From Tubiluchus corallicola (lineage: Eukaryota > Animalia > Priapulida), in the NCBI GenBank assembly GCA_030141605.1, contig JAQGDQ010000690.1, forward strand, positions 47,930 to 111,929: 64,000 nt of DNA, given 5' to 3'. Positions 1 through 64,000 of the stretch are shown one piece after another; the first letter of the stretch is position 1, and every line of letters begins with the position of its first letter. The notes beneath the pieces are model-generated. The model had not been told where the DNA came from. It saw only the letters and a list, made by a program, of their open reading frames with translations, and made no database searches. The position numbers were made by a program, and so were the translations under genes.

Positions 1-592
1 ACACGATGCGGCCATGTTTTTCCACGGCTAACTATCGGCCTGGGTTGCTATTTTGTACGATGCTCATTGTATTGGAGGCTAATAGTGTCGAATTTTCCCC
101 CACATTGGTGCATTAACGGCCGAGTAGTGTTGCAAAAGATGTTCATGATGCAAAAAGAGGTTATACAATAATCGATAATTATACGATAATTTAATAATGC
201 GAAACTAAAAAAACAAAGAGTGAAAAAATGTGCTTTGAAACAAATTTAAACATCATTGCTAACCAGTGGGGAAATAAACAAGTTTGATTTTAACATTTTA
301 AATATTGCATGATTCAGCTTTAGGCATTCGCAAACTTTAAAAAAAAATTTTGAAATTAAATCTTCTAAGTTTGGGTAGTTCCACTTAGTTTGAAATATTT
401 TCTTCCCTTCCTACTGAAATCTTTTGAGCACATGAGGTAAGACAGAAACCAATTTTTTGTGGCCGTTCTAAGCTGGTTTGTGATGTATTAACTTGCGTGT
501 GATCACTCTTTTGCGATTTTGTAGCTGTACATTAGTGATAACGAATGTGATTTCTAGTGATGTTTAAAATCATGTTTTTCTTTCATTTGCAG

Positions 593-610
593 CTGATCTC
601 ATCATGTTGG
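593..610 (+). CDS. XRN2: XRN2 18-nt microexon (A)DLIML(G)
   Basis: Pyrimidine tract ...tttctttcatttgcag|CTGATCTCATCATGTTGG|gtaagt; phase 1-1; encodes the conserved ADLIMLG motif that continues into GLATHEP. Confidence 0.9.
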
Positions 611-3600
611 GTAAGTTTTAGTTTTGTACATATATAAAAAAACTACAGCACACTAAGTGTTAGTTTACGCTGTTTTCCTAAGCAACGGTTCTTATAGAAA
701 GGATCGCGCAATCGCATTTTTTTAACGTAACATTTCCGGGAATCCACGCTGCTCTTATGAAAAGTCTTGAAGCCCGCCAGTTACGACTTGTTATGATTTT
801 CAAGTAAATAGCGGGTACCAACCCGCCCCGCCTGGAAATTTCTATACATCGGCAGGGACATATCAATACCTTACGACGCCCTAGGCTGATAGTTGCGAAT
901 TTATCGTAGTTTATGTAATAAGCAGATTAAACAATTACTTGTGGTGTGTTAGAAACATTATTAATCTAGTTTCAATGTGGTCATTATTGATTGCATAATT
1001 TATATAGCGCTTATATTCAAGCAGGCAGCACAACTGATTGTTTTGTACTACCTTGCACCTGCTCATTATGTGGCACTTATATATAAGCTGCACTCAGTAA
1101 CTACCTGTGGTGTGTTGTAAAATGTGTCCTTTTCATGAATATAAAGGTATACACATTTTCCGCGAAGAGTATGTGACGCCCTCAAACTTTGGTGTCCTAA
1201 GCTATGGCCTAGTTAGCCTATTGGTTAATACGTCCCTGTACGTGTAATATAAATACGGTATATTATAAATTACTAGTACAAATTAACTTTAAAAAATAAA
1301 ATTTTCTGCATATTTTTTATTATATTTTCTAAGTTTAAGTAATAAGAGTAAAATAAACTTGACATCCTTTCCTTTTAAGCAACACTGATTTTCGTTAGTA
1401 AATGGTTTGGTGACTTTCAAGAGAACCACTTTTGAGTAGTGCGATCAGCCGGGTTGCCCTCTGGCTGCTCATGTCATTATTCGGGTATGAATACACAATT
1501 GCACTTTCCAACTTGGCTGAGCCACCTCGGTTGGTTCAGTAGCTCATATTGGTGACTTGTTTGTTCTTACACCTAATGCCATAAAGTAACTTTAAGCATG
1601 AAAAATGAAGAAACTGCTGACAATAACAGAAAACATGAAACCAGAAGTATTCTTGAGTGCCTCTGCAGACTTTAGAGGTTCCCCTTTATCCCACTTTTAC
1701 GGGATTGATTTTCCTGATTAACCTACAGGTCTGGCCACTCACGAACCGAGTTTTACCATCATCAGGGAAGAATTCAAACCCAATCAGCCGAAGCCGTGCG
1801 ACATCTGCGGTCAGTTTGGACACGAGAAAGAGGAGTGTGTAGGATTGGCCAGAGAGAAGTCCGGAGAAGTATAAATTTTTTGCTTTTAAGAATTTTGGAT
1901 TCTCAATAAAAACTTAGTGTGTAGCATTAAGATCTTCAGGACCGCAACATTCAGAATAGTTCTTATAAGACCCACGACTTTTCTGCTACTGTATGAGCAC
2001 AGACATAACTAAACGATTACAAATTAGGTATTATTCTATTCAGGAGAATCCTGGCTATCCAATCTTGATATTTGCTTAAACATTTATAAGTGATTTAATT
2101 AGATAAAATTACGAAAAACACGCCCTCTTCAGGCATTCCAACTTGGCTTTTGAGTAGATTAGTCTGGTGTACACTTGCTTGATCGTACACACTATTTTAT
2201 TAATCGCCTGCTTGCTACAGCACAAGCTTTGCAGTGTTCTGCTGCTTTCCAGGATCAGCCAAGGATAAATAAAGGAGGTTTCATCTTTTAACAGGAATTT
2301 CTTTTTAAAAATAGAGTAGACTGGTAGCAAAAGTGTATCAGAGTGTTGTGTCTGGATAGTTAAAATTTTCTGCATTAGCTGATTTCACACAAGTGATGTT
2401 GTACGTTGTTACAGTGCAAACACTACAGATACTAAAAGCTTTTCTCAATTTTTTCGACAAAAATTGATTTTTTAATTTGTCTAAGGTAAACAAATGAATT
2501 TTATATATAATTTTTCGTGAAAATCCATTGTGTGAGGAGTAGAAACTTACAAAAATGATCAAATATATTGTAATCACTGCTTAGTAGGAGCAGTTTTTCA
2601 TGAAGCCATGCAAAATGCAGCAAATTCTTACGGTCCTGGAGGAGTTAATTATGGCAATTGTTTCTCTCTATGGTTTTTTCTTCGTGAAGATGCCATTGAG
2701 TGAAGAAGCCATTGAGTTCAAGAAGAGAGACCACTGTTTCAAGAAAAATTGTCTATAGTGCACTTCTATATTTGGAAAGCCTCTCTTTGTTACTAAGGAT
2801 AATTATTTAAAGCACAAGAAAACACATTTCGTAGGAAAACTAAAAAAAAGTTTGTTTTGAAATTTCAAAGCTGACGTAATGTGTTATTGCACACAGGGCA
2901 TGCTTCTGCAGTAACGCCGTGTAAAACTAGTTTAATTTAATCTCCTGCGATGACTGTTAGGGCAACCATTTTAACTGTTAGTCTTTTGAAACAAGTTTAG
3001 ATTACATTGCATAAAGTTTGGAAAAATAATCAGAGCTTTCGCAGTACACACTTTGCTAACTAAGCAAAAGTTTAAATCACTTTATTATTGTCAATAAGGT
3101 CAGTAATGTGTTTTGCGTGAATCAGTGGTGCACGCTGGGATGGTGTTGTAGTGCTGTTTTACCAGGTGGCACCGCAAACATTTTAAATTAATAAAAATTT
3201 CTTTTCTAATTACACAAACAAATCTTTCTAACTGATAAACGTAATGCCTAGTAATATAACTTTGCATGGAAATATTTTTTGGGAATATGCTTAAAAATTG
3301 CCTTTTCTTTCCTTTAAGTGAAAAAAAACTGAACAAAAATGATACAGTGTGTCAGTACATGAGTGCTCAGTCTGCATAATCTAATAATGTGAATTTTACT
3401 GCATTTGTAATGCTAAAAGCAGATGTTGTTTGTTGTTACGGCGTTAGCATGACGAAGCACCGCCTCCAGTTGCCGCGGAAACGGAATTCATCTTCATCCG
3501 TCTACCCGTGTTAAAGGAATACTTGTCACGTGAGCTGCGAATGGACGGCTTGCCTTTTAAATACGATTTTGAGGTATTTTGTAAGCTGAATTTTGATCGG

Positions 3601-6600
3601 TTACTTGCAAATATGTCTTTCTTTCACCCTATTTGTGCGTTGAATTTTGACTGTTTATGTAGAAGTATATCTTTTTTGTTCTATTTTTTATTATTGTGGC
3701 TTTTTTGTTGATTAAAAAATATAAGGTATTGTAACAACGGCGATCACCTCCACCTCTGCACTGTAATGGTTGTGTCCACTACGAAGCCATTGCATACTGG
3801 CCTCTATAAATGCGCTGGAATGTAATGCTTCCTGCTGTTTAGTATGTGCTTTTTACCATCTCAGCACCTGTTCCACTCGTATGGAGGACGTAAGAAAGGC
3901 TACCTGGCAGTTTATAATCAAATTTTTGTCGTTTCTGCTCATTTATCTAACAATTTTCCGTAAATTCATGTGGACCGTGCGTATCAGCGCCACCTGGTTT
4001 TGTTACAATATTTTATTTTGTCTTTTTTATAGAATATTTAACGACATCTCATAAAATATGATTTTGATAGCATTTTCAGCAAGAAAATAAGTTTTGTCAC
4101 ACTTTGGATTTGAACCCAGTGCCCTTGCTAATTACATTCTTCTAACTTTCAGCGAGCGGTAGACGATTGGGTTTTCATGTGTTTCTTCGTCGGTAACGAC
4201 TTTCTTCCTCACTTACCCTCGCTGGAAATTCGGGAAGGAGCAATCGATCGTCTCATTCAGCTGTACAAACGTTGTATTTACAAAACTGGGGTAAGAGTCA
4301 TGTATTGACATCACAATGTACTGACATCACTGTGTACTGACATCACAATGTACTGTCATCACAATGTACTGACATCACTGTGTACTGACATCACAATGTA
4401 CTGTCATCACAATGTAATGACATCATAGTGTACTGTCATCACAATGTACAATCTTCACAATGTAATGACATCACAATGTACTGACATCACTGTGTACTGT
4501 CATTACAATGTATTGACATCACAATGTACTGACATCAATGTGTACTGACATCACAATGTACTGTCATCACAATGTAATGACATCATAGTGTACTGTCATC
4601 ACAATGTACTGTCTTCACAATGTAATGACATCACAATCTACTGACATCACTGTGTACTGTCATTACAATGTACTGTCTTCACAATGTACTGACATCACAA
4701 TGTATTGACATCACAATGTACTGACATCACTGTGTACTGACATCACAATGTACTGTCATCACAATGTAATGACATCATAGTGTACTGTCATCACAATGTA
4801 CTGTCATCACAATGTACTGACATCACTGTGTACTGTCATCATAATGTACTGTCTTCACAATGTAATGACATCACAATGTAATGACATCACAATGTACTGA
4901 CATCACAATAATAAATATTAACATAAACTGTGCAGATACATCGGTGAATGTAAATCAGCAAACTCTCTTGACATCTTACTATGAGCTGAATGTTTGTGGT
5001 CTTAATTTTCTAGTCTGTTAACTCTCAGTCAGGCCACCAGATGGTGCTTGAAGCACTGTGAAATCAGACCTTTAGATGAGTCATTTTACTTGCACTGCAT
5101 AAATTGCTTCAATTTTAATTGGACTCAATATATTTTCTGATGTACACTCCTACCTCGAATTGCCCGTCAAAAGCAGGGAGACGTGGTACGAATTTGCCGA
5201 TTGTCCATATTTTCCGATACTAAGCTAATAAAAGTAGGCGCCATGCACTAGACTTACGGTAATGTAGAATCAATCGTCTAATTGTCTCAAAAACAGCTAG
5301 TACAATCCGCTTCTGTGCTAAAGTATATAAAAACTGTTGGCAATCGACTCAAATAACTTCGCATAATTGACTCTAAACTACTAAACACACCGGCATACAA
5401 GCTACACACACACACATACACACATGCACGCCCACACACGCATGCATGCACGTGCACACACACACACACACACGTACGTGTTGTTGCTTGGATATAAACG
5501 AAATGACGGGTCACCAACTAGCGGTCAGTTTGCGGAATAACGTATGGCGTCCGTAGCATGCGGGACTTTCTACGGCCCAGTTTTTCCTGATATCCGTAAA
5601 AGCAATGTCCGGCGGTAAAACCGAGATATGAGTGTCTCATTGAATTTCAGTAAAATCTGACTGATGATTCCTAGTTTTATTTTGTAGCAGGAATGAAATC
5701 AGTGATTGCGTCTTTTGCCGATCCTTCTAGCTAAAAAACTTTTCCAGCTCCTTCTTCTAGTGTTAAGTGCATTTTGCCGTGTCTCTTTCAGGGTTACCTA
5801 ACGGACAGCGGGATGGTCAGCCTGGACAGAGTCCAGTTGATTCTCTCCGAGTTGGGAAAAGTCGAGGACGAGATCTTCAAACAGCGACAAGAAAGAGAGG
5901 TATGCATTATCAGCGCCTCACGGTGGTCATTTTGAGAGACACAAAGTGCTCTTAAAGCCAGTTTTTGCCAAAGAGTTTTTCGTGGTTTTTTTTTTGTTAG
6001 TTAATATTTTGCACATTTACATTTTGGCAATTTTTAATAACTCAAATAAAAGGGAGTTGAATTTAATTCGCGGCTTTATAATGCACCGTCCTTGGCAGGT
6101 CTTTATGACCTGGTGAGTGACTTGTTCAAAGCAAAGAAAATCAAATATTTTAGCTGAAATATTTATTTTGAATAATTGGTTGTAGTAAATGCATTTCTTA
6201 GTATTATAATCAGACTTTTTTATTTGTGCTAACATACTTTTAACTTTGCAAGTCTAAATGCTCTGTTATAAGAGTTGGCATCAATGATAAAATTTAACAC
6301 ATTTATTAAACAAACAAAACGTGAGGTGCTCTCCACGTTGTCAATTGTAAACAACTGTAAGTGAAAATCTTCAACAATTGGTATGATCATGTACTGAAGT
6401 AATAAGGAAAATCTTTGGAATTGACACCATTAGATGCGATGTGATTGCAGCTACCGTCCACGACCTGCTGAGGAGGAACTTAGGCCTAAACAGCAGGATG
6501 GAGGGCTATATCTACAAATTACTTTTATAGAGTATTTCTCTTCCTTCTGGGCTGGTCGTGGATAAGTCATAAGTCATTTATTTCACATTACACATTACAA

Positions 6601-7749
6601 TAGTTTCATTTACAATATCTAGTGAAAGGGCCTACAATGAACGTAATACAAATAAGAAATACTGCACAGGAAAAGCCTCGAACACTGTTCACCTATATAC
6701 GAAGGTAAATGTGTTGCGGGCAATCAAAAAGCAGGGCTTGTTAGATTGTCCCACACAGTGAAAGAAAAAAAAGTAATGGAAATAATCTGAAAATTTAAAG
6801 CGAATCGTGTGATAAAAAAAACATTTAGTGCTTAAAATGGAATGATGTAATGAATGAAGCTCATATATGAGATAATATAAAAGATAGAAAAACTATTATT
6901 TGTTCATAGTATGTAAAATTAAGATAACTTGATTAAGATAACACCACTGTTTTGCAATTGATGGCAGCTGAAATCACATCATAGTTGATGGTGTTAATTC
7001 CAAAGATTTTCCTTATTACCTCGTTACATGATCATACCAATTGTTGAAGATTTTGACTTGCAGTTTTTCGCAATTGACAAGGAGAGGAGCTCCCCACGAA
7101 ACGTTTTGTTTCTCTAAATGTTGTCGCATTTTATGCACGTCAGATTGCCTCGGCTTCGTAATTAACTTGTTAACTTGGATGCTGTAAGAATAAATAATAG
7201 CCTGCTATCTTTCTGTGTGGTTCTATAACAGAGACGGGCACAGCTAAACGATAAAAATGCCTGCACGTGACGTAAAATTCCACGAAAAACACTTTTATTT
7301 TCCCGTAACTCGCAATCTGTAAATTTTAGTCACCTGGCGTAATTAAATAAATTATAATTTGTGCAGTGTAACATTTTTAGTTCTGTGATCTTACTGTATT
7401 TTTAACTCTTAAAGCCGACAAACCACCTGGGGAGTCAGGCTAATAAATTATTATTATTATTGTTGTTATTATTATTGTTGTTGTAGTTGTTGTTGTTGTT
7501 GTTGCTGGTGCTGTTGTTTGTTGCTGATGTTGTTGCTGTTGTTGTTGTTGTTGCTGTTGCTGTTGTTGCTGTTGTTGTAGTAGTAGTTGTTGTTGTTGTT
7601 GTTATTGTTGTTGTTGTTGTTGCTGCTGCTGCTGGTGCTGCTGTTGTTGCTGATGTTGTTGCTGTTGTTGTTGTTGTTGCTGTTACTGCTGGTGGTGCTG
7701 TTGTTCCTGGTGGTGCTGTTATTGTTATTATTATTGCTGCTGTTGTTGC

Positions 7750-7789
<40 letters not shown>

Positions 7790-10700
7790 ATTGTTATAAA
7801 AGAACTGTAAAAGCAGCAGGATAAAGTGAATTACTTTGCATTTGCAGCTGTTTTTTCGAGGGCGGGACAAAGAGAGAAAACGTCAAGCTAAGCTAGAGAA
7901 ATCGCCGAGCAAACCGGCGTGGATGTTGGGCGGACAGTACGCCCCCTCGGCTCCGGGGCAGGGCGCGAAGCCCATCACCGGCGCCCGTCACACGGCCGCG
8001 CAGATGCGAATAGCCGCCAACGTCGATTACTCGCGATCGGAGAAGCTGGAGACGGATTTGCGGAACAAAAATGCGGCGGAGGAGCTACGAGCAATGATGA
8101 GAGGAGAGGTGATGTAAATTATAGAAACTTCTTGCCTATGGCTTCCATTTGTAGTGGAGCTTTTCCATTATATAATTATATTTAATTCAGTGGTGCTATT
8201 CATAAGTTCGAATTTACAATTCAGTACAGTCAACCCTTCGTTAAACCGGACTAATTGGGGGGGGGGGGGGGGTGGTCTGGTTTAGCCGATTGTCCGATTT
8301 ATCCGATATGCCAATATATGGTCTATATTATACAGGAATAATCACCTTAATAAGGCCTATATACATTGCACTATGTACTGTGCACTATATACTATACTGT
8401 ATATTACTTTAAAATAGTTAACCTGTGAGGATAAAGAAATTAGCGAGTGCTTTCGATGGGGTAAGCAAACTGAATTTTGGCGGGAATCGTAGCAGGATGG
8501 GCGGCACCGCGAGCTGCTTCGACCCGTCAATGGCTCGTGGTGAGTTGGTAGGCCGTGTTGTGTTTAGCGCTCCGGTTCGGTCGGAAATCGGTCAGTTTCC
8601 TTTACCACGGATGACGTCCGTCTTATCCGATATCCCTTTTTATGCATTTATAACAATGACTGTTGTTATTATTAAGAAGCTTGCTTTTTACATACATTCA
8701 TATCTCGGTTTGCTGAACAAAAGCTTGGAGACGTCGGCCCAAATTTTCCGATTTTCCCGTATTTTCCAATACTGAGTTAATACAGTAGGCGTCGTGTTTT
8801 AGACTCACGGTGAATGTAGAATTAATCGCCTAATTGTCACAAAAACATCAAGCAAACCGCTCCTATGCAAAAGTATATAAAAAACTGTTGGCAATTGACC
8901 CGAATAACTCCGCATAATTGACTCTAAACCACTGATTAACTACAACAACTTACACACGCTGATTAAACCACTTAGCTTGCTGATATGCAAGCTGCATACG
9001 TGTCGTTACATGCTGGTTGGATGTAAACAAAGTGACGACCCTCCAGCTAGCGGTCAGTTCGGGAAATGACGGACTGTGTCCGTAGTATGTGGGACTTTTT
9101 AACGGACCTGATTTTATCGATTTTTCCGATATCCGTAAAGGTGAGGTCCGGCAAACCGAGATATGTGTGCAACTGGTTACTGCCCTCTGTTGGTAACAAA
9201 TGTAAAGAATTTGTGAAAGTTGCAGAAATATGTTGAGAGTGACCTATGCTGTTACTAGGCAGCCGTTTATGTAAACAACTTTGTGAAATTTTCCAGAATT
9301 TTAATATTTTTTCTTGGAGTTTTTAATAATATGATGATGTTATCATGTTGAGTGTGCAGGGTTGAGGGGTGAGCCACTGAATGGTCAGAAGTGTCTTTGT
9401 CACACACTCTGAAGCGTATACTTCCTGGTAATCGTTGGTAATGGATCCTACCCATGTTGCCAATAACCAGTTTGTGTGCTGCTCGTCCTTCGTAACCAAG
9501 CTCGCTCCGTGACCGCTCGGCTGTTTTTCTGACCCCAACTGTTTTCCATTTTCAAAAGTTATATCACATGATTGCTGCCTCGTGACTTCATATAGCTTTT
9601 TCACTTGCATATAGAAACCGCAAGTCAGTAACGAGGCTAATAAAGGAGTGAAGAGAAAACGTGACGAGGTTGATGATGACGACGACAATTCTGATGATGA
9701 TCTTCCTCCAGACAATGTCAGGTACCTTTGAAAATCGATCTCGCTCTTGTTTATGTCCGCAGGGAATAAGTTTTTCGCTGTTTTACTGTGCAAACGTGCA
9801 GTTGCTGTAGGTCAATGGTTAAGTGTACCACAGCAATGCGTATTAATTACAACCGTCACGTGACATGTGGGTAAAGTAAAGCCATATGCCCCATCAGTTC
9901 AGTAACTTCAGTTGTTTTACGTTGACTTTACTTAATTATGCAGTGTGTAGGGTGATTTAGGTTCCAGCTAGCCATTAAAATTGTTGCTGTTACAACAACA
10001 TGGGCTGTGAGGTGTTGTCAAGTGTACACAAATGAGTTGTCTGGCACACTTAACCTTTGACCATTTCACGATGGTCATCAGTCTCTGGAACTGTGAAATG
10101 GCTTATTGTCTCGTCTGGTTATTTTTGTAATGACGAATTCTTGATTATGTACTTTCTCATCTACACTGATGAAGAGCTTACCACATGTCTACCTCAGGGT
10201 TCCCACGGTCAGGAAAAATCCTGGAAAATCCTTGAAAATACATAATATGCTGGAAAGTCATAGAAAAGTCATTGAAAAGATAATTTGCTAAATAGTCAGG
10301 GAGAAGATGAAAATGGGGCAAAAAGTCAGGGAAAATCGGAAAGGGTATCACAAAAATAATCATTGTGAACGGATATTTTTCCAAATATATTTTTCAGCGA
10401 TTCGTGTTCAAATAAAATTTCGCCATGGGAGCTCCCAGTTCTGTTGTAAAAATAATAATTCGTCAACACATTATATGTCAGTACAAAAATGTCCAAATAC
10501 AAAAATGTTTGAATGTGTAATGCAATTTCTGCTTATCTTGGTCATGGAAAATCAATATTTTGACAGGGAACAGTCGTGGAATTGTCAGGGAAATTTACTT
10601 TAAAATTTTGTGGGAACCCTGCTACTTACTTTAGTTGTGATCAGTGCAAATAACCGAAAGTGGAGGGATGGCTTATTTGAAGGGAAAATGAAGTGCAAAC

Positions 10701-13700
10701 TCTCAGCTGTTGAAATTCAATTTAACAGCTTTTATTACTACTGCATTTTGATTTTGATAAACATGGCGGCATCTGTGATTTTAACTCGCTCATTGATGTA
10801 ACGTTTCCTCTTGTCTAGGTTGTACGAAGACGGCTGGAGAGAGAGGTACTACAGTGCCAAGTTTGACGTGGATGGACACGACAGAAAGTTCAAGCAGTCC
10901 GTGGTAAGTTTATATGATAACTATTTGCTTAAGATGTAGTCAAAATGTGATGCCTAAAGCATCAGGGATGAGAATTTTCCACGGATACGCGGAATTCCGA
11001 GTTTTTGGAAGACCAGTAGTGCCATTTTTGTAAGTCGCGTAAATTTGTTGAGAAAATTTTTACGGACCCAATACATTATTTCACAAGCTGACCGCTAGAT
11101 GGCAGGCCGTCACTTTGTTTACATCACGTACATCAGTGTAACCACGTGTATATCTCTATGTATAAAAATATAGAATCAATTGTGCTGAGTTATTTGAGTC
11201 AATTGCAGACAGTTTTTATATACTTTTGCATAGGAGCGGCCAGTACTTGGGCGTTTTTGAGACAATTAGGTATCATGTATCCTTGATACTTGGGTATTTT
11301 AAGTTATGCATGAAACAAGGTAATTGATATTTTAAGTCCACTTAGAGGCTCTCTATGGTCACAAAATTGCACCAAACCCCCCGGCCTGTTTCAGAGTTTT
11401 TTTGTCATTCTCATCCCTGAAGCATGTAATTAGTTATTTACAAAAAGACGCTTACATTATTATCTGTAGATTAGTACTTTGATGAAGCCTGGCAGTGTAT
11501 TGAAGAACCGGGAGTAACTCGTGTTTGCGTCAGTGTCGTCCCCCAGTAGTTAAAATTAGTGAGGCTCTACTTTGATAAATACTAGTGCTTTTACTGAAGA
11601 ACCGGGAGTAACTCGTGTTTGCGTCAGTGTCGTCCCCCTGTAGCTAAAATTAGTGAGGCTCTACTTTGATAAATACTAGTGCTTTTACTGAAGAACCAGG
11701 AGTAACTCGTGTTTGCGTCAGTGGCGTCCCCCTGTAGTTAAAATTAGTGAGGCTCTACTTTGGTAAATACTAGTGCTTTTACTGAAGAACCAGGAGTAAC
11801 TTGTGTTTGCGTCAGTGGCGTCCCCCTGTAGTTAAAATTAGTGAGGCTCTACTTTGATAAATACTAGTGCTTTTACTGAAGAACCGGGAGTAACTCGTGT
11901 TTGCGTCAGTGGCGTCTCCCTGTAGCTAAAATTAGTGAGGCTGTGCTTTGATAAATACTAGCGCTTTTACTGAAGAACCAGGAGTAACTTGTGTTTGCGT
12001 CAGTGGCGTCCCCCTGTAGTTAAAATTAGTGAGGCTCTACTTTGGTAAATACTAGTGCTTTTACTGAAGAACCGGGAGTAACTTGTGTTTGCGTCAGTGT
12101 CGTCTCCCAGTAGTTAAAATTAGTGAGGCTCTACTTTGATAAATACTAGTGCTTTTACTGAAGAACCGGGAGTAACTCGTGTTTGCGTCAGTGGCGTCTC
12201 CCAGTAGTTAAAATTAGTGAGGCTCTACTTTGATAAATACTAGTGCTTTTACTGAAGAACCGGGAGTAACTCGTGTTTGCATCAGTGGCGTCCCCCAGTA
12301 GTTAAAATTAGTGAGGCTCTGCTTTGATAAATACTAGTGCTTTTACTGAAGAACCAGGAGTAACTCGTGTTTGCATCAGTGTCGTCTCCCTGTAGTTAAA
12401 ATTAGTGAGGCTCTACTTTGGTAAATACTAGTGCTTTTACTGAAGAACCAGGAGTAACTTGTGTTTGCGTCAGTGGCGTCCCCCAGTAGTTAAAATTAGT
12501 GAGGCTCTGCTTTGATAAATACTAGCGCTTTTACTGAAGAACCGGGAGTAACTCGTGTTTGCGTCAGTGGCGTCCCCCTGTAGTTAAAATTAGTGAGGCT
12601 CTACTTTGGTAAATACTAGTGCTTTTACTGAAGAACCAGGAGTAACTCGTGTTTGCGTCAGTGGCGTCCCCCAGTAGTTAAAATTAGTGAGGCTCTGCTT
12701 TGATAAATACTAGCGCTTTTACTGAAGAACCGGGAGTAACTTGTGTTTGCGTCAGTGTCGTCTCCCTGTAGCTAAAATTAGTGAGGCTCTACTTTGATAA
12801 ATACTAGTGCTTTTACTGAAGAACCGGGAGTAACTCGTGTTTGCGTCAGTGGCGTCTCCCAGTAGTTAAAATTAGTGAGGCTCTACTTTGATAAATACTA
12901 GCGCTTTTACTGAAGAACCGGGAGTAACTTGTGTTTGCGTCAGTGGCGTCTCCCTGTAGCTAAAATTAGTGAGGCTCTACTTTGATAAATACTAGTGCTT
13001 TTACTGAAGAACCGGGAGTAACTCGTGTTTGCGTCAGTGGCGTCTCCCTGTAGTTAAAATTAGTGAGGCTCTACTTTGGTAAATACTAGTGCTTTTACTG
13101 AAGAACCGGGAGTAACTCGTGTTTGCGTCAGTGGCGTCTCCCAGTAGTTAAAATTAGTGAGGCTCTACTTTGGTAAATACTAGTGCTTTTACTGAAGAAC
13201 CGGGAGTAACTCGTGTTTGCGTCAGTGTCGTCCCCCAGTAGTTAAAATTAGTGAGGCTCTACTTTGATAAATACTAGTGCTTTTACTGAAGAACCAGGAG
13301 TAACTCGTGTTTGCATCAGTGGCGTCCCCCAGTAGTTAAAATTAGTGAGGCTCTACTTTGATAAATACTAGTGCTTTTACTGAAGAACCAGGAGTAACTT
13401 GTGTTTGCGTCAGTGGCGTCCCCCAGTAGTTAAAATTAGTGAGGCTCTACTTTGGTAAATACTAGTGCTTTTACTGAAGAACCAGGAGTAACTCGTGTTT
13501 GCATCAGTGGCGTCCCCCAGTAGTTAAAATTAGTGAGGCTCTACTTTGGTAAATACTAGTGCTTTTACTGAAGAACCGGGAGTAACTCGTGTTTGCGTCA
13601 GTGGCGTCTCCCAGTAGTTAAAATTAGTGAGGCTCTACTTTGGTAAATACTAGTGCTTTTACTGAAGAACCAGGAGTAACTCGTGTTTGCATCAGTGGCG

Positions 13701-16700
13701 TCTCCCTGTAGTTAAAATTAGTGAGGCTCTACTTTGGTAAATACTAGTGCTTTTACTGAAGAACCGAGTAACTCGTGTTTGCGTCAGTGGCGTCTCCCAG
13801 TAGTTAAAATTAGTGAGGCTCTACTTTGGTAAATACTAGTGCTTTTACTGAAGAACCGGGAGTAACTCGTGTTTGCGTCAGTGGCGTCTCCCAGTAGTTA
13901 AAATTAGTGAGGCTCTACTTTGGTAAATACTAGTGCTTTTACTGAAGAACCGGGAGTAACTCGTGTTTGCGTCAGTGGCGTCCCCCAGTAGTTAAAATTA
14001 GTGAGGCTCTACTTTGATAAATACTAGCGCTTTTACTGAAGAACCAGGAGTAACTCGTGTTTGCGTCAGTGGCGTCCCCCAGTAGTTAAAATTAGTGAGG
14101 CTCTACTTTGGTAAATACTAGTGCTTTTACTGAAGAACCAGGAGTAACTCGTGTTTGCGTCAGTGGCCTCCCCCTGTAGTTAAAATTAGTGAGGCTCTAC
14201 TTTGGTAAATACTAGCGCTTTTACTGAAGAACCGGGAGTAACTCGTGTTTGCATCAGTGGCGTCCCCCAGTAGTTAAAATTAGTGAGGCTCTACTTTGGT
14301 AAATACTAGTGCTTTTACTGAAGAACCAGGAGTAACTCGTGTTTGCATCAGTGGCGTCCCCCAGTAGTTAAAATTAGTGAGGCTCTACTTTGGTAAATAC
14401 TAGTGCTTTTACTGAAGAACCGGGAGTAACTCGTGTTTGCGTCAGTGGCGTCTCCCTGTAGTTAAAATTAGTGAGGCTCTACTTTGGTAAATACTAGTGC
14501 TTTTACTGAAGAACCAGGAGTAACTCGTGTTTGCATCAGTGGCGTCTCCCAGTAGTTAAAATTAGTGAGGCTCTACTTTGGTAAATACTAGTGCTTTTAC
14601 TGAAGAACCAGGAGTAACTCGTGTTTGCGTCAGTGGCGTCTCCCAGTAGTTAAAATTAGTGAGGCTCTACTTTGGTAAATACTAGTGCTTTTACTGAAGA
14701 ACCAGGAGTAACTCGTGTTTGCGTCAGTGGCGTCTCCCTGTAGTTAAAATTAGTGAGGCTCTACTTTGGTAAATACTAGTGCTTTTACTGAAGAACCAGG
14801 AGTAACTCGTGTTTGCGTCAGTGGCGTCTCCCTGTAGTTAAAATTAGTGAGGCTCTACTTTGGTAAATACTAGTGCTTTTACTGAAGAACCAGGAGTAAC
14901 TTGTGTTTGCGTCAGTGGCGTCTCCCTGTAGTTAAAATTAGTGAGGCTCTACTTTGGTAAATACTAGCACTTTTACTGAAGAACCAGGAGTAACTCGTGT
15001 TTGCGTCAGTGGCGTCTCCCTGTAGTTAAAATTAGTGAGGCTCTACTTTGGTAAATACTAGTGCTTTTACTGAAGAACCGGGAGTAACTCGTGTTTGCGT
15101 CAGTGTCGTCTCCCAGTAGTTAAAATTAGTGAGGCTCTACTTTGGTAAATACTAGTGCTTTTACTGAAGAACCAGGAGTAACTCGTGTTTGCGTCAGTGG
15201 CGTCTCCCAGTAGCTAAAATTAGTGAGGCTCTACTTTGATAAATACTAGTGCTTTTACTGAAGAACCAGGAGTAACTCGTGTTTGCATCAGTGGCGTCCC
15301 CCAGTAGTTAAAATTAGTGAGGCTCTGCTTTGATAAATACTAGTGCTTTTACTGAAGAACCAGGAGTAACTCGTGTTTGCATCAGTGGCGTCTCCCAGTA
15401 GTTAAAATTAGTGAGGCTCTGCTTTGATAAATACTAGTGCTTTTACTGAAGAACCGGGAGTAACTCGTGTTTGCGTCAGTGGCGTCTCCCAGTAGTTAAA
15501 ATTAGTGAGGCTCTACTTTGGTAAATACTAGTGCTTTTACTGAAGAACCGGGAGTAACTCGTGTTTGCGTCAGTGGCGTCTCCCTGTAGCTAAAATTAGT
15601 GAGGCTCTGCTTTGATAAATACTAGCACTTTTACTGAAGAACCAGGAGTAACTCGTGTTTGCGTCAGTGGCATCTCCCTGTAGTTAAAATTAGTGAGGCT
15701 CTACTTTGGTAAATACTAGTGCTTTTACTGAAGAACCGGGAGTAACTCGTGTTTGCGTCAGTGTCGTCCCCCTGTAGTTAAAATTAGTGAGGCGCTGCTT
15801 AAGAAAATTTTTGATAATTGTTTTAATATTGTGTAAAACAAAACAAACATATAAAAAGAAATTTTAGTCAAGAAGAAACACTGCCTTACACTTGCGCAAC
15901 ATTGCCGGACACTGCGCGAGTGACAGTGCTCTCTCTACCTTGCATGCAGCCTCTTGTCTCGGACATGTGCGCGTGGCCGCATGCGCGAGTGACAGTGCTC
16001 TCTCTACCTTGCATGCAGCCTCTTGTCTCGGACATGTGCGCGTGGCCGCATGCGCGCAACAACCTACCACCACATCGCTGGAACTGTGAAGTGCATACTT
16101 CCATACAAGGATTTCTGTAGTTTCATGAACTTGAGGATGGCTGCTGACACTATGCTTAACGTATAAATATTGAGAAAGGATTAAAGAAACGTATTCATTA
16201 TATTGAATGTTATCGATAATATCGAGTGACATTAGGGGGGCGCTTCAGCTCCATGTGAAAAGCAGTGAGAGCTTCGAAAGAAAACCGGGGCAAGTGATTA
16301 AATATATCAGCTTCCAGGAACAATGAGGTTAAAATGCAGTGAACGAAAGGGTGACATATTCAAACCAAAACTGCTACGCTAACATATTAGCACATGTGAT
16401 AAACGCACTGTACCGGCTTACAAACAAAGCTGTACCTAACACGACTGTTTCTACCTATATTATAGTGCAGAAATTTGACGTAAAAGGGAATGAAAAGCAG
16501 TAAAAGCTCTTTTGGTACATACAAGTCTCTTATTTTAAGCACGTGAAGCAAAAATATTGAGTCAATTATCCACACTTTTTTATACATTTGAATAGGAGCG
16601 GCCCATGCCAGATGTTTTTGAGTCAATTAAGCGACAGAGTCAATTAAGTGAGTCTAATGAACGGCGCCTATTATAGCTGCAATTAAAATGATGTGGCTGT

Positions 16701-19700
16701 TAATTCAACAATGCATTTTCCACGTTCTTTTTTGTTACAAGTCCCAAACGTTGTTTTCCAACCAACTGATTTCGGCTACACAAGCACCTTGCATCACCAG
16801 GTCATGCCAATGACCTTGAAGTTCTTAGCACTGGTTCGATCAGTTCTAGAAGCAGCCTGATATCCCTGGAATCTCGCTGGCATCGAACACCTCAGAGCTG
16901 TGAAGAGGCCATTGTCTCTAAAAGCTGTTAACACCTTCATTTCCGCACCACTCAGAACTTGTCTTATGTAAGACCTGTGATCTTTTTGCTACTGTATGAG
17001 CACAGACATCATTGAATGATTACAAATTAGGTACTGTTATGTACAGGAGAATCTCGGCTATGCAGTCATGCAATTTGTTTTAATATTTAATTAGATGAAG
17101 TTAAGCAAAGCATGCCCTCATCAGGCACTCCAGCCTGCTGAGTTGCTTAGTCTGGTGTACACTTGCATGAACTCACACACTATTTTATTGATTGCCTGCT
17201 TGGTACAGCCCAAGCTGTGCAGTATTCTGCTGCTATTCCAGGAAAAACCAACCAATCAGCCAAGGATAAATTAAGGTTGTTTCATCGTTTGACAGCAATT
17301 TCTCCTTAAAAATAGAGTAGACTTGAGACCAAAGTGTATCAGAGCACTGGGTCTGGATAGTTGAAATTTTTGCATTAGCCGATTTCACAGAAGTGCTACT
17401 GTACATTGTTACAGTGCAAACACTGCAGTTATTGGAAACTTTTTTCCATTCTATCATCAAAAGTCGGTTTTTAATTTGTCTAAGATAAACAAATGCATTT
17501 CTTGCACAATTTTACATGAAAATCAAGTGGGTGGGGAGCAGAAACTTACAAAAAATGATCAAATGGAACGTAATCGTTGCTTAGCGAGAGTGGTTTTTCA
17601 TGAAGCCATGCAAAATGCAGCAGGCAAAGGAGTTAAACACAAAGCTCCATTATGATTCACTGATTCGTCGGCGTATCCAGTTTACCATTCCAGTTCATTT
17701 GTAGCCGGATTGTCATCAATTATCTTACTAGTTTATAAAAAAACTTTCTGATCTAAACCCACTCCACAAGATTAATCGCATACCTCGTTAACGTGGTGTA
17801 ATTATCCTCTTTATTTCGTTTCTACACAAAACATTAATACAGTACAATTCACTTAATAGATCCACAGATAATAGATCCAGCCACTTATTGTGGCCACTAT
17901 TGCTGGTGAAGAAATAACCACATCAACCAGCATAAAACATTAATATAGTAGAATTCGCTTAATAGATCCACAGATAATAGATCCAGCCACTTATTGTGGC
18001 CACTATTGCTGGTGAAGCAATAACCACATCAACCAGCATAAAACATTAGTACAGTACAATTCACTTAATAGATCCACAGATAATAGATCCAGCCACTTAT
18101 TGTGGCCACTATTGCTGGTGAAGAAATAACCACATGAACCAACATAAAACATTAATACAGTACAGTTCACTTAATAAATCCACAGATAATAGATCCAGCC
18201 ACTTATTGTGGCCGCTATTGCTGGTGAAGAAATAACCACATCAACCAGCATAAAACATTAATATAGTAGAATTCGCTTAATAGATCCACACATAATAGAT
18301 CCAACCGCTTGTTGTGGCCACTATTGCTAAAACCGAACTGTTTAATACTTTAACCTTGTACAAACCGCTGTTTATTAAATCCAAGTTTTTCATCCGAAAT
18401 CCAAATTATTCAGTAAATAAGTAGCATGTTTATTTCAAATATTGTAAATTACAAGAAACTAGTGAAAGCTTAATCCATATGAACAGAAAGAACTGTACAA
18501 ATCAACATAAAACAATAATTTAGTAGAATCCACTTTTCTTTTACATTGTGATGTCAATATTCTGTGATGTTTTAGTAAAATCTGCAACAGAAGAGAATAT
18601 CTTTGCATTATGAATTTGCAAGGGGAGGCATTTTCTATCAGTGAATGTTTATCCACCTTGATCTTAACCCTTGCTTGATCTTCCTTGATCTCTGTTGTTA
18701 GGAACACGTGGCAACCACATGACAATTGTATTTATATTGTTACTTTTCCATGTTAGAAAAGAGCAGTAACCGCACGCTACAGATCATTCCATTTGTATTT
18801 AACAACACATTCAGCAATCTTGATCCCAGTGTTGAAATTGCTGATGTGTCCCATCAACAGAAAGGGATCATCTTCTTCATTTCGTTTCTAAACTCCTTCA
18901 TTTTTGCTACGTACACAAACACATTAGCCAGTGAATTGCAGTATGCTGGTAGAAGAAACCAGTAATAGTTGTTTGCATTAACCATCTTTGTTTCACCGTG
19001 AACACACAACGTAAAAATGGCGACCACAGTTGGTGTGTAGCACACGAAAAACAACGCTACTATGGTGGCGACAGTCTTCACAGGTTTAAGTTTTGCTTGC
19101 AGTGATGTCGCTCTAGTCACAGTGGTGTCAGATGCCACATGTGTGGAATTTTCTATTTCCCGGACTTGCTTCAATGCAGTTTTCAAGATAGTGATGTAGG
19201 CATAGAAAAATGAAATTAATATCGCTGGAAATACAGTCACCGAGCAGTAAAACACGTACTTTGCATATAATCCATGAGGATTTGGTACACACTTGTATAA
19301 AATATTCCTGTCAATGATGTACAAAATTGACAAAACACCGATTGTGACAGTTTGATAAATCCATGCAAAAATGAGAATGTTTCTTATACGGCGATCGGAC
19401 AGCCAAACGTGATAGCGAAGTGGATACACAATACTAATGTATCGTTCAGCTGTAGCCAGGTAGTAACACGTGGCTGAATTACTCACACCTGCGTGTGGTA
19501 TGACATACAGAAACACGCACATTGTCAGATTTTTCTTCTTCGGATCAACAACACTGAAGATAATCGTTTGTAAAGTGAGACAGATTCCTGAGAACAGATC
19601 AGCTACTGACAAGTTACCCAGTGCATAATACAATGGCTTGTGTAAGCTTGGTGCCCTGGCAATCACTATGATAACGATGCTATTAGCTATAATGATGGCA

Positions 19701-22700
19701 ATGCCTAAAATCAATGACAAAATGTTCACACCGAGTTCAAACTTAGTACGAACTGCATCACTGGTGAAGCTAAAAGTTGCGTTCAGTTCAGGCATTCTGT
19801 CTGCCATCTCTTCACGTTATTGTAGCAAATTATGAGGGAGCTCTACAATGATTCAACTGCATTAATTCATAATTTTGTCTATAAACTTGGTTGTGTGCCT
19901 AGCTAATGTTGCTCGCAGACTGTCTGGGACAAAGGGGATGTCAAAAGTGCATCATCCATTCAACAATGAGTGTTTGTTTTCTAGTGCTGTTATGTTTTCA
20001 TGACGCTTTGTAATTTATTTCTGTGTGTATTTAGCTTAATGCATGCACAAACAGTAGTACATAAATAAGTGGCGTTTTTATTTGCATATCAATATTGTTG
20101 CACGCAGTACAATTGTTCAATATTAAATCGGTAAATAAAACACACAATGTGAAAAAGGACAAGAGGATGAAATGCGGTATAATTTAAGTTATGGGCATGT
20201 TAATTTTTACGTTTTTTTGTTTAGGGGGTGTGCAGTTATTTAAAACATGAAGTATTTCTGTATTAGTACTTTTGCATATTACTTATAAAATAAATTAAGT
20301 GTTAATTACTATTTTTGAATGTGTGTTATTAAATTGTTCTTGCCGTGACAAAGTGTTGCCTGCTTTCAATCTAGGAATTTCATATTTAGTTCGTTATTTT
20401 CATCACAATTTTTCTGCATTACACATGTTTTGATTTTAGTAAGTTTACTTGTAAGGTTTGTGGGAAAAAATATCACGAATTCCTGTTTACTATTGATAAT
20501 TTCAGTGGGTTATAATTAAATTTTGCAGTAGATGTTGTGTATGTGTTCATCTAAGTCTTATTTTGCAAAATGGACACTGAAGTGACCTTGATGGTCTGTA
20601 GTGTCATTTGCACGTTGTGTTTTGTCTTGATGTTGTAAAACTTCTGAGATATTGTGAACACAAATTATAAACAAAATAATAGGAATCCAAATAATATTCT
20701 ATTTTATGCTAATTGTTGGAGGAGTTGGAGTAATGTAGAGTAGTTCACAACTTGTGTAAAAGTTCTAACAACTAATGTAGGTAGAAGTTAAATCGTGTCG
20801 TGCATACTCATGTTGGTTTCCCATGGCTGATGAATTGGTTTCTCTGATGAACTCATCTTTGGCATTTTGGACATGAAATTTGTGCATGTTTTAAAAAATG
20901 AGCAGAGGTGTCGACATGCTGATCTATGTCATCATCTACACTTCCCTGAATGTGAATTCGCCCAATCCACCGTGACGTTGACCTTTGATTGGCATAGCTT
21001 GACCTTAGCCGCTAAGCCTGCAGCAGTCCACTTGGCTACTATATTGATATCGTTGATTATGAGAAACCAAGTGCTATAAATCAGTCAATTTGTTTAACAT
21101 TTAAATGTTACTAATCTTTTTCTCAGTGATAAGATAAAGTATGCATTTTATTTATAGAAAGGAATCATCTTCTTCATTTCATTTCTAAACTCCTCCATTT
21201 TTGCTACGTACACGAACACATTAGCCAGTGAATTGCAGTGTACTGGTTGAAGAAACCAGTAATAGTTGTTTGCATTAACCATCTTTGTTTCACCGTGAAC
21301 ATACAACATGAAAATCGCGACCATAATTGGTGTGTAGCACACAGAAAACAACGCTACTATGATGGCGACAGTCTTCACAGGTTTAAGTTTTGCTTGCAGT
21401 GATGTCACTCTAGTCACAGTGCTGTCAGATGCCACATGTATGGAATTGTCTATTTCCCGGACTTGCTTCAATGCTGTTTTTAAGATAGTGGTGTAGGCGT
21501 AGAAAAATGAAATTAATATCACTGGAAATACAGTCACCGAGCAGTAAAACCCGAACTTTGCATATAATCCATGAGGGTGTGGCACACACTTGTATAGAAT
21601 GTTCCTGTCAATGACGTACAAAATTAACAAAGTACCGAATGTGACAGTTTGATTAATCCATACAAAAATGAGAATGTTTCTTATACGGCGATCGGACAGC
21701 CAAACGTGATAGCGAAGTGGATACACGATACTAATGTATCGTTCAGCTGTAGCCAGGAAGTAACACATGGCTGAATTTCCCACACAAGCATTTGGTATGA
21801 CACACAGAAACACGCACATTGTCAAGTTTTTCTTCTTCGGATCAACAACACTAAAGGCAATCGTTTGTAAAGTGAGACAGATTCCTGAGAACAGATCAGC
21901 TACTGACAAGTTACCCAGTGCATAATACAATGGTTTGTGTAAGCTTGGTGCCCTGGCAATCACTATGATAACGATGCTATTAGCTATAATGATGGCAATG
22001 CCTAAAATCAATGAAAAAATGTTCACACCAAGTTCAAAATTAGTACGAACTACATCATTGGTGAAGCTAAAAGTTGCGTTCAGTTCAGATATTCTGTCTG
22101 CCATCTCTTCATGTTATTCCAGCAAACTGTGTGAAGCCATGCGCAATATTCACTTGTATTTTGAGGCTAAACATGGAAGTTTACCTAGCTAATGGTGGTT
22201 ACAGCATGTCTGTGACAAAAGAGATGCCAAATGCATGAACTAATTAGCAATGGCAGTTCTTTTCTTGTGATGTTAAAATGTTTTCATGCCAATAAGCACT
22301 GAATTACTTGTTGTGTGTATTTAGCTTAATGCATGCACAATAGCAAATTATGAGGGAGCTCTACAATGATTCAACTGCATTAATTCATAATTTTATCTAT
22401 AAACTTGGTTGTGTGCCTAGCTAATGTTGCTCGCAGACTGTCTGGGACAAAGGGGATGTCAAAAGTGCATCATCCATTCAACAATGAGTGTTTGTTTTCT
22501 AGTGCTGTTATGTTTTCATGACGCTTTGTAATTTATTTCTGTGTGTATTTAGCTTAATGCGCAAACAGTAGTACATAAATAAGTGACATTTTTGTTTGCA
22601 TATGAATATTGTTACACACAGTAAAACTGTTTGACATTAAATCGGTAAGGATTTAAATGTAACAAACACTTAGACTAATTTAAGTTGTGAGCATGCTAAT

Positions 22701-25700
22701 TTTTACTGGGGCGTGCACTCATGTAAAACATGAAGTGTTTCTGTATTAATACTTTTGCATATTACTTGTAAAATGAATGAAGTGCTAATTACTATTTTTG
22801 AATGGGTGTTATTAAATTGTTCTTCCCGTGACAAAGTGTTCTCTACTTTCAATATAGGAATTTCATACTTAGTTCATTATTTTCATCACAATTTTACTGT
22901 ATTATGCATGTTTTGTTATTAGTAAGTTTATTAGTTAGGTTTGTGGGAGAAAATATCACGAATTCATAATTAAATTTTGCATTAGATGTTGTGTAAGTGT
23001 TCATCTCAGTCTTATTTTGCAAAATGGGCTTTGAAGTGACCCTGATGGTCTGTAGTGTCATCTGCACTTTTTTTGTCTTGATGTTGTAAAACTTCTAAGA
23101 TATTATGAACACAATTTATAAACAAAATAATAGGAACCAAAGTAATATTCTATTTTATGCTAATTGTTGGAGGAATGGTAGAAGTTGAGTCGTAGTAGTA
23201 CTTAGGTAGAAGTTGAGTCGTGTCGTGCATACTCATGTTAGTTTCCTGTTGCTGATGAATTGGTTTCTCTGATGAACTCATCTTTGGCATTTGGGACATG
23301 AAATTTGTGCGTGTTTTGAAAAATGAGCTGTGGTGTCGACATGTAGACCTATGTCATCATCTACACTTCCCAGAATGTGAAATCGTCCAATCCACTGTGA
23401 CCTTGGTCTTTGATTGGCATCGCTTGACCTTAGCAGCTAAGCCTGCAGCAATCCACTTGGCTACTATATTGATATCGTTGATTATTAGAAACCAAGTGCT
23501 ATAAATCAAATTTGTTTAACATGTCAGTGTTATTAATCTTTTTCTCAGTGATAAGATAAAGCATGCATTTTATTTATAGAAAGGAATCAACTTCTTCATT
23601 TCATTTCTAAACTCCTCCATTTTTGCTACGTACACGAACACATTAGCCAGTGAATTGCAGCATGCTGGTAGAATATACCAGTAATAGTTGTTTGCGTTAA
23701 CCATCTTTGTTTCACCGTGAACATACAACGTAACAATCTGAATCATAATTGGTGTGTAGCACACGAAAAACAATCCTACTATGGTGGCGACAGTCTTCAC
23801 GGGTTTAAGTTTTGCTTGCAGTGATGTCGCTCTAGTCACAGTGCTGTCGGCTGCCACATGTGTGGAATTTTCTATTTCCCGGACTTGCTTCAACGCAGTT
23901 TTTAAGATAGTGATGTAGGCGTAGAAAAATGAAAATAATATCACTGGAAATACAGTCACCAAGCTGTAAAACCCGCACTTTGCATATAATCCACGAGGGT
24001 GTGGTACACACGTGTATAAAATTTTCCTGTCAATGATGTACAAAATTAACAAAGCACTGATTGTGACAGTTTGATAAATCCATGCAAAAATGAGAATGTT
24101 TCTTACATGGCGATTGGACAGCCAAACGTGATAGCGAAGTGGATACACGATACTAATGTATCGTTCAGCTGTAGCCAGGAAGTAACACATGGCTGAATTA
24201 CTCACACAAGCGTATGGTATGACATACAGAAACACACACATTGTCAGGTTTTTCTTCTTCGGATCAACAACACTGAAGATAATCGTTTGTAAAGTGACAC
24301 AGATTCCTGATAACAGATCAGCTACTGACAAGTTACACAGTGCATAATACAATGGTTTGTGTAAGCTTGGTGCCCTGGCTATCACTATGATAACAATGCT
24401 ATTAGCTATAATGATGGCAATACCTAAAGTCAAGGAAAAAATGTTCACACCGAGTTCGATATTAGTATGAACTACATCATTGGTGAAGCTAAAAGTTACA
24501 TTCAGTTCAGGTATTCTGTCTGCAATCTCTTCACGTTATTCTAGCAAATTATAAGGGAGCTCTACATAATCGTTCTCGCAGACTGGCTGGGACAAAGGGG
24601 ATGTCAAAAGTGCATCATCCATTCAACAATGAGTGTTTATTTTCTAGTGCTGTTATGTTTTCATGACGCTTTGTAATTTATTTCTGTGTGTATTTAGCTT
24701 AATGCATGCACAAACAGTAGTACATAAACAACTGACATTTTTGTTTGCATATGAATTTTGTAACACGCAATAAAACTGTTTGATATTAAATCGGTAATGA
24801 TTTAAATGAAACAAACACTTAGACTAATTTAAGTTATGGACATGTTATTTTTTACTTAAATATTTTTTTGTTTAGGGGGTGTGCAGTCATGTAAAACATG
24901 AAGTATTTCTGTATCAGTACTTTTGCATATTACTTATAAAATAAATTAAGTGCTAATTACTATTTTTGAATGTGTGTTATTAAATTGTTCTTGCCGTGAC
25001 AAAGTGTTGCCTGCTTTCAATCTAGGAATTTCGTACTTAGCTCATTATTTTCGTCACAATTTTTCTGAATTACACATGTTTTGTTAGTACTAAGTTTATT
25101 AGTAAGGTTTGTGGGAGAAATTCTTGTTTACTATTGTTAATTTCAGGGGGTTATGATTAAATGTTGCATTAGATGTTGTGTATGTGTTGATCTCAGTCTT
25201 ATTTTGCAAAATGGACATTGCACAGAGCCTAATAGTCTGTAGTGTCATCTGCGCGTTGTGTTTTTTGTCTTGATGTTGTAAAACTTCTGAGATATTGTGA
25301 ACACAATTTATAAACAAAATAATAGGTATCCAAGTAATATTCTATTTTACGCTAATTGTTGGAGTAATTGGAGTAATGTAGAGTAGTTCACAACTTGTGT
25401 AAAAGTGATAGCAACTAATGTAGGTAGAAGTTAAGTCGTGTCGTGCATACTCATGTTGGTTTCCCCCGGCTGATGAATTTGTTTCTCTGATGAAATCGTC
25501 TTTGGCATTTTGGACATGAAATTTGTGCATGTTTTAAAAAATGAGCTGTGGTGTCGACATGTAGATCTATGTCATCATCTACACTTCCCAGAATGTGAAA
25601 TCGTCCCATCCACGGTGACCTTGACCTTTGATTGGGATCTCTTGACCTTAGCCGCTAAGCCTGCAGCAATCCACTTGGCTACTATATTGATATCGTTGAT

Positions 25701-28700
25701 TATTAGAAACCAAGTGCTATAAATCAATCAATTTGTTCAACATCTCAATGTTATTAATCTTTTCTTCAGTGAAAAGATAAAGCATGCATTTTAGTTATAG
25801 AAAGGCATCATCTTCTTCATTTCATTTCTAAACTCCTCCATTTTTGCTACGTACACAAACACGTTAGCCAGTGAATTGCAGTGTACTGGTAGAAGAAACC
25901 AGTAATAGTTGTTTGCATTAACCATCTTTGTTTCACCGTGAACACACAACATAAAAATCGCGACCATAGTTGGTGTGTAGCACACGAAAAACAACGCTAC
26001 TATGGTGGCGACAGTCTTCACAGGTTTAAGTTTTGCTTGCAGTGATGCCTGTCTAGTCACAGTGCTGTCGGCTGCCACATGTGTCGAATTTTCTATTTCC
26101 CGGACTTGCTTCAATGCAGTTTTTAAGATAGTGATGTAGGCGTGGAAAAATGAAATTAATATCGCTGGAAATACAGTCACCGAGCAGTAAAACACGTACT
26201 TTGAATATAATCCATGAGGATTTGGTACACACTTGTATAAAATATTCCTGTCAACGATGTACAAAATTAACAAAGCACTGAATGTGGCAGTTTGATAAAT
26301 CCATGCAAAAATGAGAATGTTTCTTACACGGCGATCGGACAGCCACACATGATAGCGAAGTGGATATACAATACTAATGTATCGTTCAGCTGTAGCCAGG
26401 CAGTAACACGTGGCTGAATTACTCACACACATGTTTGGTATGACATACAGAAACACACACATTGCCAGGTTTTTCTTCTTCGGATCAACAACACTAAAGG
26501 CAATCGTTTGTAAGGTGAGACAAATTCCTGAGAACAGATCAGCTACTGACAGGTTACCCAGCGCATAATACATTGGTTTGTGTAAGCTTGGTGCCCTGGC
26601 AATCACTATGATAACGATGCTATTAGCTATAATGATGGCAATGCCTAAAATCAATGAAAAAATGTTCACACCGAGTTCAAACTTAGTACGAACTGCATCA
26701 TTGGTGAAGCTAAAAGTTGCATTCAGTTCAGGTATTCTGTCTGCCATCTCTTCACGTTATTCTAGCAAATTATGAGGGAGCTCTGCAATGATTCATCTGC
26801 ATTAATTCATAATTTTGTCTATAAACTTGGTTGTGTGCCTAGCTAATGTTGCTCGCAGACTGTCTGGGACAAAGGGGATGTCAAAAGTGCATCATCCATT
26901 CAGCAATGATTGTTTGTTTTCTAGTGCTGTTATGTTTTCATGACGCTTTGTAATTTATTTCTGTGTATTTAGCTTAATGCATGCACAAACAGTAGTACAT
27001 AAAGAAGTGAAATTTTTGTTTGCATATGTATATTGTTACTCGCAGTAGAACTGTTTGACGTTAAATTGGTAATGATTTAAATGAAACAAACACTTAGACT
27101 AATTTAAGTTGTGGGCATGTTAATTTTTACGTAATTATTTTTCTTTTGTTTAGGGTGTGTGCAGTCTTGTAAAATATGAAGTGTTTCTCTGTTAGTACTT
27201 TTGCATACTGCTTGTAACATAAATGAAGTGCTAATTACTATTTTTGAATGGGTGTTATTAAATTGTTCCTCCCGTGACAAAGTGTTGCCTACTTTCAATC
27301 TAGGAATTTCATACTTAGTTCATTATTTTCGTCACAATTTTTCTCTATTACACATGTTTTGTTTTTAGTAAGTTTAGTAGTTCAAAATTAGTACGAACTA
27401 CGTCACTGTTGCAGTTAAACGTTGCATTCATTTCTGCAAATCTGTCTACCATCTCTTCGTGTTATTCTAGTAAACTGTGTGAAGCCATGCGCGATATTCA
27501 CTTGTATTTTGAGGTTTAACGTGTATGTTTACTTAGCTAATGGTGGTTACAGGATGGCTGTGACAAAAGAGATGCCTAATGCATGATCTAATTAGTAATG
27601 ACTGTTCTTTTCTTGTGATGTTAAAATGTTTTCATGATGCTTTGTAATTTATTTCTTGATAATCAGCACTGAATTATTTGCTGTGTGTATTTAGCTTAAT
27701 GCACAAATAGTAGTACATAAATAAGTGACATTTTTGTTTGCGTATGAATATTGTAACACGCAGTAGAACTGTTTAGCATTAAATCGGTAAGGATTTAAAT
27801 GAAATAAACACTTAGACTAATTTAAGTTGTGGGCATGCTAATTTTTACGGCGGTGTGCAGTCATGTAAAACATGAAGTATTTCTGTATTAATACTTTTGC
27901 ATATTACTTGTAAAGTAAATGAAGTGCTAATTACTATTTTTGAAAGGGTGTTATTAAATTGTTCTTCCCATGACAAAGTGTTCTCTACTTTCAATCTAGG
28001 AATTTCATACTTAGTTCATTATTTTCATCACAATTTTACTGTATTACGCATGTTTTGATTTTAGTAAGTTTATTAGTTAGGTTTGTGGGAGAAAATATTA
28101 CGAATTCCTGTTTGCTATTGTTAATTTCAGTGGGTGATAATTAAATTTTGCATTAGATGTTGTGTAAGTGTTCATCTCAGTCTTATTTTGCAAAATGGGT
28201 TTTGAAGTGAGCCTAATAGTCTGTAGTGTCATCTGTACTTTTTTGTCTTGATGTTGTAAAACTTCTGAGATATTGCAAACGCAACTTATAAACAAAGTAA
28301 TGCAACCAAGGTAAAAATTCCATTTTATTCTAATTGTTGGAGTAATTGGAGTAATGTAGAGTATTTCACAACTTGTATAAAAGTTATAACGACTAATGTA
28401 GGTAGAAGTTGAGTCAAGTCCTGCATACTCATGTTGGTTTCCCATGGCTGGAATTGGTTTCTCTGATGAAATCGTCTTTGGCAATTGGGACATGAAATTT
28501 GTGCTTGTTTTGAAATATGAGCTGTGGTGTCGACATGTAGACCTATGTCATCATCTACACTTCCCAGAATGTGAAACCGTCCAATCCACCATGACCTTGA
28601 CCTTTGATTGGCATCGCTTGACCTTTGCCACTAAGCCTGCAGCAGTCCACTTGGCTACTATATTGTTATCGTTGATTATGAGAAACCAAGTGCTATAAAT

Positions 28701-31700
28701 CAGTCAATTTGTTTAACATGTCAATGTTATTAATCTTTTTCTCAGTGATAAGATAAAGTATGCATTTTATTTATAGAAAGGGATCATCTTCTTCATTTCA
28801 TTTCTAAACTCCTCCATTTTTGCTACGTACACGAACACATTAGCCAGTGAATTGCAGTGTACTGGTAGAAGAAACCAGTAATAGTTGTTTGCATTAACCA
28901 TCTTTGTTTCACCGTGAACACACAACATAAAAATCGCGACCATAGTTGGTGTGTAGCACACGAAAAACAACGCTACTATGGTGGCGACAGTCTTCACAGG
29001 TTTAAGTTTTGCTTGCAGTGATGTCACTCTAGTCACAGTGCTGTCAGATGCCGCATGTATGGAATTGTCTATTTCCCGGACTTGCTTCAATGCTGTTTTT
29101 AAGATAGTGGTGTAGGCGTAGAAAAATGAAATTAATATCACTGGAAATACAGTCACCGAGCAGTAAAACCCGAACTTTGCATATAATCCATGAGGGTGTG
29201 GCACACACTTGTATAGAATGTTCCTGTCAATGACGTACAAAATTAACAAAGTACCGAATGTGACAGTTTGATTAATCCATACAAAAATGAGAATGTTTCT
29301 TATACGGCGATCGGACAGCCAAACGTGATAGCGAAGTGGATACACGATACTAATGTATCGTTCAGCGGTAGCCAGGAAGTAACACATGGCTGAATTACTC
29401 ACACAAGCATTTGGTATGACATACAGAAACACACACATTGCCAGGTTTTTCTTCTTCGGATCAACAACACTAAAGGCAATCGTTTGTAAAGTGAGACAAA
29501 TTCCTGAGAACAGATCAGCTACTGACAGGTTACCCAGCGCATAATACATTGGTTTGTGTAAGCTTGGTGCCCTGGCAATCACTATGATAACGATGCTATT
29601 AGCTATAATGATGGCAATGCCTAAAATCAATGAAAAAATGTTCACACCGAGTTCAAAATTAGTACGAACTACATCACTGGTGAAGCTAAAAGTTGCGTTC
29701 AGTTCAGATATTCTGTCTGCCATCTCTTCATGTTATTGTAGCAAATTATGAGGGAGCTCTACAATGATTCAACTGCATTAATTCATAATTTTGTCTATAA
29801 ACTTGGTTGTGTGCCTAGCTAATGTTGCTCGCAGACTGTCTGGGACAAAGGGGATGTCAAATGTGCATCATCCATTCAGCAATGATTGTTTGTTTTCTAG
29901 TACTGTTATAAAGACGCTTTGTAATTTATTTCTGTGTGTATTTAGCTTAATGCATGCACAAACAGTAGTACATAAAGAAGTGAAATTTTTGTTTGCATAT
30001 GTATATTGTTACTCGCAGTAGAACTGTTTGACGTTAAATTGGTAATGATTTAAATGAAACAAACACTTAGACTAATTTAAGTTGTGGGCATGTTAATTTT
30101 TACGTAATTATTTTTCTTTTGTTTAAGGTGTGTGCAGTCTTGTAAAATATGAAGTGTTTCTCTTTTAGTACTTTTGCATACTGCTTGTAACATAAATGAA
30201 GTGCTAATTACTATTTTTGAATGGGTGTTATTAAATTGTTCCTCCCGTGACAAAGTGTTGCCTACTTTCAATCTAGGAATTTCATACTTAGTTCATTATT
30301 TTCGTCACAATTTTTCTCTATTACACATGTTTTGTTTTTAGTAAGTTTAGTAGTTCGAAATTAGTACGAACTACGTCACTGTTGCAGTTAAACGTTGCAT
30401 TCATTTCTGCAAATCTGTCTACCATCTCTTCGTGTTATTCTAGTAAACTGTGTGAAGCCATGCGCGATATTCACTTGTATTTTGAGGTTTAACGTGTATG
30501 TTTACTTAGCTAATGGTGGTTACAGGATGGCTGTGACAAAAGAGATGCCTAATGCATGATCTAATTAGTAATGACTGTTCTTTTCTTGTGATGTTAAAAT
30601 GTTTTCATGATGCTTTGTAATTTATTTCTTGATAATCAGCACTGAATTATTTGCTGTGTGTATTTAGCTTAATGCACAAATAGTAATACATAAATAAGTG
30701 ACATTTTTGTTTGCGTATGAATATTGTAACACGCAGTAGAACTGTTTAGCATTAAATCGGTAAGGATTTAAATGAAATAAACACTTAGACTAATTTAAGT
30801 TGTGGGCATGCTAATTTTTACGGCGGTGTGCAGTCATGTAAAACATGAAGTATTTCTGTATTAATACTTTTGCATATTACTTGTAAAGTAAATGAAGTGC
30901 TAATTACTATTTTTGAAAGGGTGTTATTAAATTGTTCTTCCCGTGACAAAGTGTTCTCTACTTTCAATCTAGGAATTTCATACTTAGTTCATATTTTCAT
31001 CACAATTTTACTGTATTACGCATGTTTTGATTTTAGTAAGTTTATTAGTTAGGTTTGTGGGAGAAAATATTACGAATTCCTGTTTGCTATTGTTAATTTC
31101 AGTGGGTGATAATTAAATTTTGCATTAGATGTTGTGTAAGTGTTCATCTAAGTCTTATTTTGCAAAATGGGTTTTGAAGTGAGCCTAATAGTCTGTAGTG
31201 TCATCTGTACTTTTTTGTCTTGATGTTGTAAAACTTCTGAGATATTGCAAACGCAACTTATAAACAAAATAATGCAACCAAGGTAAAAATTCCATTTTAT
31301 TCTAATTGTTGGAGTAATGTAGAGTATTTCACAACTTGTATAAAAGTTATAACGACTAATGTAGGTAGAAGTTGAGTCAAGTCCTGCATACTCATGTTGG
31401 TTTCCCATGGCTGGAATTGGTTTCTCTGATGAAATCGTCTTTGGCAATTGGGACATGAAATTTGTGCTTGTTTTGAAATATGAGCTGTGGTGTCGACATG
31501 TAGACCTATGTCATCATCTACACTTCCCAGAATGTGAAACCGTCCAATCCACCATGACCTTGACCTTTGATTGGCATCGCTTGACCTTTGCCACTAAGCC
31601 TGCAGCAGTCCACTTGGCTACTATATTGATATCGTTGATTATTAGAAACCAAGTGCTATAAATCAGTCCATTTGTTTAACATGTCAATGTTATTAATGTT

Positions 31701-34700
31701 TTTCTCAGTGATAAGATAAAGTATGCATTTTATTTATAGAAAGGAATCATCTTCTTTATTTCATTTCTAAACTCCTCCATTTTTGCTACGTACACGAACA
31801 CATTAGCCAGTGAATTGCAGTATGCTGGTAGAATATACCAGTGATCATTGTTTGCATTAACCATCTTTGTTTCACCGTGAACATACAACGTAACAACCTG
31901 GACCATAATTGGTGTGTAGCACACAAAAAACAATGCTACTATGGTGGCGACAGTCTTCACAGGTTTAAGTTTTGCTTGCAGTGATGTCACTCTAGTCACA
32001 GTGCTGTCAGCTGCCATATGTGTTGAATTTTCTATTTCCCGGACTTGCTTCAATGCAGTTTTTAAGATAGTGATGTAGGCGTAGAAAAATGAAATTAATA
32101 TCACTGGAAATACAGTCACCAAGCTGTAAAACCCGCACTTTGCATATAATCCATGAGGGTGTGGTACACACTTGTATAAAATATTCCCGTCAACGATGTA
32201 CAAAATTAGCAAAACACTGAATATGACAGTTTGATAAATCCATGCAAAAATGAGAATGTTTCTGATACGGCGATCGGACAGCCAAACGTGATAGCGAAGT
32301 GGATATATGATACTAATGTATCGTTCAGCTGTAGCCAGGCAGTAACACGTAGCTGAATTACCCACACAAGCATTTGGTATGACATACAGAAACACGCACA
32401 TTGTCAGGTTTTTCTTCTTCCGATCAACAACACTGAAGATAATCGTTTGTAAAGTGAGACAAATTCCTGAGAACAGATCAGCTACTGACAAGTTACCCAG
32501 TGCATAATACAATGGTTTGTGTAAGCTTGGTGCCCTGGCAATCACTATGATAACAATGCTATTAGCTATAATGATGGCAATGCCTAAAGTCAAGGAGAAA
32601 ATGTTTACACTGAGTTCGCTGGTGAAGCTAGTCGTTGCATTCATTTCAGCCAATCCGTCTGCCATCTTTTCACATTATTCTAGCTAACTGTGAGTGAGCT
32701 CTGCAGAGATTTATTGGCATTAATAGGCTAAACACGGTTGTTTGCCCAGCTAATGTTGTTTACCAGAGATGCCAAATGCATGATCTAATTAGCAATGACA
32801 GTTTCTTTTCTTGTGATGTTAAAACGTTTTCATGATACTTTGTAATTTATTTCTTGATAATCAGCACTGAATAATTTGCTGTGTGTATTTAGCTTAATGC
32901 ATGCACAAATAGTACATAAATAAGTGACATTTTTGTTTGCATATGAGTATTGTAACACGCAGTAAAACTGTTTGACATTAAATCGGTAAGGATTTAAATG
33001 AAACAAACACTTAGACTAATTTAAGTTGTGGGCATGTTAATTTTTACGGGGGTGTGCAGTCATGTAAAACATGAAGTATTTCTGTATTAGTACTTTTGCA
33101 TATTACTTGTAAAATGAATGAAGTGCTAATTACTGTTTTTGAATGGGTTTTATTAAATTGTTCTTCCCATGACAAAGTGTTCTCTACTTTCAATATAGGA
33201 ATTTCATACTTAGTTCATTATTTTCATCACAATTTTACTGTATTACACATGTTTTGATTTTAGTAAGTTTATAGTTGTAAGGTTTGTGGGAGAAAATATC
33301 ACGAATTCATAATTAAATTTTGCATTAGATGTTGTGTAAGTGTTCATCTCAGTCTTATTTTGCAAAATGGGCTTTGAAGTGAGCCTAATAGTCTGTAGTG
33401 TCATCTGTACTTTTTAGTCTTGATGTTGTAAAACTTCTAAGATATTATGAACACAATTTATAAACAAAATAATAGGAACCAAAGTAATATTCTGTTTTAT
33501 GCTAATTGTTGGAGGAGTTGGAGTAAGATGGAGTAATGTAGAGTAGTTCACAACTGTAAAAGTTATAACAACTAGTGTAGGTAGAAGTTGAGTCGTGTCG
33601 TGCATACTCATGTTGGTTTCCCATTGCTGATGAATTGGTTTCTCTGATGAACTCGTCTTTGGCATGTTTTGAAAAATGAGCTGTGGTGTCGACATGTAGA
33701 CCTATGTCATCATCTACACTTCCCAGAATGTGAATTCGCCCAATCCACTGTGACGTTGACCTTTGATTTGCATAGCTTGACCTTTGCCGCTAAGCCTGCA
33801 GCAGTCCACTTGGCTACTATATTGATATCATTGATTATTAGAAACCAAGTGCTATAAATCAGTCAATTTGTTTAACATGTCAATGTTATTAATCTTTTTC
33901 TCAGTGATAAGATAAAGTATGCATTTTATTTATAGAAAAGGATCATCTTCTTCATTTCATTTCTAAACTCCTCCATTTTTGCTACATACACGAACACATT
34001 AGCCAGTGAATTGCAGTGTACTGGTAGAAGATACCAGTAATAGTTTTTTGCATTAACCATTTTTGTTTCACCGTGAACAAACAACATAAAAATCGTGACC
34101 GTAACTGGTGTGTAGCACACGAAAAACAACGCTACTATGGTGGCGACAGTCTTCACAGGTAAGTTTTGCTTGCAGTGATGTCGCTCTAGTCACAGTGCTA
34201 TCGGCTGCCACATGTGTGGAATTTTCTATTTCCCGGACTTGCTTCAATGCAGTTTTTAAGATAGTGATGTAGGCGTAGAAAAATGAAATTAATATCACTG
34301 GAAATACAGTCACCCAGCAGTAAAACACGAACTTTGCATATAATCCATGAGGATTTGGTACACACTTGTATAAAATATTCCTGTCAAAGATGTACAAAAT
34401 TAACAAAGAACCAAATACGACAGTTTGATAAATCCATACAAAAATGAGAATGTTTCTTACACGGCGATCGGACAGCCAAACGTGATAGCGAAGTGGATAT
34501 ATGATACTAATGTATCGTTCAGCTGTAGCCAGGTAGTAACACGTAGCTGAATTACTCACACAAGCATTTGGTATGACATACAGAAACACGCACATTGTCA
34601 GATTTTTCTTCTTCGGATCAACAACACTGAAGGCAATCGTTTGAAAAGTGAGACAAATTCCTGAGACCAAATCAGCTACTGACAAGTTACCCAGTGCATA

Positions 34701-37700
34701 ATACAATGGTTTGTGTAAGCTTGGTGCCCTGGCAATCACTATGATAACAATGCTATTAGCTATAATGATGGCAATGCCTAAAATCAAAGAAAAAATGTTC
34801 ACACCGAGTTCAATATTAGTATGAACTACATCATTGGTGAAGCTAAAAGTTGCGTTCAGTTCAGGTATTCTGTCTGCCATCTCTTCACGTTATTCTAGCA
34901 AATTATGAGGGAGCTCTGCAATGATTCAACTGCATTAATTCATAATTTTGTCTATAAACTTGGTTGTGTGCCTAGCTAATGTTGCTTGCAAGCTGTCAGG
35001 GACAAAAGGGGTGTCAAGAGTGCATCATCCATTCAACAATGAATGTTTGTTTTCTAGTGCTGTTATAATGACGCTTTGTAATTTATTTCTGTGTGTATTT
35101 AGCTTAATGCATGCACAAACAGTAGTACATAAATGAGTGACATTTTTGATTGCATATGAATATTGTAACACACAGTAGCACACACACTGTGAAAGCCAAG
35201 TGTATCAAATGTCATATAATTTACGTTTTGTATAATCTTGAAAAAACAGGTACACATGAGGTAAAACAAGTTAAGTTTAATCAGCCATTCCTCTGTCTTT
35301 TGAAAAATGCAAAGATTAATTTACAAACTTGATGCAATTTTTACCTCTCTCTTACTTTGTGACGTAAATTTTAGTAAAATCTGCAACACAAGAGCATGTT
35401 TTTGCATTATGAACTTGCAAGGAAGGCATTTTCTATCAGTGAACGTTTATCCACCCTGATCTTAACCCTTGCTTGATCTTCCTTGATCTCGGTTGTTAGG
35501 AACACGTGGCAACCACTTGACAATTGTATTTATATTGTTACTTTTCCATGTTAGAAAAGAGCAGTAACCGCACGCTACAGATCATTCCATTTCTTTTTAA
35601 CTACGCATTCATCAATCTTGATCCCAATGTTTCAACAAACAAGAAAATGAACTAGGTACGATACAATAGCATGCGTTGAGAGGCGTTGTCAAGTGAACAC
35701 AAATGCATTGTCTGGTACACTTAACCTTTGACCTTTTCACGATCATCATCAATTGCTGGAAGTGAGAAAAGGCTTATTGTCCGTACATCCGTTACATCTG
35801 CAAAAATTAGGGAATTTTTTTCCCTAACTATACCGCGTAATAGTATATTAATGTAGTTCTCTTACATTTATTGTAATTATATTTGGAATGTTTTTCCTTC
35901 ACTATACCGCGTAATAGTATATTAATGTAGTTCTGTTACAATTATTGTAATTATATTTGGAATGTTTTTCCCTAACTATACCGCGTAACAGTATATTAAT
36001 GTAGTTCTCTTACAATTATTGTAATTATATTTATATTTCCTAGATATAATACATAATACTTATAAGACGATAACGCAATTTGCATTGTAAAATTTTATGC
36101 CGAAACTGATAGTAAATGACTAATTACTAAATTTCCATTAATGCAATTTTCGGTTTATTTACAGAGCGAAGCTTATGCGGAAGGATTATGTTGGGTATTG
36201 CAATATTACTATCAAGGTTGTCCGAGCTGGAAATGGTATTTTCCGTATCACTACGCGCCGTTTGCGTCTGACTTCGAGAACTTGGGTGACCTGAATATAA
36301 CCTTCGAGAAGGACACGCAACCGGTAAGTGTGTCATTGCCAGCCATTTGTGTGCTTGTACAACCCACCAGGACCACCCACAAGTCGGCACAGTAACTCTT
36401 TTCACAGTTGATGTGCAGCTGCCGTAGGTCAAATGTTAAGTGTGCCACAACAACGCATCTTAGCTACTACCATCCGTGACATGTGGGTAAAGCAAAGTAT
36501 CAGTTCTGTAACTTCAGTTGTTTCACGTGGACTTAACTTAATTATACGTTAGTCTGTTCTACCAACAACTAAGCGACACCATCTCCCAAGTTCCAGCAAG
36601 GGACCGCCTTCTACTCTTGGGAGACTTTAATGCTAGAGTGGGCAAAGACAATCTCCTCTGGGAAAACATTATTGGAAAATAGGGCATTGGTAACTGTAAT
36701 GCAAATGGACTCCTCCTCCTTGGCCTTTGTGCTGAGCATGAGCTTTTCATCACTAATACCCAATTTCGGCTCCCTAACCGTTTCAAAACAACATGGAGAC
36801 ACCCTCGGTCTAAATTATGGCATACCCTTGACTACGTCATTGTCAAACAACAGCATAAGAAGGATGTTTTGGTTACTAGGAGCTTGCCCGGTGCTGATGA
36901 CTGTTGGACAGACCACCGTCTTCTGATCAGCAAAATAAGAATGAGTCTGCATCGAAAACCAAGAACTCGCATCAACAACCAGGCTAGAAGAAGATATGAC
37001 ACCAGTAAACTAACAAGCCCAACCACGTCTCAAAACTATAGAGATGCGCTCAATCAAAAGATAACTGCAAACCAAGTTAATACCTCACTAGACTCAGAAT
37101 GGACTAATCTACGCACGGCTATGGAAGAGGCAGCCCAAGGCACAATTGGACTCCAAGAAAGGAAGCATCAAGACTGGTTTGACTCCCATGACCAAGAAAT
37201 CGCTGCTCTCATTGATGCCAAGCGAAAAGCCAGGATAGACCATGAGCAGCATCCCATGTCATTCGAGAAGAAAGTCAGGTTCCAACAACTGAAAAGCCAA
37301 TGTCAGTCCAGAATGAGGGAGCTCCAAAACAACTGGTGGCAACAGAAGGCAGAAGAACTTCAACATCATGCAGATTGCAGAGACCTTAGAAGTTTCTACG
37401 TAGGCACCAAGGAGAGCTATGGTCCTAGAAGAACATCAGTGGGAACTCTTATGTCAGCCGACAACACCACCCTCCTGACCGAGAGCCAAGATATTCTGGA
37501 ACGATGGAAACAGCACTTTAATACCTTGCTAAACCGGAACTCAACGACAGCAGCTGACTTCCTAAGGAATGTTCCACAGCATCCCCTGCAACCCCAGTTA
37601 TCGGTTCCACCCAACTTTATTGAGTTTGAAACAGCCATTAAGCGTATGCCTCGAGGGAAGGCTGCTGGACCCGACAATATCCAAGTGGAACTCATCAGTC

Positions 37701-40700
37701 ATGGTGGACCTGCTCTCAAGAACCGACTGTTCAACCTGATGCTTCAAATGTGGGAAACAAAACGAGTTCCAGATGACCTGAAAAATGCACTCATTGTCAC
37801 TATCTTTAAAAAGGGGGATCGCAACCTGTGTGGAAACTACAGGGGGATATCACTGCTTTCAATTGCCGGAAAGATTCTGTCAAGAATTATCTTGAACCGT
37901 CTTCAGGAGGTTGCAGAAAGGATCATACCTGAATCTCAGTGTGGGTTCCGAGCTTTACGTGGGACCATTGATATGATCTTCTGTGCGCGACAACTGCAGG
38001 AAAAGGCCCGTGAGCAGCGGAAGCCTCTCTTCCTCGTGTTCTATGACTTAGAAATAGCCTATGACAGCATTCCGAGAGAAGCCATGTGGGCTGTCCTGCA
38101 ACGTTTTGGTCTTCCAGATGACTTCATCAAGATGATACAAGCTATGCATGATGGTATGACGGCACGTGTTATCAACCAAAACACTATCTCAGAAGAGTTC
38201 CCAATCACTTGTGGACTAAAACAAGGCTGTGTCCTCGCACCAACGCTCTTTTCACTCTATCTCACTGCTATGCTTCATGACCTTCCACCAGACAATCCAC
38301 GTTTGGAATTGAGATGCCGCTTTGATGGGGGGCTTTTCAATCTGCGCGTTTTCGAGCCAGGAACCGCACCACAACCTTCAGAGTGACAGAGCTGCAATAT
38401 GCGGATGATAATGCGGCACCAGCCCACTCAGCCAATCACCTGCAACAATCAGTCAGCAACTTCTGCAAAGCATATTCTCGCTTTGGCCTTACAGTCAACT
38501 TAGGAAAAAGTTATTGTCCAACCATCACCTGAAGCAGACACACCAGTATGTAACAGTTCCATTAATGGTACAGATCTAGAATGTGTTGAACATTTCCCGT
38601 ACCTGGGCAGTCTACTCTCCGTCCAGTGCAACTCAACAAAGGATGTGGAAAATAGGCTTAGAGCTGCCCATGCCGCTTTCGGCAGACTCTCAACCCGTGT
38701 CTTTGGTAATGCTCATCTAACTCGTCGAACCAAGCTGATGGTCTATAATGCTATTGTCGTTTCCACACTCCTTTACGGATGTGAAACATGGACTCTGTAC
38801 CGCCAAGACCTGAAAAAACTCGAACAGTTCCACCAGAAAAAGCTTCGCTCAGTTTCCAACATTAGATGGGATGATTATGTCACCAATAATTCAGTTCTCG
38901 AGAGACTCAACACCACTAGTATAGAAGCTATGATTACGAAACATCGGCTAAGGTGGGCAGGTCATGTAGCACGTATGGACGAAAACAGACTTCCCCGAAG
39001 GATCCTCTTCAGTGAGCAGAGCACTGGAAAACGCCCCCTGGGCCGCCCTAGGCGCCGCTACAAGGACCAACTAAAAGAAACCCTGCAATCAGCAAGGATC
39101 GATCCAGAAACCTGGGAACAGACAGCGCGGCAGCGAACAAAGTGGAGAAGAGTCATCCAGGAAGGGACTGAGCATTTTGAAACAACCAGACGAGCAGCAA
39201 TTGAAGCCAAACGTCAACGAAGGAAAGAGAAGTCCCGTCAACCTCAGGTAACTCCCACCATCCAATGTGACAAATGCACCAGAATGTTTCGAGCAAAGAT
39301 CGGGCTGTTAAGCCACCAACGTGCCCACCACAGCAATTAACTTTGACCGAAAGGACAATACTCGGAAACGAGTGAAAGCCGCCGACGACGACGTTAGTCT
39401 GTATTTTAGCTTGCTCTTATTAGTGGGTATTGCTTGCGAACAAGAAAAATGAACTAGGTAAGGTTCTATGGCTAGCGCTAGTCCCTTTTTTAATTAATAT
39501 TACAATAGCATGGCTGCAAGGCGTTGTCAAGCGTTCACAAATGCATTGTCTGGTACGCTCAACCTTTGACCTTTTCACGATCATTATCAATCCCTGGAAC
39601 TGTGAAAAGGTTTATTAACACTAAGTTGTGATGTTTTAAAGTAGAATCATGCATAAAAATTTCGGTCGACTGTCAATGTTTTGTTTTTTACAAGTTCAAG
39701 CGTTAAATGTATTGGACTTTATATTCTAGCTTGAAATTGCCTTGAAATTGTTTTAAAAATATTAAAAACATAGTTTTATAATCCCGTACGCACTTCTCTG
39801 TCACAAAACTGGTACTATATTTGTAAAATGCTCGTGTTTTCAAACTTTCATAGTGGTTCATGAAAGCAGTCATTTTGCTTGAGGCTTTTTCTGTTGCCAA
39901 GCCCAGATGGTAGTTTAGAAATGCCATCTACAGGATTTATACGTAACTTCAATCTGCTTTTACGATGCCTATAAGAATCACCCTTTCATACGGCTGCTAA
40001 GTGTTTTTATGAGCAATACCACCTAAAACAATGGCAAACCTAAACAGCAATCCATCCGAATTTGCCGATTGTCCGTATTTACCGATACTAAGCTAATACA
40101 GTAGGCGCCATATATTAGACTCACAGTAATGTAGGATCTGTCACCTAATTGTCTTAAAAACATCTAGTATGGGCCGTTTCTGATATACAAGCTACACGTG
40201 TGTGGTTACACGCTGCTTGGTTACACTGATGTAATGATGCAAACAAAGTGATGGCCCACCAAGTAGCAGTCACCTCCCAAAACAACGGACTGTGTCCTTA
40301 GTGTGTGGGACTCTTTAACGGACCAGGTTTTGTCCAGTTATTACAATGCCTGTAAAAGCGAGGTCCGGCAAACCGAAATGTGGATTATACGACGTAAAAG
40401 TAATTGTTCCGAAAAATTTTGTAGTAATCGGCCTACTTAAACGGAAACTAAAGTGAATTTTAAAGTTATGTCCATTTGGACTTTCCATACATACAGTACA
40501 CGAACACAGCAACACTGTAATGTCACGAAAGTCTTTAACAACTTTACTTTCTACTTTGAGTAATTTAAAGTGTTAAGTTCATTTAGGCATTCAACGTGTT
40601 TTGTCGTCACGTAAACTTTAAAAGGTAATTTTTTTATTTCAGTTTTTGCCATTAGAGCAGCTCATGGGAGTGTTTCCAGCAGCTAGTAAACAGCATTTGC

Positions 40701-43700
40701 CTAAAACGTTTCAACGGCTCATGTACGACCCGGTAAGTGATTGTTAAACGATACTAAATATTTGAGGAGGAGTTTACAATTCCCTAACCCTAGTCATAAC
40801 CCTAATCCAAATCCTATCCCCGAACCTAATCGTAAGCCTAACCCTGATGCTAATCCTAATCCCAACACTAGTCCTAACACAACTATACCCTAACCCTCCC
40901 TAACCCTAATCCTAATCCTAACTCTAACCCTAATCCTAATCCTAACCCAACCATACCCTAATCCAATTCTAACCTGATTCTAACCCCAACCCGATGCTAA
41001 TTCTAATCCTAACCCTAACCCTGATCCTAACCCTAATCCTAACCCAACCCTAATCCTAATCCTAACCCAACCATACCCTAACCCAACCCGACCTTAATCC
41101 TAACCCTACCCTAACCCAACCCTACTCTAACCCTAATCCTAATCCCAACCCTAACCCTAATCCTAACCCTAACCCTAATTCTAATCCTAACCCAACCCTA
41201 TTTCTAATCCTAACACAACACTAACCCTAACCCAACCCTAATCCAAACCCTGGTGCTAATCCTAATGCTAACCCTAATCCGAATCCTAACCATAGTCCTA
41301 ACCCAACCCTGATCCTAATCGTAGCCCTAACTGTAATATTGGCATACATTTAACTCTTTACTCACGGCATTATTTTATTAGAAACAGCAGTTGTAGCCAG
41401 TCTGGGCAAGAATGGACTTAAGCATCCCCAACTGAGAAAGGACCATTGCCTCTTTCATCTCTACGCATTCAGTGTTTGATGCTGTTTTAAATTTTCTTTC
41501 CAGGAATCACCCATTATTGACTTTTATCCGGTCGATTTTAAACTAGATCTCAACGGAAAGAAGTATGCTTGGCAAGGTATGACTATATATCTAGTGTGTA
41601 AAGTGTTTGTAGTGTGTAAAGTGGGCTTGTGACCACAATAAATGTTAGCATTTGTTCCTTATATTTGAATAATTTTCTTAGAAAGTTAGTTAACAGCAAC
41701 TGAACACAGCTGTTGCTTACATCACAAGCTAACCACAGTTTGCGCAATGGCAGGCATCTTCCCTGGACATCAAGCACTTTTGCGTAAGCGAAGATTACTA
41801 TAAGACGCTGATGCGATGTCACGAAAATGAGCTCTACGTCACACTGATGAACATTGCGGTTCATTTTCATGCTCATCTCAGTGCTGCACCTATTTGTCAC
41901 AGTCACGCGAATGTGTCAAAAGGGTGCCATCGCCAGTGTTAGCGGATTTGCTGAGCCCCCGCGTGGCTTAGAACATTTAACTATGCGGGGTAATTAATAT
42001 TTAATCTAAGTTTTGGTTTAAAAAAGTTGTTTTGGTGTTCGTTATTTAAGAGCCTACTTTATCTTAAATTAATGACTACACAATCATCCGGTTTTCCTTT
42101 AACTGTTTGTTTGCCAATACATAAGCTTTGTTTGTTTTCGTACAGGTGTTGCTTTGCTACCTTTTGTGGATGAAAAACGACTACTTAAAGCGTTAGAGTC
42201 CGTTTATCCCGATCTGACAAGTGAAGAGAGTAAGCAAATCATGTAAACTTTCTTAGAATAATAAAGAAAAGAGTTGCCATGGTGACTGATTCAAAAGATA
42301 ATAAAGAAAACGGTTGCCATAGTGACTGATTCAAAAGATAATAAAGAAAACGGCCGCCATGGCGACTGATTCAAAAGATAATAAAGAAAACTGCTGCCAT
42401 GACGACTGATTCAAAAGATAATAAAGAAAACGGCTGCCATGGCGACTGATTTAAAAGATAATAAAGAAAACGGTTGCCATAGTGACTGATTCAAAAGATA
42501 ATAAAGAAAACGGCCGCCATGGCGACTGATTCAAAAGATAATAAAGAAAATGGTTGCCATGGCGACTGATTCAAAAGATGATAAAGAAAACGGCTGCCAT
42601 GGCGACTGATTCAAAAGATAATAAAGAAAACGGCTGCCATGGCGACTGATTTAAAAGATAATAAAGAAAACGGTTGCCATGACGACTGATTCAAAAGATA
42701 ATAAAGAAAACTGCTGCCATGACGACTGATTCAAAAGATAATAAAGAAAATGGTTGCCATGGCGACTGATTCAAAAGATGATAAAGAAAATGGTTGCCAT
42801 GGCGACTTATTCAAAAGATAATAAAGAAAACGATTGCCATGGCAACTGATTCACATTCTCTTCTTACTGCTTAATTATTTTCATGTTTTTGATTGACTCT
42901 GATTGCTGACATTTTCACTGTTTTCAGTTGTTATTGGACCGGAGATTTAATCGATCATCGAATTGATTTTGTATTCGGTTTATCAATGTCCCTACCACTA
43001 ATTTCCCGGATGCGAAACTCTTGTGGTCACGATTTGTTAACTCCATCTGTATTAACGTTGTTATGAATTTTCTTATTGAAGAAAACGGTTGTCATAGTGA
43101 CTGACTGACAATCTCTGCTTGCAGTTTGATCGGCATTGCTCGTTAACATTTCCTCTCTTTCCAGGGCGGCGAAACTCCCGAGGTCACGACGTCCTGTTCG
43201 TGGGAAGATCGCATTCGGTTCATCCGTTCTTCGAAGGCATTTACGAAGGCGAGGGCGTTAACGATGCAAGTACAGTTCCGATACGTACAGTTGTTTGGGA
43301 ACGGCTGTCGTTCAAAGATCTGTCCCGGCACTCAAACTGGGAGTGTCTCCTGTATAGTTTGTGACACGCCCTTTGCACCTCTTACCACTTAGAATAACCT
43401 GGCTTATGGATAGACAATGTTTAAATAGTAATGAGTAATATGTGTGCTTGCAAACCAAAATCGTCCGATGTTAAAACTACGTTATGATAGTTCAAAGTAG
43501 AAAGCACTAAAAATGTGGTCAAATGTCAATTTCTTGTTTTTTATAAAACCAAATGCTTAACATATTGGACTTTTATATTCTATCATCAAGAAAATGTTCG
43601 AAAAATACAAAAAAATTAATTTTATAACCCCGTAAACGCTTGTCTGGCTAAAGATTAGTACTGCAATTGACTATTGTTAAAAATTTGTACAGTCAAAATT

Positions 43701-46700
43701 CCAAAAGTAGCCCGTGTAAGGTGTCAGTTTGCTTGCAGTTTTTTCTGTTACCAATCCCAGATCTTCATTAGTAAGAGCCATCTACTGGATATAAACGTAA
43801 CTTCAGGGTGTTCTTGTAAAGTCTGTAGCAACCACACTTTCGTACAGTTGTTAGGTGTTCTTGTAGAAGGACGACAAAAAACAATGGCTGACTTTAACAG
43901 TGATTTTCTCAAGGTTAAGTTTTTCAGTGTGCAGCCTACACCTCAACTTCAATGTTGATTATCTCAGCTTAGAAGTAACACAGAGCGATGAACTTGGTAT
44001 CAAAATGATCCTCATGAAATGGAGAGTCAGAATATGTGAATAACTAGAAAAGCTTAAAAGAAGACAGGGTGATTTTTCATATACGCCCATTTTCAAGTCT
44101 GACAAAATGTATACATTTTAACACAATTAATACTGCAAATGTGTTTCTGATAATTAAACAATAGATTAAAAAATTAATTAATGGTTGTTGACATCACAAA
44201 CTAACATAATTTGCAACAGCAAAGATATTCTCCGAGCGTGTTGCACATGAAAAATGGAAATAGAGTGCTACTGTGTGTTGTCCTAAAACTAGGCAAGTTT
44301 TCAAGTTTTAAGATAAAATATGAAATTTATTGCTGTACTCACGCATGAGCTGTCAAACGTCTGAACTGAGAGATACAGCACCTGTTTTTTGTGCAATGTG
44401 CTTCTGAAATTAGGCGTCAGTGGCCGTCTAACTAGTGAATGGAGAAATGCGTGTAACAGAGAAGAACTAGTAGCGTGAATGTGAAATTGTGTTTGCGTGG
44501 TCATAATTCTTTCATGTAATCCATTTTTGACAAAATAGTATGTAGTTTCCTTCGAATGATTTAAAGAGTAGATTGTTTTGACCTACAATTTATGATTGGG
44601 TCCGGTTTTGCTTTATTTGCCGACTTACGGACGATTTTGCTGTGCAAGTACACTTTGTAAGGGAGGCATTAGCCATATAGGCAGGATCGATCTGCTTTAG
44701 TAAATGATTTTTGCTTTAGACAGTTCCATTTGCTATTTCATTTTGCTGTCAGAAAGTTCACACACATCCAATCGCCTCCTCTTTTCCCAGTTCCACTCTT
44801 TTATGTCAGGAGACTGCTCCTGTTTACCTGACTACCTCGTTTTGTTTAGTCTTTCATCTTTGTATACGTGCAATATTGATTTTGTTTTTATTTGCAGTGG
44901 GTTGATATTAACACCGGACTAACGCACGGTCTCTCGGGAACGGTGTTACAAGACAAGTTTGTCGTCATTCCTGGAGGGTACGTGGTCAACAGTTTTTTTA
45001 CGCTTGTAATCAAATCACAGATATTATTTATTGTCTCAGTGAACAAAGAGAGGCTTTCCAAGTAACGGGAGTGCATATACACAAATTTTCTTGAAGCAGT
45101 AGCCCCTCTTCATGAATACTCTGGCTTCTTTACATAAAAAAAACTATAAGGAGAAGCCAGTGCCATCATTATGACTACAAACTAAGTTTTTGCTGAGAAT
45201 TCAAAATCCACAAAAGTACAAAAGAGTTAACTCCTTCAGGACCGCAACATTCAGAATAGGTCTTATAAGCTCTACGACTTTTCTGCTACTGTATGGGCAC
45301 AGACATAACTAAATGATTACAAATTAGGTACTGTTCTATTCAGGAGAATGTCGGCTATCCAATCATGCTATTTGTTTAAACATTCATAAGTGATTTAATT
45401 GGATAGAATTAAGAAAAACATATCCTTTTGAAGTACTCCAACTTGAATAACTTAGTCTGGTGTACACTTGCGTGATCGTATGTACTAATTTATTGATCGC
45501 CTGCTTGCTACAGCCCAAGCTGTGCAGTGTTCTGCTGCTATTCCAGGAAAACCGACCGATCAGCCAAGGATAAATTAAGATCGTTTCATCTTTTAACAGG
45601 AATTTCTCCTCAAAAATAGAGTAGACTTGAGGCTAAAGTGTATAAGAGTTTTGTGTCTGGATAGTTGCAATTTTGTGCATTAGCCGATTTCACACAAGTG
45701 ATACTGTACATTGTTGCAGAGCAAACACTGCAGTTACTGAAAGCTTTCTTCAATTTTTTCTTCAAAAATTATTTTTTAATTTGTCTAAGGTACGCAAATG
45801 CATTTCGTAGTCCATTGTAGGAGGAATAGAAACCTACAATAATTATGAAATGTAACGTAATCACTGCTTAGTGAGATCAGTTTTTCAGTTGCTTAGTGAG
45901 ATCAGCAAACGCTTACAGTCCTGAAAGAGTTAAGCTTAGAAAATATATTAAAGAAATTTCCAAAGAACTGCCTATAAAGCATAAATTTAAAACATATTAC
46001 CTCTGAATTGAAATTTTCAGGCGTGGTGGTTGTTGCCACTTACTTGAAAATCATGATGTAACTGGGAGACTTTGTGATTTTTCTGAAGCGCGTCGCGACT
46101 TTCCGTCAGCACACTGTGTACTTAAGCCAATTCAAACTTCTGCAGCTTACGTAACGTTAGCACAAAAATGTTACAAAAGTATCTATCTAATTTCTCTTTT
46201 AAAAAACTTATTACACTTTTGTTGAGGATTGACAGCGCACTACTTTTCTTCAAGGCAAATGACGTCATTAGAAGAAGAATGGTCATTGAAAATAGAAGCG
46301 TCCAAGGATAAAGTGATCAAGACTTTAAACTGACTTTTACTAGTTACACTAGGCGCTTATTGCAATCTTTCTAAATTCTGCCAGCATTTTCCCCAAACAT
46401 TGAAATAAGCCTAACCTCCTGGAAAGTTTGACATTTCCTTTAATTAGGTAGGATTTGTATGATGAAACTCGGGGGGTTCATTATCGACATAAACACTTCT
46501 TTTTTATTTTAACGGAAATTTTTCATTTCAAATCGTTCGTGTGAACGTTCTTATACAGTAAGTCCTCGCTTAGCGACTTCCCATTTACCGATGTTTTGTT
46601 TTAATTCCGCACTTTTTTCTCATTTAGAGACGCACGTTTCATTTCCACAACAATTTTTTTACTTTGCTTAAAGCCAATTTTTATTTCATCAACAATGTTT

Positions 46701-49700
46701 TTATACTTTGAAGCATTTAACCAGCACATATTGCATTATTCTGTTCTAAAAACGACTAGTAATGTTGTTGGCATCCTTCAGTCTCGGAAGACAATGGAGT
46801 GTGCGCCAAGAGAGTCAGTTATTGATCACGTTGATGGAGCTGCAGCGTCGACTGTGGCTGAACAGTGCGATCCTTGAACGTCTCCAGGGTGCATGCTTGC
46901 GCAAGCTGTATGGAGATCCTGAGTTGCACAGACAACAGGAACCCCCTCTCTTCCTCCCTGGTGTAGTCCAAAGGAAAGCAGAGCGATACGTTTGGCACCG
47001 GGTTGGCTGCAGGAGCTGCCGGAGTCAGTGAGCATGCTGCACTGGTCCGCCTTCGGGGCTCCACTCCTGATTTGGAAGGTTTACTCCTCTACACATGGCT
47101 GTTTGGTCACTTGACCGCCTCCGCCCTCTAGCCATTGGCTGCTTGTGCACCTCCAACTAGTAATGTAAACAGTGCAATTATTATACGTGTGTTTGCTTAC
47201 TGACTGAATGCCAAAATGCTATCCGATTTTATCAAGCGACTTATGCGCCTCCGATTTATAAGCATAGAAATGCAAAATTGATGCGCAGGAGGTTTGCTTG
47301 CACCCTGTTGCTATAGCAACCAGACTATGTATCTGGATGTAGTTGGCTCAAGGTCGCTTCAGGGCTTTATCTGTGCAGTGTTTGTTGTTTAGCCGCTGCT
47401 TAGTCTTCAACGTTAAAGAATGTAAGGCCACTAGCTAGATATTGGTAAGAATTATCGGTGGTTTCAACCAAGCGGAAAGAAATATGCATAAAATTCAAAA
47501 ACCGTTTTAATTTTAATTAATATGATTTAGGCAGCATTGATTTTTGTCTTGGGAATGTATCTCAGTCCTTTTACATTACTTTCTATAAACATCTTGGTTT
47601 CAATTAACGACGTTTTGTTAGAACACATTGGCGTGGTTAAGCGAGGACTTACGGTAATTTAAAGCCGTAGCATATTTTGTTGAACATCTCAATAATTGAA
47701 TAAACGGATTTTTTAGTTCTGAGACACCAAAATGGATTTTTTAGTTCTGAGACACCAAAACGGATCTCTACGCATCGAATTGTCAATATTATTCAATTAT
47801 TTCCTTTCAATATTGTGCAGCAACTTATTAAAGTTATAAATTTTTCAGAACTGTGAAATCACCATTGCCGGGTTGTTCAGATGTTCCGGATAGTAGTGCT
47901 ATAAGGTATGTGTTGTATTTGCTGTTGTGTTTTTGAAATGGATTCATTACAATGTGCTTTTGTTATTTTAGTCCTTTATATAGTGGTGCGCTTGTGATGG
48001 TGGTGCGCTGGAGGTTGAGGTGCACTCATGATCGTGGTGTGCTCGTGATCATGGTGCGTTCGTGATGGTGGTGCACTCGTGACCGTGGTGCACTCGTGAC
48101 CGTGGTGCACCTGTGATCATGATCGTGGTGCGCTTGTGATGGTGGTGCACTCGTGGTCGAGGTGCACTCGTGACCGTGGTGCACTAGTGGTCATGGTGCA
48201 CTCGTGACCGTGGTGCGCCTGTGATCATGATCGTGGTGCGCTTGTGATGGTGGTGCACTCGTGGTCATGGTGCACTCGTGACCGTGGTGCGCCTGTGATC
48301 ATGATCATGGTGCGCTTGTGATCATATTCGTGGTGCACTCATGCTGGCGGTGCAGTTTTATGCTGGTTACGACGGATAACGAGTGAATTCAATCAAAACG
48401 CTGGTGAACTTCTACCATTTGTTTATTCCATAGTTATAGCACACGTTTTAACTTTACAGTCCGGAATGCAATACCAGGGTTCCCACTGTCAGGAAAAATC
48501 CTGGAAAATCCTTGAAAATACAGACTATCCTGAAAAGTCAAGGGAAAGTCAGGGAAAAGATAATTTGATAAAAAGTCAGGGAAAATGATCAAAATGGGGC
48601 GAAAAGTCAGCGAAATTGGAAAGGGTTGCGAAAATAATCACGGTGAACCGATATTTTTCCAAACATATTTTTCAGCGATTCGTGATAATGATTGGCATAA
48701 GAAAGTTTATTTATTGTGATTAGTGTAATTTAAATTAGCACTACTGCAACTGTGCCGACACATTATATATGAGTATATGTATGAATGTCCATACACAAAA
48801 ATGTTTGAATGTGTATACCGGTAATGCAATTTCTGCTTATCTTTGTCATGGAAAACCCAATGTTTGATCATGAAAAAGTCAGGGAAGTTTATTTTAAAAT
48901 TCTGTGGGAACCCTGATTATACTTTGATGATAAATTTACTTTCCACTGAAAAACCTAAAACGTAATAATGTAATAGTGAATTGTTTCCAGTGAGCTAAAC
49001 ATATGTCAAAACTCAGCAGCAGTTTAGAAGTTTGTCTCCCTTACAAGCATAGTGTCAGCGTTAGTCTGAAAGAGAGAGAGTGTCCGTCAGTCTGTTCCGC
49101 TCAGTTCTCTTTTTATAAAATAGTCACTACGCTTCACTAAATCAAAAAATAAAAAGTCTGGTTTTTTTGTGGTTGTGCCAGCTAGTGCAAACACTTAACT
49201 AGGTGAACATTCCAGTTGTGCAGCCCAGTGCCTGGCAGCTCTGTCCCACTGAGGTATACATACAAGATTCTAGGAAAAAGTATAAAAGTGAGATATGCAA
49301 AATTGCAAGAAAAAACAGTTAGATACGAATGTTGAACGCTTGTTTAGAAGTAAAAGATAGTTTTTGGAATGTTGTATGTTGCATTGTCCGGTCACGGAAA
49401 AGTGCAGGTGGTGAGAAGCAAAATGGGATCAGAATGTATGAGGTCAGTTTGTGTTTTGTTTCGTTTTTTACGAGTACTTAACTGAAGTTCTTTTTCTAGT
49501 GTGTTTTACAAAGACCCGCAGTATCACAGAGACTTTCTCTTTCCAGCCAAACTACTACCCGGAGCCGTGTAAGTACCCTGATTATTCGGTACATACATTA
49601 TGACCTGGTTGTTTTATACCAGTAATACTACTCAGCATAAATTCCTCAGGAAACCAAACACAGGTATTTGTTAAAATTAGTCCACAATGCGAAGCATCGC

Positions 49701-52700
49701 ATTGCTCATTTATTTTTTGCTGCCCAAGTGCCGGGATTTGTCGTTTAACCCTTTCACTACGTAGTTGCTTTTTATCTTGGCCACACTGACTTTGCACATT
49801 TGACAATAACTTCTTGTGGTGTGTTACTAAAACAGAATCTTGTAAATAAACTAATAGTTGTTTGTTACTGAGTGCTAATTTTACATATTAGTCAAATATT
49901 TGTACACATGCACTCACACACACACACACGCGCGCACACGCACACATACACAAACACACGTGCACACTGTTATAAATAAGCATGTACTATTATTTAGAAA
50001 CCTGTTTTCATAAAACTATATACTAACCCATAATATGCAATCATTTTATAAGAATGCAGAACAATCAACTAAACGTTTCATCAACGATCTACAGGTGATT
50101 TTGCGTGATGATGTACTACAGTACAGTATTATGGAATGCACCTGGCTTCAGATGCTGATTGGTTGGTTAGCGTTACTTGTCACGAGGCAACCCCAATCCC
50201 ACGGCTGTTAAACTTTTCTACAAAGTTTTTTGCATGGCCGTAGCAGTGAAATAAACAGACCTGGGCAACTGCGCTTAGTGCTGAGTTTGGGCGGCAGTCT
50301 ACCACCTTCCGTCTTTTGCATGGAAAGCATAGGCGACAGTGTGCCGCCTTCCGTAGTAAAAGGGTTAATTCTAATTTATTGTAGATAACATTAGTATGGA
50401 TATTAATTACACAGAGGAACGTACAAAAAAACCTTCAGCAGTAATTATGTTAACTAGTACAATGTTAGAAAGAGTTTTGACCGTATCTGTGTTTGACACT
50501 AGAACAATGATTATTTCCATCTGATCTTTCTAACAGTTTCCGTTAGTTTGGAGCAGGGGTGTGCAAACTGCGGCCCGCCGAGAGATCTTGTGCGGCCCGC
50601 GAAGAGGTTTGCCAACATAATGAAAGTGCGGCCCACGCGATCTAGCTGAAGTCCGCGCCAATACCGCAAAGATAGTGTGGGTAGTTTTTTCCTCTAAATC
50701 GGATGGCATTAACCCTTACAAGACCGTTGTCACTTAACGTCACTGTCGGACATGACGAAATATATGGTTTTTAATATAAATTTTAATAATTTCTAAAATC
50801 GTTTTTTGAGTGTAGTTGTAATGATGTGACAGATCAGATGCAGAAAAATCGTTATTAGGTCCTACTGTACTTGGCTCCTTCACTAAACTGCATGCGGCCC
50901 ACAGGAATTGCGGGAAAGTTTAATGTGGCCCGGCTAGTCAGATAATTTGCACACCCCTGGTTTGGAGTTTAAACCTTCTCCCGTTGAACCCAAAATGTAG
51001 GGCCTTAGTTGAAATACTTGATGGCTTGTATGGAGTAAATAACAAGAAATTGCTTCACATGAGCTTACGCAATGCCATATTGTCATTACTCGTGAGCAGT
51101 CGATGGTCCATAGTTCAATTGTGTGTGGATTGATTGAGCTGTAATTTTTCTAATGGATATTTTTAATTGCAAAACTGCAATAAAGCAATGCACTTTTGTC
51201 CAAAACCTGCTTGATACGCAAAAAAGATTATTAATCCACATTTGTCGTTTTCAGGCCTCCACCTCCAGCACTAAAACCGGAGGATTTAGCTAAAGCCGCA
51301 GCGTACAGACCGCAGATAGGTTGGGTACAGCGTGACAGGTCCCGGAATGCACGGGGTGCCTTGTTGGACCAATCGGGACACCGAGCTCTAAGGTAAGACA
51401 GTCGTTCTGCTGTACCACGTTGTTTTTCACGACTGAATTTGGTAAGACAGCAAAAAGTTATTAAATTTGCTGTTTAGACATAGCCAGGGCACTTTATTTA
51501 TGACTTTAGTCATAAATTGCATAAATAGCTTATTTAATACTAATTTCAGATTTTATTTATGACTATTTATGACGTGTCAAATTTTGACCAAAAATGCCAT
51601 CCTGAGCTAAAAGAAATACATATTTTTAATCAGAATCTTGTATTTTGCCTTTCTTCGTTCTTCATTACATTAAAATGTAATAAAAATGTCTACTTTCATC
51701 ATTCCAAGGCCTGAAGTTTCTCGTATTGTTTTGCATGCAGGCATCCCTCCAGACTGAAATCCGTGATCGTGTTTATAATAATTATAGTATCGGTTTTAAT
51801 TTGTTTAGGATGACCTATAAAATTACTGCTCATAAAAATCAATCTATTAATTAATTCGTACAGTCACAATTCGTAGCCACAATTAGTACAAGTAAATAAT
51901 GTATTTTTTTAAATATCGATTTTAAATTTAATGTTGGAAAATACTATTGGCTATTACATCTTTCTAGGGAACCGTCACGTATGTTTTCTAATTAAAATTA
52001 CATTAAGCAAAATAACTAAACAAGAAAAACAGTTAAATTTTAATGACAATGAAGCAACAAATTCTCCCAAAGATAAAATATGCTCAAATTCTAGCAGACG
52101 GCATTATTCTTATTTTTTGAGGATGAGGCAGTAAGGCACGGGAAACGCTTGCGGCAAACTCGAGCTAAAACCTACACCCAAGCCATTGACTTACGCCGCT
52201 TAGGGGTAAGCATCGAAGTTCGGTTCGATTCGAATTCGAAAGTCACAAATTCGGTTCGATTCGAATTCGTTTTCTGGTAGAGAATGCTCACCCCTAACGC
52301 CGCTAGGATGAGAAAGGCACTGAAATGAACGTGCAAAGAAAAGAATTAGAAGTGTAGATTTCTGTTATTGTGCAGAGCGTAGGTTTGAGGCGGCAGAACT
52401 TTAGGACATTAAAATAGGTAAGCTGTCTTTAATTCAAATTTTCGATGGAACGACAACGATTCTGTCGGTGCCTATTTATTTTTTCGCGGTAACGCGCTCA
52501 TTTACTTTTTATTATTTAGGTTACTTCTAGACGAGTTAATGACAGATAAACGCATCAGTTAGACAGTCTCAGTTACTGTGTTAGTCCACCAAACAGTCAC
52601 GCGCAAGCTTCTTATGGACTGCCTGTGTGTGTGGGAGAGAGAGAGAGAGAGACGGTGGAAACAGTTTTCTGTACTGAATTTTTTGTTCCATTCATCGGGA

Positions 52701-55333
52701 AATGATTATTTTTCTTTCGTTATTTATGACAAATTTGAAATCTTATTTATGACTATTTATGACTATTTTGCAAGAAAAGTCATAAATAAAGTGCCCTGGA
52801 CATAGCTGTCTGTAAAGCAGTTCATTTCTTATTTAATTCCGGAAAGGTTGCACTTGTGCTTAGCAAACAGTTATGTTAAATTTTGTAATAGTACACCACA
52901 AACAGTTACAAAACATGCTTGTTTCTACTGTTTACTACACAACCAATTTAAAAGCTTGCTTACGTTTCCCACAAATGCTTAGGAGGTGTGCTGTAGCCTG
53001 CTGCTGCCATCTAGCAACCAGAAAACAAATAGTAGCTTAAACAGAAAATAGTGACAATTTTTGTGTTTGGTTTGATAGTGAGTTTACCATGGACAGTTGT
53101 CTATAAAGCATCAAGAATAGCTGGAAACTCAAAATTGATGCTTGTGTATGATAGTTAAGCAACACCTGGTCTGGTTAGTAAATTATTGGCTGACTGCTTC
53201 TGTGTGGTTTCATCTCCATACTGTCTCTGATTGTTTATCTCGGATAGGATGTGTATGCATACAAATGCAGTTAAACATCTCTGTCTGAGAGTTAAGCAGC
53301 ACTAGGTCTGTTTAGTAAATTACTGGGTGACTGCTTCTGTGTGGTTTTATCTCCATACTGTCTCTGATTGTTTATCTCAGATAGGATGTGTATGCATACA
53401 AATGCAGTTAAACATCTCTGTCTGACAGTTAAGCAACACTAGGTCTGTTTAGTAAATTACTGGGTGACTGCTTCTGTGTGGTTTTATCTCCGTACTGTCT
53501 CTGATTGTTTATCTCAGATAGGATGTGTATGCATACAAATGCAGTTCAATATCTCTGCCTGTTCTTCAAGGATTGTTCTTACCAAATACCTCATTCTGGT
53601 CCCTTCTCAGCCATCAAATACGAGTTGTAGGCCTGCCGTTCAACACTCTGTCTGCAATTTTGCAGCGTGCTAAGAAAAACTGAAAAAATATATGCAGATA
53701 ACGCCTAAAGCAAAACCGGACCCAAATCTTAAACTGTGGGTCAAAACAATCTACTCTTTAAACTATTGAAAGGAAACGTAATATTTCTTTAAAAATGACT
53801 TTCGTGAAAGAATTATTACCATACAAACACAATTTCACGTTCGCGCCACTAGTTCTTCGCTGTAACATGCATTTCACCATTCGCTAGTTAGACGGGCACT
53901 AGCGTCTGCATTTCAGAAATGCATTGCTTAAAAAACAGGTGCTGTACCTCTCAGTTCAGATGTGTTAGTTTGTGACAAACTACACATGTTCGACAGTTCA
54001 TGTGTGAGCACAGCGGCAAATTTGAAATTTGAATTTTTATCTTAAAACTTGCTTAGTTTTAGTACAACAAACTGGATACCTTACAGTAGCAACACGTGTA
54101 ACACGAATATTTTGATGCTAAAAATTATGTTAGTTTGTGACGTCATCAATAGTTGGGCTAGCTTGCCGCTAATTAAGTTTTTAATCTATTATTTGATTAT
54201 CAGAACCGCTTTTGCAGTATTAATTGTGTTAAAATATATACTTTTTATCAGACTTGGAAATGGGATAGTATACGAAAAAATCATCCTTTAGAATGGATAC
54301 AGTGACACTAGACAGCCTGCAGATTTGAAGGGCAAAAAGAGAGCTAGAAAACTTGGCATGTTGCCAATTATTATAAGCTCATTACGAGCACCCTGCTACG
54401 TAGTTGTTTACATATTTGCAAAAGTTGCAGTAAAATGCTTTGGCAGTGGCACTGCTAGGTGGCAGCACCAAGTCAAAACCTTTGAAGTTGTAAAAAAAAT
54501 CCACTAGTCAACGTTGGCTGTCAGTTCAAGTTTCTTGAAATTTATTGACTTTATCGTGTAATTAGGCCATAACTTTCAATGGTTTCAGCATGACTTGTGC
54601 ATAACTATGTATTGCTTTCTTGCTGCTTGATGACTTTCTGGCTTTCACGTGTTACACATTAACATGTGCTTTGTGAAATTAAATGTGCATTATTGTGCTG
54701 CCTCTTAAAGGTGTATTGCGAAAATTTAAAAAAAATAGTAAATTATTGATTTTTCATTGTTTTTGATTGATTTCGAATAGTCTTGAGCTGACAAACTCCA
54801 AATAAAATGATATAATGTTTAGTTATGTCGTCGATTGTTGTGTTAAATTGTTCGATCATTATTTGTCTACATAAGGACTCATGTTCACATGCTGTGGTGC
54901 ACTTGATGTGCTAGCACACTACAAACAATTAGTTTATAAACATTCATAAAAAAGTAAGAATTGATATGCCTCATCATAATTTATTTTCGTCTGTTAATGT
55001 TTTTTGATATACCGATTTAATTTATTAATAATTTTCAAATTTCACCAAAAGTTTTAAACTAAATTCTGTTTGTTTTCACCGCCGAAGATGCATTGTTTTC
55101 ATCTTTGGGCTGCATTGTTTCTTAATGATAGCCATATATGCATTGCCGTTGTGTATGTTTTGGTTAAGAAGTTCCGTTTATCTGTCCTTACAGACACACG
55201 TTAGGTATAGGTAGTGGCCAGTACAGCAACGTGCCTCCGCCCTCATCCAGAAATTACCCGGGACGGAACAACACCGTGCCTCCCCCTTCGTCTAGAGATT
55301 ATCCCGTACGGAACAGGCAGCCGGGGGCCTACG
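593..55333 (+). CDS. XRN2: 5'-3' exoribonuclease 2 (XRN2/Rat1), partial multi-exon gene (18 exons seen; 5' exons lie before the window, terminal exon not located)
   Basis: Exons bounded by AG/GT join in one frame with compatible phases. They give ADLIMLGLATHEP, a CX2CX4HX4C zinc knuckle (XRN2-type), [103 protein letters not shown] and YRPQIGW, collinear with known XRN2 proteins. Confidence 0.97.
853..1238. mobile_element. Putative MITE
   Basis: CAGGGACATATCAA ... TTAATACGTCCCTG imperfect TIRs and repeated GACGCCCT; no clear TSD. Confidence 0.45.
1729..1868 (+). CDS. XRN2: XRN2 exon with CCHC zinc knuckle
   Basis: cag|GT CTG GCC ACT CAC...GGA GAA|gtataa; [47 protein letters not shown]. Confidence 0.93.
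1927..2648. mobile_element. TTAA-flanked (piggyBac-like) MITE family A, copy 1
   Basis: About 700 bp homologous to 16928-17636 and 45227-45933; TTAA..CTTCAGGACCG ... CGGTCCTGGAGGAG-TTAA. Confidence 0.8.
3448..3573 (+). CDS. XRN2: XRN2 exon
   Basis: tag|CAT GAC...TTT GAG|gtattt; [42 protein letters not shown]. Confidence 0.93.
4153..4290 (+). CDS. XRN2: XRN2 exon (active-site GNDFLP region)
   Basis: cag|CGA GCG...ACT GGG|gtaaga; [46 protein letters not shown]. Confidence 0.96.
4301..4908. repeat. 16-bp minisatellite (TGTACTGACATCACAA), about 38 copies
   Basis: Direct periodicity; starts 10 nt after the 4290 exon end. Confidence 0.95.
5403..5474. repeat. Imperfect (CA)n microsatellite
   Basis: Visible dinucleotide run. 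Confidence 0.9.
5792..5899 (+). CDS. XRN2: XRN2 exon
   Basis: cag|GGT TAC...AGA GAG|gtatgc; [36 protein letters not shown]. Confidence 0.95.
6317..7110. repeat. About 150-bp long inverted repeat (foldback/MITE-like) with about 500-bp spacer
   Basis: 6317-6459 is the reverse complement of about 6960-7110 (for example AATCTTCAACAATTGGTATGATCATGTA / TACATGATCATACCAATTGTTGAAGATT). Confidence 0.85.
7447..7795. repeat. Compound (TTA)/(TTG)/(CTG)n trinucleotide tract
   Basis: About 350 bp of triplet repeats ending about 50 nt before the 7848 acceptor. Confidence 0.95.
7848..8108 (+). CDS. XRN2: XRN2 exon (poorly conserved CR1-CR2 linker)
   Basis: cag|CTG TTT TTT CGA...GGA GAG|gtgatg; [13 protein letters not shown]...[12 protein letters not shown]...[15 protein letters not shown]; GC-rich, phase 0-0, fits both neighbours. 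Confidence 0.85.
8698..9166. mobile_element. Dispersed TIR repeat family C (related copies at about 5190-5632, 40058-40380, and inverted at about 11090-11270 and 16555-16670)
   Basis: CATATCTCGGTTTGC ... GCAAACCGAGATATG inverted termini; shared internal blocks such as TAATACAGTAGGCG and GCATAATTGACTCTA. Confidence 0.7.
9615..9721 (+). CDS. XRN2: XRN2 exon (KRKR NLS-like plus acidic tract)
   Basis: tag|AAA CCG...GTC AG|gtacct; [36 protein letters not shown], matching the KRK...DNVR segment that precedes CR2. Confidence 0.88.
10195..10621. mobile_element. TIR MITE family B (CAGGGTTCCCAC), copy 1
   Basis: TIR CAGGGTTCCCAC / GTGGGAACCCTG; AAGTCAGGGAA-type subrepeats; flanks CTACCT / CTACTT; homologous to 48475-48915. 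Confidence 0.82.
10819..10903 (+). CDS. XRN2: XRN2 exon (5' border of the GPCR-hosting intron)
   Basis: tag|G TTG TAC...TCC GTG|gtaagt; [28 protein letters not shown]. Confidence 0.94.
10963..11419. mobile_element. TIR MITE with 6-bp TSD
   Basis: TIR CAGGGATGAGAAT / ATTCTCATCCCTG; AAGCAT at 10957-10962 and 11420-11425. Confidence 0.85.
11501..15793. repeat. 94-bp tandem satellite, about 46 highly similar copies
   Basis: Unit TGAAGAACCRGGAGTAACTYGTGTTTGCRTCAGTGKCGTCYCCWGTAGYTAAAATTAGTGAGGCTCTRCTTTGRTAAATACTAGYGCTTTTAC; period measured as 11502 to 11596. Confidence 0.97.
15913..16056. repeat. 69-bp perfect tandem duplication
   Basis: TGCGCGAGTGACAGTG... at 15913 and 15982. Confidence 0.92.
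16928..17636. mobile_element. TTAA-flanked MITE family A, copy 2 (more diverged)
   Basis: Internal homology to 1927-2648; TTAA at both ends. Confidence 0.75.
17828..18328. repeat. 106-bp tandem repeat, about 4.7 copies
   Basis: CATTA(A/G)T..AGTA at 17832, 17938, 18044 and onward. Confidence 0.93.
18854..19807 (-). CDS. Intronless class A (rhodopsin-like) GPCR, copy 1, 317 aa; nested antisense in XRN2 intron
   Basis: Seven hydrophobic segments; N-terminal NAT sequon; TM1 [30 protein letters not shown]3 and ECL2 Cys, [13 protein letters not shown], helix 8 EFRNEMKK. Confidence 0.95.
   Translation of the reverse strand: MADRMPELNATFSFTSDAVRTKFELGVNILSLILGIAIIIANSIVIIVIARAPSLHKPLYYALGNLSVADLFSGICLTLQTIIFSVVDPKKKNLTMCVFLYVIPHAGVSNSATCYYLATAERYISIVYPLRYHVWLSDRRIRNILIFAWIYQTVTIGVLSILYIIDRNILYKCVPNPHGLYAKYVFYCSVTVFPAILISFFYAYITILKTALKQVREIENSTHVASDTTVTRATSLQAKLKPVKTVATIVALFFVCYTPTVVAIFTLCVHGETKMVNANNYYWFLLPAYCNSLANVFVYVAKMKEFRNEMKKMIPFC
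21148..22104 (-). CDS. Intronless class A GPCR, copy 2, 318 aa
   Basis: Full ORF paralogous to copy 1 with the same motifs. Confidence 0.95.
   Translation of the reverse strand: MADRISELNATFSFTNDVVRTNFELGVNIFSLILGIAIIIANSIVIIVIARAPSLHKPLYYALGNLSVADLFSGICLTLQTIAFSVVDPKKKNLTMCVFLCVIPNACVGNSAMCYFLATAERYISIVYPLRYHVWLSDRRIRNILIFVWINQTVTFGTLLILYVIDRNILYKCVPHPHGLYAKFGFYCSVTVFPVILISFFYAYTTILKTALKQVREIDNSIHVASDSTVTRVTSLQAKLKPVKTVAIIVALFSVCYTPIMVAIFMLYVHGETKMVNANNYYWFLQPVHCNSLANVFVYVAKMEEFRNEMKKMIPFYK
23570..24526 (-). pseudogene. Class A GPCR copy 3: frame open for 318 codons but the initiator ATG is mutated to ATT
   Basis: Plus strand TGCAAT at 24521-24526 versus TGCCAT in paralogues; frame [14 protein letters not shown]... 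is open to the stop; the next in-frame Met lies after TM2; about 55 bp deleted just upstream. Confidence 0.75.
25791..26747 (-). CDS. Intronless class A GPCR, copy 4, 318 aa
   Basis: Full ORF, LHKPMY variant, all 7TM motifs present. Confidence 0.95.
   Translation of the reverse strand: MADRIPELNATFSFTNDAVRTKFELGVNIFSLILGIAIIIANSIVIIVIARAPSLHKPMYYALGNLSVADLFSGICLTLQTIAFSVVDPKKKNLAMCVFLYVIPNMCVSNSATCYCLATAERYISIVYPLRYHVWLSDRRVRNILIFAWIYQTATFSALLILYIVDRNILYKCVPNPHGLYSKYVFYCSVTVFPAILISFFHAYITILKTALKQVREIENSTHVAADSTVTRQASLQAKLKPVKTVATIVALFFVCYTPTMVAIFMLCVHGETKMVNANNYYWFLLPVHCNSLANVFVYVAKMEEFRNEMKKMMPFYN
27379..27452 (-). pseudogene. GPCR N-terminal stub (about 25 codons)
   Basis: Reads [25 protein letters not shown] and then jumps into intergenic sequence; the upstream flank is retained. 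Confidence 0.85.
28767..29723 (-). CDS. Intronless class A GPCR, copy 5, 318 aa (mosaic of copy 2- and copy 4-type sequence)
   Basis: Full ORF with all 7TM motifs. Confidence 0.95.
   Translation of the reverse strand: MADRISELNATFSFTSDVVRTNFELGVNIFSLILGIAIIIANSIVIIVIARAPSLHKPMYYALGNLSVADLFSGICLTLQTIAFSVVDPKKKNLAMCVFLYVIPNACVSNSAMCYFLATAERYISIVYPLRYHVWLSDRRIRNILIFVWINQTVTFGTLLILYVIDRNILYKCVPHPHGLYAKFGFYCSVTVFPVILISFFYAYTTILKTALKQVREIDNSIHAASDSTVTRVTSLQAKLKPVKTVATIVALFFVCYTPTMVAIFMLCVHGETKMVNANNYYWFLLPVHCNSLANVFVYVAKMEEFRNEMKKMIPFYK
30352..30425 (-). pseudogene. GPCR N-terminal stub, duplicate of 27379-27452
   Basis: Same stub and same deletion junction, 2973 bp away. Confidence 0.85.
31730..32665 (-). 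CDS. Intronless class A GPCR, copy 6, 311 aa
   Basis: Full ORF; in-frame 7-aa deletion in the N-terminus; TM motifs intact. Confidence 0.93.
   Translation of the reverse strand: MADGLAEMNATTSFTSELSVNIFSLTLGIAIIIANSIVIIVIARAPSLHKPLYYALGNLSVADLFSGICLTLQTIIFSVVDRKKKNLTMCVFLYVIPNACVGNSATCYCLATAERYISIIYPLRYHVWLSDRRIRNILIFAWIYQTVIFSVLLILYIVDGNILYKCVPHPHGLYAKCGFYSLVTVFPVILISFFYAYITILKTALKQVREIENSTHMAADSTVTRVTSLQAKLKPVKTVATIVALFFVCYTPIMVQVVTLYVHGETKMVNANNDHWYILPAYCNSLANVFVYVAKMEEFRNEIKKMIPFYK
33926..34880 (-). pseudogene. Class A GPCR copy 7, frameshifted before TM6
   Basis: CACAGGTAAGTTTT at about 34154-34167 versus CACAGGTTTAAGTTTT in paralogues (2-bp deletion), splitting the ORF into 270 aa and 76 aa pieces. 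An assembly error cannot be excluded. Confidence 0.85.
35816..36032. repeat. 74-bp tandem repeat, about 3 copies
   Basis: ACTATACCGCGTAA at 35827, 35901 and 35975. Confidence 0.9.
36165..36323 (+). CDS. XRN2: XRN2 exon (3' border of the GPCR-hosting intron)
   Basis: cag|AGC GAA GCT TAT...CAA CCG|gtaagt; [53 protein letters not shown]; joins KFKQSV with no gap relative to the family. Confidence 0.96.
36558..39390 (+). mobile_element. 5'-truncated, inactivated RTE-clade non-LTR retrotransposon (partial APE, RT, C-terminal C2H2-like motif)
   Basis: APE motifs [25 protein letters not shown]; RT motifs [30 protein letters not shown] at 38398-38409; [11 protein letters not shown]; CDKC..HQRAH. 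TAG at 36680-36682, frameshifts near 38345 and 38510. 3' CTCG-gaaa-CGAG hairpin and (GAC)n tail; TSD ACGTTAGTCTGT at 36546-36557 and 39391-39402. Confidence 0.95.
40643..40732 (+). CDS. XRN2: XRN2 exon
   Basis: cag|TTT TTG CCA...GAC CCG|gtaagt; [30 protein letters not shown]. Confidence 0.95.
40781..41331. repeat. Degenerate interstitial telomere-like repeat (CCCTAA/TCCTAA/CCCAA)n
   Basis: About 550 bp of TTAGGG-variant hexamers on the minus strand. Confidence 0.9.
41504..41576 (+). CDS. XRN2: XRN2 exon
   Basis: cag|GAA TCA...CAA G|gtatga; [25 protein letters not shown]. Confidence 0.96.
42146..42229 (+). CDS. XRN2: XRN2 exon
   Basis: cag|GT GTT GCT...GAG A|gtaagc; [27 protein letters not shown]. 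Confidence 0.96.
42258..42853. repeat. 40-bp minisatellite, 15 copies, each with an RFX X-box-like core
   Basis: Unit ATAATAAAGAAAACGGTTGCCATGGCGACTGATTCAAAAG; cores at 42273+40n. Confidence 0.95.
43165..43265 (+). CDS. XRN2: XRN2 exon (3' boundary probably a GC donor)
   Basis: cag|GG CGG CGA AAC...AAC GAT|gcaagt; [34 protein letters not shown]. The 3' end is inferred from the phase-0 requirement of the next exon. Confidence 0.85.
44040..44640. repeat. Dispersed repeat with an inverted copy at about 53690-54290
   Basis: AAAGAGTAGATTGTTTTGACC...GGGTCCGGTTTTGCTTTA (about 44563-44615) is the reverse complement of about 53706-53762; homology extends about 600 bp. Confidence 0.7.
44898..44977 (+). 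CDS. XRN2: XRN2 exon
   Basis: cag|TGG GTT GAT...GGA GG|gtacgt; [27 protein letters not shown]. Confidence 0.88.
45227..45933. mobile_element. TTAA-flanked MITE family A, copy 3
   Basis: TTAA-CTCCTTCAGGAC ... GTCCTGAAAGAG-TTAA. Confidence 0.82.
46556..47654. mobile_element. Tc1/mariner(pogo)-type non-autonomous element
   Basis: TA|CAGTAAGTCCTCGCTTA ... TAAGCGAGGACTTACGG|TA; TIRs flanked by TA. Confidence 0.8.
46766..47155 (-). mobile_element. Short non-autonomous RTE-type retroelement (SINE-like), nested in a Tc1/mariner-type MITE
   Basis: TSD ACTAGTAATGT at 46755-46765 and 47156-47166; GC-rich body; minus-strand 3' end ...GTCTTCCGAGACTGAAGGATGCCAACAAC resembles RTE/BovB-type 3' ends with a (CAA)n tail. 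Confidence 0.75.
47849..47905 (+). CDS. XRN2: XRN2 exon
   Basis: cag|A ACT GTG...ATA AG|gtatgt; [19 protein letters not shown]; phase 2-2. Confidence 0.87.
47983..48345. repeat. Degenerate about 17-bp minisatellite (GTGGTGCACTCGTGACC)
   Basis: Visible periodic GTGGTGC(A/G)CT units. Confidence 0.88.
48475..48915. mobile_element. TIR MITE family B, copy 2
   Basis: Same TIRs and internal sequence as 10195-10621; no clear TSD. Confidence 0.82.
49500..49568 (+). CDS. XRN2: XRN2 exon
   Basis: tag|T GTG TTT TAC...GCC GT|gtaagt; [23 protein letters not shown]. Confidence 0.92.
49745..50368. mobile_element. piggyBac-type MITE
   Basis: TTAA-CCCTTTCACTACG ... CGTAGTAAAAGGG-TTAA, the classic CCC/GGG piggyBac termini. 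Confidence 0.85.
50554..50959. mobile_element. hAT (Charlie-like) MITE
   Basis: TIR CAGGGGTGTGCAAA / TTTGCACACCCCTG, subterminal GCGGCCC repeats, perfect 8-bp TSD GTTTGGAG (50546-50553 and 50960-50967). Confidence 0.92.
51255..51392 (+). CDS. XRN2: XRN2 exon
   Basis: cag|G CCT CCA...CTA AG|gtaaga; [46 protein letters not shown]. Confidence 0.92.
51485..52798. mobile_element. hAT-type non-autonomous element (1.3 kb)
   Basis: TIR CAGGGCACTTTATTTATGACTTT and its reverse complement; TATTTATGAC subterminal repeats; perfect 8-bp TSD GACATAGC. Confidence 0.9.
52201..52296. mobile_element. 96-bp hAT-type mini-MITE nested in 51485-52798
   Basis: TIR TAGGGGTAAGCAT / ATGCTCACCCCTA; two TTCGGTTCGATTCGAATTCG repeats; 8-bp TSD ACGCCGCT (52193-52200 and 52297-52304). 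Confidence 0.88.
53153..53560 (+). repeat. 137-bp tandem repeat x3 containing a 5S rRNA internal-control-region-like segment
   Basis: GTTAAGC at 53154, 53291 and 53428; AGTTAAGC-N11-TG(G/T)TTAGTA-N6-TGG(G/C)TGACTGC has the spacing of the 5S A-box/IE/C-box region. Confidence 0.85.
55194..55333 (+). CDS. XRN2: XRN2 exon (low-complexity C-terminal tail)
   Basis: cag|A CAC ACG...TAC G|gtaagt; [46 protein letters not shown]; the phase matches the previous exon. Confidence 0.85.
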
Positions 55334-55774
55334 GTAAGTCGCATGCTTTTTCGACACGTGTTGTACAATAATAACATAATATGTGAGTTTAGTGTGCTGT
55401 GTGAGTATCGAACCAACGTAGTTGACTCTACATCTGTCACTAGGGGAGGGCATTTTGATCGCCATGTAAACCTTACATTGATGCTAATGATTTGTCATAG
55501 TAATCAGAAAGCTTTGTTTCATCTTGGACGGTTTTAATTGCTTTCGTGTTCGATGTTTCCTGTGTTTGTTGGCGCTTTGTTCAATATAGCATCATCTCTG
55601 GTTTCCAGTTCGTGTTTTATTTGTTCGAAGGTTTGAGTGCACTTCTAAGAATCATATGCGGTTCTGTAAGGATTAGTTTTCCTGTACGAACTCGTCGTTC
55701 AATTTGCCTTTTCAAAATTTCGTCGTGCGCGCACAGTTGCTTTAGGTTAAGGTTAAGTGTACGACAACAGTGTG

Positions 55775-56090
55775 TCTTGACTACAACGGTCGCAAGACAT
55801 GTGAGTAAAGCAAAGCCGTCTGCTGCACCAGTTCAGTAACTTTGGGGTTTTGTGGACTTTACTTAATTATGCACTAGTCTGTACGTAGAGTGATTTACTA
55901 GCAGGATCTTGCTTGGGAACAAGAAAAAATGAACTACCAAAGGTTCTAGCTTGCTGCTGAAACTGTTACTATTACAGTAGCATGGACTGCGAGGCATTGT
56001 CAAGTGTACACAGATGCATTGACTGGTTCAGTTGACCTTTAACCTTTTCATGATCATCATCAATCGCTGGAACTGTGAAAAGCATTATTG
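55775..56090. repeat. Dispersed repeat family D (other copies at about 9820-10110, 35638-35780, and 36430-36557 + 39403-39617 split by the RTE)
   Basis: Shared blocks GACATGTG(G/A)GTAAAG, CAGTTCAGTAACTT, ACTTAATTAT, TTGTCAAG..ACA(A/G)ATGCATTG, CTGGAACTGTGAAA. Confidence 0.75.
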
Positions 56091-57129
56091 AGACTGCCAT
56101 CCTTTTTTCTCTGTTGATTTATTTTTATTTTTTTTGTTTTGGTTTGCTTCGACTTTGCAATCTGCGTTCCATTGTGGACTGGGGGCGTATTCATAAAGAT
56201 TTGGAAATTCTGTGAAGATTTCTGGTCTTGCTGCAGCGTTATGTTGCAATTGTGATTGTTGTCGTTGTTTAGACATTCTTCACAAGCGAAATGTTCTAAT
56301 TTCACTCGTTCGAAGCGTCTCCGTCGACGGTTTGTTTCGAGATTTTTCGAAAGCGACGTTTAAATCATTTCCGGTATCTTTCAGAGATTGGCGGCTGGTG
56401 AATTGGTTTAGTACAATTGTTATCCTTCTCAATGGCACGTTGATTGCACGGCCGCGGCTCAAATTCGCGTCGTCTTAATTCCGATGATTCTTCACGAGGA
56501 GACAAACACACAAAATGAACATTTAAGTACCCCGGAGCGTAAGCATCCGCAAATCGACGCTCATTACATACATTAGAAGCTCGAGCGGCGCGGATGCAAA
56601 TATCACAAGTTGATTGAAAGCGGGGAGAAAGAGGCTGAAATAGAGTTATAATGACGCCGGGAATAAATGTCGACGAGGATTCTTTGCCGTTGCATCATCG
56701 TTTATGATATTAGCGAGCGGGGAGGCTGCGCTGAAATTACCACTGCCGCTTACGATTACGTGGGATAAATACACCCGAATTGTCGTCGACCCGTACTGCG
56801 ATCGTGCGTATCTATTATTAGCACGCATAATTGTGTCGTTGAAAATAATATATTCAGCCAACCTAGTACCTAATTTGTTATGGAAGCTTGCTTTTTTTGA
56901 GCAGAGTGTCGTAGCATGTATGTAGTGGTGTTATTGCTAGTTTAACATTTGCTATTAAATTTTATATAATTTTATTTAATTAAATTTATCAACATTCAGT
57001 TAAAATTTATAGATACTGTACAAACGTATAACAATACGACACTATATGTTACAACATAATAAAATATCACATTAGAAATAAATAAAATTTTTGGGTGTTT
57101 GCGGGACACAATGAGAGAAATTGCCGTTT

Positions 57130-57480
57130 ATATTTGAGAAAGTTATCAAGATCAACTGAACACAGTCTTCCGTGGAATACTTTAAAATTTGCTGCTGTCG
57201 CAAGCGGAGAACCATTCACATATAGAAATGAATTCCATATATAAACAATTCTGTGTGAAAAAATTGCCCAAACTGTTTTTATTCGTTCTTTGTATGAATA
57301 ATTTTACCGAATTGTTACTCCGCGTACGATCAGACGAAGCCCTAATGAAAAAGTTTTCAGCTCTCAAATCTACTTTTTTATCCGTGAGTTTATGACACAT
57401 ACATAGGTCATTTTGAATTCCTCTTTCTTTTAGTGAGTTTAAATTTAAAAGTTTTAGTCTGTCGTGGTGTGAGATACGAG
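57130..57480 (-). mobile_element. Decayed 3' fragment of a CR1/L2-group LINE
   Basis: Minus frame RLKLLNLNSLKER...DLCMCHKL...FF...RTRSNNSVKL...NFFTQ resembles the C-terminus of CR1-group ORF2. Confidence 0.65.
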
Positions 57481-57714
57481 CCTTGAGATCTGCATTTTCA
57501 TGCTTCATTTTCATGATCTTGCTAATTGTTGTTTGGATGCCTTACATGTTTGTTTTAAACATAATATTCTAAAGTATTCTATGATATTCCATAATATTCT
57601 TATCTTATCTTATCTTATCTTATCTTAAAGAAAATTAGAATTTTATAAATATTATACTAGGCATTATGTCTAGGTACATTATACAAAACAGTAGCACATA
57701 AGACCTAGTATTAT

Positions 57715-57748
<34 letters not shown>

Positions 57749-58374
57749 TATACAAGTCTTTCACTACCATCATTTATGAATAACCACTGGCAAATCTGGA
57801 CCAGCAACTAGAGCTGACGGCTACCGATAGGATAGAATCGTGTATAAAGCGCACTCTGCAGGCAAATTTTGACATTAGAATTGCAACGAATAGTTAACGA
57901 AACATTGACAGTTCGCAGTTTAGTATTATGCGAGATATAGGTCATTGTTTACCGCGTCTGTATTGGTAGCCTTATTTTGTTTACGTGTTTGTTTACATAC
58001 AAAATAGTGAAGTTAGTTCCATTTGTATCGTTGCACACAGTTCTGTTGTTTAAGTTTACCTATATAAAAATTAAAATAACTAAAAATTATTGTTAACGGT
58101 ATTTTGTAAGTAAACTAAACTTTAGTTGAAAAAATATAATTGTTTGCTTGAATTACAGCTATCGAAAATCTTTTGAACTAATTTTCGATACCACCTCCAG
58201 ATTTGCATTTCCTTTTTATTTTTATTCATTGGGCAAAGCTAATCGGTTTAAATTGTAAAGCTAATTCAACTAAAATTAATTTTAATACAAAATTAAGTAT
58301 CATATGATTATTAATATTATACTTTTTTGTTTATAAATAAATTAAATTTTGTTTTTTTTACTTAAATTCCTTCA

Positions 58375-58722
58375 TATAAATTTAGATTCATTGCAAAGAG
58401 TTTTTATCTAATACTGAACTATAATATACTTGTACTGGCATTTTAGTAGAGGTCTCTTCTGGTCTACCCTTCACCCTCTTATACTTTATATAAATTTAGA
58501 TTCATTGCAAAGAGTTTTTATCTAATACTGAACTATAATACACTTGTACTGGCATTTTAGTAGAGGTCTCTTCTAGTCTACCCTTCACCCTCTTATACTT
58601 TATATAAATTTAGATTCATTGCAAAGAGTTTTTATCTAATACTGAACTATAATACACTTGTACTGGCATTTTAGTAGAGGTCTCTTCTAGTCTACCCTTC
58701 ACCCTCTTATACTTTATATAAA
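58375..58722. repeat. 114-bp tandem repeat x3
   Basis: TTTAGATTCATTGC at 58381, 58495 and 58609. Confidence 0.92.
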
Positions 58723-61312
58723 TTTTCAAAACCCTTGAACAATAATAATATACTTCTCGAACTGCAAACTGTTACATGCGCCGCTGATGATCACCAATTG
58801 AAATTTGCTTACAAATGAGTGCTCTCATTAGAAATAGAGCATTTTATACTAACATCTCTTGTCCGTGTTGCTAAGTTGCCAGCATCGGGTTGCGCTGGAA
58901 ATCAAACCGGCAGAAATTCTGGAGGACCCTTGCCGCCGGAGTGGGCAAGATTTTTTCGCAAAACGTTCGGCTTTCGATGACCGCCGTGCCCGTGTTGGAG
59001 GCTGGGTAAGTAAAGGTTTTCATTTTCCCAGATTATTACGAAGCTCAAGTCTATCGAATGTGCTGTCATTCGTAAGAATTGGTTTTGCTGGAGAGCTTGG
59101 TGACTCTGGATTATTAAGCTTGCTTTGTCTTTGCCGTGGCTTGTACGCTGTGCAATCAATGTAGTTATTCTTACTTTGATTCACATTAGTGACTCGGTTT
59201 AATGCACAACTGCTAGGTGTGAAATTCAAGTACCAATCAAACATAATAATTTCATATGAAATCAGTTGGTCTTATTTTGCGTCCTCGCGTCAACGCGCGT
59301 TTCCCGCTGGGCGGTTTTTGCGGCGCGGTTCGGACCGTTGCTGCTTCTGGCGCGGACGACAAAGCCGCATCTTGTTTGGGCCACTCAGACTGTAAGAATC
59401 TGCATTAAGCATCTCGAGTGAGTCGATATGTGAAAGTGTTAAATCCGTTCAAGCTCAAATCGGGCTCAACAGATTTCGTGCTGAATAAAAGTGTGGCTAA
59501 ACTCAAAGGCGCGTAATGCCATATTATTCTCCTCAGCCGCCATGAGAAAGTTCTCTGCCGTAGCGAGATTATTCCGCTGAATTTCCTTGCTCAGTCATTC
59601 CATTTTACTCCTAACACAGTCCATGCTACTGTTACGTCAATACTTGGGAAAATCAGAAATTCTGCATTCCACTCTACATATTATTACAGTTGTATTTATC
59701 TTGCTAAAAATACCGGTCACAGTTCTTAAATTTATCGTGTATACTAATGTTTTGTCAATATTCTGTTTTCTATAATTAAAAACTTTGTTATGTGGGTTTT
59801 TTTAAATAAATTGTATTAAAGTATTTTCAAAATATTTAATAAATAAAATAAGTGAAAAAATGTTTCATTAAATTTCTTGCTATGCAAAAAATATTTTTGT
59901 ACAATGCTTTAGCAATAATGTCAATGTTAACTTATATATTATATGCGGTCTAGTATCAATTAATATATTTCGCTGTTGTATAACAAACAAAATTGTTTTA
60001 ATTTAAAAAGACGAAAAATTTTGTAAGAATCCTAATGGAATGATTGAATATAAAACATCAGTGAATTAAATTGGAATTATTTTTGTTAGTTATAAATATT
60101 CAATATTTGCTATTTTTATTTACTTAGTACAGAAAATATATTTCCCTGAACTTAAACGAAGTTTTTCTTTATTATGAAACCGAATTTTGTGCTAAGTAGC
60201 TACGTTTAAAGCCTAACAAAAACACGTTCAATTTATTTAACTGTAATTCTACATTCAGTCATTCTATTAAACTTTTTTACAAAATCAATGATTTATGAGC
60301 CGCACTCAAGAAACGAAAAAAATTTAGAAATTCAATATATCAATTATTAATCAATATATCAACAATATAATCAACAACAATAATCAACAATATATCAACA
60401 ATACAATCAACAACAATAATCAACAATATATCAACAATATAATATATATTAACAATATATTAATATATTAATCACAGTATTTGTTACATTGCATAGTTTC
60501 ATACTAATGAATATACTAAATTATAATTTGCAATTTTGTTAACAAAACAAAAATTTTCATGAAGTATTTTATTAATCAAAGATGTAATCGTTTTATATAA
60601 AAAAAACTAAAAAATTAATCTTACAAGAATGAAATAAATTTTTACAATCTCCGAGGCTTGCCGCAGTGACCATTGCACTTATAAAAACCGTGCGGAATTT
60701 AATATAATTAATTTAAATTCTCCACATTTACTTATTAATGTCAAGTCGGTCATTACGAGGATTTCGTTTCGGATAATCTCGGCCGTTTAAGCTGATTTAT
60801 TCGTGTTTGTTGTGTTGTCGCCATTTCTTCGAATCAATTCTAGTGTGGCGAAAGAAGCGTAATTGACTGAGAGGCAACAAAGGCGCTCCGTCGGAGCTTG
60901 TTCTTACACGGGGATAATGCGGTTATGTCCGAGTGAGCGGGCAATGCACACAGTTCGGTCGCCACATTGTCACTCGCCAGTTTCCGTTTTGCTTGCATGG
61001 GCTGGCTGGTTGTTATTCATACGACTTTTCAAAGTCAAAATGTAAAAAAAATATCTGAAACCGTACAAAACTAAGTTAATAAATATATATTTTTATATGT
61101 ATACAAAATTATACGTATTGTATGCAAAATACATATTTATACGTATTTCACGTAAAGTTATGTGAAGTTTTATTTATATATGTATATTGTTATATATATA
61201 TATATATATATTTATTTATTTTGAACTTTGTTTTGTACTTTTTCACATAACTTTTTTACATTTTCCTTCATGAATATACATATATATAGAAGCACACATT
61301 TACAAAGTAAAT

Positions 61313-61349
<37 letters not shown>

Positions 61350-62740
61350 ATAAACTGTATATATAAATATATTATTTATTTCACTAATGTGCATTAGTGT
61401 TCATACAATTGCAGTCATAGATTAATTAAACTGTAGAATATTTTCACCAATAAAATTGATTAGTATCAAACAGCGTAACATTAGTTTTGTTCAATATTAT
61501 ACATTTTGTTGAATATTAACACTACAACATTTGTAGTTACTTAATTAACAAGTGCAGTAACAGTACTTTTCCTTCATCGTCCGAAAATCTTGTAGTTACC
61601 AATTCGTCATTAAGTGTCCGAAAAAATTCGAAGACAGAAAATGAATTCGATTAAAACAAGCAACATTTGCAAACCTTGTTGAATTTATGATTAGAAGATT
61701 CTTGCTCGTTGTTGTTATGCTTGTATTATCATTTAGGAAAGACAGGTGGTAATATAATAGACATTGTTATACTAGACATAATAGATATAATAGAATTTGT
61801 GTAAAATAATAGACATTTATTCTCTGTTAGGTGGCGACGTTTTATTTTGATAATTTTCGCTTTGTGCTCTTTTGTATTCAAAATTCGAATCTTGTGCTAA
61901 ATTGTGCATGTGAACTGACCACTTTCTAACCTGAGTTTCTAATGATTTCAAGTTCAGTGGCATCAGAACGTTCCATGCTTGATATAGCTGAAAAATTTAC
62001 TGATTTTCTGATTTACATTGCTTGCCAGCTTTCATTATTGATCAGACCATATTTTTGTAAAAATATTGATTTTAAAATAGGTCAATTTAATAGGATAAAA
62101 TGTCAGTGTAGTAATCCAAATTTTTTTTGCTAGATTTTTAAAAAACTTTGTCTTTTGCAGCATATTTGAAACTTAAAGCTGTTTTTATAGAACATTTTGA
62201 CATCTGCTTGAACAGAACAGAACTGCACATGTAAAAGATGATTCTTTTTTAAAATAACTTTTTAATAATTTAATCAAAATGAAGCTTTTTAATGCCCAAC
62301 ATTAATTTTATATAACAGATGGCAAATCTATAAAATTAATTTTTAAAATTGGCATAAAGCACAAGTTTGCATATTGGGAAAGTTTGGCAGTCAAATTAGA
62401 GCTCTGCTCTGCTTGTCTGTAGTTAAAAATTTCCATTAGAATCGGACTCAAATGTGAACTACTCTGGGCAGCTGCTATGTTTAAATGAATCTAAACTGAA
62501 TTTCAATTTAGAGAAAATTAAGAAATGAACCACTTTTTGCTGACTTATCAGAAAAACTGCTACAATTGTGCAAAATGTATGCAAATGTGAAACCATTTCT
62601 TCATAACTAGTTCACATGTTTTTTTTGTACTTTGTTACATTACGCTTTTGCTAAACGGGTTAATTCTCCTTTGTTTGCTTATTTTGCTTTTCTATGCCAT
62701 ACTGTCCATATCTATATTATAATCTTATCTACCATCTATT

Positions 62741-63003
62741 TTATACTATATTATCTATATTAGCACGCTCTACAATAGTCACAATTCTGACATTAAATGC
62801 TAAGATAATAAATTTACATAAAATTATAAAATGTTTGATGTGACTCAATTCAATTTAAATTCATTTCAATATATTATACTATATTATCTATATTAGCACG
62901 CTTTACAATAGTCGCAATTCTGACATTAAATGCTAAGATAATAAATTTACATAAAATTATAAAATGTTTGATGTGGCTCAATTCAATTTAAATTCATTTC
63001 AAT
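62741..63003. repeat. 133-bp tandem duplication
   Basis: TTATACTATATTATCTATATTAGCACGCT at 62741 and 62874. Confidence 0.9.
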
Positions 63004-63687
63004 TTATTCAACATTTTTATTTCTCTCTCCCAATAGGTTTCGAAGGCTTTCGAATTATAGTCAGTAAATTTTAGGAACAAAGTAGAGACGGGGTGGTGAA
63101 AGACCAGGGGTTATTGAGCAGCCGCCCCTATATGAATAAGTTATTTTTAGATACCACAGCTTTTTTAATTTTTTAGATACCACGGTTCCTAAATACATCA
63201 ACAAAATAAACCAACATATGTTCAATTTAGATTAAAGTTGCATTATCAAAGAATTTGCTTTATAAAGTTAAAAAACAAACATTTTCAAGCAACTCTTCCA
63301 CCCTGACTTGGATTTTCCGCATCTCCGCGCTGTCATCCTCCCTCCTTCCAGTTACTGAACAAGATTCTCGGCAGCCATTGTTACTTGAGCACCTGCAAAG
63401 CTTCCGGAGAGTTCCATCTGTGCCCGTTTTTGCTGATCTTTAAGCTGAATTCTATGTGCTACCATCTAACATATGTTCCCCCACTGTGCGATGCGTTCGT
63501 GTAGAAACTGTTCTGATTATCTATTGTCAGAAGGACAGCAAACCATGGCATTTAATTAAAGCCACAAATATGTTCCATTTTTAAAGATAATAGTTTTTAA
63601 GATTGATGTATTGGCACTTAGCCTGTACAATGGCATAATAAATGATCGTTCTGTATGATATGTAAATATAATAGTATGTAATATAAA

Positions 63688-64000
63688 ATAGTAAAGGAAT
63701 TTTAGTAAATGTTTTATGTATACTATTTTAATATATATATAGTAAATGAATTTTAGTAAATGTTTTATGTATAGTATTTTAATATATATATATAGTAAAT
63801 GAATTTTAGTAAATATTTATGTATAGTATTTTAATATATATATAGTAAATGAATTTTAGTAAATGTTTTATGTATAGTATTTTAATATATATATATAGTA
63901 AATGAATTTTAGTAAATATTTATGCATAGTATTTTAATATATATATATAGTAAATGAATTTTAGTAAATATTTATGTATAGTATTTTAATATATATATAG
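63688..64000. repeat. AT-rich about 50-55-bp tandem repeat with variable (TA)n, running off the window end
   Basis: AGTAAATGAATTTTAGTAAAT..TTATGTATAGTATTTTAATATATAT, about 6 copies. Confidence 0.92.

What the first reader, a model, noticed from the sequence alone, without database searches (positions are those of the whole stretch)
18854..34880. Expanding GPCR gene cluster nested antisense inside one intron of the essential gene XRN2
Seen: the exons ending 10903 (KFKQSV) and starting 36165 ([10 protein letters not shown]) are directly consecutive in the XRN2 protein. All 7 GPCR copies and 2 stubs (head-to-tail, 2.2-3.0 kb period, minus strand) therefore lie in a single 25,261-bp intron. Established: tandem arrays of intronless, roughly 310-320 aa class A GPCRs with birth-and-death turnover are typical of chemoreceptor families, and XRN2 is the broadly expressed Pol II 'torpedo' terminator. 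Inference: a lineage-specific receptor family is radiating inside a constitutively transcribed antisense host, which could impose transcriptional interference or provide open chromatin. I do not know of a description of this arrangement.
Basis: partly seen in the sequence, partly recalled or inferred. Interest (0 to 1): 0.85.

Follow-up and report, generated by a model that had tools for sequence, protein, structure and literature searches.

The report
Receptor gene array inside XRN2 intron
An invertebrate's RNA-degrading gene XRN2 holds, backwards inside one 25-kb intron, a row of seven recently duplicated receptor genes (five intact) that likely sense outside chemicals; the layout is real but combines two well-known patterns, genes nested in introns and expanding receptor families.

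Summary
Twelve XRN2 exons (+ strand) join by GT-AG into one open frame, and the 10903/36165 intron is 25,261 bp. One spliced contig from a related animal crosses this junction. The intron holds seven minus-strand class A GPCR copies: five intact, one with ATT for ATG, one frameshifted. It also holds two ~75-bp 5' stubs and a 4.3-kb satellite. The copies are 91.5-97.7% identical and mosaic. Their cytoplasmic half is under purifying selection (dN/dS 0.35), while the outer TM3-7 half is near neutral (0.90). A 264-bp direct repeat flanks the array. Contigs from two DNA runs hold unit junctions that the window lacks, so further units likely exist. No GPCR expression data were found, and no contig links the array to the exons independently of the assembly. 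The arrangement has precedent: GPR34 and GPR82 lie antisense in one CASK intron (PMC3247265), and this scan noted a similar orphan-GPCR array in a ClC-2 intron of Owenia. Verdict: a new example of known kinds; any regulatory effect of the host is untested.

The parts
10819..10903 (+). XRN2 exon upstream of the long intron (phase 0 donor, GT at 10904)
   Evidence: X6 spliced contig
10904..36164 (+). 25,261-bp XRN2 intron that hosts the array
   Evidence: junction crossed by one X6 contig
36165..36323 (+). XRN2 exon downstream of the long intron
   Evidence: X6 contig and a 508-bp X2 DNA contig with 1 difference
1729..9721 (+). Six upstream XRN2 exons: 1729-1868 (zinc knuckle), 3448-3573, 4153-4290, 5792-5899, 7848-8108, 9615-9721; the first ~240 codons were not mapped in the window
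40643..55333 (+). Downstream XRN2 exons: 40643-40732, 41504-41576, 42146-42229, 43165-43269, 44898-44977; approximate later ones near 47851, 49501, 51255, 55194
   Evidence: later exons weak tblastn hits, boundaries not all settled
11501..15800 (.). 94-bp satellite, about 46 copies, 96% matches, in the same intron
18570..18833 (.). Repeat X, the 3' flank of copy G1 (AATAAA 420 and 478 nt past its stop); left arm of the direct repeat around the array
18854..19807 (-). GPCR G1, intact, 317 aa
21148..22104 (-). GPCR G2, intact, 318 aa; shares a 313-bp exact tract with G5
23570..24526 (-). GPCR G3, open frame but ATG changed to ATT (next Met at codon 96); likely pseudogene or non-ATG start
25791..26747 (-). 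GPCR G4, intact, 318 aa; AlphaFold model has 7 TM helices plus helix 8, pLDDT 85.6
27379..27452 (-). Stub S1: upstream region plus about the first 25 codons of a copy
28767..29723 (-). GPCR G5, intact, 318 aa; mosaic of G4-like and G2-like blocks
30352..30425 (-). Stub S2, 99% identical to S1
31730..32665 (-). GPCR G6, intact, 311 aa (21-bp in-frame deletion in the N-terminus)
33927..34880 (-). GPCR G7, pseudogene: 2-bp deletion at CDS position 720 removes TM6-TM7
35181..35368 (.). Segment R, single copy in the window, joining the upstream region of G7 to X'
   Evidence: variant copies in X2 and X4 contigs
35369..35631 (.). Repeat X', 93.6% identical to X, same orientation; followed about 30 bp later by a high-copy dispersed repeat (35662-35779)

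Best explanation
Seven closely related class A GPCR genes, five of them intact, lie head to tail on the antisense strand of one XRN2 intron; they are likely a young family of chemical-sensing orphan receptors that grows and shrinks by unequal crossing-over and gene conversion, likely as a tolerated passenger with no special tie to XRN2. Shown: nesting, splicing of the host across the site (in a relative), 7TM fold, recent duplication (spacer divergence 0.9-10%), mosaic copies, decayed copies, a conserved cytoplasmic face and a variable outer face. Inferred: each intact copy has its own promoter in the upstream segment that all nine units share; the receptors couple to one G protein and differ in ligand; antisense orientation and intronless coding sequences keep them out of the way of XRN2 splicing; a block of one or more units, bounded by the X/X' repeat, was copied in from or trimmed from a larger array with the repeat order X-gene-upstream-R.
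For: Host and junction. Class A fold and motifs (N1.50, D2.50, ERY, W4.50, P5.50, P6.50, C3.25 plus an ECL2 Cys). The six open copies form one clade (support 1.0) whose nearest database proteins are 30% and 28% identical (75 of the 150 HMMER hits used). Pooled dN/dS is 0.54 (codon bootstrap 0.38-0.79); inner half 0.35 (0.20-0.60); outer TM3-7 0.90 (0.54-1.74). Variable residues number 47 of 133 outer against 27 of 160 inner sites, Fisher p=0.0004. Recombination: 694 of 1485 site pairs are four-gamete incompatible, and neighbouring sites are more compatible than in any of 10,000 permutations. Further units: an X4 contig joins R-X' to a GPCR 3' end, a junction absent from the window; two X2 contigs carry upstream-R junctions that differ from the window's single one. 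X5 holds several GPCR contigs at about 84-91% identity. Precedent for the family type: PMC11886862 (abstract and passages). Precedent for nesting: PMC5174743 and PMC3247265 (passages).
Against: No expression evidence for any copy and no ligand. The N/S contrast between halves is only borderline (Fisher p=0.068). The pocket test (13 of 29 against 37 of 143, p=0.046) used a recalled list of positions chosen after I had seen the variable sites. No region has dN/dS significantly above 1, so relaxed constraint fits as well as diversifying selection. The copies are not independent, so all p-values are approximate. 'Passenger' is a default assumption and was not tested. The link between array and exons has no support beyond the assembly.
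Confidence: 0.68

Rival explanations
1. The receptors bind an internal ligand (lipid, nucleoside or peptide, as in the melanocortin/cannabinoid/adenosine group), and the copies are dosage or near-neutral duplicates, not a chemosensory repertoire.
For: The best solved-structure sequence matches are MC4R, CB1 and GPR6 (E about 1e-14). Named HMMER hits include 'adenosine receptor A3-like' and '5-HT4-like' proteins. Sixteen of 29 pocket positions are invariant in the six open copies.
Against: Identity to solved receptors is only 16-21% in the fold search, and the nearest folds are spread over adrenergic, adenosine and opioid receptors. D3.32 of amine receptors is Pro. No clear orthologue among 1.84 billion representatives (best 30%). 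Endogenous-ligand receptors tend to be conserved orthogroups, not expansions (PMC11886862 abstract).
Confidence: 0.15
2. Host and array are functionally coupled: XRN2 transcription running antisense through the array silences or gates the receptor promoters, or keeps them in open chromatin, and this favoured the site.
For: Interference between nested and host genes is inferred genome-wide in Drosophila (PMC5174743, passages) and shown at mouse H13/Mcts2 (PMC13309782, abstract). AATAAA is rarer on the host strand of the whole intron than in shuffles (7 against 18.5).
Against: The AATAAA deficit is not significant once repeats are counted once (3 against 6.0, p=0.145; spacers 6 against 8.0). Contigs point to further units that need not be in XRN2. 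Deleting GPR82 did not change CASK mRNA (PMC3247265). No expression data for this locus.
Confidence: 0.07
3. The placement or copy number is an assembly artefact: the array belongs elsewhere, is collapsed, or G4/G5 are two haplotypes written in tandem.
For: No contig spans the laid stretches. The array is bounded by a satellite and by dispersed repeats. The two stub-bearing spacers differ by only 0.9%. In X4, R-X' runs on into another GPCR instead of the dispersed repeat. X2 depth over the CDS is about 30 times that of the exon contig (the tool warns this is no copy number).
Against: No N in the window. The longest exact repeat in the array is 328 bp. Misplacement would need two misjoins that leave the XRN2 exons colinear. 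X2 contigs match unique flanks at 0-3 differences per 400-750 bp. Tandem junctions between units are present in X2 contigs (joints 35178 back to 32970).
Confidence: 0.1

Closest known systems
GPR34 and GPR82 in an intron of vertebrate CASK (PMC3247265, passages)
   Same: Related class A orphan GPCRs lying antisense in one intron of a host gene whose loss is lethal in mice.
   Different: Two old, stable paralogues (position kept for 450 million years) of the P2Y12-like group; here seven young copies with stubs, pseudogenes and gene conversion, from an unrelated class A branch.
Lineage-specific class A GPCR expansions of invertebrates (Nath et al. 2025, PMC11886862; abstract and passages)
   Same: Tandem, species-specific clade with full-length, truncated and pseudogene members, no one-to-one orthologues and variable ligand-facing positions.
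   Different: That survey covers Lophotrochozoa, and its main text never uses 'nested' (0 hits; supplements not read). The phylum of this animal is not established, and positive selection is not shown here.
Nested genes in general (Assis 2016, PMC5174743, passages)
   Same: Short young duplicates in the longest intron of a broadly expressed host, on the opposite strand (71% of Drosophila cases); several internal genes per host occur.
   Different: Here the internal genes multiplied in place by DNA-level tandem duplication and make up about 16 of the 25 kb; the host is XRN2, for which I found no report.
Human P2RY12/13/14-GPR87-GPR171 cluster within MED12L (nesting recalled; searches show only that the genes share one locus)
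   Same: Cluster of paralogous class A GPCRs overlapping a transcription-machinery gene.
   Different: Ancient, diverged paralogues; orientation and intron positions not checked here.
Melanocortin, cannabinoid, GPR3/6/12 and S1P receptors
   Same: Best sequence matches among solved structures (E about 1e-14).
   Different: The window's receptors keep C3.25, an ECL2 Cys and P5.50, which those receptors lack (recalled), and have Val at 7.50 and Tyr at 6.48; orthology not shown.

Membership tests
XRN2/Rat1 (host) | Closer to XRN2/Rat1 than to XRN1 | tested here: met
   Exon 36165-36323 scores E 3e-22 to 4e-17 on XRN2/Rat1 chains and 1e-14 to 6e-13 on XRN1 chains; up to 63.6% identity to XRN2 homologues over about 490 aa
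XRN2/Rat1 (host) | One intact gene spliced across 10903/36165 | tested here: met
   Open frame over 12 exons; one spliced contig of a relative
XRN2/Rat1 (host) | Essential and broadly expressed in this animal | not testable with these tools
   Rests on general knowledge of XRN2; one RNA-like run shows it is transcribed in a relative
Class A (rhodopsin-like) GPCR | Pfam 7tm_1 above cut-off and a 7TM fold | tested here: met
   92.7-101.4 bits in the six open copies, 74 in G7, cut-off 30.5; model pLDDT 85.6, TM-score up to 0.78 to beta1-adrenoceptor
Class A (rhodopsin-like) GPCR | Microswitch residues N1.50, D2.50, E/DRY, W4.50, P5.50, P6.50, NPxxY | tested here: met
   All present except P7.50, which is Val; N7.49 and Y7.53 kept (numbering assigned by me)
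Nested (intronic) genes | Whole coding sequence inside one intron of another gene | tested here: met
   physical link rests on the assembly
Nested (intronic) genes | Internal genes are transcribed | tested here: inconclusive
   No RNA run on record holds the stretch; purifying selection on the inner half is indirect support
Lineage-specific chemoreceptor-type GPCR expansion | Species-specific clade, tandem, no one-to-one orthologues, with pseudogenes | tested here: met
Lineage-specific chemoreceptor-type GPCR expansion | Positive selection in the ligand pocket | tested here: inconclusive
   Outer TM3-7 dN/dS 0.90 (0.54-1.74), pocket 1.04 (0.37-7.98); more variable than the inner half but not above 1
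Lineage-specific chemoreceptor-type GPCR expansion | Expression in sensory cells; environmental ligand | not testable with these tools
   No tissue RNA and no assay
Chordate-type odorant receptors | OR motifs at TM3-ICL2 (Met ... Cys-x-Pro-Leu-x-Tyr) and TM6 (Lys-Ala-x-x-Thr ... His); motifs recalled | tested here: not met
   The Met, Cys, Ala and His are absent in the alignment; 7tm_4 scores are 27.2-36.6 at cut-off 27, far below 7tm_1
Biogenic amine receptors / TAARs | Asp at 3.32 (recalled) | tested here: not met
   Pro in all six open copies
Melanocortin/cannabinoid/S1P group | Orthology, and loss of the TM3-ECL2 disulfide and of P5.50 (recalled) | tested here: not met
   C97, C173 and P194 are present; no tree with named members was built

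The most novel reading that the evidence does not exclude
A copy-number-variable chemoreceptor array was seeded in the XRN2 intron as a repeat-bounded block and now uses the host's constant antisense transcription as a default silencer, so that only a receptor promoter strong enough to beat it fires in a given sensory cell. The gene for the transcription terminator would then be co-opted to gate receptor choice. Nested and non-nested paralogues in one genome would make this directly testable.
Probability: 0.06. Interest if true: 0.72.

Novelty: new member of a known kind. Interest (0 to 1): 0.3.

Why it matters
As it stands it is a clean, transcript-supported example of a young orphan-receptor family multiplying inside a housekeeping gene's intron in a poorly sampled invertebrate lineage. 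It adds a new receptor clade (30% identity to anything in the databases searched) as a chemoreceptor candidate. If paralogues outside XRN2 are confirmed, the locus is a natural experiment on whether nesting changes receptor expression or burdens the host. Without that, it changes no general picture.

Tried and rejected
No whole genome is held, so other loci of the family could not be searched. Word-based homologue searches found nothing for the GPCR or for the variable XRN2 exon 7848-8108; this reflects the sensitivity of those searches. No RNA holder was listed for the GPCR stretch, and X6 has no contig on the GPCR copy; neither is evidence on expression. X5 and X4 have no cover over exon 36165, so nesting could not be tested in them. 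Taxon: a 485-column XRN2 tree with 52 of the 120 homologues leaves the window on a long branch, outside the sampled arthropod clade and without a supported sister; no priapulid was among the named rows, so the priapulid label in other notes of this scan is untested. A splice acceptor 14 nt before the start codon (5' UTR intron) was considered, but the AG is missing in 3 of 7 copies. Host-strand poly(A)-signal depletion was rejected after removing redundancy. Summed contig depth in X2 (spacer 14.6x, CDS 30x, X 13.7x, R 3.2x the exon contig) hints at extra copies, but the tool says it is no copy number, so it is only a lead. The Atlas search gave generic 7tm_1 clusters from several phyla. The script stopped on an error after printing the results used. 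Literature searches: no hit for nested genes + chemoreceptor + intron + antisense + cluster, for the GPR183/UBAC2/LPAR6 set or for a six-term nested-GPCR-cluster query. Searches gave one paper each and three, none on this arrangement by title or abstract start; one search listed 17 papers, of which I opened one (PMC6549253, not on GPCRs). The library lacks most subscription papers.
Full report
The host gene. tblastn with six full-length XRN2 homologues places exons in order along the + strand from 1729 to beyond 49,500, with no XRN2-like exon between 10903 and 36165. Twelve exons with AG/GT ends give one open frame of about 492 residues, up to 63.6% identical to XRN2 homologues (the donor of the twelfth exon was corrected to 43269). 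The exon at 36165 scores better on XRN2/Rat1 structures than on XRN1. The intron after 10903 is phase 0 and 25,261 bp long; the other introns checked are 569-4,319 bp. The distance between the conserved motifs on either side of the junction is 27 residues in 36 of the 39 homologues that carry both (of 120 fetched), and 27 in the window.

Transcript support. One search listed six runs, none on record as RNA. In run X6 (RNA is the tool's guess), a 404-nt contig lays positions 17-103 on 10817-10903 and positions 103-262 on 36164-36323. Its loose ends match the opposite exon, and a further loose end matches the exon ending at 9721. It is therefore spliced at two junctions. It differs from the window at 13 of 87 and 21 of 160 letters, and 11 of the 12 listed differences in the second exon are at third codon positions, so it comes from a close relative. 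It does not show that the relative has the array.

The array. Seven minus-strand copies pass Pfam 7tm_1. Stop-to-stop spacing is 2.2-3.0 kb. G1, G2, G4, G5 and G6 are intact. G3 starts with ATT and its next Met is codon 96. G7 has a 2-bp deletion at CDS position 720. Two stubs keep the upstream region and about 25 codons and are 99% identical to each other. A 94-bp satellite of about 46 copies fills 11501-15800 of the same intron. A 264-bp direct repeat, X at 18570-18833 and X' at 35369-35631 (93.6%), brackets the array.

What the receptors are. AlphaFold on a 60-sequence alignment gives seven TM helices plus helix 8 (pLDDT 85.6). Foldseek returns class A receptors at 16-21% identity, with no single family standing out. 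By sequence the best solved matches are MC4R, CB1 and GPR6 (E about 1e-14). HMMER over 1.84 billion representatives finds two clearly closer proteins, both unnamed Logan records. They are 30% and 28% identical and form the sister group (support 0.98) in a tree of 75 of the 150 hits. The receptors keep the class A switches except P7.50 (Val), keep the TM3-ECL2 cysteines, and lack the amine-binding Asp3.32 and the chordate OR motifs (motif definitions recalled). They are orphan class A receptors of a lineage-specific clade.

How the array evolves. CDS identity between copies is 91.5-97.7%. Spacers differ by 5.7-9.9%, except the two stub-bearing spacers at 0.9%. Nearest neighbours switch along the gene: G5 is G4-like at 151-300 and 751-900 and G2-like at 301-750, with a 313-bp exact tract shared with G2. 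694 of 1485 informative site pairs are incompatible, and neighbouring sites are more compatible than in all 10,000 permutations. This is the signature of unequal crossing-over and gene conversion. Over the six open frames dN/dS is 0.54 (bootstrap 0.38-0.79): 0.35 (0.20-0.60) on the cytoplasmic half and 0.90 (0.54-1.74) on the outer half of TM3-7. Variable residues are enriched outside (47 of 133 against 27 of 160, p=0.0004), though the N/S contrast is borderline (p=0.068). The pocket test (p=0.046) used a recalled list picked after viewing the data. Reading: conserved G-protein face, loosened or diversifying ligand face. Positive selection is not shown.

More units than the window shows. In X4, from another study, a 406-nt contig runs from R through X' and then into a GPCR 3' end by way of the short linker seen after X on the left, a junction the window lacks. 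In X2, which matches the window's unique flanks at 0-3 differences per 400-750 bp, two contigs cover the upstream-R junction but differ from the window's only copy (12 differences and 10 gaps; 18 differences and 1 gap), at depths 136-139 against 154 for the exon contig. X5 holds several GPCR contigs at about 84-91% identity. So units of the order X-gene-upstream-R likely exist in tandem somewhere, at another locus or in a longer form of this array. The X/X' bracket fits a block copied or trimmed from such an array (inference). No contig spans the laid stretches, so the link between array and exons rests on the assembly. Against an artefact: no N, a longest exact repeat of 328 bp, and two misjoins would be needed.

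Host-guest coupling. I found no evidence for it. AATAAA is scarce on the host strand of the whole intron (7 against 18.5 expected) but not once repeats are counted once (3 against 6.0, p=0.145). There are no expression data for the receptors.

Comparison with what is known. GPR34 and GPR82 lie antisense in one intron of CASK, CASK-null mice die at birth, and GPR82 deletion left CASK mRNA unchanged (PMC3247265, passages). Nearly 10% of Drosophila genes are in nested structures, 71% on opposite strands, typically young duplicates in long introns of broadly expressed hosts (PMC5174743, passages). Interference is shown at mouse H13/Mcts2 (PMC13309782, abstract). Tandem lineage-specific class A expansions with pseudogenes and variable pockets are widespread in Lophotrochozoa (PMC11886862, abstract and passages; supplements not read, and they may show nested clusters). 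An unchecked note of this scan describes the same layout in a ClC-2 intron of Owenia. My searches found no paper on nested genes in XRN2 or on a young chemoreceptor-type array nested in a housekeeping gene, in a library that lacks most subscription papers. The phylum is not established: my XRN2 tree is unresolved, and other notes on this genome suggest a priapulid (untested).

Verdict. Observation confirmed with a corrected count (five intact of seven). Interpretation partly supported. New member of known kinds; interest 0.3. The bold reading, host transcription gating receptor choice, is not excluded (about 6%).

Noticed in passing
window 36558-39400 (+), in the next XRN2 intron: A LINE of about 2.8 kb with RT domain (Pfam RVT_1, E 1.7e-28) and a C-terminal C2H2 finger, in three frames, in sense orientation. 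About 12 bp are duplicated at its two ends (near 36546 and 39390), which looks like a target-site duplication. RTE-type label is recalled.
   Followed up: partly
window 11501-15800: A homogeneous 94-bp satellite (about 46 copies, 96% matches) in the same intron as the GPCR array; the intron has grown by two independent tandem expansions.
   Followed up: no
window 40782-41331: About 550 bp of degenerate telomere-like CCCTAA repeats making up most of a 771-bp XRN2 intron.
   Followed up: no
window 1927-2648, 16928-17622, 45226-45933: Three copies (78-81% identical) of a ~700-bp dispersed repeat in three different XRN2 introns, same orientation.
   Followed up: no
runs X5 and X6: Both carry the same species label as the best-matching run, yet X6 is only about 85-93% identical in XRN2 exons and X5 about 84-91% in the GPCRs; this may be a cryptic species or a broad label.
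   Followed up: partly
window 4300-4909, 7451-7795, 17828-18328, 42258-42853, 47983-48336, 53145-53561: Most XRN2 introns carry their own minisatellite (periods 16, 3-9, 106, 40, 17-108 and 137 bp).
   Followed up: no
window 55334-64000: The 3' end of XRN2 was not mapped beyond the candidate exon 55194-55333; no other protein-coding gene was recognised, and GC falls to about 27% after 60,000.
   Followed up: no
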